Shown here in pieces: positions 1 through 64,000 of a stretch of DNA of 64,000 nt. Under the pieces are notes generated by a model. That model was not told the origin of the DNA. It was given only the letters and a program-made list of their open reading frames with translations, and ran no database searches. Each line of letters starts with the position of its first letter. The stretch's first letter is position 1. Origin of the DNA: an uncultured virus (IMG/VR IMGVR_UViG_3300025018_000159) (lineage: Duplodnaviria > Heunggongvirae > Uroviricota > Caudoviricetes); IMG/VR virus record IMGVR_UViG_3300025018_000159, one strand, 5' to 3'. Position numbers and translations under genes: made by a program.

Positions 1-164
1 TCTGCTGCTGACCTTACTGCTGACCATGCTGCTGACCATGCTGCTGACTCTGCTGCTGACCTTACTGCTGACCTTGCTGCTGACCTTGCTGCTGACCTTA
101 CTGCTGACTCTGCTGCTGACCTTGCTGCTGACCATGCTGCTGACCTTGCTGCTGACCATGCTGC
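1..164. repeat. 12-bp tandem repeat (variants of CTGCTGACCTTG/CTGCTGACCATG) encoding tetrapeptide repeats on the - strand
   Basis: About 13 imperfect 12-bp units are directly visible. Confidence 0.95.
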
Positions 165-650
165 CGCTTCCGGCTCCTCACCACTCACCGCCTGCCGCAG
201 CAGCGTAATCGTATTCTGGATCGCGGTGACAATTCCCGGAAACTCATCGTGAGCGACCTGTGTGATCTGTCTCTCCAACCAGAAAATCTGGAATTGGTCG
301 CGGACAACTTCAAGTTGACGTTTACTGATGCCTACCTCAACGGCTTCTAAAAGCTCCAGCGGAAACGCCGTGGCTTCGTCAACGGGCAGGGTCTCGAAGA
401 GGTGATCCTCCAAGCGTGCGAGCCACTCAGGCAAACCGAGTTCTATTTCGTAGCGGTCGTGCTGACCTTCAGGAAGTTCAAGGGTGCAGCCTACGGCGCA
501 GCCTTTTCCGTCTCTCCAGTATCCAAAGCCTTGAACAAGGCCGTCGGCGATTTGGTGTTGGCGAACACGTTCGACGTATTTGGCCTTGATTGCGGGGTCT
601 CCGTGGTAGGAGACGAATGTGGTGTTATTGTTGTTATTGCTATTTTTCAT
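1..650 (-). CDS. Phage hypothetical protein with C-terminal AAWS/AARS/AAES repeats (partial, runs off left edge)
   Basis: Hand translation from ATG at 650: MKNSNNNNNTTFVSYHGDPAIKAKYVERVRQHQIADGLVQGFGYWRDGKGCAVGCTL...EEPEAAAWSAARSAAWSAARSAAES..., open to position 1. Absent from the ORF track because there is no stop in the window. Confidence 0.85.
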   Translation of the reverse strand, partial: MKNSNNNNNTTFVSYHGDPAIKAKYVERVRQHQIADGLVQGFGYWRDGKGCAVGCTLELPEGQHDRYEIELGLPEWLARLEDHLFETLPVDEATAFPLELLEAVEVGISKRQLEVVRDQFQIFWLERQITQVAHDEFPGIVTAIQNTITLLRQAVSGEEPEAAAWSAARSAAWSAARSAAESAVRSAARSAARSAVRSAAESAAWSAAWSAVRSAA

Positions 651-675
651 TTTCGTATCAGGTTATAGTGTAATT

Positions 676-1245
676 TCAGATAAGCTTCCCACCCAGCTCC
701 ACAGCCAGTTCACAGGCACTCTCGAAGCTATCGCAATCCGCGATGCAGCGAACAGTTCCGGCACGGTAGTGGCCGTAGACCGACCAGCAGACCGATTCCA
801 GCTCCGGCTCTTCGAGACTGTAATCGTCTGTGAGCTGTTCGCAAAACTCGTTGCCAATCCCGTCCACGTAGGTGCCCACAGTCCGCACCTCGAACACGTC
901 GAAGGCACTTTCAGCGGGTGCCGTATAGTCGGCTTTTTGTGGAGTTGTCAGAACAAGCTTGGCCGCTTCCAGCTCCGCCACGGTGAAGATGTCCTTGAGG
1001 GCTTTCGCTGGACAGTCTGCGATGCGGTGTGGACTTGTGACAGACAGGTGCGATGGAGGTACGATATACTTTCCGTCGGTCTGGAAGTCAATTACGTCCC
1101 CTTCCTTAGGCAGAGTCTCAGACCCGTAAGCTTGCTTGAGGATTTCCCAAGCCTCGCCGTCAGCCGCCACAATGACGATCTGCTTATAGCCGAAGCTGTT
1201 GGTGTTGCTGCTTACAGCTACTACTTTGAATTGTTTTGTTTTCAT
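676..1245 (-). CDS. Hypothetical early protein
   Basis: 189-aa ORF, first gene after the promoter/leader at 1276-1461, co-oriented with neighbours. Confidence 0.8.
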   Translation of the reverse strand: MKTKQFKVVAVSSNTNSFGYKQIVIVAADGEAWEILKQAYGSETLPKEGDVIDFQTDGKYIVPPSHLSVTSPHRIADCPAKALKDIFTVAELEAAKLVLTTPQKADYTAPAESAFDVFEVRTVGTYVDGIGNEFCEQLTDDYSLEEPELESVCWSVYGHYRAGTVRCIADCDSFESACELAVELGGKLI

Positions 1246-1275
1246 GTTGTCCGATTTAGTTCGATTTTTAAAAGG

Positions 1276-1394
1276 TGGGGTGTGGCTTTTATTCGTGGCG
1301 CAGGATGAATCGCTACTTCATCGACTCACCTGTTAGATGCTGGTCGCTCTGCTCTGAGCTACTGCGCTTTTATTACCACACCCCATTAGGGGTG
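1276..1394 (-). ncRNA. tRNA-like cloverleaf (1296-1368) enclosed by an 11-bp outer stem, in an operon leader
   Basis: Minus strand: AGCGCAG TA GCTC AGAGCA GAGC G ACCAG CATCTAA CAGGT GAGTC GATGAA GTAGCGA TTCATC CTGCGCC A, flanked by TGGGGTGTGGT...GCCACACCCCA. Confidence 0.6.
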
Positions 1395-1433
1395 CCCTGT
1401 TTCTGGTGGGGCTTACCGTCTGGCGATGAACAC

Positions 1434-1461
1434 AAGTTACCCTATTCAGCTAACTGGTCAA
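1434..1461 (-). promoter_or_regulatory. Putative sigma70-type promoter
   Basis: TTGACC-N16-TAACTT with an A-rich upstream tract. Confidence 0.55.
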
Positions 1462-1826
1462 CTATTTTCTACACTATTTTTCACTTTGATCCCCAGCCCT
1501 TTGTTTCCAAGGGTTCCGGGTTGAACTACTGGGTTTGTAGTAGGTGGATTCTCGGCTTCATGTTTCCTAATCAGGAACCGGGCAAACCCTTCCCAGTGCC
1601 ATCCCCCATCCAAGCACACCCGGTTCTGGCACCCGGCCACAGGTTCAACCCTGCCGCCTTTCCCGGCCTTGGCCACAACGCTGCCGCCCACCAGCCCGAA
1701 CGCGGAGGCGAGTCTGGAGGCACTGAGCTTCGGCGCACGCCTCGGTTCCCATGCACCGCGCTTCGGCGGTTCCGGGCTGTAGGGGAAGCGTTTGGAGTAG
1801 GCTCGGGATTTGTGGTCAACCTTCAT
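1458..1826 (-). CDS. Hypothetical basic protein
   Basis: ORF MKVDHKSRAYSK... overlapping the stop of the upstream gene; the correct frame is uncertain. Confidence 0.35.
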   Translation of the reverse strand: MKVDHKSRAYSKRFPYSPEPPKRGAWEPRRAPKLSASRLASAFGLVGGSVVAKAGKGGRVEPVAGCQNRVCLDGGWHWEGFARFLIRKHEAENPPTTNPVVQPGTLGNKGLGIKVKNSVENS

Positions 1827-2031
1827 CAACATCACCCCCGTGCTGAAGTGCGACCACGCACCGTGCGGCAATCACATGCCCGTGCGCCAGCAGATACTCC
1901 TCGGCTTCGAGCAGGGCGTGGTAACGGGCTTCGTCGAGGGCGTCAACTACTGCACCTTCCGTAGGTGTGTCGGTGCCCAGTTTTTCTGCGGCGATGAATA
2001 GGTTGGATGCTAGTTGGTGGTGGTGGGTCAT
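1816..2031 (-). CDS. Hypothetical protein
   Basis: MTHHHQLASNLF...; ATGA overlap with the upstream gene. Confidence 0.65.
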   Translation of the reverse strand: MTHHHQLASNLFIAAEKLGTDTPTEGAVVDALDEARYHALLEAEEYLLAHGHVIAARCVVALQHGGDVDEG

Positions 2032-3212
2032 GGGTTTGACAGGATGTGGATCTTTGCAAGCTTCGCTTTCGCGTCCAAAATCCACGGCAGGATCGCCGGG
2101 TGAATTTTCTGACCAAGGGTAAGGCCGATGGCTTCGCCCACAGCTTGACAGTCCCATTCGGATTCCACGGCGAGGGCGTCACGTTTCCAACGTGCCAGCG
2201 CGTCGGTGTTTTTCTTCAGCCCTACGTTGCGTTTGAGGAGCCTCCTGTTTTCAGCGCGAAGCTCCTCCACCTTGTGATGGTAGTCCTTCGCCAGTTCCTT
2301 GGTGAAGAGTTCCACAGGCTCGACGGGTCGTCTCCAGATGTCGCCGGGAAGGAGGGACAGCCTCTCGCCAACCACAAATGTGCCTTTCGCCCAGCCGTGC
2401 TCTTCGAGATAGGCATCTCCGTCGAGGATCGTCTCCCCCTCCTCCAGCATGCGGTATTTCCCGCCTTCGGTGTGGTCGATCTTTTCGGCGCGGAAGACGA
2501 CGCAGTTTTCGTAACCGGACGACAGATACTCGCGATCCCAAACATGGGTGCCGCGCGATTTCATCAGAGTGATGTGTTCCTGATCCACGGGGTAATGCCC
2601 CGTCATGTCCTGCCTCACCCACTCGCACCCTTCCGGGGGCGCGGGTTTCTCAGGCCACTCCGATTCCGGGGGCGGGTATGCGGCGGGTTCCGTAACGCAG
2701 GGAATTTGCAACGTGGCGAGTTCGGACTTCAGTTTGGTAATCTCTGCTTCCAGCTTCTCGATCTCGGACTGGTCGCAGGTCAGGTCGTTCCTGTCATCGG
2801 GCAGCGGGGGTAGGGGGTTTTTGTCGGGGTTGCACGCCCACAAATACACCTGTTTCCAGAACTTGCCACCTTCCGGGGTATCCGCCCACCTGAAAGCCGC
2901 TGGGATCGTGTGGTGGAGAGACGTTTCTAGGCCGTCCGGTCTCGTGCAGTTCGCCAATGCCCGCTCGCGGTATCCGTCCGGCAGGGTTTCGAGCCACTGC
3001 TTCACGGTCTTCGGGGCGGGGACGGCTTCCCAGTAGTGGTGGTCTGGGCACCCTGACGCACAGTTCGTGCGGAATGTGAAACCCGTAAGTGACCTGTCAG
3101 TGTAACATATCGCTGTGTCAGCTTTTCGGAACCCCCTCCCCCGGTATTCCCACCTCATGCCTGCGGGAGGTTCTAGCAATTCGACGTTCGGTTCGTTCTC
3201 GTTTGTTTTCAT
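2028..3212 (-). CDS. Modular phage hypothetical protein (Trp-rich small domains and coiled coils)
   Basis: Start MKTNENEP at 3212; contains motifs WLETLPDGYRERALAN, FRWADTPEGGKFW and YRMLEEGETILDGD. Confidence 0.8.
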   Translation of the reverse strand: MKTNENEPNVELLEPPAGMRWEYRGRGFRKADTAICYTDRSLTGFTFRTNCASGCPDHHYWEAVPAPKTVKQWLETLPDGYRERALANCTRPDGLETSLHHTIPAAFRWADTPEGGKFWKQVYLWACNPDKNPLPPLPDDRNDLTCDQSEIEKLEAEITKLKSELATLQIPCVTEPAAYPPPESEWPEKPAPPEGCEWVRQDMTGHYPVDQEHITLMKSRGTHVWDREYLSSGYENCVVFRAEKIDHTEGGKYRMLEEGETILDGDAYLEEHGWAKGTFVVGERLSLLPGDIWRRPVEPVELFTKELAKDYHHKVEELRAENRRLLKRNVGLKKNTDALARWKRDALAVESEWDCQAVGEAIGLTLGQKIHPAILPWILDAKAKLAKIHILSNP

Positions 3213-3297
3213 ATTTGTTATTGTTGAGATTAAAAAGGCCACCCGTAGGCAAGCCACAGGAGGATTAGGAATAGGATTGCTGTTTTCATTGCTTGTT

Positions 3298-3513
3298 TCA
3301 GTAAGGGGTCAAGATACTTCCCGCCCCAAGGTCAACCAGATCATGGCGGATCTCGTCAACCTCGATGATCGTGACGGACTGGCAATCTCTGGCTTTGGCG
3401 TTGCTGAGGTGCTTTCGGATTGTGGATATGGCAGGTTTCCCCTTGGTTGCAATCCTTGCAAAGTATCCGGTGAAGCTAGTTCTAACTATGGTTATGGTGT
3501 GTGCTGTTTTCAT
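3298..3513 (-). CDS. Hypothetical protein
   Basis: 71 aa; AACGACAAC immediately upstream of the ATG. Confidence 0.7.
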   Translation of the reverse strand: MKTAHTITIVRTSFTGYFARIATKGKPAISTIRKHLSNAKARDCQSVTIIEVDEIRHDLVDLGAGSILTPY

Positions 3514-3533
3514 GTTGTCGTTAGTGAGAGTTT

Positions 3534-3890
3534 TCAGCCCGAGCAGATGTCGGAATGCAGGAGGAGGGCAACGTCACCTTCATCCCAGCTTTTGCCCACG
3601 TCCGGCAGGATCTCACGGGAAGTGCTCCCGTAGGCTCCTGTGATCTCCACGGGGAGATTCCCCAGTCCGGCTTCCACGAGGCTGGTGAGATAGTCCCTCA
3701 GCCTCTCCACGGTCTTGACAGGCTCCTTGGCGAGCACGGCCACAGGCGCAAGCGAATAGTGGTCTTCGCCCTGAGGTGTGGCTGTGAAGATGGCACCCGC
3801 CCGGTCAACCACAAGATCGGTTGACCGTTCGAGGTGGCAGTAGGGGATTTCGGGGTGGACTGTATAGTGTAGGGGTTGGATCGTTTTCAT
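3534..3890 (-). CDS. Hypothetical protein
   Basis: Start MKTIQPLHY at 3890 after AACGACAAC; upstream TTGACC-N16-TAGTTT promoter-like element near 3916-3943. Confidence 0.7.
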   Translation of the reverse strand: MKTIQPLHYTVHPEIPYCHLERSTDLVVDRAGAIFTATPQGEDHYSLAPVAVLAKEPVKTVERLRDYLTSLVEAGLGNLPVEITGAYGSTSREILPDVGKSWDEGDVALLLHSDICSG

Positions 3891-3954
3891 GTTGTCGTTG
3901 TTTTGGTTACGCCCCAAACTAACCTCCCCCTCCAGCAGGTCAAGTATTTTCCGT

Positions 3955-4740
3955 TTATTTTTCTTCCCGATGTCTCTGCAAGACGACTTCCGTGACAACT
4001 TCCGCGCCCCAGCCGTCGCCTTCGTCCGGCACATACTCCTCGGTGAAGCGGAAAATGGCGTCCGGGTCTTCCACCACATCAGGCGGAAACTCCGCAGGGG
4101 GCAGAGGCTCGTCCGGCGCATAGGCCGCTTTCAGGGTCTCGCCCTTGGCGGTGATGCTCCATTTGGGTGCAGGCTCCCCTACTACAGATGCAGTAGTTTC
4201 CTCCCCCACCACAGGCCAGCTCTCCGGCTTTTCCGGCTCCTTTTGCTCCATCTCCCAGCCCCGCGCCTCCACCTTGACCCCCTGTCCCGGCACCTCCTCC
4301 CCCTCGTCTTCGAACGGAACGCCCAGTATCCGCTCCAGCTCCCCGGCTGTCAGCGCGATCTTCACGCCACCGTGACGACGAAGGCCGCAATCATGCAGTG
4401 TCCGCACCTCGTATAGCCTCTCCACCACTTTCTCCACCTCCTCAGCCGTGGCAAAGCACTTCCGCGCCTTGCATCGGTTCACCAGTGCCGACAACGGCAC
4501 ACGCTCCATCCGCTCGTCCACGGCAGCACCCTGCCAGCACTCCACGGGAAACTTGGCGGATCTCCGCTCAGGTTGCCTCCACTCGGCCATGCGCTCGAAC
4601 ATCATCCGCACCATCGCTTCCTGTTCGCTCTCGTCATGCACCACTTTTTCCTCAGGTGCGTAGCCCTTCTCACGGAGCAGCTTGAGTATCCTATCCAGTT
4701 TTTGTTCCAGTGTCATTTTCATTTTCGTTTTCATCCTCAT
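3955..4740 (-). CDS. Hypothetical protein with acidic C-terminus
   Basis: Long ORF coupled to the upstream gene by an ATGA overlap. Confidence 0.7.
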   Translation of the reverse strand: MRMKTKMKMTLEQKLDRILKLLREKGYAPEEKVVHDESEQEAMVRMMFERMAEWRQPERRSAKFPVECWQGAAVDERMERVPLSALVNRCKARKCFATAEEVEKVVERLYEVRTLHDCGLRRHGGVKIALTAGELERILGVPFEDEGEEVPGQGVKVEARGWEMEQKEPEKPESWPVVGEETTASVVGEPAPKWSITAKGETLKAAYAPDEPLPPAEFPPDVVEDPDAIFRFTEEYVPDEGDGWGAEVVTEVVLQRHREEK

Positions 4741-5060
4741 TGTCCCAGCATGTGGATAACCTGCGCCTCCCAAAGCCACATCCCGTCAAGGCGTGCGATT
4801 TTCTTGGTGACATTCCCGGCTTGGATGCTTCCCCCCATACCTTCCAGCGCCACGAGATTCCCGGCGACCACGGCAAACGCCTCAGCAAGCCTCTGCCGCG
4901 TCAGCTTTCTCTTCGGCACCCTCTTCGGCCTACTGAGCTTCACGTAGGCCGCTTCCGCCGCCTCACGGGCTTCCCTGCTATTGGGAAAGCGTTCGATGTA
5001 TGCCTTCAGCTCCTTACGCTCCAATGCCGCAGCGACCTGTTTTTTAGTCTTGCGTTTCAC
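4737..5060 (-). CDS. Hypothetical basic protein
   Basis: GTG start overlapping the previous stop (GTGA). Confidence 0.6.
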   Translation of the reverse strand: MKRKTKKQVAAALERKELKAYIERFPNSREAREAAEAAYVKLSRPKRVPKRKLTRQRLAEAFAVVAGNLVALEGMGGSIQAGNVTKKIARLDGMWLWEAQVIHMLGQ

Positions 5061-5407
5061 GCCCCGGCCTCCCTCACCACTTCCACGCCTGACCCACTCA
5101 GCTCCGAGACCACAAGCCCTGAATCCTCCAAAGCCCGGTCGATCTCTTCCCGGCTCGAAAAGCATCTTAACATCGAGGCCATGTTGATGAGCCTCGACTT
5201 CGGCACCACAGGCTCGTCGTTGCAGATCTCGTAGGGGAATTTGTAGTCCTGCCGCTTTTCAGGGGAGAAACCACACGCCTTGCGGAAGAGACGCATGATC
5301 TCCCCTGTCCGGTCGGCTTTCGCCCTTTCCGGGGATTTGGGTGGGACACGCCGCAATGAGGGCATGTTTTCCACGATGGCCAGAATTTCGTCGATTTGGT
5401 TTTCCAT
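5057..5407 (-). CDS. Hypothetical protein
   Basis: 116-aa ORF at the head of a coupled series; TTGACA upstream near 5440-5445. Confidence 0.7.
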   Translation of the reverse strand: MENQIDEILAIVENMPSLRRVPPKSPERAKADRTGEIMRLFRKACGFSPEKRQDYKFPYEICNDEPVVPKSRLINMASMLRCFSSREEIDRALEDSGLVVSELSGSGVEVVREAGA

Positions 5408-5894
5408 GTCGGCGGAGTAGTAACCGACTCCCGCAACGGTGTCAATTTTTATTTTATTGGGTTATGATGGGGAAGGATGGGGAAGGTTGGGGAATCCTTA
5501 TACTCCCCATATTTTCCTCTCTTGTCCTTGAATATATATAGCTTTAAAAGATTTATTTTTTACTATTCACCAAAACACTCGTTAGCGGGGGGGGGGACAG
5601 GCACGAAATTTTTGGAGTGGTTTTGCAGTGTGTGCGAGGGCACCCCGTCATTTTTGGTGTTTGGGTGTTTAGTAACTTGTAACTGTTTTAAAGCTTGTAG
5701 CTATCAGGAAAACTTTCAAGAATATGGGGAGTACTAGATTTCACAGGGTCTCCCCATGAGTGTTTTAGTAAAGTTGTAAAAGTTATTGGTGTTCAGATAA
5801 CCCTGAGGGCGGTTTTCAGGGTCGGAATCGGCTAAAGGGGCGAAATTCAGCCAAAGGGCTTGACACCGGGGGAGTCTGTGGTTTAGGAGAGGGC

Positions 5895-6551
5895 ATGGCT
5901 GGAGAAGTTAAATTGGAGGTTGAAGCAGGGCGTCAGCTCTATTTCTACGGGGAGGGGGATGGGAGGCGTATTCTGGGCGTGAGGGAGCTTGTGGAGAAGA
6001 CAGGGCTGCACGAGGACACGGTGAGGAAGTGGATCAAGGTGTGGTCTCGGGAGTTTGAAACCGCTCTGGCAAAGACAAGTCCACTCGGTCGGGGTCTGGC
6101 GCTAAGTGAGGAAGCAGAAAAGGAGAACCGTATCAACATAGAGTTCTACGCAGATCAAATCCGCCAACTCCGCTACAAACTCCGGATACACTCCGAAGTA
6201 GCCGAGAAACTGGAGGGAATCTGTGAAAACTTTAGCCTCAACACTGACAACGGAGACAAAGCACTCCAGTATTTTTCCACTTACCTTAACACGTTAGGTT
6301 CCATGACTAACCTACAAAACCAGCTCCTCAAACTGGAATCCCGCTGGAGCAAACTTTCCGGCGTGGAAGCTATTCAGGATATTGCCGTGACTTCAGAAAA
6401 GGAAGTGGCAAAAATTCTAGGCAAACAGAGAGGTGAGGATGCCAACAGGGAGACCGGGGCGAAGCCGAAGGACGCGACCCCAGCAGGCTTCTTCGCCAAC
6501 CGTGTCAAGAAAAACCTTGAGCGCGGGAACGTTGTGGACGAGGCCAAGTAG
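5895..6551 (+). CDS. Probable terminase small subunit (N-terminal HTH, helical body)
   Basis: HTH-like VRELVEKTGLHEDTVRKWIKVW followed by coiled coils; own TTGACA promoter at about 5860. The assignment is inferred from architecture. Confidence 0.5.
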   Translation: MAGEVKLEVEAGRQLYFYGEGDGRRILGVRELVEKTGLHEDTVRKWIKVWSREFETALAKTSPLGRGLALSEEAEKENRINIEFYADQIRQLRYKLRIHSEVAEKLEGICENFSLNTDNGDKALQYFSTYLNTLGSMTNLQNQLLKLESRWSKLSGVEAIQDIAVTSEKEVAKILGKQRGEDANRETGAKPKDATPAGFFANRVKKNLERGNVVDEAK

Positions 6552-6761
6552 TTTCGCCGGAGACCGGGGCGAAGTGTGTGGATCTGTGCTACTGGACTTG
6601 TAGTAGATCACGGTGAAATTCCCACGAAGGCGCGGGGGTTTTTAGGGTGGGCTGGTCTCGGGGGGTGTCCCTGAAACGCACGACGGGACTACCCTTTTCA
6701 GAGTAGTCCCGACAGTGGGCTGCCAATACCGCTTGTGCGGTTTTCTATGCGGTTTTCGGTC

Positions 6762-7058
6762 TTAGCCTTGCAGAGGGTAATCCAGCACCTTGTGCCAGTC
6801 GGTTGTTGACACTTCACTCCCGTTTAGGAAGGGCAGGCGCTTTTTCTGGTGAAAACCTGCCCCCGTGATCCCATTGATTCGTTCGCGGGTTGTCGGAGTG
6901 TTCCATCCTGCTAGAGTGGCATAAATCCCATCTTCCCGTTTATGGATAATACAGTTGCCGTGCAGATAGACAGACACGCCATCCGTGTGAGTGTTTCCAA
7001 CCGTTTTCGACTTACCCGCAAAAAATGCGGCCTTCACTTGCTTTGTCACTTGTCTCAT
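6762..7058 (-). CDS. Small phage early protein
   Basis: MRQVTKQVKAAFFAGK...VYLHGNCI...AGWNTPTTRERINGI, a motif pattern I recall from phage hypothetical proteins. Confidence 0.75.
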   Translation of the reverse strand: MRQVTKQVKAAFFAGKSKTVGNTHTDGVSVYLHGNCIIHKREDGIYATLAGWNTPTTRERINGITGAGFHQKKRLPFLNGSEVSTTDWHKVLDYPLQG

Positions 7059-7129
7059 ATTTTTAATGCCTTGCTGGCACCCGAAAAGCCCGCGCATGGC
7101 GGGCTTAGAGGTTTTGTATTGTGGATAGT

Positions 7130-7744
7130 CTAGCGACTATTCGCTGCCCTGAAAGCAGAATGGTTGCGCCTCCAATAGTTCCAAGTTAAAGCTTGGCATT
7201 CCGCCCCTGTCAAATCCAACCGCTTCCCGGCGAGAACATAAGCCTTGGAAACCTGTGCGTATTGTTTCGGCGTGCATGTTTCCCCAAGTCCGACAATCGC
7301 CAAGGAGTGGCGGTCTATTGTGACGGCAGACCCGTCGCCCGTCAAATTGCGGTAGAAAGATCTAACCTTATCCCCTCCCAAAACGTCTAGCGGCTTTTCA
7401 CCCGACAGGATACGGGCAGCTTTGTCACGATTGGCAAAGAATCCCGGCCCGGAAATGCCACTGTGAGGCGCATCGCCCCCGGCAATTAAGGCAAGGCCGT
7501 TTTGCAAGCTTGGCGGAGTATATTTAAGCTGGGAGTCCCAGCTATTTAGGGGGGAAAGTGCAGCGACAAATCCGGCAACCGTTCCGGGTTTCAGACAAAA
7601 ACCACGGTCTAGTTCATTGCACCACTGCCCGCTGTAGTCATACCATCGCGCATCTTGCGGAGCTTGCGGAGTTTCTATAGCTAAGACGGCGAGTTTGTAA
7701 ACCCTGTTGGCTAGGGCGGGGATATTTAGTTTTCGTGCTTTCAT
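7130..7744 (-). CDS. Conserved phage protein (DUF7178-like; possible HhH/glycosylase-like fold)
   Basis: Motifs WY, VAALSPLNSW, KVRSFYRNL, VTIDRH and QALTW. Confidence 0.65.
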   Translation of the reverse strand: MKARKLNIPALANRVYKLAVLAIETPQAPQDARWYDYSGQWCNELDRGFCLKPGTVAGFVAALSPLNSWDSQLKYTPPSLQNGLALIAGGDAPHSGISGPGFFANRDKAARILSGEKPLDVLGGDKVRSFYRNLTGDGSAVTIDRHSLAIVGLGETCTPKQYAQVSKAYVLAGKRLDLTGAECQALTWNYWRRNHSAFRAANSR

Positions 7745-7867
7745 TGCACGCCAAAGGGGCACGCTAGGTGCCCCAAAGGGTTTCTTGTTTAGTTAGCTAT
7801 CGCATACCGTAAAGGGCAAGCGTCCATGTTGCTATTGCTAGCACTGCGAAGAATAATGCAAGCTCCT

Positions 7868-8278
7868 TCATTTCGTTTGATGGTGAATCTCCAGCCATGA
7901 ATAGGCCGATTGGCGCGATTGGAGGTTCCCGCCCTTGGTTGCGGTTATTTCCAGACCTCCAAAACGTGCTTTGGTAGCTTTGAACTCCCAGTCTGGTCTG
8001 GATACCCGGCAAGCATTTTCATGGCATTGCACGTCACCTAAACCTTCAACGCAAGCAACAATGAAGCCGTTGACTGCGACCTGCCCTTGCTTTATCCAAT
8101 AGCGAAAAGCTGAATGCAGTTCTGTATTGGCTGGGATGAATGCAGTTGAACGATGTTCGCCCGAATGAATGACACAACCCGCTTTGGAAAAGTGAAATGA
8201 GCTGTCACGATCAAAGTTTCCTTTGGAAACCTTTTGATCTTGGAATGAGTCGGATTTAATAACCTCTAGTGAATACAT
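7868..8278 (-). CDS. Hypothetical protein
   Basis: 136-aa ORF in a tightly packed operon. Confidence 0.7.
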   Translation of the reverse strand: MYSLEVIKSDSFQDQKVSKGNFDRDSSFHFSKAGCVIHSGEHRSTAFIPANTELHSAFRYWIKQGQVAVNGFIVACVEGLGDVQCHENACRVSRPDWEFKATKARFGGLEITATKGGNLQSRQSAYSWLEIHHQTK

Positions 8279-8282
8279 ATTC

Positions 8283-8675
8283 TTAATTGTTTGGAGTTTG
8301 GATGAAATGCAGGGCGGTCTCTAGGTCTGAAGCGTATCCGTCAAACCCGGAAGCGTAGGAGTCTGGAATGACCTCCGGCGACTGCCACAACTCCGCGCAG
8401 AATGTATCATAAGGTGACTGCCCTATGAATCCGGCGACGGCAATGCAGTCCTGCCCTAACTCATTTGATACATGCACAAGATTTTCTTGCCAGCCGTTCG
8501 GCAATTCAACCTTGCAAGCAAGGCAATTTTCCACGCCATCTTCACTTACGCTCTTCACAATACGCGACGAAATGACTCGGAAGTCATGCACGTATAATTC
8601 ATTCAAAGCGGTTTCAGGCGTAATTTCCCCCAAGCTCTTGGAGCTTAGGCCGATATTTAGTTCTGCTATTTTCAT
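8283..8675 (-). CDS. Hypothetical protein (LNIGL...LGQDCIAV)
   Basis: 130-aa ORF, first gene after the 8719-8747 promoter. Confidence 0.75.
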   Translation of the reverse strand: MKIAELNIGLSSKSLGEITPETALNELYVHDFRVISSRIVKSVSEDGVENCLACKVELPNGWQENLVHVSNELGQDCIAVAGFIGQSPYDTFCAELWQSPEVIPDSYASGFDGYASDLETALHFIQTPNN

Positions 8676-8718
8676 GTTTTCTAGTTTTGGAGTTAACGCC
8701 TTTCTTGGCGACGGGCAA

Positions 8719-8747
8719 TAGATACAGTTTCAATTCGAGATAGTCAA
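8719..8747 (-). promoter_or_regulatory. Putative sigma70-type promoter
   Basis: TTGACT-N17-TATCTA with an AT-rich UP-like tract. Confidence 0.6.
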
Positions 8748-8780
8748 ATTTATTTTCACCTATTTTCAACTTTTGACTAA

Positions 8781-8797
8781 AGCAATACTCATGCCAA
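8781..8797 (-). promoter_or_regulatory. Sigma54-type -24/-12 element
   Basis: TTGGCATGAGTATTGCT matches TGGCA-N6-TTGC (GG-N10-GC). Confidence 0.5.
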
Positions 8798-8818
8798 TTT
8801 GTGAGCTAGTTTTTGTTT

Positions 8819-8868
8819 TAAACGAGTGCTTAGTTTCAAACTAGCGTTTAGATCAAGCGTATGTTTAG
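8819..8868. repeat. Three tandem imperfect palindromes YAARC-N4-YGYTTAG
   Basis: TAAACGAGTGCTTAG (8819-8833), CAAACTAGCGTTTAG (8837-8851) and CAAGCGTATGTTTAG (8854-8868). Confidence 0.7.
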
Positions 8869-9035
8869 AGTGTGTCAGGTGCGGGACGGTGGGCGGATGG
8901 GTAGGAGGGGGGGAGGGTTGAAGGTTCCCCACCAGTGATGGGCATGAGGGGTAGGGGGGCTTGTCGATGCGAATTGTCTCAGCGAGGAGGTGATGCGTTG
9001 TGTGCGCGCATTCTGACAGCTTTCAAATTTTCCGA

Positions 9036-9065
9036 TTGACAAGGCAGCCTACGCAACCGTAGATA
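9036..9065 (+). promoter_or_regulatory. Promoter with overlapping CTAC-N6-GTAG palindrome
   Basis: TTGACA...CTACgcaaccGTAGATA, ending 5 nt before ATG 9071. Confidence 0.6.
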
Positions 9066-9070
9066 GCCCC

Positions 9071-9406
9071 ATGAGCCAACCACCCGCCCTAGAGCAGCGT
9101 TTCCAAAACGCCATAGACAAAATCCGCGAACTGGAGAAAAACAACGACACTCTGCGCGAGCAGATCAAAGCCGAACGGGATGCCTCCTACGGTCTCCGGT
9201 GCTTCATGCAGGAAGTGGCCGAAGCGTGCGGTGCGAACAAAAACACACTGGCGTTACTGATCGTCGAGAGAGTGAAGAAAACAAGCGACCTAGTAACCCG
9301 ACTCAAGGAAGCTCTCGAAACGACTCTCCCGTGGATTCCCTTGTGCGGAGTTAGAGAGGAAGTTATGAAGTGCATTAAAATATCCTCTACCAAAAATCAA
9401 CCTTGA
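9071..9406 (+). CDS. Hypothetical coiled-coil protein
   Basis: 111-aa ORF directly after a promoter. Confidence 0.7.
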   Translation: MSQPPALEQRFQNAIDKIRELEKNNDTLREQIKAERDASYGLRCFMQEVAEACGANKNTLALLIVERVKKTSDLVTRLKEALETTLPWIPLCGVREEVMKCIKISSTKNQP

Positions 9407-9431
9407 CACCCCACCTACTCTTCCGTATATA
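9403..9431 (+). promoter_or_regulatory. Promoter with overlapping CTAC-N6-GTAT
   Basis: TTGACA-N17-TATATA. Confidence 0.6.
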
Positions 9432-9567
9432 CCCCACCAAATGAAAACCACACTGACACTAATATCCTTGGCAGCATTCCTAATAGCGTGGAGGAAACAG
9501 CCATGATCTGGATTCTGATTATTGTGGTTCTTATCCTGATTGTGGACTCGATCTATCCTCCTACGAT

Positions 9568-9801
9568 ATGACCATACCCCAACAGATAAAAGCCCTCCTG
9601 TATGCCCGTGCCAATGTCCTCGAAAAAGACTGGCGCTCAGTGCAGGCGCAAATCGACGTGCTCAAGGGGGAGTTGAGTGTGGAGGATGTCTATGAGAGAT
9701 ACTCGGTTGAGGCCGAGGTCAAGTCTGCTGTGGTTGCTGCGAAGTGGCTGAAGGGTAGTCGGGGCGGGAACCTTGCGATTTACTGGAAAGGTAAGCGATA
9801 A
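9568..9801 (+). CDS. Hypothetical protein
   Basis: 77-aa ORF. Confidence 0.65.
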   Translation: MTIPQQIKALLYARANVLEKDWRSVQAQIDVLKGELSVEDVYERYSVEAEVKSAVVAAKWLKGSRGGNLAIYWKGKR

Positions 9802-9821
9802 CTCCACCTGAAATTTGAGGC

Positions 9822-9850
9822 TTGACCCCTACCCTACTTTAGCGTAGATA
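9822..9850 (+). promoter_or_regulatory. Promoter with overlapping CTAC-N6-GTAG
   Basis: TTGACC-N17-TAGATA. Confidence 0.6.
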
Positions 9851-9861
9851 CCCCGAAACAA

Positions 9862-10326
9862 ATGAGCACCACACCCAGAACCGACGCCATCTTTGACCTG
9901 ATCGGCAAAGCCAACCGCCCCGAGACCGACCACGGGCACTTTATGGCCCTCATGGAGGGGGCGCGGAATGGTGTGGAGGAGTTGGAGGCCGAACTGGCCA
10001 TCACCCGCTCCGCCCTGGATGAGATCCGTGGTGTGTCCGCTAACCCCAACTACACAAGCTCGGAGGAAACACCTATCTACTTTACGGGTGTCGATCCTGC
10101 GTCAGAAACAAAGGTAGCCTCTACCGTCACCGGGAATGATTTCAAGGATGTAAGCGGGGCACGTCCTAGCCGCGAACGCTCCCTGGCTATCACCAAGATC
10201 CAAGAGGCGATCATGTGGCTCGGGATGGATCTGAAGGCCATCGGAGAATCTCCGAACCCATACCCCGAGAGCTACAACCCCGAGTCGCCCGTGATTGAGC
10301 CGACTGCGGACGGGCTGAAGCTCTAA
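9862..10326 (+). CDS. Protein with C-terminal Acb2/Tad1-like helical hairpin motif
   Basis: SRERSLAITKIQEAIMWLG resembles the Tad1 segment SRENACALTHVEEALMWM (recalled sequence); N-terminal TPRTDA motif. Confidence 0.55.
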   Translation: MSTTPRTDAIFDLIGKANRPETDHGHFMALMEGARNGVEELEAELAITRSALDEIRGVSANPNYTSSEETPIYFTGVDPASETKVASTVTGNDFKDVSGARPSRERSLAITKIQEAIMWLGMDLKAIGESPNPYPESYNPESPVIEPTADGLKL

Positions 10327-10596
10327 CCAAACACCTTCCCCGGACAATCCCTCTTAACAATGGAGCCACCACGAATCAACGTGTGAAACCCCCGGACGCG
10401 GGGGTCTAGGGGGTTCTTTTTCATTCAAATACTGCTCGACACAAATGAATAGCCGAGAACTCAAAATCCTAGCCACCGCAGCGGAAAGGGAGGACATTTA
10501 TCTTTTCAAATACTTCCCCGAGTATATGAGCGACACGCTGGAGGCTTTGGAGATTGAGCTGGAGGATACGGACTGTGGAGACGACCTGTTAGGCGT

Positions 10597-10776
10597 ATGA
10601 AAAAGCTGATTCCAATTCCCCTGCTTGTGGTTGCTCTCCGGCTTTGCGGCGTGCCGTGGCTCTGGGCGCTGTCTCCGCTGTGGGTTCCGCTGGCGGCGTT
10701 TCTGCTTGTGCTGCTGCTCGTGCTTGTCGCCATGATCCGTTACCACCACTACGTCCCCATCACCTTTTCCCGTTGA
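10597..10776 (+). CDS. Small membrane protein (59 aa)
   Basis: Hand translation MKKLIPIPLLVVALRLCGVPWLWALSPLWVPLAAFLLVLLLVLVAMIRYHHYVPITFSR; below the ORF-track size cut-off. Confidence 0.65.
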   Translation: MKKLIPIPLLVVALRLCGVPWLWALSPLWVPLAAFLLVLLLVLVAMIRYHHYVPITFSR

Positions 10777-10808
10777 CAGGTTGTTAGGCTTCCCCTAAAG
10801 ACCACGGC

Positions 10809-11672
10809 ATGGGGAAACCGAAATTCAAGTTCAAGCCTGTGAACCGCGCTGTGGTCAACGTGGATTTCAAACTCAGAACAGGGGAGTCGCAGTGGTTCCT
10901 CCTTTCATCCGACAGGCACTGGGACAACCCGAAGTCGGACATAGCCCTCCAGCTCAAGCACCTCAACGAGGCCAAGGAGCGCGGAGCGGGGATCATCGAC
11001 AACGGGGATCTCTTCTGCGCGATGCAGGGCAAGTATGACCCCAGGGGCACCAAGTCGGATGTCCGGCCTGAGCACAGCAAGGGCGACTACCTCGATCAGC
11101 TCGTCAACACAGGGGCTGATTTTTTTGTGCCCTTCGCGGAGAACTTCATCCAGATCGCGTGGGGCAACCATGAGACCTCAATCCTCAAACGCCTGGAAAC
11201 CGACCTCACCACACGTCTCGTGGAGCGCATCAACGCCAAGGCCGGGACACAGATCCACAAGGCGGGCTTCTCCGGCTGGGTTGTGCTCCGGGCGAACGTC
11301 GGAGGCAACGACACGCAGACACTGAGGATCGCGTGGCACCACGGTTACGGCGGGGACGCCCCCGTCACCAAAGGCACCATCCAGACCAACCGGATGTCGG
11401 TCTACCTGCCAGATGCGGACTTCGTGATGACCGGGCATACCCACAATGAGTTCCAGTTCCCAATTTCCAGGGTTAGGATTTCCAGTAAAGGCTCCGTCTA
11501 CCATGACGAACAGCTCCACCTCAAGATACCTTCCTACAAGGAGGAGTATCGTGACGGCCACAGCGGCTGGCACATTGAGCGTGGCGGGCCTCCCAAGCCG
11601 AAGGGTGCGCTGTGGCTCCGGATCTACAATGAGGCCGGGAAGATCAAGAGTGAGGTCACGCGGGCAAAATAA
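10809..11672 (+). CDS. Calcineurin-like metallophosphoesterase
   Basis: SDRH, NGDLF, GNHE, HHG and GHTH motifs. Confidence 0.9.
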   Translation: MGKPKFKFKPVNRAVVNVDFKLRTGESQWFLLSSDRHWDNPKSDIALQLKHLNEAKERGAGIIDNGDLFCAMQGKYDPRGTKSDVRPEHSKGDYLDQLVNTGADFFVPFAENFIQIAWGNHETSILKRLETDLTTRLVERINAKAGTQIHKAGFSGWVVLRANVGGNDTQTLRIAWHHGYGGDAPVTKGTIQTNRMSVYLPDADFVMTGHTHNEFQFPISRVRISSKGSVYHDEQLHLKIPSYKEEYRDGHSGWHIERGGPPKPKGALWLRIYNEAGKIKSEVTRAK

Positions 11673-11675
11673 TCA

Positions 11676-11704
11676 TTGACGCCCCCACTACTCTACCGTA
11701 GGGT
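11676..11704 (+). promoter_or_regulatory. Promoter with overlapping CTAC-N6-GTAG
   Basis: TTGACG-N17-TAGGGT. Confidence 0.6.
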
Positions 11705-11713
11705 GCCGACGCA

Positions 11714-11908
11714 ATGACACTACAGGAAAAACTAGAACGGCTCCTCAACGAGCATTCCGCCGAGAACGAAAGCAATACGCCGGACTTCCTACTTGCCGCA
11801 TACCTGCTCGGGTGCCTGAAGCTCTTCGGGGTCGCGGTGCAGGGCAGGGATCAGTGGTATGGGCGGGTGCAGGATCAGGAGCTTCCAACACCTCAAGATG
11901 GAAATTAA
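11714..11908 (+). CDS. Small phage protein (ENESNTPDFLLA motif)
   Basis: 64-aa ORF directly after a promoter. Confidence 0.75.
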   Translation: MTLQEKLERLLNEHSAENESNTPDFLLAAYLLGCLKLFGVAVQGRDQWYGRVQDQELPTPQDGN

Positions 11909-12089
11909 ACACAACCTCCGCCTCCTCCGGCTCCGCCAGCACCACTCCCAGGCTGATCTCGATCTGCTCTGCGGTTTTGCCAAGGGCACGGTGGCACACT
12001 ACGAGAACGGTCGCCGGAAACCTGGGATGACGAATCTCGGGAAGCTGATGGAGGCGCTGGACTGTCTGCTGGAGGAACTGAAGGAATGA
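11898..12089 (+). CDS. Cro/C1-type (XRE) HTH regulator
   Basis: LRLLRLRQHHSQADLDLLCGFAKGTVAHYENGRRKP; start ATG 11898. Confidence 0.85.
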   Translation: MEIKHNLRLLRLRQHHSQADLDLLCGFAKGTVAHYENGRRKPGMTNLGKLMEALDCLLEELKE

Positions 12090-12257
12090 TTGCCCTCAAA
12101 ACCATGCTCCTCCTCATCGTCCTCGCCATCCTCGGGTGTGCGTGGCTTGTGGTCGATCTCTTTGACAGGAAGAAAAGATGATTGGGATACTCTGTATGAT
12201 ACTAATTACCTTACTGGGCTTTCTGCTGGTTTGGTTGAAAGAATACATAGACAAAAG

Positions 12258-12755
12258 GTGAAATTTTACATTAGCGACCTTCACCTTGGCCACGCCAACG
12301 TGCTCGGATTTGACAAGCGGCCTTTCGATACGATTGAGGAGCATGATCTCGCGATTGTGACGAACATCAATGACACTCTGGCTGCGCGTGACCATCTCTA
12401 CATCCTTGGCGACGTGGCATGGTCTCGTGAATCTTTCCGTGAGTTCCAGCGGCGGCTCCGGACGGACATCACGGTTTACTTTATCAAAGGGAACCACGAC
12501 CATAGGATCAGTGGAATCGGAAACTGGCCGGACGTGATTTGGGACAAAGAGGATCAGATCTTCCTCTCCCACTACCCGCATCTCTCATGGCCGAAGTCCT
12601 TCCACGGCTCGATCCATCTTTATGGGCACGTCCACGGGAACATCCGGGGAGTGGGGCGCTCAATGGATGTGGGAGCGAACTGCGTCGGGTATAGGCCAAT
12701 CTCGTTGGACGAGGTTCGGGAAAAGTTGGAAGGGGTTGGGAATCATGGCGCGTAA
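12258..12755 (+). CDS. Second calcineurin-like metallophosphoesterase
   Basis: SDLHLGH, LGDV, GNHD, HYP and GHVH motifs; GTG start at 12258. Confidence 0.9.
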   Translation: MKFYISDLHLGHANVLGFDKRPFDTIEEHDLAIVTNINDTLAARDHLYILGDVAWSRESFREFQRRLRTDITVYFIKGNHDHRISGIGNWPDVIWDKEDQIFLSHYPHLSWPKSFHGSIHLYGHVHGNIRGVGRSMDVGANCVGYRPISLDEVREKLEGVGNHGA

Positions 12756-12897
12756 ATGCAAACGAAAGGGCGGCACCCTCAAGGAAGCCTGCGTGGCGAT
12801 CTTCTCCTGCGTGGAACCCGGCAAGCCAAACAACTGGTTTACATACGAGTGCTGGTGTGGTAAGTGGCACATTTGTGGAGAACCTAAGAAGCCATGA
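12745..12897 (+). CDS. Small Cys/His-rich protein
   Basis: MARKCKRK...YECWCGKWHIC; overlaps both neighbours. Confidence 0.55.
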   Translation: MARKCKRKGGTLKEACVAIFSCVEPGKPNNWFTYECWCGKWHICGEPKKP

Positions 12898-13247
12898 GCA
12901 TCACAATAACAGGAGCAACAGCAGCCCTCAAAGCAGCGCGTGAAGCCACCCGTGGTAACACCGTGACTGAGGACACCCTCAGGGGTCGAATAAGCATCTG
13001 CAACACTTGCCCCAAGCGGGAGCGTATCAAGGGCGTAGTTGGCAGTGTGGGCAGGGTTCTCGCTTTCGTCGCTAACAAGCACAAGGTTCCCAAAGAAATC
13101 AGCGGCTACCGCTGTGGTGTCTGCTCCTGTCCCTTGGCGCTCCTGGCTACTGCGCTACCTGAAAATCTCCACAGGGACTCTCCTGAGGAAGCTGCACAGC
13201 GCCCCGGACGATGCTGGTTGACAGAAGCCACAAAAGATGTAGGCTGA
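12894..13247 (+). CDS. Cys-rich hypothetical protein
   Basis: CNTC, CGVCSC and RCW motifs. Confidence 0.75.
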   Translation: MSITITGATAALKAAREATRGNTVTEDTLRGRISICNTCPKRERIKGVVGSVGRVLAFVANKHKVPKEISGYRCGVCSCPLALLATALPENLHRDSPEEAAQRPGRCWLTEATKDVG

Positions 13248-13273
13248 ACTCCTCATCGTCGTTGTTGAGTTCG

Positions 13274-13319
13274 CCCGTGGTAGAGAAGGAGTTATTTCCC
13301 TTTACCACGGGTTTTCTTT
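13274..13319 (+). terminator. Intrinsic terminator
   Basis: CCCGTGGTAGAG...CTTTACCACGGG followed by TTTTCTTT. Confidence 0.7.
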
Positions 13320-13338
13320 GTGGTAAAGATCCCTCGCT

Positions 13339-13728
13339 ATGAGCCTACAACCATTATACCGCATCATCAAGCGAGTCGAGGGTAAACTTACCCCAACCGT
13401 AGTAACCGCAGCCGCAACCCTCACCACGGCGCAAGCCCTGGCCGGAGTTGTGGTAAGCAATGTCGGAGCATCCGCTGCTGTCACGTTCGTCCTTCCTCCT
13501 GCCCAGCCGGGTATGCGTGTCGAGGCAATCGTGGAAGCCGCACAGGAACTTCGCCTTGATCCATCCGGAACCGAGACTGTCGCCCTCCCATCTTCGGGTG
13601 TCCAAGGTGCTGCTGGCAAATACCTCGTGGCTGACGCCATCGGGGAATCTGTCGTGCTTCGCTGCGTCACTGCCGGAACATGGAGCGTCGTCGGCCCGAT
13701 TGACGGAACCTGGACGGCAGAAGCCTAA
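13339..13728 (+). CDS. Probable virion structural/decoration protein
   Basis: Ala/Val/Thr-rich beta-type protein (TFVLPPAQPGMRV). Confidence 0.6.
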   Translation: MSLQPLYRIIKRVEGKLTPTVVTAAATLTTAQALAGVVVSNVGASAAVTFVLPPAQPGMRVEAIVEAAQELRLDPSGTETVALPSSGVQGAAGKYLVADAIGESVVLRCVTAGTWSVVGPIDGTWTAEA

Positions 13729-13740
13729 ACCACAACCCTG

Positions 13741-14094
13741 ATGCTTGAGATCGTCAGAGGGCGCACTTGGACTCAACAGCACACTGTGCTGGATAATGAG
13801 GACGGCCCTCTGACGGATCTCTCCATCTTCAGCGAGATCAAATCGCAGATCCGGGAGCGGACAGCGAAGCGAAATCCAAAGACAGGATACTTCGAAAACG
13901 CCGTGGTGGCCACTGTCGCTGTCACTTTCGAAGAGTCTGTAATAACCCAAACCCTAACCCGAGCTGCAACGTATGCCCTTAACGTGGGCGATTACATTGT
14001 GGATATTGTCGGGATACTTTCCGAGGGAGGCGACGAATCGCTCCTCACACCTGAACCTGTCCGCGTGACAAACAGGCCGACTTCTGTGACTTAA
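13741..14094 (+). CDS. Ig-like/BppU-like fibre-associated protein
   Basis: Pattern LEIVRGRTW...TLTRAATYAL..GDYIVDI; precedes a fibre-like gene. Confidence 0.55.
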   Translation: MLEIVRGRTWTQQHTVLDNEDGPLTDLSIFSEIKSQIRERTAKRNPKTGYFENAVVATVAVTFEESVITQTLTRAATYALNVGDYIVDIVGILSEGGDESLLTPEPVRVTNRPTSVT

Positions 14095-14106
14095 CCACTA
14101 GGCACC

Positions 14107-15465
14107 ATGACAGAATACTACACAGACGATAACGGAGCACGTGTCCTGATCCGCCACAAAGGCCCAGCCGGAAAAGGTTTCCCCGCAGGCGGAACCACAG
14201 GACAGATCCTGGCCAAGACCTCCGGCACGGACTATGCGGCGACGTGGGTGAACCCGCCTGATAGTGTGTCCAGCCTGACGTTCACAGGCACAGCTCCGGT
14301 GGATGGTTACGTCGCGGTCTTCGACGGGGTGACTGGTCTTGTGGTTCGGAGCGGCATGGTTGCGATCTCGTCCCTCGCGACCAACACTGCGTTGGCGCTC
14401 AAGGTGGACAAGGTGACAGGGAAGGGGTTGTCCACAAACGACTTCACCACGGTGGAAAAGGCCAAACTCACGGCACTCAGCCCTGCCGGATACCGTGGCA
14501 GTTTCGAGGATCTCGCGGAGATCAATGCTTACACTTTCACTCCAGTTCCTCAGGATGGGGATTACTGCCTTGCCCAGGCAGTGGGCGAGGAACAGATCAG
14601 ATACTGGTGGGACTCCGAAAACACCCTGTGGTCGAGTGACGCCCAGGTTCTTGACTTTGATGTGGATGTCGCGGCACTGGCATTGTTCCCCAACGCGGAC
14701 TGGACTGCCGGAACATCCAACTCCTTCACGGATGTCTACAAGGCGCTCGTGGACAGTCACGAAAGCATTATCAGCGGCTTCCTGAGCGGAGGGGATTCCT
14801 TCCAACCGTGGGACGCAACCCTAACAGCTTTTGCCGCAGTCACCAACGGTGCCAACAAGCTCGCTTACTTCAGCGGTGTGGACGAGATGCTGACCACCGA
14901 CTTCACGCTCGCAGGCCGGAGTATCGTCGGTGCCGTCGATGCTGCCGCGCAGCGGGCTGTGCTGGGACTCGGAAGTGCGGCACTGGCCGACGTAAGCGAC
15001 TTCAGTGTGCTGTCCGATGTAATTGTCGCGACCGCCACCGTCTCGAACACGGTCACGGAAACAACAATCTTCACGGGAGCCGTGGGAGCGGGCACCCTCA
15101 GTGTCGGCAGTTTGTTGAAAGTGCGTGCGGGCGGGGTCATCACCAACGAAACCGCCTCAGATGACATCACCATAAAGCTATACATGGGGGCTACCCTCCT
15201 GACTACATTCGCTCCTGCGATAGGTGCCGTTACTGGCAATGTTTGGTTCGCTGACACTGACATCACAGTTAGAAGCATTGGGGCGTCCGGCACGGTCGCT
15301 GCTTGGGGGGAAACCTACATCGAGAGTGTCGCGGACAGGCATTCGCAGATCAACACAGTGGACACTACAGTGGCCAGTGACATTACCGTAAAGGTGCAGT
15401 GGAACAATGCGAAAGCCGGGAACCTAATCAGTATTCACAAGGGTTGGCTGGAGACGAAGAAATAA
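14107..15465 (+). CDS. Tail or head fibre-like structural protein
   Basis: GGTTGQILAKTSGTDYAATW, KVDKVTGKGLSTNDFT and AAAQRAVLGLGSAA fibre motifs. Confidence 0.75.
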   Translation: MTEYYTDDNGARVLIRHKGPAGKGFPAGGTTGQILAKTSGTDYAATWVNPPDSVSSLTFTGTAPVDGYVAVFDGVTGLVVRSGMVAISSLATNTALALKVDKVTGKGLSTNDFTTVEKAKLTALSPAGYRGSFEDLAEINAYTFTPVPQDGDYCLAQAVGEEQIRYWWDSENTLWSSDAQVLDFDVDVAALALFPNADWTAGTSNSFTDVYKALVDSHESIISGFLSGGDSFQPWDATLTAFAAVTNGANKLAYFSGVDEMLTTDFTLAGRSIVGAVDAAAQRAVLGLGSAALADVSDFSVLSDVIVATATVSNTVTETTIFTGAVGAGTLSVGSLLKVRAGGVITNETASDDITIKLYMGATLLTTFAPAIGAVTGNVWFADTDITVRSIGASGTVAAWGETYIESVADRHSQINTVDTTVASDITVKVQWNNAKAGNLISIHKGWLETKK

Positions 15466-15568
15466 GTGTAATTTTTCTCTTGCGCTTCCCTCTCGCGTGT
15501 GATCTTCTCTGCGTGTCAGCAGCGCACCTGTTGCCGACGCTAACAAAAAACAAAAAAAGAAAAACAAG

Positions 15569-15820
15569 ATGGCCACTAAACCAATTATCACCAAAAGTAA
15601 AAAGTCCGCTGCTCCTGTCGTTAAATCGGCTGTTGCTGCTCCCGCCCCGAAGGCAGCGCCTGTCGCCAAGGACAAGTCGCTCCGCCTGATGGAGACCACC
15701 CCAAACAAGCTCGTCGATGCCCTCGGCGGAGATACTGTGATTCTTGTCAGCAAGAAGAACATCACCGACATCCTCGCAGCCAAGAGCGGCACCGATCTCC
15801 TTGCCAAGGCAGGGCTGTAA
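15569..15820 (+). CDS. Small Lys/Ala/Pro-rich protein
   Basis: 83-aa ORF followed by a terminator. Confidence 0.7.
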   Translation: MATKPIITKSKKSAAPVVKSAVAAPAPKAAPVAKDKSLRLMETTPNKLVDALGGDTVILVSKKNITDILAAKSGTDLLAKAGL

Positions 15821-15837
15821 TCGGCACCAGTGACTCC

Positions 15838-15868
15838 AGCCTCACCCTTTTTGGGGTGGGGCTTTTTT
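15838..15868 (+). terminator. Intrinsic terminator
   Basis: AGCCTCACCC-loop-GGGTGGGGCT followed by a T tract. Confidence 0.8.
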
Positions 15869-15909
15869 GTTGACAATTTTGAGGTGGTATAACAGGTTGC
15901 TGGTGTTCC

Positions 15910-16494
15910 ATGCGAGCTATCATCACATTCCAAGGCTTTACCGAATCCGACGCTTACCGCACGGGAACAGAGAACCTGTATTTCCAAGTGACACGGATGT
16001 TCTCACGCGGCGACATCCTCACCACGCTCCCCCACCCCTGGACGGCAAACGTCAAGACCGTCGCCGCGCAGATTGCGAGGCAGGGTATCCGGGACGTGTG
16101 CGTGATCTCCTACTCCCATGGGCAGGCGGCAGCTACGGATTTCATTGAGGAGTGCTACAAGCTGGGTATCACCGTAAACCTTTGGCTGGCCTGTGATCCG
16201 GTCTATCGTCCGGGCTGGCTCCCACGTAAAAACTTTTTCCAACCACTCTCCTTTCAATCACTTACTCGCAGAATTAAGATCAAGGCACCTAAGGGTGTTT
16301 CCAGGATCTCCTACGTTACACAGGGTGTCAAATGGCCTTTTGGTCACGAGATCCAGCCGTTCGATGAAAACACCCGGACAGAGCGCCTTGTCCTCCACTC
16401 GCCCCACACATCCATCGACGAGCATCCGCAGTGGTTTGAGCTTGTGGAGAAGGAATTGGAGGGGTGGGCGAATCCACCCAAAGCTACCCTGTAG
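15910..16494 (+). CDS. Alpha/beta-hydrolase-like protein
   Basis: Nucleophile-elbow-like VISYSHG, downstream DPV and a C-terminal HTSID. Confidence 0.55.
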   Translation: MRAIITFQGFTESDAYRTGTENLYFQVTRMFSRGDILTTLPHPWTANVKTVAAQIARQGIRDVCVISYSHGQAAATDFIEECYKLGITVNLWLACDPVYRPGWLPRKNFFQPLSFQSLTRRIKIKAPKGVSRISYVTQGVKWPFGHEIQPFDENTRTERLVLHSPHTSIDEHPQWFELVEKELEGWANPPKATL

Positions 16495-16498
16495 AACT

Positions 16499-17134
16499 AT
16501 GAGCTTCTCCGCAATCGGCAACGTATATGACAGACTATCCTTCCGAGAGGCTGTGGATGCCTTGGATATTTCGTGGGCCAGTTCTGTGACGATCCACCAC
16601 ACAGCATCACCAAGCCTGGCACAGCGTCCAAAGGGATGGACAATCCAGCACATGCGGAATCTCGCCAGCTATTACGGAGGGGAGCTGGGGTGGAGCCGGG
16701 GGCCTCACCTGTTTACCGATGAGGATCAGATTTTTGGTCTGTCACCTATGACGGAACGAAGCATCCACGCTGTCAGCTTTAACAAGACATCACTCAGCAT
16801 CGAAATGCTGGGAAACTACGATGTGGAAGAGTCAATGAGCGGAAGGGGTCGTGAAGTTCTGGAAACTACGGCCTACGCTGCTGCTGTCCTCATTAAAAAG
16901 CTTGGCAAGGAAGCTACTGATTCGACGATCAAGTTCCACAGGGATGATCCGAAGACAAGCAAAACGTGCCCAGGAAGAAAGGTGGACAAATCATATTTCC
17001 TCGGAGTTGTAATCAGATACCTGAAAGAACTCGACACCCTCAACGACCGCAACGACGCTGTGGAGCCGAAAGAAAAACCCACCCTCGAACAACGGGTCGC
17101 AGCCCTGGAAGCAAAAGTATTTAACACACCATGA
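16499..17134 (+). CDS. Endolysin, N-acetylmuramoyl-L-alanine amidase (Amidase_2/PGRP type)
   Basis: TIHHTA, SIEMLGNYD and HRD...KTCPG zinc-ligand motifs; ATG 16499. Confidence 0.9.
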   Translation: MSFSAIGNVYDRLSFREAVDALDISWASSVTIHHTASPSLAQRPKGWTIQHMRNLASYYGGELGWSRGPHLFTDEDQIFGLSPMTERSIHAVSFNKTSLSIEMLGNYDVEESMSGRGREVLETTAYAAAVLIKKLGKEATDSTIKFHRDDPKTSKTCPGRKVDKSYFLGVVIRYLKELDTLNDRNDAVEPKEKPTLEQRVAALEAKVFNTP

Positions 17135-17472
17135 ACTGTCATCTACCTCACGAACCAATCGTCGGATTCATCGGAGCCGCATTCTCATCGGCAACCTTGT
17201 GGCTGTCGGATGCAATAAGTAGCAACGTCCCGGTATCCAACGGTATTGTGGAACTCGGGGGGACAATCGGCCTCATCGGATTCCTCACCTACGGCTGCAT
17301 CACCCTGTGGAAGCAGCTTCAGGTCGAAAAGAAGGACAGCGCCACGGAGCGAGAAAGGCACCAGAAAGAATGTGCAAACCTCCACATGGAGATCCTTGGG
17401 GAAACCAGGCGGCAGAACGAGGAGCTGATATGTGTCCTCAAGAAGCTCGATCCGGACGAACGAAAAGCTTGA
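17131..17472 (+). CDS. Putative holin
   Basis: Two hydrophobic segments and a charged C-terminus; ATGA-coupled to the endolysin. Confidence 0.6.
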   Translation: MNCHLPHEPIVGFIGAAFSSATLWLSDAISSNVPVSNGIVELGGTIGLIGFLTYGCITLWKQLQVEKKDSATERERHQKECANLHMEILGETRRQNEELICVLKKLDPDERKA

Positions 17473-17586
17473 CATTCTAGGTTTGGTAAAGTTATCTATA
17501 GCCCGGTTCCGACGCGACGAGTTGTGGTCTGGAAAAACCCAGCGGGTTTTTGTTCATCCCTTTGAAATTGCAGTTGCGTCGGAGCC
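17469..17586 (+). promoter_or_regulatory. Promoter plus structured leader upstream of the terminase operon
   Basis: TTGACA...TATCTA, then a 14-bp stem GGTTCCGACGCGAC/GTTGCGTCGGAGCC (17505-17586) enclosing AAAAACCC-AGC-GGGTTTTT. Confidence 0.55.
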
Positions 17587-17613
17587 TTAATATACAAACT
17601 AACAAACAAACCA

Positions 17614-17901
17614 ATGAGTGAACATAACCAAGAAAAAGAGCCTTCAGCCAGCGACTACAAGTTTTACCTGAAGAACGACGACAAGACCCTCACCGAACTG
17701 GAGCAGTTCAAGGAGAAGGGCAACGAAATTTTCTTCGTTGTGAAGGAGCCAAAAGAGCTGGTGGAAATCATCCTCAAAGGCAAGAAAATAACCGTCGATC
17801 TTTATCAGCTTCGCAAGGAGCTGGCGCAGCCTATTGATGGCGTATCCGCTTCCGAAATCATCCGTATCGCAGAGCTGGCCAAGGCTCCTGTCGAATCCTG
17901 A
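17614..17901 (+). CDS. Hypothetical protein
   Basis: 95 aa; TGATG-coupled to the terminase. Confidence 0.7.
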   Translation: MSEHNQEKEPSASDYKFYLKNDDKTLTELEQFKEKGNEIFFVVKEPKELVEIILKGKKITVDLYQLRKELAQPIDGVSASEIIRIAELAKAPVES

Positions 17902-19916
17902 TGGAAGATCTGAGGTCAGATCCATTCCAGGGTATCGTCCTTAACCACGATAGGTTGGACTGGGACGACCCTGAACTGGATGCTGACTCCATCACAGAGG
18001 CACTGATCGGAAGTGACCCTTACGAGTATTGGGATCTTGATGAATACTCCGAGCTGAAGCCATGGGAGGTTGAGCGGAAAATCCTGTTCGAGGCCAAGCG
18101 GCCAAACTGGGGAGGGACGAGCCTGCACGGCAAGCCCTACTACCAGCACATGCTAACGCTGATAAAGCTTCTTTTTCCAGACACAGACATAACACCGTCA
18201 CTAGCTGATGCTGTTATGTTTTTTTGTATCGGGATAGGCGGAGCTAACAGGAAAATACTTAACCTTATCGGTAGCGCTAACAGCGGCAAGTCAGCCTCCG
18301 GGTGCCGGATTGCATTCGCCATCATGTATGTTGATCCGGAATATACTGTGGTCTATGTCGCCAACCCGTTCGACTCCGCATCCGATTCCACAGTATGGGG
18401 CGACATCGAAGAGCTGTGGGATCAACTCTGCGAGGCTCACCCGAACAACACAGGCGAGGGGTTTCCGGAATCCTCCTCCCTTTTCCCGTGGGGGAGGAAG
18501 TATGCCAACCGGATGCTTGAGTTCGTCCCGAACATCCCCAAGGCCGCTCGCATCGAACTCCGCAACACCAAGCACGTCGGAAAATACAAGGGGTCGAAAA
18601 CGCGGGGCAAAGACGTTGACCGGGGTGTAATGCTCATTGTGGTTGACGAGGTGAACGAGATCGAAAACCTCGCCTTCCTGACCACACTGGCGAACATTTC
18701 CCAGCAGGACGCATTTTTCGCCATCACATCCCAGAACTTCAAAAACGAGGAAGACATGGGCGGTCGTCTGGCCGAACCACGGTCAACCTTTGGCGGGCCG
18801 GACTCCTACGAACTCCTCAACATCGAAACGGACGTGTGGTGGCACAGCGCAGTGTCCTCGGTGACGCTTCGCTTCGACGGCCACAAGTCTCCCAACATCC
18901 TCTCGGGTAGGACGATCTACAAGAAGCTCTTCAAGCTGGAGAACCTTCAGCAGATGAAGGACGACTATGGTGAGGCCAGTCCGGCCTATTTCTCACAGGT
19001 GCGCTCCTTCCCCGCCAGGAACGACGAAACCAACTCCGTGCTCTCACGGGCAAAGATCTCTTCCTCGCGCCACAAAGATCCGTTTTTCACAATCCTCCAG
19101 CTCACAGGGTCGGTGGCATTCTGTGACCCGGCGTTCGGCGGCAGGGACAAGGCTGTGTGGGGCTACGCGATTTTCGGCACGGCGAAGGTCACAGACGCCG
19201 AAGGGAACGAAGTGATCCAGGAGATCATCATTTTCAAGGACAGCTTCCGGGTTGTGAAGCTCACCAAGGATGCCACCTACAATGAGTGGTGGTTCGACAG
19301 GTTACGAGCTGCTGGAATCCCTACGGCTGAGTTTACCAAGGACGGTATTGTATCACCTGAGGATCAGATAGCCATACAGTGCTTTGAGTGGAACAAGGAA
19401 GCCGGGATCTCCCCTAACAGCTTCGGTTACGACTTCTCCATGCGCCCGGACATTGTATCGTCGATGAACAAGGTTCTCGGGTTCTCATCCCACGCCTTCA
19501 ACTATAACCTTGAGCCTGAGGGGCTGATGATTCAGAACATTAAGAAGAACAGTAAAGATTGCTGTAAAAATAGAAGCACTGAACTGGCTTTTCTTGCTTC
19601 GGATGTATTCCTTACCAAACAGGTTCGTGGAGGAAACCACATCGAGACGGCAATCACCCAGTTGAGCAGGACGCTATACGAGACGGTAAACAAAAAGTTT
19701 ATATCGGAAGGTAAGAAGGAATATAAGGCACGCTGGCAACAGGTATCGCCCGACCACCGGGACGTGCTCATGGGAATCGTCGGCATGGCGCACCGCAGGG
19801 GGTTCCGTCAACAGGCTGTGGTCTCAGGCGGGAAGCGCGGCAGCACAGCGTGGGAGATCATCTCGAAACGCGGCATTGGAAAACGAAAAATAGGGAAACA
19901 TCTTCATGGCGTGTAG
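17901..19916 (+). CDS. terL: Terminase large subunit
   Basis: Walker A GSANSGKS, Walker B IVVDE, nuclease motifs FCDPAFGGRD and SPDHRD; lies upstream of the portal. Confidence 0.85.
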   Translation: MEDLRSDPFQGIVLNHDRLDWDDPELDADSITEALIGSDPYEYWDLDEYSELKPWEVERKILFEAKRPNWGGTSLHGKPYYQHMLTLIKLLFPDTDITPSLADAVMFFCIGIGGANRKILNLIGSANSGKSASGCRIAFAIMYVDPEYTVVYVANPFDSASDSTVWGDIEELWDQLCEAHPNNTGEGFPESSSLFPWGRKYANRMLEFVPNIPKAARIELRNTKHVGKYKGSKTRGKDVDRGVMLIVVDEVNEIENLAFLTTLANISQQDAFFAITSQNFKNEEDMGGRLAEPRSTFGGPDSYELLNIETDVWWHSAVSSVTLRFDGHKSPNILSGRTIYKKLFKLENLQQMKDDYGEASPAYFSQVRSFPARNDETNSVLSRAKISSSRHKDPFFTILQLTGSVAFCDPAFGGRDKAVWGYAIFGTAKVTDAEGNEVIQEIIIFKDSFRVVKLTKDATYNEWWFDRLRAAGIPTAEFTKDGIVSPEDQIAIQCFEWNKEAGISPNSFGYDFSMRPDIVSSMNKVLGFSSHAFNYNLEPEGLMIQNIKKNSKDCCKNRSTELAFLASDVFLTKQVRGGNHIETAITQLSRTLYETVNKKFISEGKKEYKARWQQVSPDHRDVLMGIVGMAHRRGFRQQAVVSGGKRGSTAWEIISKRGIGKRKIGKHLHGV

Positions 19917-20622
19917 CAGTTGCAAAAAAGTTGTCGAGTTCGGTCGCTCCGGTTTGGAATACGTCCGCTCCGATAGGAAGATCTCCGACCGTTACGGGAA
20001 GTTGATCCCTCAAGCCGGATCTGTGGTCAAGAAGATCCATAGCCCAACTGGCGGCTGGGGCGTAAACTTTTTTGTAAACGACATCCGCGTGACTTTTGAC
20101 GGCGGAGATCCCCTTACGATTTTCAACAAGGTCTCGGAAAACTTTCGCCTGAACGGGGTTTCCTACACCGACAAGGATCTGTGGTTCAACCTCAATCTCC
20201 AGTGGCTCCAGCGCCAGCCCGCGAAGTATCGGGTGGTGGGTTACGAGGAGTTCCTCACCCTCGCTGATTCCTCCGACTTCACCGATCCCGCAGACAGCCA
20301 CGCCAAGGCGTTGTGGCATCCGGAAGACTGGCAGGAGACCGCTTTTTCCTTCCTGGCGCTGTATCTGTCTTCTCCCGACTATAGATACCCGGATTTTATT
20401 GTCCTTGTCGATCACCTATTGTCCATGTATAACCCTACGAAATCCCCGCTCACCGGGTCTTCGTCCAAATACATAAGTTTCATGTCAACTGTCAAAAAGC
20501 TAAAGGATGACCCCCAGTATGAAGTTACGGGGGCACGTCAGTGGCTATACTCAGCTTACACAGCTACTGTAGACAGTAAGAAGGAAGAAAGCGCATACTT
20601 TAATGAAAACCACTGGCTATGA
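19906..20622 (+). CDS. Hypothetical protein with N-terminal CxxC
   Basis: 238-aa ORF overlapping terL and the portal gene. Confidence 0.75.
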   Translation: MACSSCKKVVEFGRSGLEYVRSDRKISDRYGKLIPQAGSVVKKIHSPTGGWGVNFFVNDIRVTFDGGDPLTIFNKVSENFRLNGVSYTDKDLWFNLNLQWLQRQPAKYRVVGYEEFLTLADSSDFTDPADSHAKALWHPEDWQETAFSFLALYLSSPDYRYPDFIVLVDHLLSMYNPTKSPLTGSSSKYISFMSTVKKLKDDPQYEVTGARQWLYSAYTATVDSKKEESAYFNENHWL

Positions 20623-22892
20623 AGTTTGAATCCGAGTATTTTGAGGACGCACAGGATCTTGTTTACGCCAAGGATCAGGCGTGGGAGAATGTTAAGAGCC
20701 GACGAGATAGGTTGAAAACTGTTCGTGAGTTTACGAACATGATTAACACCATGTCCGAGAAAGAGGCTGAGGAGAGCAACCGCACGGAGATCACAAACCA
20801 CGGACTCACCCATCGTGACATGCTCACAAACGAATCCCAGTTCACTTCAATGGTGACTGTCACCAACGCTCTCCTGGAAGTCATTGTGGACACCGACAAC
20901 CCGGAACAGGATCTCGTGACCGGGCAGCGCATTAGCCAAGCGATCAACCGCATGGTCATCCACAGCAAAAACAGGTTTGCCTCTTTCTGGCGAAAGGTTG
21001 CCGGGGAGATTGTCATTGCCGGAGGTGGGCCTGTGGTGTTCCCGGAGGTTTACGGGTGGCTTCCGAAACTCTGCCCGGACATGCTTTTCCCGCCCGATGC
21101 GGAACTGGATTCCGATATGATCCCTTACGCCTTCGATCCGAAGGAGCTGGAAGTTTCCGATCTCCGCAAGCTCGCCAAATCCGTCAAAGGTGAGAAGGGT
21201 TCGTTTGTGGACGTTGAGAAAATCAACGCCATGCTCGACTACCTGAAGGAGGCGATCAGAAATCAGATCGACACCACATTCTCCACCGACGAAGAACACT
21301 CGATGTCTGTGCGCCACCTAAACGCAGAGAAGAAAATTTCCATCCCGGCCTCGTGGTTTTACGAAGTCAAGCAAAGGGAAGATGGTAGTTCGTATGTTAG
21401 CGCCACACTCTTTACCGAAACTGTCACCGGGATTGTCTGGAGCAAAAAAGATCTCGGCGCTGCCCAGATCATAGCCTACCGTGAGGAAGCCTATAAGGAC
21501 GCCGCTGAGTGGCTTCACTTTGTGGCTGTGGATAGTGAGGTTGGCGGTGTCAAGAATATCAGCACCCTCCGTGGTGTTGCTGAGATGTCCTACCCTTCCG
21601 GGCTTGACATGGAAGAGCTTTTGAACCTGACAATGGAAGGCGACAAGATCCGCGCCAAGCCTAAGGTTCGCATGACGGAAACTGCTGACGCTGATGTCGT
21701 CACACAGTGGAGCATCATCGACGACGCCTTCGTTCCTCCAGGACTCGAAGAGTTCGAGTTCAAGGGCAACTCACGCGGATTGATGACCCCCTTCTCGATG
21801 CTTTCCCAAAACTCAGCCGGGATGACCGGAGGTGCGGTGGCGAACACGGCGGATGGGGGTGAACTTCGCCAGCAAGCGGTGGAACGCCAGCGTAACAGCT
21901 CGATGCTTCAGTCCAACCGGGTATCGGAAGCTTACAACCACATGGAGTCAATCCTGGAGACTGTGGTGTGGCGTCTTCTGGCCGGGGAGACTAAACCGGG
22001 CGTTGAAGGCTACATGGAGACGATGGCTGTCCGCGCCTTCCTGAAGAAATACGACATTGATTTCAAGAAGCTGGCTGAAAAGGAATACGGCAAGTTCAAG
22101 TATATCCGTATCCGGGCGAAGCGTTCCATTGCCAACGGCGACAGGCAGCAGCAGGTTGAAACTGCTGACTGGTTGATGAACAACCTCCCAAACCTGGAAC
22201 CGCTTTCGCGCCCCCTGGCCATCTACACCTCACTCGTGCTCCGTCTCCAAGATCCGGATCTCGCTGAAGCCCTTATCAAGCTTCCCAAGGCTGTGGTCAA
22301 CGCACAGAAGATCACCGCAGAGAACGAATACGACACCATCTCCCGCCGTGCCGCCCTCGGCCAGATTCTACCTGTGGCTCAGGACGACATTCACCAGGAT
22401 CACATCCCTGTCCACATGCTCGACATGCAGGCACACGTCGCCGCCCACGCCATGCGCCCGTGGGACATGAAGGACGTGCTCTCTTTCGCGGGTATGGTCA
22501 AGCACGTCGGGGAGCACTTCACCATCCTCCTATCCAACCCGGCCACAAACCCGGAGGCGAAGGTGTTGCTCCAGGACTACCAGAACATCACGCAGTCCGC
22601 GCAGGCGATCATCCGGGAGGTTGAGGAAACCCAACAGCAGCAGGACGCTGCCCAGCAGGCACTAACCCCCAAGGAAAAGATCGACGCAGAACTCAAGGCT
22701 GAGGCTCTTCGCCTCAAGGCGCTCGACATGGGCGTCAAGGTTCAGACTCTCGAAGCCCTGAAAGAGGATCGCGACCGTCGCCATGACAGTTCGGAGCGCG
22801 GGCAGTATGTCAAGGAGATCAACGAGCAGAAACGTCTCGATCTTGATCGGCTAAGAATTGAGAAAGAAAAAGAACAGAAGAAAAAACAATGA
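20619..22892 (+). CDS. Portal protein
   Basis: 757 aa, helical, between terminase and scaffold, with a long Q/E/K-rich C-terminal tail and a DIHQDHIPVH motif. Confidence 0.75.
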   Translation: MKFESEYFEDAQDLVYAKDQAWENVKSRRDRLKTVREFTNMINTMSEKEAEESNRTEITNHGLTHRDMLTNESQFTSMVTVTNALLEVIVDTDNPEQDLVTGQRISQAINRMVIHSKNRFASFWRKVAGEIVIAGGGPVVFPEVYGWLPKLCPDMLFPPDAELDSDMIPYAFDPKELEVSDLRKLAKSVKGEKGSFVDVEKINAMLDYLKEAIRNQIDTTFSTDEEHSMSVRHLNAEKKISIPASWFYEVKQREDGSSYVSATLFTETVTGIVWSKKDLGAAQIIAYREEAYKDAAEWLHFVAVDSEVGGVKNISTLRGVAEMSYPSGLDMEELLNLTMEGDKIRAKPKVRMTETADADVVTQWSIIDDAFVPPGLEEFEFKGNSRGLMTPFSMLSQNSAGMTGGAVANTADGGELRQQAVERQRNSSMLQSNRVSEAYNHMESILETVVWRLLAGETKPGVEGYMETMAVRAFLKKYDIDFKKLAEKEYGKFKYIRIRAKRSIANGDRQQQVETADWLMNNLPNLEPLSRPLAIYTSLVLRLQDPDLAEALIKLPKAVVNAQKITAENEYDTISRRAALGQILPVAQDDIHQDHIPVHMLDMQAHVAAHAMRPWDMKDVLSFAGMVKHVGEHFTILLSNPATNPEAKVLLQDYQNITQSAQAIIREVEETQQQQDAAQQALTPKEKIDAELKAEALRLKALDMGVKVQTLEALKEDRDRRHDSSERGQYVKEINEQKRLDLDRLRIEKEKEQKKKQ

Positions 22893-23128
22893 GCAGCCTA
22901 TCCATACACAAAACGATTGCAGCAGAAATACTGCTGAAGGATGATACTATCTGCAAGGCTATTTTCCAGTCCAAGGATTCTTTTGAAGCGGTGATTACCC
23001 AGCTTCAGCGCGATGTCGTGAACGAAGGCAACGCTGCCGACATTGGACACACGATCCTGGCGATCAAAATGATCTCCGACGCCATCCTCGTCTACGCAGC
23101 ACGCGGGGCAACACTCTCACAAAAATAA
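22889..23128 (+). CDS. Small hypothetical protein
   Basis: 79 aa between portal and scaffold. Confidence 0.7.
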   Translation: MSSLSIHKTIAAEILLKDDTICKAIFQSKDSFEAVITQLQRDVVNEGNAADIGHTILAIKMISDAILVYAARGATLSQK

Positions 23129-23138
23129 AAACAAAAAT

Positions 23139-24464
23139 ATGCCACAGGAAGAACAAACGCAGGATCTCGATATTATCGCAGATGAAAAGTCCGAAAGTAT
23201 CCTTGACAACCTTTTCGGGGTAGCCCCTGAGGAGAAAGTTGTCGCAGAGGAAAAAATCGCAGAGGAAGTCGAGGAGGTTGAAGAGACTGAGGAAGTCGAA
23301 GAGGCTGAAGACGAGTCTGAGGAGACGGAGGAGACTGACTACGACGATGAAAAAGAGGAGGAAACTGAAGAAGAGGAAGAAGAGACCCTCGACGAAAGTG
23401 CCGCCCAGAAGCGTGCCAAGGAGGAGGGTCGCAAGGCCAAGCGCTTGGAAACGGAACTGACCGAAAGAAACCTGGAGCTGGCACGCATCAAGGAAGAGGC
23501 AAAACGCGACAAGGAAGAGCTGGAACAGCTCAAGGCTGTCCGCGTCGATCCACGCGACAATCCGGAATATAAGAAGAACTACGACACCATCACACAGGAC
23601 ACCGCCGCCACCTCCCTCCGGCTGAAGGGCAAGGCGCGTGAAATTCTTCCTACCAAGTTCGGGGAGCTGATGACGGACTACCTCGGTCTCCGGGCGCTCG
23701 ACCACAAGGAGATGCTTGTGGCGGACAGTAACCTTCGCCGCAAGATCATCGAAGACCTCGAACTCAGCGAAGTCCCTTACGAGGATCTTGAAGCTGAAGA
23801 GATTGACGCATTCACTCCGAATGTAGAGCGTGTGCTTGACCTTCTTGACAGGAATGCGAACAAGACGGTTGATCTGATGCGACTCCACGACGACCTCACC
23901 AAGAAGTCGAAGACGGGCAAGCTGGCTGTGGACATCTACAGCTATGAGGCGTCGGTCAAGGAACTCTCTCCTGTTCTTGAATCCATAGGCAACATGACGG
24001 ACGACCTGATTGCGGAGAACCCGCATTCCATCGAATCCACCGTGGCCAGCCTTGCCAAGACAGAGGAAGGCAAGAAGAAGCTCGAAGCTGCCAAAGCAGA
24101 CATCCTTGAGGTGGTTCTTGGCCCACGTGCCCTCACCCAGAAGGAGATCGACACCCTGGAAGAACAAGGTGTGGATCTGAAGACTTTCTACGCAGAGCGC
24201 AAGAAGCGTGCCACCGAAAAGCGCAAGAAGCTTCTGCCTCTTTTGGTGCAGGGTCTTGTAGCTCGATCAAAGTTTAAGTCTGCTCTTGAAAAAGCAGGTA
24301 AAGTTTCCACTAAGGAAGATACTGAGGACTCGGAACTCGACGCTCTCCTCAAGACAAAGAAGAAACAAGGCACCGGGAAAAAGAAGGAAGTGCCTATTCC
24401 GGCCAGCAAGCGGAATGTGCTTGCCAAGCTGTTCCCGGACAGCGATTACGAGGACGATTTTTAA
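23139..24464 (+). CDS. Capsid scaffolding protein
   Basis: Very acidic N-terminus and coiled coils; immediately upstream of the major capsid gene. Confidence 0.7.
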   Translation: MPQEEQTQDLDIIADEKSESILDNLFGVAPEEKVVAEEKIAEEVEEVEETEEVEEAEDESEETEETDYDDEKEEETEEEEEETLDESAAQKRAKEEGRKAKRLETELTERNLELARIKEEAKRDKEELEQLKAVRVDPRDNPEYKKNYDTITQDTAATSLRLKGKAREILPTKFGELMTDYLGLRALDHKEMLVADSNLRRKIIEDLELSEVPYEDLEAEEIDAFTPNVERVLDLLDRNANKTVDLMRLHDDLTKKSKTGKLAVDIYSYEASVKELSPVLESIGNMTDDLIAENPHSIESTVASLAKTEEGKKKLEAAKADILEVVLGPRALTQKEIDTLEEQGVDLKTFYAERKKRATEKRKKLLPLLVQGLVARSKFKSALEKAGKVSTKEDTEDSELDALLKTKKKQGTGKKKEVPIPASKRNVLAKLFPDSDYEDDF

Positions 24465-24640
24465 CCTTGACTGCGGGCTGGGTTTCTGCTTAGGTTTTTA
24501 CAGCCTAGCAGAGATCCACTCTGCGGCTGGTAACTGCATATCATAGCCTACCGGAGGACTTCGCGCCCCTTCTGATACTGTTACTGGTGATTGAAGGTGG
24601 CTCTTTAATTGACGGAATAACCAAACCACCAATTAACACC

Positions 24641-26458
24641 ATGTCAACTTCATGTAATCCAGAACAGATTGTGTCCGCTCTCCACGAGCAGACAGAAGTA
24701 ATCACGGACATCGTTCGTGAAAAAATCAGGGACTCCCAGAACTATGTTCTCGGTCGTATCCCGGACGGAGGCACCGTCAAGCGCAACGCCAATAACAGCT
24801 CCGTTATCTACGGAGAAGGTCGTCAAGCTTCGGTAGCCTATAACAGCCTCGACAACGCCAAGCGGGATTTGATCTCCGGTGGCGAGTTTACGGCACGTGC
24901 AGCCAACGGAAGTGCCAACGCACTTTTCAACAACCTTCACAATGATATTGATGACAACGCTTGTCACGGCCAGCACACCATCGACTTCTCGCAAGGTTTC
25001 CGCATCCGTGGGTTCGAGGATTTCGAACTTGCCGTTGACACCCCTATCAAGTGTTCCCGTGAGCTTGATCGCCTTGGTGAGATGCACATTCGCGGATACT
25101 TCAAGGGTATGAAGGATCAGTTCATGTCGTGGGGCATGAACAACTTCAACGACAACCTCCTGAACCTCACGATTCAGAACGGTGAAGCCAACGCTTCCGT
25201 CCTCGCTGCCGACCAGTTCAACGTCTCCACAGGCGGATGGCAGGCTCCTCCGCAGTATCGGATCACCATCCACTTCCTGAAGGACTACCGCAACCACATC
25301 CTGCGCGAAATGAAATTCCGCAACATGGAAGTCGGCGAAGACTGGCTCCTGGAAGTCGAAATGCCCCGTGAAGACTGGCGCGATGCTGTCCTCAAGGATC
25401 AGTCCGTCCGCAATCCGACTGGCACCCAATACGAGACGAAGATGTATAACGATGACCGTGGCCCGTTCAAGGGACGCGAATACGGCATCTACGACGGCAT
25501 CAAGTGCTACTTCAACGAAAGCCCTATCCGGGGTTACTTCAAGCAGAACGGCACGGTCGGCGGCAATCCATCCTACGATTTCGTCCGGGTCTACGACTGG
25601 ATCAACACGATGGGAGAAAACGGTGGTGTGGTCGTCAGTGCCAACCATCAGTATACCCGGGACTCCATCACCGTCGAAGGTGTGAAGTATCCGATGATTA
25701 CCCTCATCCCGCACATCGACCCACGCTCGTTCAAACGCTACGGTCTGATGAAGCCCATCAAGCCTGTCGGCGAAAGCAATGCCGGAGTCAACTACGAGGT
25801 CGCTGTCGTTGAGGGTGCATACCTCGACTGCAATGATTTCAAGGACAAGTTCAAGCTCGCGGCTCGCCACGAGTTCCGCTTCAAGTCCATGTATCCGGAA
25901 ATCTCCGGCTACATCGCATACCGTCACAGCCAGCTTGCTGGATACGTGCTCGAAGTCACTCCCCGTGAGTATGTCGCAGGCACTCAGAATCCTGCTGGCC
26001 CTGAGGTCTTCGAGACCACCACGCCTGACGCTTGCGAGCAGGCTGAGTGCGATGCTTGCGGCCAGGTGCCTGATGCTGACGGTCAGTGTGTCGATCCAGA
26101 GGCTGCTGAGGATTCTGTCCTCGGCCTGTCCCCTGCCGGAGCAGTTGATACGGTCTTCGAAGGTGAAGCCTACACGCTTACCCTCGCGGTCAATCGCACT
26201 GGTGACATCACCGGAGCGGCTTCGGTTACGTGGACTTCGGCTCACGTCACCACCGACGACACCGACTTCCTGGATACCACGGACACCCTTGAGTGGGCTG
26301 CCGGGGATACCGCACCGAAGTTCATCGAGATCGACATCCTTGCAACCGCCGTTGCAGCGACCGATCAGACCTTCACGGTCACACTTACCGCACCAGTCGG
26401 AGCTACGCTCAAGGCAGGCGCTAATATCACTACGGTGACATTGAAGGATCTTAGCTGA
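24641..26458 (+). CDS. Major capsid protein with C-terminal Calx-beta domain
   Basis: Start MSTSCNPE; strong codon bias, position after the scaffold, terminator downstream. C-terminus LTLAVNRTG...SVTWTS...DTLEWAAGDTAPKFIEIDI...DQTFTVTL fits the Calx-beta pattern. Confidence 0.8.
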   Translation: MSTSCNPEQIVSALHEQTEVITDIVREKIRDSQNYVLGRIPDGGTVKRNANNSSVIYGEGRQASVAYNSLDNAKRDLISGGEFTARAANGSANALFNNLHNDIDDNACHGQHTIDFSQGFRIRGFEDFELAVDTPIKCSRELDRLGEMHIRGYFKGMKDQFMSWGMNNFNDNLLNLTIQNGEANASVLAADQFNVSTGGWQAPPQYRITIHFLKDYRNHILREMKFRNMEVGEDWLLEVEMPREDWRDAVLKDQSVRNPTGTQYETKMYNDDRGPFKGREYGIYDGIKCYFNESPIRGYFKQNGTVGGNPSYDFVRVYDWINTMGENGGVVVSANHQYTRDSITVEGVKYPMITLIPHIDPRSFKRYGLMKPIKPVGESNAGVNYEVAVVEGAYLDCNDFKDKFKLAARHEFRFKSMYPEISGYIAYRHSQLAGYVLEVTPREYVAGTQNPAGPEVFETTTPDACEQAECDACGQVPDADGQCVDPEAAEDSVLGLSPAGAVDTVFEGEAYTLTLAVNRTGDITGAASVTWTSAHVTTDDTDFLDTTDTLEWAAGDTAPKFIEIDILATAVAATDQTFTVTLTAPVGATLKAGANITTVTLKDLS

Positions 26459-26466
26459 TCTAACCT

Positions 26467-26507
26467 GGTAGGGGAGGGTAACACCTCCCCTACCTACCCT
26501 TTCTTTT
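26467..26507 (+). terminator. Intrinsic terminator after the capsid gene
   Basis: GGTAGGGGAGG-GTAACA-CCTCCCCTACC followed by a pyrimidine/T tract. Confidence 0.8.
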
Positions 26508-27626
26508 ATGCAAACACTTAGTAATTTTGAAGTTGTCGGAGGTCTCCGTGTAGGAGGCACCGGGGATCAGGCGCAAGTCTCAGACCAAGTGAAGCTGTTC
26601 CTGGATCAGGAAACCGCCCCACTGTTCCCCGAGTTCATTTTTGCCACAATCCAAAATCCAATTAGCTACGATAGCTGCACCAATACCTATAGCTACGAAC
26701 TGGAGTATGACGAGGACGACCTTAACGGAGGTGCCTTGGTTCTTCTTTCCGACCACATCACCGACAGTGTGCTTGTCACCAAGTATGACGTTCTCGAAGC
26801 TTATGTGATTGAGCAGGACGGTATCTTGCAGGATAACATCGACACTGAGGAAGCTGCGAGGATAGCTGCGGATTCCGTGATTCAGGCTGATGTGGATCAG
26901 AATGAGGTTGATTCGGATGCTGCGGATGCAGTCCTCCAGAACAACATCGACGCTGAAGCCGTTGCACGTGCCGCCGCCGACCTTCTGCTTCTTCCACGCC
27001 CGATCATCCGGACTGCCCTCCAAGGTGCCCCGGAGAACGGTGTTGCTGGAACAGCTCAACAGGAGCGCCTTCTGGTTTCCGGGACGGTAACGACCGCTGG
27101 AAACGCCCTTGTGGTCATCACCTCAAGTGCTCTCGCCGGAAGCCCACGAGCCTACGCCGTCCCCGTCCTGCTTGCCGATTCCGACGCCGAGATTCTGGCT
27201 GCCGTGGTTGCGGAGCTTACGCTGGACACCGACCTGACGGATCTTTTCGCCCTACAGGCGGGTGCCGGATATTTCCAGCTTGAGGTTCTGCCAGTTCTTG
27301 GGGATTACCCCGCCAATGATGCAACTCTCCTAGTCACTATTGCTGATAGCACCTCCACAGGTGTGGACTCGGCCAACTCGACAAACCAGACTGCGGGCGT
27401 GGCAACCACGGACGGAACCGTGCCGGGTGCTGTGGGGCAGGCTTGCCACGTGGGGGATGGAACAGCCATCGACATCTACGAAGCCCTTCAGGTTGACCCG
27501 GCCTTCTGGATTCCAAAGATCATTGACAACGCCCCTGTGAGCTACAACGCCACACAATCTGTCTACCAAAAACTTGTTGCTTCCGGAGCTTCCGGTAGCG
27601 AAATCCTCACAATAACAGATCTATGA
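26508..27626 (+). CDS. Virion structural protein (fibre-like, acidic coiled-coil repeats)
   Basis: Repeats LQDNIDTEEAARIAAD and LQNNIDAEAVARAAAD. Confidence 0.7.
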   Translation: MQTLSNFEVVGGLRVGGTGDQAQVSDQVKLFLDQETAPLFPEFIFATIQNPISYDSCTNTYSYELEYDEDDLNGGALVLLSDHITDSVLVTKYDVLEAYVIEQDGILQDNIDTEEAARIAADSVIQADVDQNEVDSDAADAVLQNNIDAEAVARAAADLLLLPRPIIRTALQGAPENGVAGTAQQERLLVSGTVTTAGNALVVITSSALAGSPRAYAVPVLLADSDAEILAAVVAELTLDTDLTDLFALQAGAGYFQLEVLPVLGDYPANDATLLVTIADSTSTGVDSANSTNQTAGVATTDGTVPGAVGQACHVGDGTAIDIYEALQVDPAFWIPKIIDNAPVSYNATQSVYQKLVASGASGSEILTITDL

Positions 27627-27853
27627 TAAGTCTAGTAAACGGAAAAGGTGACGGGGTTACTGATGCTGCTGCATTTAGAACTGCCATCAACGCAGAAGTA
27701 TCAGGAGCCGCCGCAGCAGCTACAACACTAGCAGCTATACTAACGGTTCTTGGTGTGACATCCTACGCCGACAATGCTGCGGCCACAGGGGCAGTCGGAG
27801 CGGGTCGAATTTACTATGACGTGGCACTCGGATACCTCGCCATATCTGCTTGA
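27623..27853 (+). CDS. Small structural protein
   Basis: YADNAAATGAVGAGRIY motif; translationally coupled. Confidence 0.65.
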   Translation: MISLVNGKGDGVTDAAAFRTAINAEVSGAAAAATTLAAILTVLGVTSYADNAAATGAVGAGRIYYDVALGYLAISA

Positions 27854-27886
27854 CCTTTTATACAAAACCAAACTACCATCACGACC

Positions 27887-28108
27887 ATGATCTTCGAAGG
27901 AGCAGTAACCACGGAAAAAATCCTGAATAACTTTCAGGCCGGGACGGAGTTTCAGTTTCACACTGATGCAGATGTAACACTCGCGTTCTGGTTCCCGGCG
28001 AAGAATGGGTGGGGTGCTGAGATCCCCATCACCGCACCCGGTGATTTTGTCGGTGCGGGTGGAAATAAAGGCCGAATTACAGGAACAGCTAACGTAAGGA
28101 TTTTCTAA
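27887..28108 (+). CDS. Small hypothetical protein
   Basis: 73 aa; TAATG-coupled to the next gene. Confidence 0.7.
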   Translation: MIFEGAVTTEKILNNFQAGTEFQFHTDADVTLAFWFPAKNGWGAEIPITAPGDFVGAGGNKGRITGTANVRIF

Positions 28109-30108
28109 TGGGATTAACAAGAAGTATAACAGGAGGAGTTGATGCGTCGGTTCTTATTGACGCTGCACTGGATGCACTTACTCCGGAAGACATCGGCGCG
28201 GAAACCCCCGACGGAGCCGCCGCGCTCATCACCGCCCACTCCGCAGACCCAGCCGCCCACCCTGCAAAAAGCACCTCCACAGCAGGAGACCCGATAACCT
28301 CCAGCGACATCACGGCAGGATACTCTCCCGGCTCGAAATGGACAAACACATCCGACTCGTCCGTCTATTGGTGCATGGATTCCACTGCGGGCGCGGCTGT
28401 ATGGATCAGGGAGCAGGCGGGACTCTGGACAGGGTATGCAAAAGTGCGTGAAATGTGGTTCCGACGCATCATGCGCCGGGACAGCCGCTATGTCCCACCC
28501 TCCATCGAGGCGGTAAAACTCGCCGCGCCGATCCCATTCCAAGAGCGTGCCAGGGTGATCTCCGGCGATGTCCGGGTGATCTCCATCGGAAATTCCTACC
28601 GCACCCTCCCTCTCCCCCAGCTGGAAAAAGCATTCGTCAGCCGTGCCAACAGGAATGGAATATTTAGTGCGTCCGAGGTGCCAATCAACGCAGCGGGATG
28701 GTCTGCTTCATCCGGGGGGGCGAGAAACACAGACCCGACCCTAAGCCTCGTCCCGCAGCAGGGCGGTCACAATATAATCCCGGACGGTGGATCGTTTTCG
28801 ACAAAGCAAGGGCTCGGCACCGGCTATATAATCGGCTATGTCCAGCAGCCCGGCGCAGGCACCCTCTCCATTGAGGTATCCAACGATAACGGCTCAACAT
28901 GGACGTTTTTCACTGACTCGGTGGACTGTGATGGAGCGCTCGCCTACCTCAGCCTGTCTGAGACAGGGTGGACAAAGCGCGGTTATAACATCCGATTGAG
29001 CGCATCAGGCGGCCCTGTCGAAATCGGCCTCGTCTGCGTGACGGGTGCGCTCTCGCATCTGCCTGTAACCACCGGGTCATCCGCCCCCGGAGGATATGCA
29101 CAGTGGTCGGACTCCATCCTGATCCGTGAGTCCGTCGAGGCATGGTGGGGTGCATACGATGCTGATTTGGTTTTTGTCCGCTACTCGGACGATCAGGCCA
29201 TTGATCCCGAATGGTCACGCTTTGTGAGCATCCTTACCGCCGCCTGCCCTAACGCGCAGATCATCATGGTCGGCGAGCACGATAACGGATATTTTACGGG
29301 GAGGGATGCCGTCGATGGAGGTCACATCATCCGCAACGATTCGTTGCGCGAGGCGTGCAAAGACTTGCCGAATTTCTCGTTTGTAGATGTCTGGAATTGG
29401 TTGCCAAAATTCCAAGATGCCTACGATGTGGGGACTATGACCTCTCCGGACGATGTCCACCTAAACGCCGCTGGAGATGCCGTGGTGAATGCCTGCGTGT
29501 GGGAGGCGCTGCAACCGTGGCTATTCACCGACCCAGGCATCCCCGCAGCCCGTAACGACATCCGCGCCCGGCAGATTTTCGAGACGAGCGGATGGGCGCA
29601 GACACAGGTTCTCACCGACGATGTATCGGTCGCGGATGACGCGGACACAACCAACGGGCCTGCGCTATTCACATGGAGTGGACTCGACCCCGTCGGGTGG
29701 TATGAGTTGGAATGGATGATCTCAGTCACATCTAACTCCACCGTTAGGGCTAGGTTCGGCCTAAATGTGGTCACGTCTAAGGTTTTCGACTCGGTGCGGG
29801 CTGGGGGATACTTCAACGCCTCTGGCGTTTACACAAATCAACCGCCGCCTACAAACAAATCGGGGGTGTCAATGGCTAGCACAGCATTCTCGGGAGGCGG
29901 CAGCACCGTGCTCTGGACGGCGAAACAGAGTTTCAAAATCAATGGCACGGCCTCCGAGATTGTCCGGTTGCCGGGGATGGTTCAGATTTTCGCCGCCCAG
30001 CATAACAGCAACGCGACCCCGGTGGTGTTCGGACGGGGATCTACCGCCACGCTCCGCAAAATTAACGCGGGCGGAGCAAAAGCCGATCATCTGATCGGAC
30101 TCCCATAG
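28108..30108 (+). CDS. Tail spike/fibre with SGNH (GDSL) esterase domain
   Basis: ISIGNSY (block I variant) and DDVHLNAAG (DxxH, block V); virion-anchor-like N-terminus. Confidence 0.7.
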   Translation: MGLTRSITGGVDASVLIDAALDALTPEDIGAETPDGAAALITAHSADPAAHPAKSTSTAGDPITSSDITAGYSPGSKWTNTSDSSVYWCMDSTAGAAVWIREQAGLWTGYAKVREMWFRRIMRRDSRYVPPSIEAVKLAAPIPFQERARVISGDVRVISIGNSYRTLPLPQLEKAFVSRANRNGIFSASEVPINAAGWSASSGGARNTDPTLSLVPQQGGHNIIPDGGSFSTKQGLGTGYIIGYVQQPGAGTLSIEVSNDNGSTWTFFTDSVDCDGALAYLSLSETGWTKRGYNIRLSASGGPVEIGLVCVTGALSHLPVTTGSSAPGGYAQWSDSILIRESVEAWWGAYDADLVFVRYSDDQAIDPEWSRFVSILTAACPNAQIIMVGEHDNGYFTGRDAVDGGHIIRNDSLREACKDLPNFSFVDVWNWLPKFQDAYDVGTMTSPDDVHLNAAGDAVVNACVWEALQPWLFTDPGIPAARNDIRARQIFETSGWAQTQVLTDDVSVADDADTTNGPALFTWSGLDPVGWYELEWMISVTSNSTVRARFGLNVVTSKVFDSVRAGGYFNASGVYTNQPPPTNKSGVSMASTAFSGGGSTVLWTAKQSFKINGTASEIVRLPGMVQIFAAQHNSNATPVVFGRGSTATLRKINAGGAKADHLIGLP

Positions 30109-30206
30109 ATCATCCACCTCTCCGACTCATGAACTGGTTCCAGGAAAAGCTCTTCTATTCCGCAACGGTAATGCTCTCACCATACCCACTCTAACCCCCA
30201 ACCACC

Positions 30207-30953
30207 ATGTCCTGCAACTGCACATCCACCACAACCCTACCCGTAATCGGGTCGGACGCCCCCTGCCCTGAAACCCCGGCTCAGTGCCAAGACGCCAGCA
30301 GCGATCCATCGACGGGAAGCACGCTTGCCAGTTCATGGCTGGACGCCCAGACAGAGAGCGAAAACATCGTCATCCTCGCCCGCAAGGGGAGCGTTCTCAC
30401 CCGGTTTTGTGGCAGCGGTTTTATCCAGCTTGTCAACGGACTTGCTTCCGTCGTCACCAGCGTCCCACTCAAGCTCCGGACGCTGTGGCACAACTACTAT
30501 AAACCCAGTGCTTCGTCTGCACCCACCATCGGAGAACCTCTCGATTTCAAGCACCTTGTTGTGGCTGACAACGACGGCAACCTCCACGGCATCCAGGGTA
30601 GGCGCACGGAAGACAGTGTTTTCCGCTGGAACTCCACGACCCAAACTTACGAGCAGATCCCCGAGTCTGAGACCACGAAATGTCAGAAGGGTCTCTTGCC
30701 CAGACTTGCCTCGCTGGAACTCGTTGGCTACGCCCCTGTTGCCGATAACAACAGCAACCCCGTCCGCTGCCTTTCCACACTTGCCGGAAAAGGAATCATC
30801 ATGTTCAGCCAAGTCGCCACTGTAACCGATCCTGGAGATCCCTGTGACAGTTCCCTCGCTTCTGTGGCCACAATCCTCCCGTATCCCGAAGTGGACTCCA
30901 TCCTGAAGTTTTCGATCAGCACGGGACTTCCATACTGGAGCGAAGATGTCTAA
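30207..30953 (+). CDS. Cys-rich structural protein
   Basis: 248-aa ORF in the tail module. Confidence 0.7.
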   Translation: MSCNCTSTTTLPVIGSDAPCPETPAQCQDASSDPSTGSTLASSWLDAQTESENIVILARKGSVLTRFCGSGFIQLVNGLASVVTSVPLKLRTLWHNYYKPSASSAPTIGEPLDFKHLVVADNDGNLHGIQGRRTEDSVFRWNSTTQTYEQIPESETTKCQKGLLPRLASLELVGYAPVADNNSNPVRCLSTLAGKGIIMFSQVATVTDPGDPCDSSLASVATILPYPEVDSILKFSISTGLPYWSEDV

Positions 30954-32886
30954 GGTCAACCTACTACAGGCCGGGACGGTGGGGGTCGATATGAAGACCA
31001 ACCCCCTCTTCCTGACCAACGGAAAGCTCCACTCGGCTACGAACATCGTTTTCGAGGAAGCTGTGATCCGGACACGCCCCGGTTTCAGATACAGTTATCT
31101 CGGCATTGCTGGAAAGTTCCAGGGCGCTGCATTCTTCAGGCCGCGTCACGGTCTCTCTTCGAAGGCGCTCAGTGAGGCGGCGGATTCGCTGGCTGTGGTC
31201 GTGGACGGTGAAGCATGGCTCGGCTGCAACAAGGTGGGCGGAGAGTTTGCCTGTGGTGAAGCCGTCAACATTTTCCCGGCGGAGAACTACCTCGTCTTCC
31301 AGAACCCGAACAGCAACACCTATTGGTGGGACGGATTCACATTGACTGAAAGCCCCGGACTCAATGAAGAGCACTGGGACGAGATCGAGACACCTTTGGC
31401 TGAAATCGAGCACGAGACCCCTGTGGCGGATATTCCGGAGTGTGGTGGCGAATCACCCGAGGCGTCCTTCACACTTACTATAACCGTAGTAGATGCTGCC
31501 TCTAATCCTGTTGAGGGGGCTTTGGTTGTCCTCAAGACAAACGGGACACGTGCCTACCAGGGCATCTCAGACGCTCTTGGTAAAATTATCCTTAACCCTA
31601 CTCCACGCCTCTATACCTGCGATGTTTCCAAGGACGGGTATGACGCACTGTTCGATCAGGATCTGGTGGTCAGCGGTGAGGCTACGGAGTATCAGTATGA
31701 CGATTGCGTGGAGCCTGTCATTCTTGTGGGCGGGGATCTGAGCATTACGTTTGTGATGGGCACTGGTGAAGGGACTGGGTGCTTGGGTTGTGACGGGGTT
31801 GGGTTCCCTGCTCCTCCGGGTGATGGAGATCCTGGTATTTGCCCTAATAACATCTGTAGTAGGGTTACTTTTGTAGAAAAGCTCGAAGCTGAAGTTGGTG
31901 ATGGAACGCTGTTCCCCTTGCAAGTTACACAGGAGCAGATGGTGGCCATCATGTATCGAGTCAGGGACGCAAAATTCACTTCCGGGGAGATCACACAGCT
32001 CGACATTCCATCGGAGGGCGGTTTCACGACTACAACCAAGTTCACTTTCTCTTTCCAAGATCCCCCTCCCGAGTTCTGTGATTCTGTGTCTGACGGATTC
32101 ACGGTCAGGTCATACTGCACCTTCGCTGAAGGTCTCGTATCCCCCGCCGTGCCTATGCCGGAATATACGGAACCAATTTTCGGGGATGCTTACTACTTCA
32201 CGGATGCCTATAACCCGAACGGAGCTGGTTCCGGTAGCATTGGTGTTAGGGATGCTGTCAGCGAGCTGGCTGTGTGTGCGGAGGTGACTCGGCCAAACCC
32301 TCACGATGAGTTCGCCGCTGACGTGACTGGTTACGACATATCAGGGGCTGCTTCCCTCCAGTTTTTCGATCTAGCAGTCATCTCGGCGTTCGTCGGTGGC
32401 GGGGAGTTTAGAACAGGTTTCACGCAACACGCTGCGTGGAATTATTTTGGCGCAACTCACCCCCACTTGACCAAATACTTACCTATCGCAAAAGCGGAAA
32501 ACTTTGCCGAAGAGGGCGACGTGGAGTATGGCTACGCAGAGATGCAGCTGATTTTCTCCGGACTTGTGGCGTTCGTAGATGATGACGGATCAGGCGACCC
32601 GACAAGTCCTGGAAACCGCATGTTCATAGGTTTGGAGTTTGACGGGACAAGTGACATCTCCCCACTCGGCAACCACTACACTACACGGGAGAAGGCAAAC
32701 ACGGTCGGAGCAAACTTGGTCTTTAACTTTGGCGGAAGCGGCATACCGGAAGCGTCGTGCCCTCTCTATGGACTTCTTGAAGTCACAGGAAGCGCAACCG
32801 ACCTCGTAATCTCGGCCACAAAATGGTGGGAGTATCCTACCTGCGCCTCAGGTTCCTTCGACCCGGACACGGGGCTACCGCTATGA
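30946..32886 (+). CDS. Tail nozzle-like N-terminal part fused to a carboxypeptidase-regulatory/Ig-like domain and an acidic region
   Basis: N-terminus GVDMKTNP...ATNIVF...IRTRPG resembles podovirus nozzle starts; TLTITVVDAASNPVEGALV...YTCDVSKDGY domain follows. Confidence 0.55.
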   Translation: MSKVNLLQAGTVGVDMKTNPLFLTNGKLHSATNIVFEEAVIRTRPGFRYSYLGIAGKFQGAAFFRPRHGLSSKALSEAADSLAVVVDGEAWLGCNKVGGEFACGEAVNIFPAENYLVFQNPNSNTYWWDGFTLTESPGLNEEHWDEIETPLAEIEHETPVADIPECGGESPEASFTLTITVVDAASNPVEGALVVLKTNGTRAYQGISDALGKIILNPTPRLYTCDVSKDGYDALFDQDLVVSGEATEYQYDDCVEPVILVGGDLSITFVMGTGEGTGCLGCDGVGFPAPPGDGDPGICPNNICSRVTFVEKLEAEVGDGTLFPLQVTQEQMVAIMYRVRDAKFTSGEITQLDIPSEGGFTTTTKFTFSFQDPPPEFCDSVSDGFTVRSYCTFAEGLVSPAVPMPEYTEPIFGDAYYFTDAYNPNGAGSGSIGVRDAVSELAVCAEVTRPNPHDEFAADVTGYDISGAASLQFFDLAVISAFVGGGEFRTGFTQHAAWNYFGATHPHLTKYLPIAKAENFAEEGDVEYGYAEMQLIFSGLVAFVDDDGSGDPTSPGNRMFIGLEFDGTSDISPLGNHYTTREKANTVGANLVFNFGGSGIPEASCPLYGLLEVTGSATDLVISATKWWEYPTCASGSFDPDTGLPL

Positions 32887-34292
32887 CCACACCCCAACCA
32901 TATTTCGGCAAACAGGCTCTCTCCACCAAGGAGAGCAGTCACGATACCCTCGACTCTGCCAACCACAGCAACTGGCTCTCCAATAATGCCGGACTGGGGA
33001 TCTACGCGCACGGGCGAATCCACCAGGAGGTCGAGCACCTGATCTATGTCGGCGACCTGATCCACAAGCGCGGTCACATGACTTCCGAGGACATCCTGCT
33101 CATGGAGGAACAGGAGCTGCTTTCGATGAGCGACCCGCTCTCTACGAACTCCCGGTTGGGAAGCCTGAGAGCACTGGCTGTCTTGCCAACGATGAACACC
33201 TCGAATGGTGAGGGGGATCTCATCGCCTATTACGAGCATGGTGTGGTCTCTTTCAACACCCACGAGGCTCCCCGTGAAACGCGACATGACGGAAGGGGTA
33301 AGCAGATCAGTGCCGGGTGGGATACCAAGAGGCTGGTAAGCCATCTACTCAATTATCTTGGCGCTGTGGGTAGGGATGCCGTGGCCGTCCTCCCCCGTGA
33401 CCATCTCTTCCGCTCACATCGCGGCCTGCACTTCCTGAGTGTGGCTCTCGGGCAGGGGACGTTCAACAGTGAGAACACCAACCGGATGTCGATGGACGTG
33501 GAGCCGATCCTCGAAGCTGATACCGATCTGTCCGGAGCCGCGTGCGGTTTTTGGGTTGAGGGCGACAGGATGTTCTGCACTACTGGACTCATAGTAGATC
33601 CGCTCATCTCCGCCAGTTCATTTGGCCGGGGCTTTGTCTCATGGAACCAAGCCGTCACTTTCACCGATGACCGCACCCCCCGCGCTGCGTGGGAAGGTCT
33701 GTGGCTTCCTGACAACAGTGTGGCAGGCATCCACTGCTTTGTTGACCACAGCGAGCTTGGCTATGGTTTCCTGTGCTCGGACAGGCAAGGTTCCCTGATG
33801 TTTGCAGCAATCGACAAGGACGCCAAGGAGGATTCTTTCGAGGGCGCTGCGGTTCCGGTTGAGTGGTCGTTCGAGACCGGGCGTTTCGCCCCCAGCGGAC
33901 TTGGCACCAGTTCCTCGATCAACGGATTGACCTTGGAGTTTGTGGTATCCTCTTCCGCTACCAGTCTCCGCATCATGGGCAGAACCGACAGGAAACCCGA
34001 GTGGGCTTTGTGGGGTTCCCTCAGCAACAGCGACATTGGAATTACAGATGGTCAGAGCATCCTGCGTCAGGTTTCCTTCGGAAAGCCAAGTGCCGGAACC
34101 AGTGACTGCACATGGGTTCAGTTCAGGGTTGAAGGTCTTGGTGATACTGAGATCCGCCTGCTGGAGCTTGACTTTTCCACCACGACTGTTAAAACAAAGC
34201 GGAATCACAAGCAGATTCTTCCGGAGGAATCCTCAGAGGATTACTTTAGGAATCAAGACACACCTTACTCTAGCAGATGGCAACAGGACTGA
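32883..34292 (+). CDS. Tail nozzle/stabilisation beta-propeller, C-terminal part
   Basis: ATG 32883; GIYAHGRI...YVGDL, DHLFRS..GLH and AWEGLW blade-like motifs. Confidence 0.6.
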   Translation: MTTPQPYFGKQALSTKESSHDTLDSANHSNWLSNNAGLGIYAHGRIHQEVEHLIYVGDLIHKRGHMTSEDILLMEEQELLSMSDPLSTNSRLGSLRALAVLPTMNTSNGEGDLIAYYEHGVVSFNTHEAPRETRHDGRGKQISAGWDTKRLVSHLLNYLGAVGRDAVAVLPRDHLFRSHRGLHFLSVALGQGTFNSENTNRMSMDVEPILEADTDLSGAACGFWVEGDRMFCTTGLIVDPLISASSFGRGFVSWNQAVTFTDDRTPRAAWEGLWLPDNSVAGIHCFVDHSELGYGFLCSDRQGSLMFAAIDKDAKEDSFEGAAVPVEWSFETGRFAPSGLGTSSSINGLTLEFVVSSSATSLRIMGRTDRKPEWALWGSLSNSDIGITDGQSILRQVSFGKPSAGTSDCTWVQFRVEGLGDTEIRLLELDFSTTTVKTKRNHKQILPEESSEDYFRNQDTPYSSRWQQD

Positions 34293-35272
34293 CACCGATG
34301 ACAGTAGCGGAAGCTGGGCCAATTATGGCTTCAGCTATGGGTCTGGACTGGTCTGACAACAGGTTCGAAGTGGTCAACTACCTCAACAAGTTTCGTCTCT
34401 TGGTCTATACCGACTACGATAAGCTGAAGCTCTTTGACGATACCTTCCACTGCATGTGTGTGGAGAGTTTCTATGACCTGTGCCCTGACCCTGACTGTGC
34501 CACACAATACCAGGGCTTCACCCTCCCTGAGGATGTCCTAGGTGTGGTTGCTGCATGGGAGTATGGCTATCCGCTGAAGATGCGCTCGCGTTGGCGGGAA
34601 TCCCACAACGGGATCGGAACCTCCGGCCTGCCCCGCGCAGAGATCATCGCGATGGCTCAGATGTTCTGCACTGAGCGGGACATCACCACCACTTCCAAAC
34701 TGAAGGTTTTTTGTGAACATGCTTCCGATGCCGGGAAGGTGGTTACTATGGAAGTCATTGACTCCCGCTACAAGCAGCGCAAGATAAGCTTTACCCTCAT
34801 CCACGAGGGTCTCGCCGTGTCGCCTTTCAAGGTCAGGAAAATCCTTTCGGTAAGCCTCCCCTCCGGACGGTGCGGAAGCGTCAAGCTCATGCAGGATGAC
34901 GGGTTCGTCCTTTCCGAATACACCCCGTGGGAGACGGTTCCGAACTACCGCCGTGTCAAGGTGGCCACTGTTTGCAGAGCTAGCACGATACTCATTCAGG
35001 GCACCAAAAAGTTTAACAGGATTTACTTTGACAGTGATATTGTTGAGGTGGGGAACCAGCTCATCATTGAAGCTGCCGGAAGATATTTCAAGTTCGGGGA
35101 AAACACCGTTGAGGCAGACGAGATCAACCGGGCGCAACTCGACAAGGCCGAGATGAACAGGCTGCTGATCGGGGAAATTTCCCGGCACAGGGGTCACGCC
35201 ATTCAGGACGGAAGCCCCTTCAAAGGCAGACCGTCGCCAGTAAGAAGAACACTACCAGGATATTCACGATGA
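34277..35272 (+). CDS. Probable head-tail adaptor (tail tubular protein A-like)
   Basis: Position, size and helical termini (IIEAAGRYFKF...); the assignment is inferred. Confidence 0.5.
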   Translation: MATGLTPMTVAEAGPIMASAMGLDWSDNRFEVVNYLNKFRLLVYTDYDKLKLFDDTFHCMCVESFYDLCPDPDCATQYQGFTLPEDVLGVVAAWEYGYPLKMRSRWRESHNGIGTSGLPRAEIIAMAQMFCTERDITTTSKLKVFCEHASDAGKVVTMEVIDSRYKQRKISFTLIHEGLAVSPFKVRKILSVSLPSGRCGSVKLMQDDGFVLSEYTPWETVPNYRRVKVATVCRASTILIQGTKKFNRIYFDSDIVEVGNQLIIEAAGRYFKFGENTVEADEINRAQLDKAEMNRLLIGEISRHRGHAIQDGSPFKGRPSPVRRTLPGYSR

Positions 35273-35724
35273 GCTTCAGACTTTACCCTCTTACCGAGAG
35301 CAAGATCGACAACATCTCCGAGATTGTTCGGAGCGCCCATGCCGAACTAAAGCTCGGGAGCCGCGCAACCGTGAAAAGTTCACTCGACAGTGTGAAGGCA
35401 GGTTACGCTTCCAGGAGCATGGCGGTTTACGTCGATAGCGTGGAACAGCCAAAACACTGTCTCGTTCTTGCCACAATGCCGGGGATTGCCACTGACGGGC
35501 TGCTTGTGGCTGTCATACTGATTTACTCGCTGCCGGAGCACAGGGCTGACCCCAGCGTCACCAAGGCAATGATGGAGACCATCGAGAACTACTCGAAGCT
35601 CAACGGTGCATCATGTATCCTTGGAAGCTCGTGGAAGTTCGGCGGCACCAAGGGAATTGATGCGCTGTGGAAAGCCAATGGCTATGTCCCACAGGAAACC
35701 GTATATGTAAAACTACTCGAATGA
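35269..35724 (+). CDS. GNAT-fold acetyltransferase-like virion-associated protein
   Basis: IYSLPEHR...AMMETIENYSK.NG...LWKANGYVPQETVY; typical position before ejection proteins. Confidence 0.7.
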   Translation: MSFRLYPLTESKIDNISEIVRSAHAELKLGSRATVKSSLDSVKAGYASRSMAVYVDSVEQPKHCLVLATMPGIATDGLLVAVILIYSLPEHRADPSVTKAMMETIENYSKLNGASCILGSSWKFGGTKGIDALWKANGYVPQETVYVKLLE

Positions 35725-36866
35725 ATAGTCTCGAACGAAAACTAGATGGCAGGCTTCACTACGGTGGAGGTGATGTCGGTCAAGCCATTGCAGCAGGTCT
35801 GTATGTGGCTTCGAACATTTATTCGTGGTCTGAGGCGAAGAAGATGCCGAAGCTCCAGGCTGAGGCGAACAAGGAAGTCCTCCGCCTGCAAAAGGCCGAC
35901 TACGATGCCATCTCGGCGGAGCAGCGTGCAATCCTGAACGCGGCCATCGACTTCTACCTCCAGTCCACAGAGCAACTGCTTGATTCCGGTGACTACGAGG
36001 AGGCTTTCGCCGACGTGCCGATTGCCGCCGAATACATCCCTGTGGATGCGTGCTGTGTTCAGGGTTCCACAATCGAGTGCAACATCGACAAGACAGCCCG
36101 TGCTGACGCTTTTGTCCAGAACATCAACAGGCTCCATGAGCGGAACGACCTTGTTCACGTCCTCTCGTTCGATCCGCGTTTCCTTGTGACTCTCGACATC
36201 CAATCGAAGTCCGTGCAGGATCTCACACGCGGAATCCTCTCTGTGGGTGATGTGGTTGAGGTTCTTTCCGATGGTGCCGAACAGGCGATGCTCACCGGGC
36301 GGATCGGGAACACGAAGCGCACCACAGCGCGGGATCTCGGCATTTCCAAGATGCGTGCTCAGGCCGCTGGCCGTGCCGAGTTCCGTGAGACCATCGCTTG
36401 GGGCAACACACAGGTCTCACCCCTCCAGCGCCAGAAGGAGGTCATGTCCATGATGGTCTCACCTTCGGAAAGGATTTCCTTGGCACTGAACCAAGCACAG
36501 CTCATCCAGCAGTCTCTTCAGAACAAGAACAACTCCCTTGCCCAGAAGTCACCGCATCTTTTTGCCAAGCTCCAAACCCGCATCAGCCGGGACATCACGA
36601 GGCTCCAGCAGAAGGCGAGTGAAGCTCTCTTGGTGAATACACATGTAGGTAATTACGCGGCTACGATTGTCCCTAAGACTTCCAACATAAGTGGACTGGT
36701 TGGTGCTATTGGTGATGCTGTCTCCCACGTGAACAGTTCTCACTTCTTCGGCGGGCCTCCTTCCGCGCAGGACGGCTACCAGGGTGGACGCACCGGAACA
36801 GCAGCCAGTCCTCTGAAAGCACAGCGTGTAGAGGGCTACAACTACGATGATGACTCGTCCAAATGA
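35721..36866 (+). CDS. Internal virion/ejection protein
   Basis: ATG 35721; Gly/Ala-rich hydrophobic start and a Q-rich helical body. Confidence 0.65.
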   Translation: MNSLERKLDGRLHYGGGDVGQAIAAGLYVASNIYSWSEAKKMPKLQAEANKEVLRLQKADYDAISAEQRAILNAAIDFYLQSTEQLLDSGDYEEAFADVPIAAEYIPVDACCVQGSTIECNIDKTARADAFVQNINRLHERNDLVHVLSFDPRFLVTLDIQSKSVQDLTRGILSVGDVVEVLSDGAEQAMLTGRIGNTKRTTARDLGISKMRAQAAGRAEFRETIAWGNTQVSPLQRQKEVMSMMVSPSERISLALNQAQLIQQSLQNKNNSLAQKSPHLFAKLQTRISRDITRLQQKASEALLVNTHVGNYAATIVPKTSNISGLVGAIGDAVSHVNSSHFFGGPPSAQDGYQGGRTGTAASPLKAQRVEGYNYDDDSSK

Positions 36867-37570
36867 CCTCCACACCACAGCAGCTTTTCACTCCCGATCC
36901 CGGCACCATTACGGACTTCACTGGCAAGCGCCCTGCTGACATCTACAACGAGTCTGTGATGCCGACTGTCAACTCCTTCCTCGATCTGTTGGGGGATGAC
37001 CCTGGCGGTCTCGATGAGGCGCGTAAGCGTCGTCAGCAACAGGCTGCTGTCGATGCCAGCTTGCTGGACGAGGCACCGCAGGAGCAGAATTTTGTGGATC
37101 AGATGCTGGCGCGGAAACGGGGGGAGGAACCTGTCCTGCCTGTGGACAACGATCTATATGTGACACCCACTGTGGACTATAACAGTGCCGAAAGCAACGC
37201 ACCTGGCAGCGCCCCAACCAAAACTGAGTTTAAAGGCGGGATGAAGATCAAGCTTGCCAACTACGGCTACGATTCGGATACATCACCCGATTACAACTCC
37301 AATGTGCTCCGTATTGGTCATGCAAACAATAAACTAAAGGACGGAGTATCCGCAGCTTTAACAAAAAGCCTGGCTAAAAGGTTGGGTTTAAAGACTGGCG
37401 ATTACTTTGAGGCTGTGACTGCGGAGGGTAAGGTGTTGAAGAGGCGCTACGACGACACTGTGCCCTCAGTCTATCGCGGAAAGAAATTACCTGAAACCGT
37501 TGACTTATATGAACGGTCTGGTAAAAATAACTTCGGCGGCACTGTCGTTGATATACGACCTATACGATAA
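36863..37570 (+). CDS. Virion protein with C-terminal 3D/double-psi-barrel (MltA-like) domain
   Basis: SAALTKSLAKRLGLKTGD...RRYDDTVP...TVDLY resembles the 3D-domain AEDTG...RIDIY pattern. Confidence 0.5.
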   Translation: MTSTPQQLFTPDPGTITDFTGKRPADIYNESVMPTVNSFLDLLGDDPGGLDEARKRRQQQAAVDASLLDEAPQEQNFVDQMLARKRGEEPVLPVDNDLYVTPTVDYNSAESNAPGSAPTKTEFKGGMKIKLANYGYDSDTSPDYNSNVLRIGHANNKLKDGVSAALTKSLAKRLGLKTGDYFEAVTAEGKVLKRRYDDTVPSVYRGKKLPETVDLYERSGKNNFGGTVVDIRPIR

Positions 37571-38724
37571 TGGCACTTTCACCCATCCAGATCTTTTCCA
37601 AGGGAAACGAGAACTCTCTCCAAGCGATTCTTGCCGGGGGAAACAACGTCATCAGCGGGATAATGAACCAGGCGATCCAGATCGGTCGCGACATCTCAAA
37701 CAAGCAGTTGGCGCAGGAGCGGGATCTCCTTGGCATGAGGGCGCAGGAGACGGCACTGGCACAGCGCCGGGTCGAGAACCGCCAGCAGGACTACGAGGAC
37801 GCCAAGAATTTCTCACGAAGGGCTTTTGAGAGTGACCGCGCTTTTGGTGCGAACCGTTCTGACGCCGCTTTCAATCAGAACAGGACTACCGCACAGGACA
37901 TCTTTGGCAACAGCGTGGAAAACAGGCGTTTGAATCTGACGGAGGATCGCTACGCAGCTCAGGATGCCGAGCGGACACGGCTGGAAGAGGAAAGGCTGCG
38001 TGCCCAAAAGGAGTTTGACGGTAACGAACCGAAGTTTCCTGAGGTGGGCGACATGCCGACTGATCCGACGATGGTGCTTCCTCCGAAGCAGGAGACCCCT
38101 CAGGATCGCGTCAAGCAGGACACCGCTGAGATTCTTGGTCGGGGTGTGGACGCTGAAGGTAATGTGACATTTGCCCCGAAAGCCGCAACGCCAACGGATG
38201 TGCTTGCCCCTGTGGACTCGGCTCCGGCACCGGAAGGCAACGGACGTGAATTTGATCTCCGTGTTCTGGCACACCTCGTAGCTCAGTCAAAAGACAAAAA
38301 CCTCCGCCCGGATCAGCGCACCAAGGCTGCTGGGGATGCTGCTGTTTTGGAGGATAGATTAAAAACCACGAGCACTGGTAGATCTTCCAGCAAAGTTACC
38401 GATCCGGCTGAGGAAGCGGCTAAGGGATTTGTTTTCGACGAGACTGCTTTCCCATCCCAACGCGCAGGACTGGCCAGAAGCTATGGTGGAGCCGACAAGA
38501 TTCCGAAGGATAAACTGCTGGAAGCGGAAACCTACGACAAGAATAAGTTTGAATCCGAAAAACAGTCGGCTCTCAACTACCCCCGTGACAAATACATTTC
38601 GCTCGGAGGTAAAAACCTGAGTGAGCCACAGAAAAAGAAGCGCGGGGAACTCTGGGACTACGCCAACAAAAAGGCGGGTGCTCCATCCTCCACCGGGGCC
38701 GTATCAAGCATCCCAGGAATCTAA
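37570..38724 (+). CDS. Internal virion/ejection protein
   Basis: Q/R/E-rich coiled coil preceding the giant virion protein. Confidence 0.65.
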   Translation: MALSPIQIFSKGNENSLQAILAGGNNVISGIMNQAIQIGRDISNKQLAQERDLLGMRAQETALAQRRVENRQQDYEDAKNFSRRAFESDRAFGANRSDAAFNQNRTTAQDIFGNSVENRRLNLTEDRYAAQDAERTRLEEERLRAQKEFDGNEPKFPEVGDMPTDPTMVLPPKQETPQDRVKQDTAEILGRGVDAEGNVTFAPKAATPTDVLAPVDSAPAPEGNGREFDLRVLAHLVAQSKDKNLRPDQRTKAAGDAAVLEDRLKTTSTGRSSSKVTDPAEEAAKGFVFDETAFPSQRAGLARSYGGADKIPKDKLLEAETYDKNKFESEKQSALNYPRDKYISLGGKNLSEPQKKKRGELWDYANKKAGAPSSTGAVSSIPGI

Positions 38725-38727
38725 GAC

Positions 38728-41700
38728 ATGCCACTCCCAAAATACCAAGACGTTCTCGCCGACCCGGCCTTTTCGAATGCCGACACTTCCCGCCAACGGG
38801 AAATCAATGACGCCTACTGGAACGCCTACGACAAAGAGATCGGCGACGAATACGGCAAGCAGCAACGTGTGGACACCACTGCGGCTCTCGACGCCAAAAC
38901 CCGTTTGGAAGATGCTGCCCCCCTCGAACGTAAGGCGCTCGATCTGCAACGCTCTGCTGCCAACTACCGCATCAGGGCGCGTATTGGTCAGAAGGAAGGG
39001 AATCTGACACAGGCGGATGTGGATGCCTTCGGGGCGGAGCAGCAAGCCATCACCGCAAAGCAGGAGGGCCTGAAGAAAACCTACTCCATGTTCTCTCCGG
39101 AGAAGCAGGCTGAGGTCGAGGACTTCTGGAACACGGCGAGCCAAACAGCCGCTGACGGCGGAGTCTTTGGAGCCACCACGAACACTTCAGCTTTCGGAGA
39201 GAAAGATCCTCAGAAAGAGAAAGAGGTCTACGCCCAGATGCGCCAAGGGTTCGCCGAGGAATACGGTATTGCCCCGGAGGATGTGGACAGTGTGGTCAAG
39301 CACCGGATGGGTCTTCAGGAAGAAGCTGTCAGCCGTGACGCTTTCGGGACGATCCACATCAAGGATGATGTCTTGGCGAAGCCTATCGGCGATGTCGAGA
39401 AGGCGATCAAGGCTTCGGATCTGCCGGAGTCGGTGAAGGAGAAGGCGCTCGTCGAGTCGCCGCAACGGATCGCCCTGTTTAAGGCGCGAATCATGGATCA
39501 GGTCAAGCAGCAGCACCCTGAACTTTACAACAGCATGGGTTTCATCGGGGATGTCGAGAACGACTACCAAGGACTGATCGGACAACTCAATGAGAGTGCG
39601 GGCGCACAGCTCGGCGAATCCATAAACACAGAATTTGGTCTCGGTAGAAAAGCTGTTAGAGGTGTTGGTCTCTTTGCTGACAAAATCATCGAGCCTCTCC
39701 GCGCCAACGTGGAAGCTTTCAGAGACAGCAAAAACTACGCTCTCGATTACGCCGATACTCTGGAAAATGAAGCTAAAAGGGTGGAATCTCTAAACCAACT
39801 CTCCGGCCAAATCAACAAGGAGAAGGTTAGGTTTTTAGGCACTAACACGGATGCTGGAGTTATAGGTCAAGCTATTGGATCTGCTGTTGAATCTGTAACT
39901 ATTGGAGCGGCTACAGCAGGTTTTGGTAACGCCATTGTCTCCGCCGAACGAATCGCCAAGGCCGGGAAGTTTGGAAAGGTTGCCCTTGGCTTTGCGAAGG
40001 GTGTTGCCAGCACCACACCTGTGGCTGGCTACTACGGGGCGGATCAGGCGCTGTCCACTTACGACCAAGCCATCGGCGCTGGAAAGTCTGAGGATGAGGC
40101 CACAAAGCTCGCAGCCATTTCCGGCTCCTTCGAGTTCGGTGTCACTGCCTTCTTCGGCGGAACCGGGGCGGGTGGTCTGGAGGACATCGGGCAGCGGCTC
40201 GCAAGCGGGGCTGTCCGAAAAGAGGTTGCCCGGAATATCTGGAAGTCGATGGGCAAGTTCGGCAAGGACGTGGCTGGGGAAGTCCCCGAGGAGAACATCA
40301 TCACAGCCCTCGACACGATTTACGTCCAATCGAAGTTGAACCCCGGCCTCACCACGGACGACCTCAAGAAGTCGCTCTACGACACCACCGTTGCGACCTT
40401 GGCCGCTACCGGGCCGCTGGCCGGAGCCTCCGCCACCAAAGACTATTTCTCGAAACCGACACATGAGCAAACCACTGAAGAACTCCACGCCACATCTGAT
40501 GCCCGTTATACCGAAGAAGTCCTTCCTGAAGTCCAAGCTGAAAGAGGGACTGTCCCGCAAAGCAGCCCTGAAGCTGTGGCTCCAACAGAGCAAATGACCA
40601 CAACGGAGTTTCAAGAGGCTGTCACCGAGCGTGTGGCTGAGCTTGAAGCTACCGAGAACCCAACCGAAGAGGACGCGGCAGAGCTTGCTGAGTTGAAGCT
40701 GCCTGTAGAAGAGGCTGCTCAGGCTAGGGGTGTGGAGCTTGTGGATGAGGCACCTACTACACCTCCAGTAGGAGAAACGATTTCCCCAGAGCCGACGGCA
40801 CCGCTACCTGAAGCCACAGTCTCCCCCGAGGGTAAGGGGGGGACGACTTCTCTTGAGACCGTAACCCAAAAAGCCTCTGACAACGGTGTGGATCTCCGTG
40901 TCGAGGAAAACACGTCCGGGATACAGCTTTCCGGAATCGAAGTGAACCCTGATGTCCGTCGTCAAGGTCGTGCCACACAGGTCATCTCGGATCTGAAGGA
41001 AGTCGCTGATGAGAAGCAGCTTCCGATCTCACTGAAGGTAGAGCCGTCCGATGAGATGTCTGCGGCCACACTTGAAAACTTCTATGCGAAGCAGGGATTT
41101 GTAATGCAAGAGGACGGAGAGACTATGGTTTACAAACCTGCTGTGGTTGAGCCAACTACTGCGGAAGTAGTAGCTAGCTCAGTTCCACCCGAAACCCAAA
41201 CCACCCCCGCACAAACATCCAATACGGATGTTTCAACCGAACCCAACGAATCCCAGATCTCCGCTGCCGTCGAAGCTGCTCCCGTTACTGTCGCGGAGGA
41301 AACCGACACAGACCCCGACCTTGAGGCGCTTTCGCAGGAATTGGCCAAGGCGTTTGGGATTGAGCTTGGAGAGACTTTGCCGGATGATGGGAATGGGCAG
41401 ATGAGGCTGTTGCAGGAGGCTGAACCACAGAACCCGCTACAGGATCATCCGGATCTTGGTGTGGGGATTGGCGGAGGAGAACGTGACAGTTCCCTTCAGA
41501 GCCGTGTTCTGAATCTCTCCCAGCGGATGCAGCGCGGCTATCCTGAGATCTATGCAACCATTCAGTCATCACTTCCTGAAAACCTGAAACCTGCGGCAGT
41601 CTACGCCACAGGGATACGGACGAATATCTACGAGCACATCGGTGATCTACCTCACCGCATGGGGTCATCTGAGTTGCGAGCTTCCGTTTCCAAGATAGAG

Positions 41701-44700
41701 TCGAACTCTACTCGATATGCCGGTATCGGTAAGTTAGAGTATGAGCTTAAAGAACAGGAGGAAAATAATGCAGCCTTCCAAATAGCTACACGCACCGAGA
41801 AGTCTGGGGGTAAGTATGACATCCGTGAAGCTAGAAATAGTTCTGAGTTTCCCGCTGAGTTGAAGAAAGCTAGAGACCTCAACATGTTGTTAGACGGGAG
41901 CTACGCCGCTCTCTACTCTCGCCTCCAATCTTTCACCCCTCTCCAAGCGGCAGGGCGTAACATGGCAATCGCTTTCGGGATGCAACGGTATGGTCTCTAC
42001 CAGAACATCGGCAAGAAGATCCAAGAGTTCTTCGACGTAGCTGAAGCTGCGGGCATCAAGCCCGAGGAACTTTACAAATACGGCTTCGATGTGAGGGGTG
42101 TGGGCAATCTGTCTCGCACCAACAACGAGTTGAAGCAGCAGTGGGAGAAGAACAAGGAGTTCTTGGAGAAGGGTCTTGCCGATCCTTCGCTTGGGGGTGT
42201 GGTTCAGCAGCAGCTCAGACAGCAAATTTCTCATGCGGATCTGGAGGCTCCGCTGGAGACGTTGGATAGATTGATCGAGAAGATGAAATCGGGCGTCCAT
42301 GTATTGAACCAAAACCCCAACGACCCAAAAGGCGTCATCTCCTTCCGTGGCCTCTCCCAAGCCGTCATCACCCTCCTCAAGACCGCTGACCCATCCACAG
42401 CCACACACGAGATGGCTCACCTTGCTCGTAGGTTCCTCTTCAACAAGGACATCCCGCAAGCGCAGCGTGAGGGCGTTACAGACGAAGACATCAATACTCT
42501 CGAAAAATGGGCTGGTGTAAAAGACGGTGTGTGGAATACCAAAGCTGAAGAAAAGTTCGCCCGTGGATTTGAACGCTACGTCCGTGACGGGGTGTTTCCT
42601 GAGAACTCGAAGGTGGCCGAACTTTTCAAGAAAATCTCCAACTGGCTTCAGAAGATCTATGCCACAGTCGAAGGCAGTTCAATTAACGTAGAGATCACGC
42701 CTGAGGTTAAGGCATTGTTCGACAAGCTCGTTACACGGGGTGAAACTGTCACGGCTCCAACTAAGGTTGCTGCCAAGGTTGTGGTTGAGCCGAAGGCTAA
42801 GGCTCCGGCTCCTGCCAAGAAAAAGCTCCCACCCGTCCGTCGCCCCGGCACATTCGGAGCCAAGCGTGAAATCACCGACGAAGTTCGTAAACGCTACGGT
42901 ATCCCTGAGAGCTACCTAAAGGCGAGCATGACCGACCAGGAAGCCATCGACGGGGCCACACTTCTCATCGCCAGATCCGAAGCACGCCTGCGTGACCCGT
43001 CCCTCCCTGCCGTCCAGCCTGTGGGCGAGGCTCTTGTGGCCGCGATCCTCGAAGACCCCACACGGGCACCCAGCAAGGCGGAAACGGCGCTTCTCGTCCA
43101 CGAGAGCATCAAGCGGGAGATGGCTCTTGATGTGGCTCGTAAGGATCACAAGGCGCTTCCACCGACAGCTAGCGAGGGTGACAACCAAGTTGCCGTGAAC
43201 GAAGTCAAGCGTGCCCGTGCTGCCCTTGAGGAAATACTCAACGTGCTCCAGCTTCGCGGCTCCCGCGCAGGTCTCGCCCTCCAGGGCTACAAGCTCATCA
43301 CCGACAGGCAGTTCAACCTCTCTGTGATGGAAGCCGATTTCCTGTCATGGAAGAATGACCACGAGGACGGCAAGGGTGCCAGGAAAGAGGCATTGACTGA
43401 TGCGGAAGTCGCACAGATCGAAGCTGCCCACGACGAGGTGAAGAAGTGGCGGGAGCGTGTGACTGAGCTTGAGGCTGAGATCAGTGAGGGTGCGAGGCGT
43501 GAAGCTGCTTTGATCGAGAGGCTTTCAAAGGGGGTGGCTACTAAAAATAAAGTTGCCACACGTAACCCGATTCCTAAAGCTGAGGTTAAGTCTGCGTTGG
43601 ACTTTTTGAGAAGCCGTGGTGTTTCGGTGTTGAGCCAGACACCCGACATCCTCTACCAAGGGGAATACCAGTCCGGCAACAATCTCGACCCCGACATCAT
43701 CGACGCCCTTGCCACGGTTGGGGCGTCCTACATCCAGGAAGGTGACTCTTCACTCGAAGCCTTCAGCAAGCGCCTGAACGAACAGTTTGACGGTGAGTTC
43801 AAGGCTTCCGCCGACCTGATCCTCGAAGCCTCCCGCGCCAAGCTTTCCACCAAGAGCAAGAAGCGTGCGAAGACCCCTAAGGAACTTTCCAATCTCATCG
43901 ACAAGGAAAACCCCAAGCTTTCCAACAGGCTGGTCTATAACGTGGCGCTTGGATTCATCCGCCAAGGTGCAAAAGGAAAAACCATCCTCGACTCCACGCT
44001 GAGGCTCCTTCAAAAGGATTTCCCTAACCTCACCCGCGAGGATGTGGCCATCGCCTTCACCGGATACGGAAGCGTCAAGTTCCCTGACCCGGCAGCGGAC
44101 AAAAAAGCTCTCCGTGAGATCCGCGAGATTGAACGCTTGGAGCTTCAACTTGCCGACGTGCTCAAGGGCGTCCCGGCACTCAAGACAGGGCAGCAGCGCG
44201 ACAAGTCCACGGACAAGGCACGTGATCTTCAGAAGCAGATCAGGGAAGCCTACCGTGCGATGGGTATCAAGCGTGCCACAAGCAGGAACCAGCTTGGCGG
44301 ATCGCTCGACGCAATGAAGACCCGCCTGAGCAATGAACTTTCCGATCTCAACAACGCCATTGCCACACGTGTCAAGCTTATTAAGGACAAGACCAAGGTT
44401 GAAGTTGATGAAGAAGTTATCCGACTTCGTGAGAAAGTCGCCCAAGCCCGCAAAGACTACAACGCCATTTTCCCGATAGACCGATCCCTGACGGAGAAGC
44501 AGCAGATCGACAGAGTCAACAAGGCGCTGGATCGCCGCATTGCTGAGGAAGAGGAGTTGGCGCGGAAAGGTCTCGTGGATCGCATCCTGAGCAAGAGCAA
44601 ACCTGTCACTGCCGCTGAAGTCGAAGCCCGTCGCAAAAAGCTCAACGGTCTTGTGGAAGCACGACGCAAAGCCAAAGCTGCCCGGATTCCAAAAATAAGC

Positions 44701-46572
44701 GAACTCGATCTGGCGATCAAAGCTTCTGAGACCACAGCTCGACGTGTCCTCAAGCATTATGAGGACATCATCGCCGGAATCAAGAAAGCCGCAAAGGCAC
44801 CCTTCGAGATTGTCCCCGGTGAAGACCTGGCCAACCTGTGGGATCTGCGTGACGCTGCCAAAGCTACTGTTGTGGAGATGCGGCAGATCGAGCGGGAGAT
44901 GCGCCGGAAAAGCCCCGAGCAGATCGCCTACGCCGCACGTCTCCGCAGTCTTGAGAAAACCGTCGCCGATCTGGAGTCACGTGCCAAGCGCGGGGACATC
45001 TCCAAGAAGGGCAAAGTGCTCGGCCCGGACACCCTGGAGGTCTCCGAACTCAAGAAGAGGGCTGACGCTGCCCGTGCTGTCATCGAAGCCCTGCGTGCCG
45101 CCACAGACCCGCGCACACCTGAGCAGAAGAAGGATGACGCCCTCGTCAGGGCGAGCAAAACCCGCAAGGCCAAGATTGAGGCCAGGATCGCGGCAGATGA
45201 TTATGTGGACATTCCACCTGTGACCCGAGCAGAGAGCAAGGAACTTGTCCAGGCACGCTTTGAGGAACGCCGTGCGAAGGATGAGTGGTTGAAGAACCGC
45301 CAGAAGTGGAACCTTGCGAACAGGGGAACCCTCGGGAAGATCAGCTACAAGCTGGGTTCTTTGTGGCAGTTCCGGAAAGTGCTCATCCTGGGTCTCGACT
45401 TGTTGATCTTCCGCCAAGGTATCGTGCCCTTTATGAACAGGCCGATCCGCACTGTCCGCAACCTGTTCAAAGCCATCGGAGCCTACAGCGAAGCGAACGA
45501 GCTTGACGTTTATGACAGTATCATGAACCCGGCCAGGAACCCTTATGCGAAATTCCACAGTGTGGCCAAGCAGATGAAGTTCTTTGGGCCGTTCGAGGAA
45601 GGATTCCGCAACAAGGAAGATCTTCCCGACCCGGAGATCCTGAACAAGCTGGCCAAGATTCCGGGACTCGGAACTGTCTCGCAGATCATGCTGTCGCTTG
45701 AGCGTATCAACAGGGTTCACTTTAACCTGATGGCTAATGATGCTTTTAATGCCCTCCTTAGTATTGCCCCAGCAAACGCGCCCACAAAATCTGATATTCT
45801 TCTGGCCGCAAACGCGGCAATGACAGCCGTTGGCCGTGGAAGTTTCAAAAACCAAAGGGCTGAGACTGGTATCGAGCTGGCCAACTATGCCTTGCTGTCC
45901 ACACGTTACTACGTGGCTCGTGCAAAGCTCGTGACCCTGGAACCGATCTGGTCAACCCGTGGAGGGTTCGAAGGGACGCTGAAAATGCGTTCCAAGATTG
46001 CGTTTCAGCTCTACGGCATGGCACTGTTCAACACCGCATTGGTTATGACACTCCTTGCCCGTGGGTTCATGGACGATGACGAGCGTGAGGACTTCATCAG
46101 CCCGACTTCGAGCAAGTTCGGAGCATTGAAGGTGAACGGAACCACCTATGAGCTGCTAGGCGGTGTCCGTGCCTTCATTAACCTTATCTCCCGCTTCGTT
46201 GCTGGCTACAAGGTGCAGGACGGGAAGGTCGTGAGCCTCGCCGGAGAAGACGCCAAGTATAAGCAGGATCTCAAGGAGGAGTGGACACGCTTCTGGCAGA
46301 ACCGTAGGAATATCAACTTTGCGCTCCTTTTCGATGTTGCATCAAGGCAGCAGTTCGACGGATCGCCCACCACGGTCAAGTCAGCCCTTACAGCTGCTGT
46401 TCTCAACATTAACATCGAGAATGACATCGAGATTATCAAGAAGCACGGTAAGGACAGCCCTATCCAAGCAGTTGTCTCAATCGCTGCTGTTCACTCCTCG
46501 CTGAACGTCAGGGCTGAGGACTACAAACCGAAAGAGAAGAAGTCGGCTGACCCCTTCAAATCCGGATTCTAA
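38728..46572 (+). CDS. Giant (2614 aa) internal virion/polyvalent protein with GNAT and zincin-like (HEXXH) domains
   Basis: GNAT: IEVNPDVRRQGRATQVI...LENFYAKQGF (about 40920-41130). Metallopeptidase-like: STATHEMAH...EEKFARGFERY (about 42330-42720). Confidence 0.85.
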   Translation: MPLPKYQDVLADPAFSNADTSRQREINDAYWNAYDKEIGDEYGKQQRVDTTAALDAKTRLEDAAPLERKALDLQRSAANYRIRARIGQKEGNLTQADVDAFGAEQQAITAKQEGLKKTYSMFSPEKQAEVEDFWNTASQTAADGGVFGATTNTSAFGEKDPQKEKEVYAQMRQGFAEEYGIAPEDVDSVVKHRMGLQEEAVSRDAFGTIHIKDDVLAKPIGDVEKAIKASDLPESVKEKALVESPQRIALFKARIMDQVKQQHPELYNSMGFIGDVENDYQGLIGQLNESAGAQLGESINTEFGLGRKAVRGVGLFADKIIEPLRANVEAFRDSKNYALDYADTLENEAKRVESLNQLSGQINKEKVRFLGTNTDAGVIGQAIGSAVESVTIGAATAGFGNAIVSAERIAKAGKFGKVALGFAKGVASTTPVAGYYGADQALSTYDQAIGAGKSEDEATKLAAISGSFEFGVTAFFGGTGAGGLEDIGQRLASGAVRKEVARNIWKSMGKFGKDVAGEVPEENIITALDTIYVQSKLNPGLTTDDLKKSLYDTTVATLAATGPLAGASATKDYFSKPTHEQTTEELHATSDARYTEEVLPEVQAERGTVPQSSPEAVAPTEQMTTTEFQEAVTERVAELEATENPTEEDAAELAELKLPVEEAAQARGVELVDEAPTTPPVGETISPEPTAPLPEATVSPEGKGGTTSLETVTQKASDNGVDLRVEENTSGIQLSGIEVNPDVRRQGRATQVISDLKEVADEKQLPISLKVEPSDEMSAATLENFYAKQGFVMQEDGETMVYKPAVVEPTTAEVVASSVPPETQTTPAQTSNTDVSTEPNESQISAAVEAAPVTVAEETDTDPDLEALSQELAKAFGIELGETLPDDGNGQMRLLQEAEPQNPLQDHPDLGVGIGGGERDSSLQSRVLNLSQRMQRGYPEIYATIQSSLPENLKPAAVYATGIRTNIYEHIGDLPHRMGSSELRASVSKIESNSTRYAGIGKLEYELKEQEENNAAFQIATRTEKSGGKYDIREARNSSEFPAELKKARDLNMLLDGSYAALYSRLQSFTPLQAAGRNMAIAFGMQRYGLYQNIGKKIQEFFDVAEAAGIKPEELYKYGFDVRGVGNLSRTNNELKQQWEKNKEFLEKGLADPSLGGVVQQQLRQQISHADLEAPLETLDRLIEKMKSGVHVLNQNPNDPKGVISFRGLSQAVITLLKTADPSTATHEMAHLARRFLFNKDIPQAQREGVTDEDINTLEKWAGVKDGVWNTKAEEKFARGFERYVRDGVFPENSKVAELFKKISNWLQKIYATVEGSSINVEITPEVKALFDKLVTRGETVTAPTKVAAKVVVEPKAKAPAPAKKKLPPVRRPGTFGAKREITDEVRKRYGIPESYLKASMTDQEAIDGATLLIARSEARLRDPSLPAVQPVGEALVAAILEDPTRAPSKAETALLVHESIKREMALDVARKDHKALPPTASEGDNQVAVNEVKRARAALEEILNVLQLRGSRAGLALQGYKLITDRQFNLSVMEADFLSWKNDHEDGKGARKEALTDAEVAQIEAAHDEVKKWRERVTELEAEISEGARREAALIERLSKGVATKNKVATRNPIPKAEVKSALDFLRSRGVSVLSQTPDILYQGEYQSGNNLDPDIIDALATVGASYIQEGDSSLEAFSKRLNEQFDGEFKASADLILEASRAKLSTKSKKRAKTPKELSNLIDKENPKLSNRLVYNVALGFIRQGAKGKTILDSTLRLLQKDFPNLTREDVAIAFTGYGSVKFPDPAADKKALREIREIERLELQLADVLKGVPALKTGQQRDKSTDKARDLQKQIREAYRAMGIKRATSRNQLGGSLDAMKTRLSNELSDLNNAIATRVKLIKDKTKVEVDEEVIRLREKVAQARKDYNAIFPIDRSLTEKQQIDRVNKALDRRIAEEEELARKGLVDRILSKSKPVTAAEVEARRKKLNGLVEARRKAKAARIPKISELDLAIKASETTARRVLKHYEDIIAGIKKAAKAPFEIVPGEDLANLWDLRDAAKATVVEMRQIEREMRRKSPEQIAYAARLRSLEKTVADLESRAKRGDISKKGKVLGPDTLEVSELKKRADAARAVIEALRAATDPRTPEQKKDDALVRASKTRKAKIEARIAADDYVDIPPVTRAESKELVQARFEERRAKDEWLKNRQKWNLANRGTLGKISYKLGSLWQFRKVLILGLDLLIFRQGIVPFMNRPIRTVRNLFKAIGAYSEANELDVYDSIMNPARNPYAKFHSVAKQMKFFGPFEEGFRNKEDLPDPEILNKLAKIPGLGTVSQIMLSLERINRVHFNLMANDAFNALLSIAPANAPTKSDILLAANAAMTAVGRGSFKNQRAETGIELANYALLSTRYYVARAKLVTLEPIWSTRGGFEGTLKMRSKIAFQLYGMALFNTALVMTLLARGFMDDDEREDFISPTSSKFGALKVNGTTYELLGGVRAFINLISRFVAGYKVQDGKVVSLAGEDAKYKQDLKEEWTRFWQNRRNINFALLFDVASRQQFDGSPTTVKSALTAAVLNINIENDIEIIKKHGKDSPIQAVVSIAAVHSSLNVRAEDYKPKEKKSADPFKSGF

Positions 46573-46769
46573 AAGCCCAGTTCCTCGTAGCTATAAGTCC
46601 GCTCATCGGAGCCGCAAACCACCTTGACGATCTGATCCACAGGATGCACCTCGATCATCGCCTCGTCCGAACCAGGCACCTCGGCCTTGAACCTGAAGGC
46701 TGCTGCGAGCATCAGCTCTTCGATAGAGAAGCTGGGAGCTAGGAAGGCTTCGGAGAAGTTGTAGAGCAT
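46569..46769 (-). CDS. Hypothetical protein
   Basis: 66 aa; coupled to the polymerase stop. Confidence 0.65.
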   Translation of the reverse strand: MLYNFSEAFLAPSFSIEELMLAAAFRFKAEVPGSDEAMIEVHPVDQIVKVVCGSDERTYSYEELGF

Positions 46770-48745
46770 TAGTTCAGCGGGAAAAGTTTACTCCAATTCG
46801 GCCCCCACTCACCCTCAACCTTAATCGGAACCTTAAACTTGATGGCAGTCTCCATCGTATGCTTCATGTAATCGAAAGCCTTCTCGTTCCAGCCAGCCGA
46901 AACGCTGAAGTCCTTTTCATCGTGAACGATCAGCCGGGGGAATCCGATCTCATCGTAGACCCCGGCCTTCCAGCACTTCACGATGGCCATCTTCATCAGG
47001 TCTGCGGCAGATCCCTGGATGGTGTAGTTCAGCGCCTTGTGGAGATAAGCACGCTTGATGTTCGTTCCGTAAGCTTTGATCGCGGCTTCCAGCCGGAGCG
47101 CGAAGGGACGCTCGCCTTTCTTACTGAATTGCGGCTCCCACTTGTCGAAGAGGGCACGGCGTCCCATGATCGTTGTGGTGAAGCCATCCTCCTCCGCTTG
47201 GCTGCTGATCGCCTTCATCGTTCCGCGAACGTAGGGCAGACCTGTGTGGTAGGCTTCGAAGAACGTCGCCGCCTCCTCGTCGGAAAGCTGCATCATGCGC
47301 TGAAGCTTGTTCTCGCTGGCACCGTAGATCCCGGCGAAGTTGACGTTCTTCACGTGCTTCCGGTTCAACTCCAGACCCACGAGGTCGTAGATCATCTTCT
47401 GGGTGAAGTTGTGGTAGTCCGTGTTCGGGTTGTCGGTGTATTCCCGGCGAAGCTCACGAGACCCCTTGCCCACAGCGTAGTGGGCCAGGATGCGGGATTC
47501 GATGGAACTGTAGTCATACTTCCGCCAGTGGTCGTGCCCTGCGTCCGGGATGAAGATCGCCCTGACAACCTTCGAGAGTTCGTTCCGTGAAGGAACCTGC
47601 TGGAGGTTGGGGTCTGAAGCACTCATCCGCCCCGTGACAGGCTTCAACGGATTGATATTGCCGTGAACCTTACCGTTTACATTGGAGTTGAGAATAGCAT
47701 TCTGGATGAATGTCGAGTTGTATTTCTTCAACTCCTCCAAGTCCACAATCATCTGACCAATGGGGTGTGCGATCCCCTTGAGGAACTCGCCTGTCAAGGA
47801 CATTTTCCCGTTCTCCGTCCGGTTGAAGTGGATCTTGAGCTTGGTGAAAACCTTCTCCATCTCCACAGGAGATCCGGTGTTGACGGGACGCCCAGCGATG
47901 GTGTCAACCTCTTTCTGCACGGCGCGGGCGCTGAGGTCAATCTGGTGGTAAGCACGCTCGGCGGCATCGAGATCCACACTCACCCCGGCGAGGCGCATCT
48001 GCACGAGCACGTGCTGAAGGTCGCACTCCATGCGGAACACGTCCCACAGGCCAAGCTCCTCCATGATCTTCCGCTGCTTCACCATGATCCGGAGCGGGAG
48101 ATCCACATCAGACTCGGCGTAGAAACCCACGAGCGCGGGAGGGCACCTGTAGATGTTGCCCATTGCCACCTTCCGGCGCTCACCGTCCGTTTTTGCCCTG
48201 CCCTTGCCGAAGGCGTCCCAGGCCCAGTCGTAGAGCACGGAGGACTCCTTGCCGTCCTTCAGGTAGCGTTGGGCGGTTTCTTCCAGCGAGGCTGAGGCTG
48301 AGTGCTCGATCAGCTTCTCCGCGCTCCACGTGTCAAAGATGTCTCCCACAACGTCCACACCCTCGTGGGCGAGCCAGCCAAGGTCATAGAGGGTGTTGTG
48401 CCCAACCTTAACCTGGTGCGGCCTGGAAAGCTGCTCTGAGCAGTAATCCAGCACAGTCTGTGGATCGAGGTTCTCGAAGCCCTCATGCCGAATTGGGTAG
48501 TAGCGTTTGAAGCCGTCGTCTGTGGACAGTGCCACACCAACGATATGCCCATCACCGCGTCCCCATCCTGAGCCTTTCGCTTTCAGGTTCGGGTCGCAGG
48601 TCTCCACATCGAAGCCGATGAACTTGGCGCTCGACAGATCCGGCATCCGGGCATCGAGCTTCCACCCAGTCACCGGAATCCTCGGCATCGGATTCGGTGC
48701 AAATCGTTTCGCCTTCGGTTCGTCCTCTTTCCAGATCAGGCTCAT
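46769..48745 (-). CDS. polA: Family A DNA polymerase with 3'-5' exonuclease
   Basis: Exo I FDVET; motif A DYSSIESRILAH; motif B RKHVKNVNFAGIYG; motif C VHDE; start MSLIWK at 48745. Confidence 0.95.
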   Translation of the reverse strand: MSLIWKEDEPKAKRFAPNPMPRIPVTGWKLDARMPDLSSAKFIGFDVETCDPNLKAKGSGWGRGDGHIVGVALSTDDGFKRYYPIRHEGFENLDPQTVLDYCSEQLSRPHQVKVGHNTLYDLGWLAHEGVDVVGDIFDTWSAEKLIEHSASASLEETAQRYLKDGKESSVLYDWAWDAFGKGRAKTDGERRKVAMGNIYRCPPALVGFYAESDVDLPLRIMVKQRKIMEELGLWDVFRMECDLQHVLVQMRLAGVSVDLDAAERAYHQIDLSARAVQKEVDTIAGRPVNTGSPVEMEKVFTKLKIHFNRTENGKMSLTGEFLKGIAHPIGQMIVDLEELKKYNSTFIQNAILNSNVNGKVHGNINPLKPVTGRMSASDPNLQQVPSRNELSKVVRAIFIPDAGHDHWRKYDYSSIESRILAHYAVGKGSRELRREYTDNPNTDYHNFTQKMIYDLVGLELNRKHVKNVNFAGIYGASENKLQRMMQLSDEEAATFFEAYHTGLPYVRGTMKAISSQAEEDGFTTTIMGRRALFDKWEPQFSKKGERPFALRLEAAIKAYGTNIKRAYLHKALNYTIQGSAADLMKMAIVKCWKAGVYDEIGFPRLIVHDEKDFSVSAGWNEKAFDYMKHTMETAIKFKVPIKVEGEWGPNWSKLFPLN

Positions 48746-49677
48746 ACGTTCACCCTTGTTGCTGCAATCACCCTGCAATTCTCGCTCACGGACATGATGC
48801 GGGAGCCGCAGGAGCTTAGGCGAATATCCTGACCGACCCGCGTAGCGAAGTCGATGTTTTTCTTGCTAATCAGAAAGCTACACTTCCCGATGAATACCTC
48901 GCCCAACACCCCCTCCATGTCGTCGCCAATGTAAGTGACACAACCATCCTCAAAACGGAACTTTTCGCACTGGATGGCGTGGAGGTCGTCGGCGAGATTC
49001 TTGACCAAACCGCAGTCCGTCCACTTGTCCTTGAAGAGGTTCGACGTGTCAATCATCTGCTCTGCGATACAGAGGCTGGTGAGTGAGCTTCCATCGGCGA
49101 AGAACACCTTAACCATGCGCCCGTCAGAACTAACCCCCGTCACCGGGGAGGTGAATTTGACGATTGCCTTGCACGTCTCCAGGGGCAGGTTGAACTCCAG
49201 ATCCTCATCCACACCACTGACGGCACTCACGATGATGACACTGTTTGTGGACTCCATCACCCCGTTTCGGAAAGACACACCCTGTGCCCATGGGCGAGGA
49301 CTTTCAGGGTCAATCACGTCAGCACACAGCTTCAGCAGCCCCATGTCCAGTTCGCATGGTGTGGCCTGTCCCAGCACGTCCAGCGTAGCCATCTCATCCG
49401 CATCCAGATACGGGATCGAAAGCTTCTCCTTGCCCTCCTTGAGCACGAGCTTGTTCTTCTGGAGCGTGTAGGAGACAACCTTCCTGGGCTTGCGGAAAAA
49501 CACCGCTGCCTTGGATGGGCTGAAGCAGGCTTTGATGTCCACCTCCACCGGAACCCGGATACAGAACGTCCCGCCGAAAGCGACCATGAAGCCGTCTTCG
49601 AGCTTCACCATTGAAGCGGTGGGGGAAGGTGCGGAAGGGTTGAGCGCAAGGGAGCAGAGGGCTAGGGCTGATTTCAT
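48742..49677 (-). CDS. DNA sliding clamp (beta-clamp)-like protein
   Basis: 311 aa; RPWAQGVSF...MESTNSVII parallels the DnaN pattern RPxLxGV...xATDGHRL; coupled to polA. Confidence 0.55.
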   Translation of the reverse strand: MKSALALCSLALNPSAPSPTASMVKLEDGFMVAFGGTFCIRVPVEVDIKACFSPSKAAVFFRKPRKVVSYTLQKNKLVLKEGKEKLSIPYLDADEMATLDVLGQATPCELDMGLLKLCADVIDPESPRPWAQGVSFRNGVMESTNSVIIVSAVSGVDEDLEFNLPLETCKAIVKFTSPVTGVSSDGRMVKVFFADGSSLTSLCIAEQMIDTSNLFKDKWTDCGLVKNLADDLHAIQCEKFRFEDGCVTYIGDDMEGVLGEVFIGKCSFLISKKNIDFATRVGQDIRLSSCGSRIMSVSENCRVIAATRVNV

Positions 49678-49907
49678 TTTGATGCAGTTTTTGGTCTTTC
49701 GATGTCGCCGGAGCTTGTAGCCTCCCAGTCTCCGCTATCCCAATTTTTGGTGATTGCGAAGCACTCGGGGTGCGCGTGACTGGTGCCGAATCCAATGCCG
49801 TTCACAAGCCACGTCCACCGCTCACAAGGTTCACCCTTGAGGATGAGTTCGTTACAGAGGCGGCACCTGTGGTCTTTGCGCGGGATGCACAAGGAGTCGG
49901 CTTTCAT
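49674..49907 (-). CDS. Small zinc-finger protein
   Basis: RKDHRCRLC...I.KGE...HPEC. Confidence 0.7.
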   Translation of the reverse strand: MKADSLCIPRKDHRCRLCNELILKGEPCERWTWLVNGIGFGTSHAHPECFAITKNWDSGDWEATSSGDIERPKTASK

Positions 49908-50107
49908 TCCAGTATCAGGTCAAGCTCCGAACCATGCCTTGCCAGCGCGATCCCACCGACCACTTCCACGAGCCTGAAGTCACACCCCCTGAGTGTGGCT
50001 ATCGCCTTGTCGAGTATCCCGGTTTCCTCCTTGCTGTATAGTTTGGTAATTAGGCGGTAGCCTAGTTTCTCTGCTTGTGCTTCTGTTACAGTATCGTATT
50101 TGTTCAT
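49904..50107 (-). CDS. Hypothetical protein
   Basis: 67 aa; AACGACA before the ATG. Confidence 0.7.
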   Translation of the reverse strand: MNKYDTVTEAQAEKLGYRLITKLYSKEETGILDKAIATLRGCDFRLVEVVGGIALARHGSELDLILE

Positions 50108-50127
50108 TGTCGTTGTTGTTATTGAGA

Positions 50128-51738
50128 TTATTTGTTGAAGTCACACCCAATCACATTGGAGTGCTCTCCGGCGATGTCCACGCGGATGATGTCCGGGACA
50201 CGAAGCTCGTCCTTTGCCCGTGCCGCAGCTTCCTCGCTGGTCTTTGGACAAGGTAGTTCCCCGCCCCTGAATGTCCACCAGTTTTCCCATCTATTTTTGC
50301 CGTAGGGCGCTTCAGGGAAAAGGGCTTCCTTGTGGGAACTCACACCTGTCATATACGTCACCCTGAAGTAGGGCGCAAGGGTCTTCTTGGCGATCTTTTC
50401 CTGGTAGAGGATACCCCGGACAGGGTGCTCGACGATGACGCAGGCGGGGGTGTCCGTGACTTTAAGAATAGCGTCGGTGCCAGCGGTCTTCTTGATGGTG
50501 GATGGAGGGGGGAACACATAACCGCAATCTGGGCACACCACAGTGCGTGTGTGAAGATAGGAGTAGCACTGAGGACACTCCTTAACTGGAGCCTCACCTT
50601 TCACTTCATCCCCCTTGCGCCTTGGCTGGGGAACCACTGGATCATTTACCGGGCCGAGACGGCGGGTATTCCCAGCAAAGTCAAGAACTAAGCCATCTTT
50701 TTTATTAGGTGCTCTTCTAGTTAGACGAACACAGCCTTGAACCCACAGCGCCACAGACTGGGTTGCCCGTGCCCACGCCAAGAGATCCAGCTCAGGAAAA
50801 TCCCAACCACGGCCATAGAGGCCGCAGTTCACCAGCACCCTGTATTCCCCGGCACGGAAAGCAGCCTCTGACTGTTCCCTGAAGCGCATGTCGTCCTCAC
50901 CGGACAACATGACTGCTGGGATGCCTTTCGAGTTGAAAAGCTTCGCCAACTTGTGGCCGTGCTTCACACCGGAGCTAAACACGAGCCAATGCTTCCTATC
51001 GTGACCGTAGCGGATGCACTCCTCGACCACAGCACGATTCAACTCATCGGTATCAGCTACGGCTTCCAGGGATTTCTGATCGAACTCGCCGCCCTTCATG
51101 GCGACATTTTGAACGTCGATTTCAGTGCAGGCTTTCTTCGTGACCAGTGGGGAGAGGAAGCCGTTGTTTACAAACCAGTTGAACTTCTCCGCCTTTGTCA
51201 AGTCGATAATTATCCTGTCCCACAGGTCTGAGTTTGTCAGGCAACCTGTCCCCCTACGATAAGGGGTCGCGGTAAAGCCAAGAATACGGACATTCGGGTT
51301 CAACTCTCTAACAGAACTGACTAGCTTCATGTATAACGTCTCCTCTTTCGGTGAGACCAGATCACACTCGTCGATAAAGATCACGTTCCACTTTCCCAGC
51401 TCATTGATGCGCTTTGCCACAGACTGGATGCCTGCGAAGATTATGGGGTGTTTGGTGTCCCTGCGGTTGAGGCCGGAGGAATAGATCCCTGCCGGAGCCT
51501 GTGGCCAGAACTTCAGCATGGATTCGCAGTTCTGGTTGATGACCTTGGCGTCATGGACTAAGGAGAGCACGCGGGTTCCTGGCCACTTGGTGACAAGCTG
51601 CTTGATGACGCGATTCATCGTGTGGCTTTTACCTGTGCCACCGGGGGAGGCAACTACACCGTTGCCTGTATGTTCAAACAAGTGTTCGAAACAGGCGTTG
51701 TAGATGTCCTCTTGATATTGTCGGTCTTGATAGCTCAT
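50128..51738 (-). CDS. SF2 DExD/H helicase (RadD-like) with zinc ribbon
   Basis: GGTGKS, IDECD, TATPYR, LDFAGN and CPQC...CPDC motifs. Confidence 0.9.
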   Translation of the reverse strand: MSYQDRQYQEDIYNACFEHLFEHTGNGVVASPGGTGKSHTMNRVIKQLVTKWPGTRVLSLVHDAKVINQNCESMLKFWPQAPAGIYSSGLNRRDTKHPIIFAGIQSVAKRINELGKWNVIFIDECDLVSPKEETLYMKLVSSVRELNPNVRILGFTATPYRRGTGCLTNSDLWDRIIIDLTKAEKFNWFVNNGFLSPLVTKKACTEIDVQNVAMKGGEFDQKSLEAVADTDELNRAVVEECIRYGHDRKHWLVFSSGVKHGHKLAKLFNSKGIPAVMLSGEDDMRFREQSEAAFRAGEYRVLVNCGLYGRGWDFPELDLLAWARATQSVALWVQGCVRLTRRAPNKKDGLVLDFAGNTRRLGPVNDPVVPQPRRKGDEVKGEAPVKECPQCYSYLHTRTVVCPDCGYVFPPPSTIKKTAGTDAILKVTDTPACVIVEHPVRGILYQEKIAKKTLAPYFRVTYMTGVSSHKEALFPEAPYGKNRWENWWTFRGGELPCPKTSEEAAARAKDELRVPDIIRVDIAGEHSNVIGCDFNK

Positions 51739-52583
51739 TTAGTTACATCTTTATACTCCCCACAAACCTCCCCAAACTCTCTTCCCTTACCACACACCCA
51801 TGTCCTGTTCTCCCCAGGACTCGCAAACTTGCAAGTCCTACAGCTAACCTCCGAAGCAGCACCCTCGTGACACACGCTGTAAAAATCACAATACTTACAA
51901 GCATACCAGCTTGGGTTATTGGAGACCCTTTCCGGAGGGCTAGTCGCTTCTAAGATGTCCTGTGCCCTGTCCACGAGCTGGCCGAACTGAGCCTTGTTGA
52001 AGGGTATCCACTCCATGTGGAGTTCATCCGTGTTCTTGTTCACAGCGATGAACAGGGCGGCTTTCAGTCCGTTATAGCCACAGTAGAGGATGCACTGGCT
52101 ATAGTATTTGATGTCGGACTTTTTGACGCCTGACTTGACGAGCTGGTTAAAGCGTTTGTCGGAATAGGTTTTATATTCCAGCAGGAAAGGGTGCGGTTTG
52201 CTTCCTTTAACCCAGAACTTCTTCGGAGCCTTGCCCACTCCGTCCATACTTCCAGAAAGGTGCCCCTCGAAGTCCGTGGCTTTAAACTGCTTGCCTTCGG
52301 CGTCTACCTCAAACACGTCGAAGCCGATTCCACGGAGGAAATAGTTGAAGGAGTATTCCTCCAAATGACCTCTACGAAAGAGCCTGAGGATACGTGAAGG
52401 AAAAGACTTCGCGGCCACCTTGCGGAATGAATACCAGATCTCCCGTGTGCATTCACCGCCTAGGGCGCTCATGCCGAGATAGTGGCGCTCCTTGTTTTCG
52501 GGAATCACCATGTGGTGCTCCTCGGGGTGTCCCTCGAAGACGAACTTTTCGATGGCTTGGTGTATAAGTGGTATATTAAGCAT
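51735..52583 (-). CDS. Cas4-like PD-(D/E)XK exonuclease
   Basis: GSMDG, LLEYKT, YYSQ and CKYCDFYSVC, plus an N-terminal Cys. Confidence 0.85.
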   Translation of the reverse strand: MLNIPLIHQAIEKFVFEGHPEEHHMVIPENKERHYLGMSALGGECTREIWYSFRKVAAKSFPSRILRLFRRGHLEEYSFNYFLRGIGFDVFEVDAEGKQFKATDFEGHLSGSMDGVGKAPKKFWVKGSKPHPFLLEYKTYSDKRFNQLVKSGVKKSDIKYYSQCILYCGYNGLKAALFIAVNKNTDELHMEWIPFNKAQFGQLVDRAQDILEATSPPERVSNNPSWYACKYCDFYSVCHEGAASEVSCRTCKFASPGENRTWVCGKGREFGEVCGEYKDVTK

Positions 52584-52983
52584 GGTGTCTATCTTCTAAG
52601 TAAGCCGTAAACACAGCTTTAAAAGTATCGAGGTCATTGACCACAACGGCCAGGTATCCCTCTTCGGTTGCGGTATTCAGAAACGCTTTCTGCTCCGGCT
52701 TGGGTGCTCCCCCGGCTTTCTTCAGTTCCACGTAGAGACCCGCATACTCGCCGGAGCGCAGTGGCAGGAACACGTCAGGAAAGCCAGCGCAGACACCCAT
52801 CATCTTGAGCTTGGAAGCCTCACGCTGGGAGCGCCGACCGCCGTTGGGGCAATGCACGAAGACCTGTGGCTCGTTGGTGTTGTAGAGCGCCTTCTTGCCG
52901 AAACGGGCGCACTCGATCTGGAGGGCGTCTTCGGTTTTCTGCCATGCAAGTTTGGCAGGGAGTCGGAGGTCTATGTAGGGCAT
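52576..52983 (-). CDS. VRR-NUC domain nuclease (resolvase-like)
   Basis: HCPNGG, AGFPDV, YVELK and EQKAF motifs. Confidence 0.9.
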   Translation of the reverse strand: MPYIDLRLPAKLAWQKTEDALQIECARFGKKALYNTNEPQVFVHCPNGGRRSQREASKLKMMGVCAGFPDVFLPLRSGEYAGLYVELKKAGGAPKPEQKAFLNTATEEGYLAVVVNDLDTFKAVFTAYLEDRHHA

Positions 52984-53016
52984 TGTCGTATTAGTAATAA
53001 TCGTCTTCGTCTCCGT

Positions 53017-53367
53017 CTATGATACCATCAAGGATACCGTGCTTGTCAGCAACGCCCATGAAGTATTGCTCCATAGGGTTGTTAATTGCAAACCTAGTTG
53101 GACGACTAAGATCCGGCGCATTCCAGCTTCACGGACAAAGCTGTCGAAGTCCTCAACCACGCCCCACGGGGTGCCCTTGGCCTGCGCTTTGCTCGCGCAC
53201 TCTTCCCGGTGTGTCCGGTATTGACCGAAGTTACAGACCTGATCTGCTGTAAACTGTGGGACTCCCAGAATGTCCCTGTGGCGTGATTTCTGCCCCTTCA
53301 TCACGTAATAGCCTGAAGCTTTCCACTCATCGTAGGAAAGGGCTGTGTCTTCGAGTTCTAGGGGCAT
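53017..53367 (-). CDS. Hypothetical protein (possibly frameshifted near 53128)
   Basis: N-terminus SYDEWKASGYYVMKGQKS; see finding. Confidence 0.6.
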   Translation of the reverse strand: MPLELEDTALSYDEWKASGYYVMKGQKSRHRDILGVPQFTADQVCNFGQYRTHREECASKAQAKGTPWGVVEDFDSFVREAGMRRILVVQLGLQLTTLWSNTSWALLTSTVSLMVS

Positions 53368-53384
53368 TGTCGTTATTTTGAAAG

Positions 53385-53712
53385 TGGGAGCACCTTACGG
53401 GTGCCAGTCGCCAGTCTTTCCTGAAGTCAGATCTCTCTAAACGCTAGAGCACTGCATCCCCCGTATTTCTACGGCTGAGGGGCTTCGAACCCCTTCTTTC
53501 ACCAGATCTCAATCACCGAGCGGGAATCGAACCCGCCTGCTCTTTTATGGTTTTGAACCACACTCGCAGCCACCATCCAAGGCGGGGAATCGAACCCCGA
53601 ACACATCCAATTATGGACGATGACCGCGAGTGTGGTGACAGACTTTAACCCGTCTGTCAGGGGCTGATGACAACCCGAATTTCCGGGACTATCGTGTTCA
53701 GCGGTTGTCTAT
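53385..53712 (-). ncRNA. Unclassified structured RNA region with three T-arm-like hairpins
   Basis: GGTTCGA hairpins at 53583-53599, 53520-53536 and 53478-53494; a 23-bp stem (53557-53579 with 53614-53636) with four G-U pairs on the - strand. Confidence 0.6.
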
Positions 53713-53719
53713 TTTGGGA

Positions 53720-54244
53720 TCACTCCCAAGGCTTCTTCTTGCCTTTTGTCGCAGGGGCGGGAGCTTCTTCCTCTTCGGTTTCCTCCTCTTCGGATTCTTC
53801 CTCTTCGGTCTCCTCCTCTTCCTCCGTTTCCTCCTCTTCCTCGTCACCGCTATACGGCTCGATGGAAGCGATGTTCACGAAGGTCTTGTCGCCCTTCTTG
53901 GTCTCCCTCGCCTCGATGACGACACAGGTGTCGATCAGCTTCTTGAGCTTGGCCTCGTTGAGGTCTCCGGTGTTGCCGGAAGCCTGCCACAGGGTGCGGA
54001 GTTCCTTCTCGGCGATCTCACGGCGCACGTCATTGTCCGCTTCAACAGCGAAGTATGTCTTGCACGTGAAGGTCTCACCGATGAGCGAGAGGCCGACCAC
54101 AATGTGGAAGGATTTCCCGGTCGGGTCGGACTTGACTGGCAACCGCGCAGCGTCCGTGATTCTGTAGGGATGTGCCCCGAGCTTGATGTTGGAAGCTCCA
54201 TCTGAGATGGTTTCCCCTTCGCCTTTCATTAGCCATTTAGCCAT
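53720..54244 (-). CDS. Single-stranded DNA-binding protein-like (DUF669 type)
   Basis: Start MAKWL at 54244; OB-like core, acidic tail ending KKPWE; in the same operon as the Sak4-like gene. Confidence 0.7.
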   Translation of the reverse strand: MAKWLMKGEGETISDGASNIKLGAHPYRITDAARLPVKSDPTGKSFHIVVGLSLIGETFTCKTYFAVEADNDVRREIAEKELRTLWQASGNTGDLNEAKLKKLIDTCVVIEARETKKGDKTFVNIASIEPYSGDEEEEETEEEEETEEEESEEEETEEEEAPAPATKGKKKPWE

Positions 54245-54296
54245 AGTATTGGTGTTGTTGTTGTTTTTTGTTTTTTGTTTTCCGTTAATGGAATTT

Positions 54297-54590
54297 TTAT
54301 GCAGCCTGGAGCTTCCTCTTGGCAAGCTTGGCTGCGTGTTTTTTGCCGACATGCGGCATGTATTTGGAAGTGTGTCGGATGATCTCCTTATGCGGAAGAG
54401 GGCGACCTTCAGGGTCACGGAGGACTTGAAGGCTGTCGTGGTTACGCCACTCTTTCTTTCCCATCTTGTTGATAGACCAGCCCCACAGCCCCTGCTTGCG
54501 GGCACGCTTGGAGTTGGTGTGGATAACTGTGATGTATGCTTTCCGTGGTTCTGGAAGCAGGGGTGTTTCTGTCGTTGCTGATGTGCTCAT
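54297..54590 (-). CDS. Small basic protein
   Basis: 97 aa; ATGA-coupled; SKYMPHVGKK motif. Confidence 0.65.
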   Translation of the reverse strand: MSTSATTETPLLPEPRKAYITVIHTNSKRARKQGLWGWSINKMGKKEWRNHDSLQVLRDPEGRPLPHKEIIRHTSKYMPHVGKKHAAKLAKRKLQAA

Positions 54591-55150
54591 TTGACTATTC
54601 CTTGTTCAATTAGGTGTTTGTGTATTCTAGCGCAGGCTCGAACGTCAGCGAGGGCGTCATGTGCCCCCGTAAAGTCCTCACCAAAGAAGTGGATATGTGC
54701 CTCACTCAGTTTCGGCCACTTGTAACCGCCCCGCTTGTTGCGGATCTTGCAGATGTTCGTTGTGGCGTCCATCGTGCAAAACTGCGGCTTGGTCTCAAGT
54801 ATGTTCTCCCGATCCAGCCTGTCAACTTCAAATCCAACTAATTTTCTATCGAAGTTGATATTGTGGGCGACTACCTGCTCGGCTACCCGGCAGAGGTTGG
54901 AGAACATGGCCATTGCCGTGAGTATGGGTATTCCGAACCGGGAAGCTTTCTCCGTGGAGATTCCGTGGACAGCCGCAGCCCCTGAGCCAACCTCCCAGCC
55001 TGTGGGCTTGATGATCGTGTTCATGGAGGCCAGTTCACCTTCCTCGTCATCGACAAGGATGGCGGCAAGCTGGACGATGTGGGGCTGTTCTGCGAGTGTT
55101 CCGCTATTGGCAAATCCAGTCGTCTCGGTATCAAAATACACCCGGATCAT
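54587..55150 (-). CDS. DnaQ-like DEDDh 3'-5' exonuclease
   Basis: FDTETTG, AHNINFD and AHDALAD motifs. Confidence 0.95.
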   Translation of the reverse strand: MIRVYFDTETTGFANSGTLAEQPHIVQLAAILVDDEEGELASMNTIIKPTGWEVGSGAAAVHGISTEKASRFGIPILTAMAMFSNLCRVAEQVVAHNINFDRKLVGFEVDRLDRENILETKPQFCTMDATTNICKIRNKRGGYKWPKLSEAHIHFFGEDFTGAHDALADVRACARIHKHLIEQGIVK

Positions 55151-55935
55151 CCCTGACGTGCCTCCTTCACAGCAGCGTCAAAGGCTTCCCACGTGAGTTC
55201 AATCTCCGCCTCAAGGCGTCCGTAGACACCACGACCGCCACCAGGGTGTGCCGGGGACTTGCGGGTGAAGAGGTAGTGACCCTCTTCGTCGTTGTCCACA
55301 ACCTTGGCCTTTACGTTTTTCTTGCTGAAGCCCTGGGACTCAAGGCGGATACCGATACTCTTATTTGCGAAGCCAATGAAGTCAGCCCAGCGAACGAGGT
55401 CGTTACCGACTTTCTTGTTGACATCAAACTGGTATTGGTCGTAGCTCTCACGCTCGGGGTCGTGGAATTTCTCAACCTTGACGTGGCCTATGAGAATCGA
55501 GCCGATACCGCACTCACTCCGGAGGTAGTCGAGGATTGTGGTGAGCTTGCCCCACTTGTTGCGGACAGCTTCCGTTCCAGCACCAAATCCTCCGCCGATC
55601 TCGGAGACCAGTGCAACCCCAGCCTCTTGGCAGCAGGACTCGGCGATGAGCACGTCAAGTGTGGTGGCGGAGTCAATCACCACTGTCTTGTATTTCGTAT
55701 CACCCTCGGCGAGGACTTCGAGTGCTGCGACCAGCTCATCAAAGGACTCTGCGACCGGGAAACGATCCACATCAATGTCGTCGATACCTTCCTCGCCCCG
55801 GACGGGGATGAAGACGCAGTTAGGGGCACCAGCGGCGAAGGTGGACTTGCCGATTTTCTCAACCCCGAGGATAATCATCCGGGGTGGGCGGATCACCTTT
55901 TTGTTGGTGATGGATTTAAGGATCATTTTAGACAT
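55147..55935 (-). CDS. Sak4-like (AAA_24) ssDNA-annealing ATPase
   Basis: GVEKIGKST, VVIDS, LIGH and WADFIGF motifs. Confidence 0.85.
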   Translation of the reverse strand: MSKMILKSITNKKVIRPPRMIILGVEKIGKSTFAAGAPNCVFIPVRGEEGIDDIDVDRFPVAESFDELVAALEVLAEGDTKYKTVVIDSATTLDVLIAESCCQEAGVALVSEIGGGFGAGTEAVRNKWGKLTTILDYLRSECGIGSILIGHVKVEKFHDPERESYDQYQFDVNKKVGNDLVRWADFIGFANKSIGIRLESQGFSKKNVKAKVVDNDEEGHYLFTRKSPAHPGGGRGVYGRLEAEIELTWEAFDAAVKEARQG

Positions 55936-55967
55936 ATCGTTGTTTTTCTTTTTGTTGTTTAGGAGAG

Positions 55968-56376
55968 TGGTGGAGCTAAGGGGAGTCGAACCCCTGTCCG
56001 TAACCGCGTTATTAACATTTTCTACAAGCTTAGACCTTTATGGAGTCACTCAAGGGCGTCCGGTTAGGGACGCCTCCACCACCCGGTCTTTACGGCGACG
56101 GGTTCCGTTGTTTGCCTCACTGTTTCAGGTCATCCGCCCGGAGGCGCGGCTTAGGATGATCTTGCCCGGTTTGTTTCTCACCGCAGCGCGGGCGTTTCGG
56201 TGAGCGTGTTTTGCTTAGGCTACGAGAGCAAGCTCACCCTGAGGTGCGCTGCGTCCGAAGATTCCGCGAATGACGTTGATGCCATTTGAACTTTGAGCGG
56301 CTTTTTAAGAGGCCAGCCGATCAACCTCTACTTGCTTATGTTAATTTTTCAGTTACGTCGAAACCAGTATAGCCCC
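55968..56376 (-). ncRNA. ssrA: tmRNA; predicted tag (A)GINVIRGIFGRSAPQGELALVA
   Basis: 5' GGGGCTATACTGGTTTCGAC and 3' GACAGGGGTTCGACTCCCCTTAGCTCCACCA; G3-U alanine determinant; tag ORF 56283-56215. Confidence 0.97.
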
Positions 56377-56519
56377 TTTGTTGTAGATTAAAATTAAAAT
56401 GGATGTGCTAATTATGCCAAAAGGTTAAGCTCACTTTCTCGCCCCGGTCGCTGTCGCGCCTTTGCTCATACCTACTCCTTAGATGATGCCTTTCTGGGGC
56501 GACATTTCCATTGTTGAGA

Positions 56520-56900
56520 TTATTTGAAGTCCACACTCGGTGGCCCTGCCGTCACGTTGACGAATTTTGAAACCCTGTCAACCAGCTTTTTGAAAGCCGA
56601 CGTTTTGACACGCGGGCTGAAGCTGAGTAGTTCGCCGTATGCTTCCGGATCTTCCTCATGGAGGAGGTCGGCGTCGGCTGTGGTGATGGAGTAGTTGAGC
56701 GTGCGCTTGATGGCAAGCTTCAGTCCATCGACGGTGATCGTCTTGGAACCCTCTTCACCATTGTGGAAGGAATCGGCGATCCATGTGCGGATGGCAATCT
56801 CTTCCTCGCGGGCTTGGTTCTGGACGATACGGAGTTCGCTAAGTCTTTCCTTAGCATCGAGCAGTTGCTCTTGTGTTGGTAATTTTGTTTTCTTGGCCAT
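56520..56900 (-). CDS. Conserved phage protein of recombination modules
   Basis: 126 aa; coiled coil then EEGSKTIT...GPPSVDFK; first gene of the operon. Confidence 0.75.
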   Translation of the reverse strand: MAKKTKLPTQEQLLDAKERLSELRIVQNQAREEEIAIRTWIADSFHNGEEGSKTITVDGLKLAIKRTLNYSITTADADLLHEEDPEAYGELLSFSPRVKTSAFKKLVDRVSKFVNVTAGPPSVDFK

Positions 56901-57024
56901 TGTCGTTGTCGTTGTTTTTCTTGCTGACGAGAGGAGTAAAACACGGGTGAGAAAACTTGTCTAGCATTTTTCTCAATTTTTTTTGTTCCTTGCCAAATCT
57001 GGGTTTCCGGCGTAGAAAGCGCCC

Positions 57025-57249
57025 ATGTCCGAAAACGCTACAGCAGTCATGCGGAGACTGCGAGAACAAATTTCCAAGCCCGAGATCAATCTCTTGGCAC
57101 TGGCACGGGGGAGCAAAGTCAGCTACGACAAGCTGCGCCGTCTGAAGCTTGATGATAGTCCGCTATCTGTCGCCGACGCAGAAACCCTTCACATCTTCCT
57201 AACAGGAAAAACCTTTATCGCCACACCTGATGCTCCACAACATTCCTGA
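57025..57249 (+). CDS. Small Cro-like HTH protein
   Basis: LLALARGSKVSYDKLRRL; follows TTGCCA-N17-TAGAAA in a divergent promoter region. Confidence 0.6.
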   Translation: MSENATAVMRRLREQISKPEINLLALARGSKVSYDKLRRLKLDDSPLSVADAETLHIFLTGKTFIATPDAPQHS

Positions 57250-59500
57250 AGAACTCACCCGCCTTGGCCAATGGGTTACGTTCGATATTACCGAAGACGG
57301 TAAGAAGATCCCGTATATTCCCGGCACGAACGACATGGCCGCTTCCAACCGTCCCCGCGACTGGCGCTCATTCCGCGCAGCCTGCAAGGATGTCGAGGAA
57401 GGCAAACGCCAGCACGTCGGCTTCGTCGTCACCACACGAGACCCCTATGTCTTCATCGACTTGGATGACCCCGAGGACGAGGATCAGAAAGCTGTCTTCA
57501 AGCGCCTCGATACCTACGCCCAGCTCAGTGTCTCCGGCGAGGGTGCCCACCTGATTGCCGTCGGAAAGTTCAAGGGTAAAGGCAAGCACCCTGCGTCTCC
57601 GGCGGCGGGGTTGTTCCAGGATAACAGGTTTGTGCTTATGACCGGGGAAATTCTCCAGAACAGATCTACTATAAAAGCAGTAGATGACTGCGATCTCCAA
57701 AGCATCCACACATGGCTCGGCGGCGGCAAGGACTATGAGCTTGAGGATCTCGTGGAATATGCTTCGAAAATCCCCGACCAAACGGTGGTCGACCTGGGTT
57801 GTGACCGCTTCACCAAATTCAACGATCTCTGCAACGGCAAGTGGCAGCAGTTCGATGAGTATCATGGAGACCACAGCACAGCAGACCATGCCTTCCTTGC
57901 CATGCTCTGCGACATCACCGAGTCAAACGACCAAGTGCGCTTTCTCTTCTCCATCTCAGGCATGTGGTCTCCTGAGCGTGCAGCCAAGAAGTCAGGTCAC
58001 GGACTTGCGGGGTATGTTGACCGGACGATCCGCAAGATCCGGGGAAACCAGCAGCGTGAGCGCCGTTCCCTCGAAGAGTGCCCCCTATCCTTCGGCGAAA
58101 GAAAAGTGTTGACAGAGATCCACCCGGCTACCCCGGAAAAGGGAAAATGCGACCTGATCGAGAGCTTGCCTGACGGTCTGGTGAAAGACATCGCACGCTA
58201 CTCCTTCGAAACCTCCTACATGCCTCTTCAGGAGGCTTCGATCCTCGTGGGCTTGCAGGTTGTCTCCGTGCTCTGTGGCCGGGGCTACCTGACCCCCACG
58301 AAGTCCGGCCTGAACATGTGGCTCATCCTTGTGGGTGGAACATCCTGCGGAAAGGACGAATACCAGAACGGTGTCAAGCGGATTCTGAACAAGATTGCCA
58401 AGTCGCATCCCAGCGTCCTGAAGATCTTCGGCGGAGAGATCGTTTCCGGGCCAGGCATCGAGACTGTGTTCCAGGATACATTCCGCTACTGCTCATATAT
58501 CCCTGAGTTCGGCGACACGTTCAAGCTGCTCGCCAACCCACAGGCACCCGATTATGTCAAGACCCTTTCACGCGGACTCCTCAACTCCTACAACTCGGCT
58601 GGTGTCGGCGGCACGAGCGAGGGACGGCGCAAGGCTCAGGGGACAGACGAGAAGGTGCGTGTGGAACGCCCCTGTCTCTGCGTCGCCGGAGAGGCCACCC
58701 CCGAATCACTCTACGGAAACATGACCACGAGGGAGCTGTCCACAGGTTTCCTCCAAAGGTTCATGCTCCTCAACGTGCCACTGACCTCGTGGTCGATGAT
58801 CGAGAACGAGAACCACGGCGCGGAGCCTCCGAAGGCTCTCGTGGATCGTCTGGCGAACCTGGCCATGATGATGGACTCTGCCGACGTGAGCAACAGCTTC
58901 CAGACCGTAGAGTCGTCACCTGAGGCCGCAGATCTCCTGAAGCGTTACCGGAACCACAAGCGGAAGGAAATCATGGAGTGCCCTGACGGACTTTCGAAGA
59001 AGGAAGTCATCAACCGCGCAGGACTCAAGGCTCTGCGTCTCGCTTCACTTCTGGCTGTCGGTTCCGATGAGCACTCCCCCCGCATTGGGCTGGAACACGC
59101 CCAGTGGTCAATCGACTTCACTGAGAAATGTGACAACGAGATCCTAGCCAAGTTCGATTCCGGCGAGGTTGGCTCCGGCCAAGTCAAGCAGGAAAATGAG
59201 ATAATTCAGGCTTGCAAAAACGTGGCGGCTATGAAAGTCGGGATGAGGCAATCGCTTGGGATGAGCCGGAAGGTCGCCCTTGAGAGCACAATGGTGCCGC
59301 TGGCCGTAATCAAGGCGAAGGTCGTGAACAATGCCGTCTTCGCTTCGGATCGTCTGGGAGCTGTCTCAGCCTTCGACAAATGCGTGGACTCTATGGTCAA
59401 GGCCGGGGTGTTTGTCCGGGTGTCGGAAACCCTCGCAGCAGACAGTTATAACCACCTGAAGGGGGTGTTGCTGTGCGTGAGTGGGAAGTATCTGAAGTGA
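57230..59500 (+). CDS. Primase-polymerase (NrS-1-type AEP) fused to a helicase-like P-loop domain
   Basis: FIDLD, YAQLSVSGEGAH, DHSTAD, Walker A GGTSCGKD and GFLQRF motifs. Confidence 0.9.
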   Translation: MLHNIPEELTRLGQWVTFDITEDGKKIPYIPGTNDMAASNRPRDWRSFRAACKDVEEGKRQHVGFVVTTRDPYVFIDLDDPEDEDQKAVFKRLDTYAQLSVSGEGAHLIAVGKFKGKGKHPASPAAGLFQDNRFVLMTGEILQNRSTIKAVDDCDLQSIHTWLGGGKDYELEDLVEYASKIPDQTVVDLGCDRFTKFNDLCNGKWQQFDEYHGDHSTADHAFLAMLCDITESNDQVRFLFSISGMWSPERAAKKSGHGLAGYVDRTIRKIRGNQQRERRSLEECPLSFGERKVLTEIHPATPEKGKCDLIESLPDGLVKDIARYSFETSYMPLQEASILVGLQVVSVLCGRGYLTPTKSGLNMWLILVGGTSCGKDEYQNGVKRILNKIAKSHPSVLKIFGGEIVSGPGIETVFQDTFRYCSYIPEFGDTFKLLANPQAPDYVKTLSRGLLNSYNSAGVGGTSEGRRKAQGTDEKVRVERPCLCVAGEATPESLYGNMTTRELSTGFLQRFMLLNVPLTSWSMIENENHGAEPPKALVDRLANLAMMMDSADVSNSFQTVESSPEAADLLKRYRNHKRKEIMECPDGLSKKEVINRAGLKALRLASLLAVGSDEHSPRIGLEHAQWSIDFTEKCDNEILAKFDSGEVGSGQVKQENEIIQACKNVAAMKVGMRQSLGMSRKVALESTMVPLAVIKAKVVNNAVFASDRLGAVSAFDKCVDSMVKAGVFVRVSETLAADSYNHLKGVLLCVSGKYLK

Positions 59501-59512
59501 GACCGGGGCAAT

Positions 59513-59604
59513 AAAAAAAGCCCCCGAATTACGCATCGTCGAGAGGCGCGGGAGGTCTGCTGGTTTAGTATGCAGAAAAGCCACGCCTTGACAGGGTGGG
59601 GCTT
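59513..59604 (-). terminator. Two tandem terminator-like hairpins closing the leftward operon
   Basis: Minus strand: AAGCCCCACCCT..AGGCGTGGCTTTTCT and CCTCCCG...CGGGGGCTTTTTTT. Confidence 0.65.
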
Positions 59605-59655
59605 CCGAACGGTCGATGCACGGGACGCTATGCGCCTGGGATCTCCTTGTTAGCG
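59604..59655 (+). other. attC-1 (short)
   Basis: TCCGAAC GGTC GATGCACGGGACGC TAT GCGCCTGGGATC TCCTT GTTAGCG. Confidence 0.75.
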
Positions 59656-59774
59656 ACGAGAACATCCTTGTGTTCGTTGCATCTGGGGCGGTATTCATCA
59701 TCGCCGCGCATCCAGCTTGTTTGGATTTCCACTTTGCCGACCGCTTTATTCTCGCATAGTTGGCATTTTGGCAT
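59628..59774 (-). CDS. Cassette A ORF, small Cys-containing protein
   Basis: MPKCQLCENKAVGKVEIQTSWMRGDDEYRPRCNEHKDVLVANKEIPGA; the frame stays open upstream to 59900 without an ATG. Confidence 0.5.
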   Translation of the reverse strand: MPKCQLCENKAVGKVEIQTSWMRGDDEYRPRCNEHKDVLVANKEIPGA

Positions 59775-59858
59775 TCCGTTGGGGTGTCCCTTGTATTTCT
59801 GGAATCTGCTGATTCGCGGGTATTTTCGATTACTCCTAGTCTTTAGGTTGTTCGGTTT

Positions 59859-59943
59859 CGCTAATAAATCGCCGTATCCAACGGCGGCCTGCCCTCTTAT
59901 TTATTCGGAGTCTTTCGCGCCGTGGATAGGCTCGGCGTTGTGG
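59859..59943 (+). other. attC-2 (R'' reads AAT instead of AAC)
   Basis: CGCTAAT AAATC GCC(G)TATCC(A)ACGGCG...CGCCGTGGATAGGC TCGGC GTTGTGG. Confidence 0.85.
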
Positions 59944-60239
59944 CCAAGAATCGGCACGTATTTGTTGAGCGTGCGCGTCTCGATTTGGTTGAGCGGTTTC
60001 CATTCTGCGAAGTCACCAGCCATCCGGCCTTGCCCTTCGTTATCCAGCTCCCCTTGGAGATCGGACTCCGGACACCATTTCAGCCCGCCATAGCCGATCC
60101 ACTTCTGGCGGCACTTCGCTACCGCTGGGCGGGGCATCTTGTAGGCGCGGCAGTATTCGGCCAGTTGGTCGAGCCAGCTTTTATATGAGTCACCGAAAAG
60201 CAGGATCGAGCCATCGGGGAAGGTTGCTTTGATTGTCAT
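59901..60239 (-). CDS. Cassette B ORF, hypothetical protein
   Basis: 112 aa; the stop lies in the loop of attC-2. Confidence 0.8.
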   Translation of the reverse strand: MTIKATFPDGSILLFGDSYKSWLDQLAEYCRAYKMPRPAVAKCRQKWIGYGGLKWCPESDLQGELDNEGQGRMAGDFAEWKPLNQIETRTLNKYVPILGHNAEPIHGAKDSE

Positions 60240-60270
60240 TTTATCGGGCGTTTTCGTTGTTTCGTAAGAT

Positions 60271-60361
60271 CCACAACAAGCGTCTGGTGGTGACGCCGTT
60301 GAAGCATTCTGATTAAATTCGGGGCTCTTTTTCCGGCGTCACCACAGACGGAGCGTTACGC
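60271..60361 (+). other. attC-3
   Basis: CCACAAC AAGCG TCTG(G)TGGTGACGCCG...CGGCGTCACCACAGA CGGAGC GTTACGC. Confidence 0.9.
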
Positions 60362-60714
60362 CTATAAACTCCGACGACCATGAAGAGGTCGTGACTCTCG
60401 CCAATTTTCATCCCTTCCCATCCAGTCGGCACATGACCGAAAGTTACTTCGTATTCACCTCTCTCGATCCGCAGCTTTGCGCGGCGTTTCAACTCCTCGG
60501 GGGAGTATTGAGCAATCTCGTTTTCCAAGAATTGCACCGCCGCGCCGAGCGTTACATCCCCCTGTCGCACTCGATACCTTTCCCTTACTTTTCGGTATCC
60601 ACGCTCTAGGGCAATTCGCTCAGCGTAACAAGACATCGCACTACAATCCCCACTCGGAGTCTTGGGAGGGGCGGCGATTTCAGGCGGGGGAGTATCGTTT
60701 GTGGTATCAGTCAT
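60313..60714 (-). CDS. Cassette C ORF, hypothetical protein
   Basis: ATG 60714 inside the attC-4 loop (MTDTTNDT...); stop inside the attC-3 loop. Confidence 0.75.
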   Translation of the reverse strand: MTDTTNDTPPPEIAAPPKTPSGDCSAMSCYAERIALERGYRKVRERYRVRQGDVTLGAAVQFLENEIAQYSPEELKRRAKLRIERGEYEVTFGHVPTGWEGMKIGESHDLFMVVGVYRRNAPSVVTPEKEPRI

Positions 60715-60749
60715 TTTCGTGTGTGGATGTGTGGATTTTATCGTTCGAT
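60623..60749 (+). other. attC-4
   Basis: GCGTAAC AAGAC ATC(G)CAC(T)ACA(A)TCCCCAC...GTGTGGATGTGTGGAT TTTATC GTTCGAT. Confidence 0.8.
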
Positions 60750-60944
60750 TTACCAATCCCAGTCGATGAACTCAGCCCATGCGTAGGCTTGGATCTTCTC
60801 GAACGTGGTTTCCGGCATGACTTCTTTTCCGTCGTATTCGAGGCCGAAGACCCCGTGACAGTAGCGAATAATTTGAGTGCGCCCGTCGTGCGCTTCCCAG
60901 AAGACCTTTCGGCCAGGTGTTTGTCCTTGTAGTTCATTTTTCAT
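60750..60944 (-). CDS. Cassette D ORF, hypothetical protein
   Basis: 64 aa, MKNELQGQTPGRKVFWEAHDG...; the alternative frame 60937-60707 looks less protein-like. Confidence 0.6.
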   Translation of the reverse strand: MKNELQGQTPGRKVFWEAHDGRTQIIRYCHGVFGLEYDGKEVMPETTFEKIQAYAWAEFIDWDW

Positions 60945-60967
60945 CGGTGTTTTGGGGTGATTCGGAA

Positions 60968-61067
60968 ATCGAACAAGCGGATCGTGGCGACCCGATCCCG
61001 CTCCCCACGGTAGATTTATGTAGGCTTTGAGGGTGCGGGATTGGTCGCCACATCCTTGACGTTCTGC
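60968..61067 (+). other. attC-5
   Basis: ATCGAAC AAGC GGAT(C)GTGGCGACC CGATCCCGC...GCGGGATTGGTCGCCACATCC TTGAC GTTCTGC. Confidence 0.9.
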
Positions 61068-61112
61068 TTAAGATGTGCCGCGAGGCAGTCCGTGGCGACG
61101 GCGAGGAGGCCG

Positions 61113-61280
61113 TCACATTTCAAATCTCTTCACAGAGATAATCTTCGATAGGTGCTGGTAATTCTTCAATTTCTCCCTAGCCTTCTTGATTGACTTGGCC
61201 TGCACTTCAGTTTCCACGGTCTGTCCGTTGCTAAGTGCAACCACACATACCCATGTCACTACTGCGATATTTTTATCCAT
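61113..61280 (-). CDS. Small hypothetical protein (55 aa)
   Basis: Hand translation MDKNIAVVTWVCVVALSNGQTVETEVQAKSIKKAREKL... Confidence 0.6.
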   Translation of the reverse strand: MDKNIAVVTWVCVVALSNGQTVETEVQAKSIKKAREKLKNYQHLSKIISVKRFEM

Positions 61281-61617
61281 GATTCAGGTTTCTGAAATAC
61301 TCATCCCGCTTTTCCCTGACTTCCTTTTTGGTCTTACCTCTGGCGATCACTCTACCTTTGAAGGTAAACTTGAACGGGAGGTCGTAACCAATGTAGCGGT
61401 CTGGGTTTTCAGCAGCCTTGCTGGCAGCGGTTTTTTTCCTGCGGACAGGTGCGTTCAGCGAAGCGAAAAACGCATCCCTCGCTTTCTCAGCGGCTTTGCC
61501 GGAGACCGTGCCGAGGGATTTGCGCCTCTGCTTGTCGTCCACATAGTAGAGGGCGTAGGTGTAGCCGTTGACTTGGACTAAGGCTGTGCCAAGGGAGGTG
61601 TCGGGTATTTCAGTCAT
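61273..61617 (-). CDS. Protein with AP2/integrase-arm-binding-like modules
   Basis: YYVDDKQRRKSLGTVSGKAAEKARD and FKGRVIARGKTKKEVREKRD; ATG 61617. Confidence 0.5.
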   Translation of the reverse strand: MTEIPDTSLGTALVQVNGYTYALYYVDDKQRRKSLGTVSGKAAEKARDAFFASLNAPVRRKKTAASKAAENPDRYIGYDLPFKFTFKGRVIARGKTKKEVREKRDEYFRNLNHG

Positions 61618-61807
61618 GGTTGGGTTTGAGTTTCTTTTTCTGGCATGAAGGGCAGTTGTCCCTGTGGGTGTCGTTGCCTTCTTCGCGGTCGCCCGCAAGG
61701 TAGAGCCAGCGACCACACAGGGATTTGCCACCGCACCCCACGTAATGGAACTTGCTGCGTGGGTTGAGCGGTTGGGGGTTCCACCATCCTGTAAGTGTGT
61801 CACTCAT
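61610..61807 (-). CDS. Small zinc-binding protein
   Basis: KFHY...SLCGRW...CPSC; ATG 61807. Confidence 0.7.
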   Translation of the reverse strand: MSDTLTGWWNPQPLNPRSKFHYVGCGGKSLCGRWLYLAGDREEGNDTHRDNCPSCQKKKLKPNHD

Positions 61808-62012
61808 GCGTGTTGTCGATAAGTTTGATGCCGGAAATGACGGAGAGATTTTTAGAGTAATGTTTTGATTTAACGCCTCCATCCTCCCACGGATCAGCCC
61901 ACGTTTTAAGTTGCATGGTATCTTTTCCTCGATCCACAAAAAGAACGAAAACGCTGTTAATTCCTACAGGAATGCGCTCCAGCCGGAGCTTTGGGCGGTT
62001 GAAGAGTCTCAT
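61800..62012 (-). CDS. Hypothetical protein
   Basis: 70 aa; overlaps neighbouring ORFs. Confidence 0.6.
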   Translation of the reverse strand: MRLFNRPKLRLERIPVGINSVFVLFVDRGKDTMQLKTWADPWEDGGVKSKHYSKNLSVISGIKLIDNTHE

Positions 62013-62172
62013 GGCTTCTTGGCTTTCTGTTCTTGGACGTAGGACTTGCTACCACACGGAAATGGCCCCTCTGGAAGCTTCCTCGGCCAAGGCCATGCTG
62101 GTAGAAATTTTGGCCTCTTCTTGTGGTCGTAGCACTGAGTCTTGTCGCCGCTGATAAATGTAGGAACACGTA

Positions 62173-62469
62173 TCAGTTGTAAACGATCACGCCCTCCAGT
62201 TGTCCGGGCGTCCACCCGAGTGCCTTGTTGCGGGTTGCTGCGATGTCGCGGGCTTCGGCTTCCGTGAGGTGACGGAGACCCCCCGTGTGGTCACAGAATG
62301 CCGTGTAGTTCCATTCGGTGTTCGGTGCCCCGTTGCGTGCCACAGCGTGAACCGTGTCCGGCTTGTCGCTGGTGTTGTAGCGTTCGAGGGGAGTGCCCTT
62401 GACTTGGCTACGGGATTTGGAGACCACTTTAAAGTGGCTAGTGGGTTGCTTTTTAGTTTTGGTGCTCAT
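62173..62469 (-). CDS. Hypothetical protein
   Basis: 98-aa ORF. Confidence 0.7.
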   Translation of the reverse strand: MSTKTKKQPTSHFKVVSKSRSQVKGTPLERYNTSDKPDTVHAVARNGAPNTEWNYTAFCDHTGGLRHLTEAEARDIAATRNKALGWTPGQLEGVIVYN

Positions 62470-62678
62470 GTTCTTTGTAGGTTACACCCCAAAACCCGCT
62501 GGCTCTTGCGAACTCAGCGGGTCATTTGTGTTAGGGGTTGTTCTCCCCTTTATTCAGTTAATCGTTTTCATATTACTTCCTCCTTTCACCCCAAAACCCT
62601 CCCCCGCGTCTTGGCAGGGAAGGGTGGGACGGCTCGTGAGGATAAGTCACAAGCTAACGCTGACGTTGTTGTGGCAGA

Positions 62679-63026
62679 TCAGGCAGATTCTTTGGGTTGA
62701 CGTTGGTTTGTTGGCAGTAACCACAGGGAAGAGTAACCTTTGCCGTAGAGGGCATCCAGCGGGACGAGCTGCTGATTCCGGTAAGATCGCGTCCCCAGTT
62801 CGCCGGAGGGCAGGACGATAACCTTGCGGAACCAAGCAGGCCACTTTTTGGTGTATCGCCACAGATAGAGACCCGGCCTGCGGGGTTCCCGCTGACCCCA
62901 TGCCCAGCCCTCAGGCGCGGTATCGAACTCCGGGTATTCACTCCCGTGGTTGTCGGCTTCCGTGTGAACGGAAGTCATCAGCTTGTAGAGGTGCTGGTGC
63001 GGTTTCAGTTTGGTTTTGGTTGTCAT
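62679..63026 (-). CDS. Hypothetical protein
   Basis: 115 aa; AACGACA before the ATG; PRRPGLYLWR motif. Confidence 0.7.
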   Translation of the reverse strand: MTTKTKLKPHQHLYKLMTSVHTEADNHGSEYPEFDTAPEGWAWGQREPRRPGLYLWRYTKKWPAWFRKVIVLPSGELGTRSYRNQQLVPLDALYGKGYSSLWLLPTNQRQPKESA

Positions 63027-63063
63027 TGTCGTTGGCGTGATGGTAGTTGAATTGTCCCGAAGG

Positions 63064-63402
63064 TCAAATTGTTTTCTTCAGTATTTTTGTGATGACTGAG
63101 AGGTGGTTGATGATCCTGTTTTTGATCTTTTCCGGGTCTTCCCCGTGCCAGACCACAGGGCTGAGGAAGTGGAACTTGTCCGTCCACAGCGGGATCAGTT
63201 CCACACGGTGATGGTTCAGCTTGAAGGAATACTCCCTGCCGTCAGGCAGTTTGAAACAGTCGCTTGAGACGGTGGCTCCCAGCAGGCGTCCGGCTTGGAT
63301 GAGCTGTGAGTGGACTTCGAGGGTCTTGCGCTGAAGGTTGCTATTCTTCCTGCGGTTCAAGTTGAAAGGCTTGCGGTTGCGGATGTTGTCGATGAAGTTC
63401 AT
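63064..63402 (-). CDS. Hypothetical protein
   Basis: 112 aa; ATGA-coupled. Confidence 0.7.
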   Translation of the reverse strand: MNFIDNIRNRKPFNLNRRKNSNLQRKTLEVHSQLIQAGRLLGATVSSDCFKLPDGREYSFKLNHHRVELIPLWTDKFHFLSPVVWHGEDPEKIKNRIINHLSVITKILKKTI

Positions 63403-63674
63403 TGTTTCTCTAGGTGTGATTTCAGTTCTTGGCTATAGTTGGTAATTACTTGCCCCTCTCCCACAAGTGCTATACCTAAGGTTCCGTGGCTGGTCTTCAC
63501 CACGGCGAGTTTGTCCTGCACGACCCTGTGCTTGATCCACTGGCGACGTTGCCTGTCCGTCCTGCCCGGTGCGGCCACAGCCCCTGAAGGGTAGACCACA
63601 CCGATGAGTTGGACTTTTGCTTGGAGTGCCACGAGGATGGGTGCGACTTTCCGGTTCCAGTTTATGGGGTTCAT
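63399..63674 (-). CDS. Hypothetical protein
   Basis: Start MNPINWNRK at 63674; ATGA-coupled. Confidence 0.65.
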   Translation of the reverse strand: MNPINWNRKVAPILVALQAKVQLIGVVYPSGAVAAPGRTDRQRRQWIKHRVVQDKLAVVKTSHGTLGIALVGEGQVITNYSQELKSHLEKQ

Positions 63675-64000
63675 TGTGATATGCGGTAAAGTTCCCTCCG
63701 GCTGTTTGACGCCCAAACCTCCACAGTCTGTCCGGCGTAAACCCGCTTCCAGTCCTTGGCCTCAGGGATCTTGATCCCGTCGTTGGCATAGCCTAGGCTG
63801 GTGTAGTGAAGTTGGATGTGCTCCAAGCTGGGGTTCAGCCTGTTGCGCCTCCAAAGGTCGAAGTCCCTGGCCTTGATCTCCGCAACCTCGTGGATGCGTA
63901 GACCTTCCCGCTCGATGACGGTGTAGGCTTCCGCAACCGTGGGTGCCGCTGCGACTTGGTTGAGGCCGGAGGCCGTGTAGTGGAATGCTGCTAGTTTCAT
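63671..64000 (-). CDS. Hypothetical protein
   Basis: 109 aa; the ATG is at the window edge. Confidence 0.7.
   Translation of the reverse strand: MKLAAFHYTASGLNQVAAAPTVAEAYTVIEREGLRIHEVAEIKARDFDLWRRNRLNPSLEHIQLHYTSLGYANDGIKIPEAKDWKRVYAGQTVEVWASNSRRELYRISQ

Follow-up and report, generated by a model that had tools for sequence, protein, structure and literature searches.

The window analysed here is the whole 64,000-nucleotide stretch of an uncultured virus of the Caudoviricetes (IMG/VR record IMGVR_UViG_3300025018_000159), which comes from groundwater and infects bacteria. Near its right end, four small predicted genes (ORFs 1–4) are interspersed with four attC-like sites and one isolated GTT core (Table 1). 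All four ORFs lie on the - strand, the inverted orientation that the initial annotation had pointed out, and are antisense to the polarity of the attC sites. On our reading, each cassette opens with the TT of a GTT core, closes with the G of the following core, and comprises one small gene and one attC, a recombination site that acts as a folded single strand; the recombinogenic bottom strand is the - strand. The left limit of cassette 1 is less certain than the other cassette limits. No close relatives of the window phage were found by blastn among GenBank phages, and its primase showed at most 29% identity to proteins of GenBank phages and had no relative in IMG/VR. L004, the sole JGI contig of this phage, extends the window by 361 nt, and the window end sequence had no match in IMG/VR.

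Table 1 Predicted features of the cassette array (positions refer to the 64,000-nucleotide window).
Feature	Position	Strand	Remarks
Left boundary core GTTAGCG	59649..59655	+	First cassette probably inserted here (G|TTAGCG)
Cassette 1	59650..59937	+	G|TT at 59649 and 59937; contains ORF1 and attC site 2
Cassette 2	59938..60355	+	Starts with TTGTGG, complementary to CCACAA in R'' of site 3
Cassette 3	60356..60743	+	Common to the IntI-bearing contigs L001, L002, and L003
Cassette 4	60744..61061	+	Starts with TTCGATTT, complementary to AAATCGAA in R'' of site 5
attC site 2	59859..59943	+	R1 32.3 bits, E 1.5e-7; fold z about -1.9 (moderate)
attC site 3	60271..60361	+	R1 38.1 bits, E 2.2e-9; fold z -4.2, -4.6
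attC site 4	60623..60749	+	Accepted on comparison alone: identical to site B of L002 (1092-1218)
attC site 5 (last in the array)	60968..61067	+	R1 22.5 bits, E 1.7e-4; fold z -4.5, -4.7
ORF1, 48 aa	59628..59774	-	From the ORF list; Cys/His spacing like a small zinc ribbon
ORF2, 112 aa	59901..60239	-	phrog_32581, E 3.8e-10
ORF3, 133 aa from the ATG at 60714	60313..60714	-	Substitution pattern compared with L002
ORF4, 64 aa	60750..60944	-	From the ORF list; wholly within cassette 4

A covariance model (R1) was trained on four IntI-adjacent attC sites of two other contigs (L002 and L007), with no window sites included. The R1 scan of the 64-kb window gave exactly three significant matches (sites 2, 3, and 5), all on the + strand, and the next match had an E-value of 0.27. 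Sites 3 and 5 form strong imperfect hairpins (DNA fold z -4.2 to -4.7), and none of 200 shuffles folded as well. They also ranked as the top two among the 1351 AAC...GTT pairs of the window by arm-pairing score; in dinucleotide-shuffled sequence, scores of at least 15 occurred in 0.03 pairs per 64 kb. This score was preferred to minimum free energy for the ranking; minimum free energy falls as stretches become longer, so that taken by itself it failed to separate the sites from all other AAC...GTT pairs. The five palindromes of the initial annotation fared unequally: sites 2, 3, and 5 were upheld by fold and R1, while sites 1 (59604–59655) and 4 gave no R1 match at E-values up to 10 and, as palindromes, had unsupportive fold z values of +0.7 to +1.5. 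Site 1 (z +0.7 and +1.2) was dropped as an attC, and just its GTT core was retained. The arm score of site 4 was 9.5, which was reached 2.8 times per shuffled window; with fold and R1 unsupportive, this site is accepted as a putative attC on the comparative grounds given below. No Rfam family matched the hairpins, nor was any attC family matched in Rfam.

The GTT box was conserved in sites 2–5 and AAC in sites 3, 4, and 5, while R'' of site 2 reads AAT, not AAC, as in one further family member. Site 3 has 17 pairs and one extra left-arm base, and the gaps numbered 2, 1, and 3 in the left arms of sites 5, 3, and 4, respectively, versus 0 in the right arms, which agrees with the one-sided extra bases described at the outset. 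The extended box consensus RYYYAAC/GTTRRRY is only loosely matched in the window sites (three of four variable letters in GTTACGC and GTTCGAT; two of four in GTTGTGG, GTTCTGC, and GTTAGCG). Each cassette start (TTnnnn) is complementary to R'' of its own attC, through three exact links (7, 7, and 9 nt) and one single-mismatch link. Thus GTTGTGG at 59937 is the inverse match of CCACAAC at 60272, GTTACGC at 60355 that of GCGTAAC at 60623, and GTTCGATTT at 60743 that of AAATCGAAC at 60966; GTTAGCG at 59649 and CGCTAAT at 59860 are complementary in 6 of 7 letters. These R'/R'' matches had been proposed from inspection of the sequence and were present as proposed, including the one mismatch. GCAGAAC, the complement of R' of site 5, was not found downstream within the window. 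The R'/R'' chain also holds elsewhere, with four links in L002 and two in L007.

ORFs 1–3 extend beyond their cassettes: the last 7 codons of ORF1 lie left of the cassette boundary, the last 12 codons of ORF2 are outside its cassette, and the last 14 codons of ORF3 are within site 3, outside cassette 3, where L002 has a different C-terminal tail. The alignment of the ORF2 family (38 homologs, 40–85% identity) stops at Asn-Ala, where the bottom-strand R' has its AAC, and beyond this point the tails are unrelated; conservation of the family ends at the boundary codon of cassette 2. In the ORF3 frame, the 10 differences from L002 comprised 7 synonymous third-position and 3 non-synonymous changes, versus 4–9 amino-acid changes and 1–8 stops in the other five frames of the region. 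Judged by these patterns, ORF2 and ORF3 code for proteins on the - strand, and coding among the window cassette ORFs is supported for these two only. Pfam and PHROG assigned no family to ORF1 and ORF4 and no function to any of the four ORFs, and ORF2 and ORF3 had no usable match in the ESM Atlas.

None of the four window ORFs points towards its own attC. Because the genes are antisense to the attC polarity, each attC would lie upstream of its gene in the mobile unit, with the genes co-directional with the leftward operon of the phage; in cassette 3, the travelling attC precedes the gene start. In L002, cassette C is canonical, cassette B reversed, and cassette D probably reversed. A crude orientation test of 43 cassettes scored 10 as reversed, 1 as canonical, and 32 as undecided.

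Window positions 60353–60747 matched positions 1094–1488 of L002 with 97.5% identity, and the flanks were unrelated. Contigs of four sequencing runs and the loci L001, L002, and L003 matched the window only over this interval. The shared unit corresponds to the predicted cassette 3 plus the C-G|TT core letters, and its ends fall within 2–4 nt of the predicted G|TT points; this overhang arises because the C-G|TT core is conserved (C precedes GTT in 45 of 45 sites). One of the cassette boundary pairs predicted in the initial annotation (60356–60743) was borne out independently by the unit shared with L001, L002, and L003. R' of site 4 forms the right end of the unit common to the window and L002, and none of the 10 differences of cassette 3 falls within the 127 nt of this site. 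The L002 array starts at GTTGTGT, and ca. 50 nt separate this point from the start codon of the gene for an IntI-type protein (341 aa); the array has at least four cassettes, with the shared one in second place. In L003, the same attC_C is joined at G|TT to the start of that contig's own cassette, and L002 has cassette D there; by comparison of the two contigs, this difference is a rearrangement exactly at the crossover point.

No other window cassette was shared among the 90 loci compared. Pieces of the window phage and of the L002-type contig co-occurred in the same four runs. The contigs of these runs, from which rare variants and circles are dropped and which leave some parts of the array without cover in some runs, gave no joints and no inserted or deleted letters against window positions 56000–64000, and among them the window's own array was seen in no circle, joint, or deletion form. 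Cassettes may nonetheless still be shuffled in the window phage itself.

When IMG/VR was searched with a profile of the integrase clade, 220 contigs had relatives, and 37 of the 77 examined carried arrays of the same site type. All 65 R1 matches in these 37 further IntI-bearing viral loci were on the strand opposite to intI and 5' of it. For 45 distinct sites, the proportion of paired cells was 95.1%, compared with 64.5% in shuffles. In the L helix, each of the 14 pairs has changes in both partners, and the covariation score was 0.71 versus 0.125 or less for slid partners; the alignment was fitted to the model, which favours the structure. The left arm carries 1–4 extra bases in 45/45 sites and the right arm none in 43/45, the left arm outnumbers the right in extra bases in 45/45, A (bottom-strand T) is the second extra base in 45/45, and the boxes are conserved in 45/45 (GTT) and 43/45 (AAC). 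Site D of L002 was left out of R1, as the alignment with D misplaced its right arm, and was matched by R1 only partially (E 0.05). R1 gave no match on the Vibrio-type integron of phage MK672802 (best E 0.36). Because R1 is family-specific, it does not by itself tie these sites to classical attC. The L007 array includes an Acb2/Tad1-like cassette, a relative of which is found elsewhere in the 64-kb window.

Searches of the 64-kb window for an integrase by tblastn and an IntI HMM gave nothing better than 9 bits, and PF00589 had no match among its 51 long frames; all three bear out the earlier remark that no recombinase is visible there. attI was also absent from the window. The L002 IntI protein (1821–2846, 341 aa) matched TIGR02249 best (243.9 bits, E 2.5e-72), over the full length of the model (2–313 of 315) and below the NCBIfam curated cut-off of 265 bits; Xer families scored 116 bits or less. 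Its closest solved relative was VchIntIA (2a3v, E 1.6e-39; gap-free over chain residues 118–316), and the XerD match covered query residues 260–304 only. An extra segment between the catalytic motifs, lacking in Xer, defines IntI; this segment is present in the L002 protein according to the VchIntIA alignment. R134, H265, R268, H291, and Y300, which we take by analogy to be the tyrosine-recombinase catalytic residues, were invariant across 23 members of the IntI clade. The L002 intI is neighboured by genes for a small terminase, a phrog_2472/26724 protein, the portal, the major head protein, and a tail tubular protein. An intI gene with an adjoining array was found in L002 and L007 and is absent from the window. 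Because the window contains neither intI nor attI, its array is classed as a CALIN.

We consider it highly probable (roughly 0.87) that positions 59649–61067 constitute an integrase-less array of the integron type, with four gene cassettes, inside a phage genome. Because the window sites share a family with sites adjoining IntI genes in other environmental phage contigs, the cassettes were probably inserted, and could in principle be excised, by an IntI of the phage-contig type acting in trans. This IntI could be supplied by a co-infecting IntI-encoding phage or by the host. The initial annotation had sought the source in the host or outside the window; since an IntI that matches in type is encoded by co-occurring phage contigs, the host is not the only candidate source, and a search of genome contigs with IntI gave no host clue, returning only distant recombinases (45% identity or less in short stretches, 30% or less over more than 100 residues). 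The phage genome probably received its first cassette at a plain G|TT site, and the cassette genes are probably expressed by read-through rather than from an integron promoter.

The array might instead be a dead relic, in which cassettes captured once, by IntI or by illegitimate recombination, are now fixed and immobile phage genes. The window has no intI, R'' of site 2 reads AAT, site 1 is no site, site 4 folds poorly, alternative joints were not found in the contigs of the four runs, and the 10 substitutions in cassette 3 relative to L002 imply that the sharing was not very recent. Qi et al. (2023, PMC9892861), in the part of their report considered here, also propose off-target or illegitimate recombination behind phage CALINs. 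We nevertheless regard this possibility as unlikely, considering that sites 3 and 5 are intact with the full family features, that site 4 is free of these substitutions, that IntI-bearing contigs with the same attC type occur in the same runs, and that AAT occurs in a second family member too.

It is very improbable that the hairpins act at the RNA level in the leftward operon, as terminators, RNase III sites, or stabilisers, and that the shared 395 nt reflect ordinary phage mosaicism. Phage genomes are mosaic, the hairpins lie between small co-directional genes, and a terminator-like pattern on the - strand covers part of site 2. However, both ends of the shared unit fall within 2–4 nt of G|TT points that had been predicted beforehand, and the same site type is found 5' of IntI genes in 37 of 77 loci with a single polarity. 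An RNA hairpin has no use for one-sided extra bases, an invariant AAC/GTT, or an R'/R'' chain, neither strong hairpin is followed by a T run, and Rfam offered no matching family. That chance palindromes and short inverse matches were merely picked by eye, as sites 1 and 4, no better than shuffled sequence, might suggest, has a negligible probability given the frequency of 0.03 per shuffled window for pairs that score like sites 3 and 5, the R1 E-values of 2e-9 to 1.7e-4 with no other match below 0.27, and the one predicted cassette confirmed by an independent contig.

Integrons and CALINs in phages have already been reported: the parts of Qi et al. (2023, Front Microbiol, PMC9892861) considered here describe 17 CALINs and 3 complete integrons among 10,705 phage genomes, and IntI1 recombined five of six phage attC sites. 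Like those CALINs, the window array is a group of attC sites that lacks intI, lies in a lytic-looking phage genome, and holds small cassettes of uncharacterised function. Unlike what those parts describe, one cassette here is common, at G|TT bounds, with the IntI integron of an unrelated phage contig, and the four genes all run against the attC polarity, whereas TJE1 and PH101 are described as typical arrays. The complete phage integrons are presented there as pieces of host integrons in temperate phages; in contrast, the L002 intI adjoins packaging genes.

The classical integron, as outlined in the portion of Nivina et al. (2016, PMC5027507) considered here, consists of intI, attI, Pc, and a cassette array, with the consensus RYYYAAC/GTTRRRY and extrahelical bases near L'' in a G16/T23-24 pattern. 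The window array is like it, to the extent of that outline, in the G|TT crossover, the AAC/GTT boxes, and a cassette start complementary to its own attC R'', and the sites are like classical attC in their imperfect hairpin, L''-arm extrahelical bases, bottom-strand bulged T, and variable loop; the left-arm extra bases and invariant A of the family match the L''/G16/T23-24 pattern. The L002 and L007 arrays likewise begin beside the 5' end of intI, with the attC top strands reading away from it. Unlike that outline, the genes here are antisense to the attC top strand, so that the mobile unit is attC then gene, they read towards intI and the phage genes and not away from Pc, and the window lacks intI and attI.

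In the preprint of Loot et al. (10.1101/2022.09.11.507474), as far as the part considered here goes, IntI1 inserts cassettes outside att sites (attG) in E. coli chromosomes. This attG route, which leads to SALINs and small CALINs, would account for a short array whose start is a plain G|TT beside phage-operon terminators; unlike that system of E. coli chromosomes and IntI1, the array here is in phage DNA. According to the part of PMC11023631 considered here, toxin-antitoxin cassettes of the Vibrio cholerae chromosomal integron have their own promoters and Pc-independent expression, and the window cassettes would be alike in not depending on Pc. Those cassettes are self-expressed addiction modules in a bacterial array, whereas no Pfam or PHROG function was matched here. 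Some V. cholerae toxin-antitoxin cassettes lie in reverse orientation. Unlike in the V. cholerae integron, every gene is reversed in the window array.

Integrons are bacterial gene-collecting devices, known chiefly for antibiotic-resistance genes and more recently for anti-phage defence genes. Here the same cassette, cut at the integron crossover point, is present in two unrelated phage genomes, with the integrase in one only. Cassette sharing between unrelated phages at G|TT appears to be new, as do the large set of IntI-bearing viral contigs and, relative to the portions of the reports considered, the gene-after-attC layout. The shared cassette provides direct comparative evidence that phages trade small accessory genes by integron recombination, beyond mosaic homologous exchange. 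The reversed layout raises the question of how a cassette is expressed when attC precedes the gene, and the IntI-bearing viral contigs form a sizeable pool for mining phage accessory and counter-defence genes. We put forward, tentatively and at slightly less than even odds for its five parts jointly, that integrons belong to the native equipment of a large group of environmental phages. IntI genes would lie beside packaging or replication genes in contigs of ca. 25–43 kb; the arrays would be built on one attC family; most cassettes would read attC then gene and be expressed by phage read-through; the cargo would be phage accessory and counter-defence genes, such as the Acb2/Tad1-like cassette of L007; and cassettes would move between unrelated phages, integrase-less ones borrowing IntI in co-infection. 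If true, phages would have their own counterpart to the defence cassettes of bacterial integrons.

We compared contigs from four public runs with window 56000-64000. Each run contained one contig that matched the window solely over 60353-60747, at a depth of 7-12x vs 2-6x for pieces of the window phage, and its flanking sequence was unlike the window at either end wherever the contig extended so far. The protein of this unit was used as a lead to the IMG/VR contig L001 and the JGI contigs L002 and L003, all of which showed 97.5% identity to the window over exactly the same interval and had nothing else in common with it. These independent contigs bear out the boundaries predicted for cassette 3 in the initial annotation; the surplus matching letters at both unit ends belong to the conserved core of the site family, all 45 sites of which have C before GTT. 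Cassette 3 of the window is one cassette of a complete integron on L002, an unrelated podovirus-like phage contig. All four runs contained the L002-type contig together with pieces of the window phage.

L002 has, in the window's orientation, a leftward 341-aa gene, TTAATCAGCT|GTTGTGT about 50 nt from the start codon of this gene, and attC-like sites A, B, C, and D, of which site B is identical to window site 4. Each right box (R') is complementary to the next left box (R''): GTTGTGT/ACACAAC, GTTACGC/GCGTAAC, GTTCGCT/AGCGAAC, and GTTCTCC/GGAGAAC. The best family of the 341-aa protein was TIGR02249 (full-length, 243.9 bits, E 2.5e-72; below the curated cut-off of 265), while Xer families reached at most 116 bits. 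Its best solved relative, VchIntIA (2a3v, E 1.6e-39), aligned without gaps over chain residues 118-316, which presumably include the segment absent from Xer proteins. From its sequence, this protein looks like an integron integrase (IntI). The genes beyond intI are a small terminase, a phrog_2472/26724 protein, a phrog_332 portal, a major head protein, and a tail tubular protein. L007, a 38-kb IMG/VR contig, encodes an IntI 77% identical to that of L002 and carries the conserved attI-like stretch of L002; its two sites have the links GTTAGCC/GGCTAAC and GTTCATC/GATGAAC. At L003 1-160 (minus strand), attC_C runs at G|TT into the start of its own cassette, whereas at L002 530-620 cassette D comes after this site. 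The closed junction of L003 means that the cassette is present as a tandem copy or that the assembly picked up an excised circle; in both cases, the difference from L002 is a rearrangement at the crossover point. The 13 letters TTCGCTAATAAAT make up R'' and spacer at window site 2 (59857-59869) and recur as the opening letters of L002 cassette C (1096-1084, minus strand).

A covariance model (R1) was trained on L002 sites A and C aligned with both L007 sites, its structure being entered by hand from the arms. With filters off, R1 gave three matches in the window, all on the + strand, which coincided exactly with the coordinates proposed for sites 2, 3, and 5; the best remaining score had E 0.27. 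We also folded the sites as single-stranded DNA against 200 shuffles, and scored arm pairing for every AAC...GTT pair of the window spaced 50-140 nt (n=1351). Sites 3 and 5 formed strong hairpins on both strands, equalled by 0 of 200 shuffles, and the fold of site 2 was moderate. Over 30 dinucleotide shuffles, arm-pairing scores of at least 15 occurred in 0.03 pairs per window and scores of at least 9.5 in 2.8. The unpaired extra bases of sites 3, 4, and 5 were confined to the left arm. Each R' matched the next R'' inversely, exactly as first described, and GCAGAAC, the complement of the last R', was absent from the window downstream of site 5, which is therefore the array end. The reading as an integron-type attC array in a phage is supported overall, and the observation behind it was largely right. 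Sites 3 and 5 are strong and site 2 moderate; sites 1 and 4, with no R1 match and folds no better than shuffled sequence, lack support as palindromes.

Features of the window and scores of the proposed attC sites
Feature	Position	Strand	R1 match	Fold z	Arm-pairing score (rank among 1351)
Site 1	59604-59655			+0.7 to +1.5 (sites 1 and 4)	
Site 2	59859-59943	+	32.3 bits, E 1.5e-7	about -1.9	
Site 3	60271-60361	+	38.1 bits, E 2.2e-9	-4.2 to -4.7 (sites 3 and 5)	15.5 (2nd)
Site 4	60623-60749			+0.7 to +1.5 (sites 1 and 4)	9.5 (5th)
Site 5	60968-61067	+	22.5 bits, E 1.7e-4	-4.2 to -4.7 (sites 3 and 5)	17 (1st)
Cassette 1 (ORF1 on - strand)	59650-59937				
Cassette 2 (ORF2 on - strand)	59938-60355				
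Cassette 3 (ORF3 on - strand)	60356-60743				
Cassette 4 (ORF4 on - strand)	60744-61061				
Head-to-tail repeats	1-120				
GC-rich imperfect palindrome	1677-1792		none		13 (3rd)
Acb2/Tad1-domain ORF, 154 aa	9862-10326	+			
2614-aa ORF	38728-46572	+			
Inverted repeat	53557-53636				
Primase-helicase gene	57230-59500				
abiF-like match	59520-59555	-			
43-nt intergenic piece	62485-62527				

R1 gave no match on the Vibrio-type integron of phage MK672802 (best E 0.36), so it is family-specific rather than a general attC detector; architecture and IntI adjacency are therefore what link window-type sites to classical attC sites. The long GC-rich palindrome near the left end of the window lies between AAC and GTT inside overlapping long frames, and has 25 pairs and gaps on both arms.

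Homologs of the L002 IntI numbered 993 at E ≤1e-20, many of them on 33-42 kb contigs. Species-representative prokaryote genomes held no close relative (identity ≤45% for short stretches, ≤30% for stretches longer than 100 residues). A profile from 23 members of the clade found relatives on 220 IMG/VR contigs, of which 80 were kept, and R1 was run on 77 of these loci, excluding three duplicates of L001, L006, and L007. It gave 65 matches (E ≤0.05) in 37 loci, several of which are near-duplicates of each other; all 65 were 5' of intI on the opposite strand. Among 27 ORFs scanned as intI neighbours, phage hallmark genes adjoined intI in some loci: the phrog_332 portal in L021 and L022, a large terminase in L038, and a helicase or primase in L017, L024, L058, and L060. 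Scanned ORFs of other loci had no PHROG match. The IntI-bearing 'viral' contig L063 may be a plasmid-like element rather than a phage, since a phrog_91 origin-nicking (nickase-type) protein (4795-6762, - strand) adjoins its integron. In an alignment of 47 sites (45 distinct) fitted to the model, which favours structure, 95.1% of pairing cells paired vs 64.5% in shuffles, 14 of 14 pairs of the L helix changed on both sides, and the covariation score was 0.71 vs 0.17 in shuffles and ≤0.125 with slid partners. AACAAG followed R'' in 35 of the 45 sites. The left arm had one to four extra bases in all 45, the second being A (bottom-strand T) in every one, and the right arm had none in 43.

As initially annotated, all four cassette ORFs are inverted, antisense to attC polarity. 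ORF3 differs from its L002 counterpart at 10 positions (7 synonymous third-position and 3 non-synonymous changes), and the other five frames of the region would carry 4-9 amino-acid changes and 1-8 stops; this pattern marks ORF3 as a real gene in its - strand frame. The attC moving with ORF3 is site 4, upstream of its start, so the mobile unit is attC then gene. ORF1, ORF2, and ORF3 run over the left cassette boundary, with their last 7, 12, and 14 codons in the neighbouring unit; the tail of ORF3 thus differs in L002. Conservation within the ORF2 family (38 homologs) ends at Asn-Ala, corresponding to AAC-G of the bottom-strand R'; of 16 sequences aligned, at least 12 have the boundary Asn, and the tails beyond it are unrelated. 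This limit of conservation suggests that ORF2, too, moves in a reversed cassette. Of the L002 cassettes, C is canonical, its stop codon lying within its own attC, and B is reversed. By a crude comparison of open-frame lengths, 10 of 43 cassettes were reversed, one was canonical, and 32 were undecided.

Database comparison found no function for ORFs 1-4. The first cassette protein of L007 has an Acb2/Tad1 hairpin domain (PF24729, E 1.2e-6, over the cut-off), the name of which comes from phage counter-defence sponge proteins. The window encodes the same domain outside the array (PF24729, E 1.1e-6), in an ORF with no attC nearby, and the C-terminal part of the L007 protein is 80% identical over 61 aa to part of its product. 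This ORF is isolated, flanked on one side by a promoter-like stretch (TTGACC...TAGATA) and on the other by a GC hairpin with a T run.

The window reads as a phage genome with none of the described phages as a close relative. Its gene products include a primase-helicase (phrog_3022, E 1.6e-121), a family A DNA polymerase, a helicase, a Cas4-type exonuclease, tail-fibre proteins, and an amidase. The window had no nucleotide match to GenBank phages, and its primase was at most 29% identical to theirs. The public runs containing it are labelled as aquifer and cold-spring metagenomes. The 2614-aa ORF had no Pfam or PHROG match. The CTGCTGACC-type repeats lie within an open frame and continue past the left window edge. 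The inverted repeat, in an intergenic gap, has 23-nt arms (83% complementary) and includes a GGGGAATCGAACCCC stretch similar to a tRNA T arm; ARAGORN found no tRNA in the whole window. The 43-nt piece, upstream of ORF 62173-62469, matched a contig with flanks unlike the window in 4 of 4 runs, and the bin containing this match reached a depth of up to 20x in one run. The abiF RNA match in Rfam was sub-threshold (32.8 bits vs a gathering score of 37, E 0.004); it lies at the leftward operon's end, just left of the array, and has a T run after it on the - strand.

Qi et al. (2023, PMC9892861) report three complete integrons, one In0 element, and 17 CALINs (integrase-less attC clusters) in 10,705 phage genomes, and recombination of phage attC sites by IntI1. 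Arrays of attC sites in phages are therefore already known as a kind. A literature search that covered few subscription journals and sections of the text of Qi et al. found no report of phage genomes sharing a cassette with limits at G|TT, of an IntI clade that resides next to the packaging genes of phages, or of arrays in which most cassettes are reversed.

According to Nivina et al. (2016, PMC5027507), the extrahelical bases of attC lie near L'' and, on the recombined bottom strand, on the arm opposite AAC (G16/T23 in attC-aadA7; G16/T20/T24 in VCR2). By these rules, the + strand of the window is the top strand and the - strand the recombinogenic bottom strand. Several observations count against current activity of the window array: R'' of site 2 is AAT, site 1 does not qualify as a site, and no variant joints turned up in the search, which covered contigs only. 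We propose that an IntI of the L002/L007 type, supplied in trans by an element such as the co-occurring L002-type contig, would act on the folded bottom (-) strand of each attC and cut at A|AC, the top-strand G|TT. The entry point of the first cassette was probably a plain G|TT (59649), a short way inside the leftward operon's end; later cassettes probably went into sites already there. Such entry would be like the route to small CALINs demonstrated for IntI1 in the preprint by Loot et al. (10.1101/2022.09.11.507474). Once in place, the cassette genes would probably be expressed via read-through of the leftward operon.
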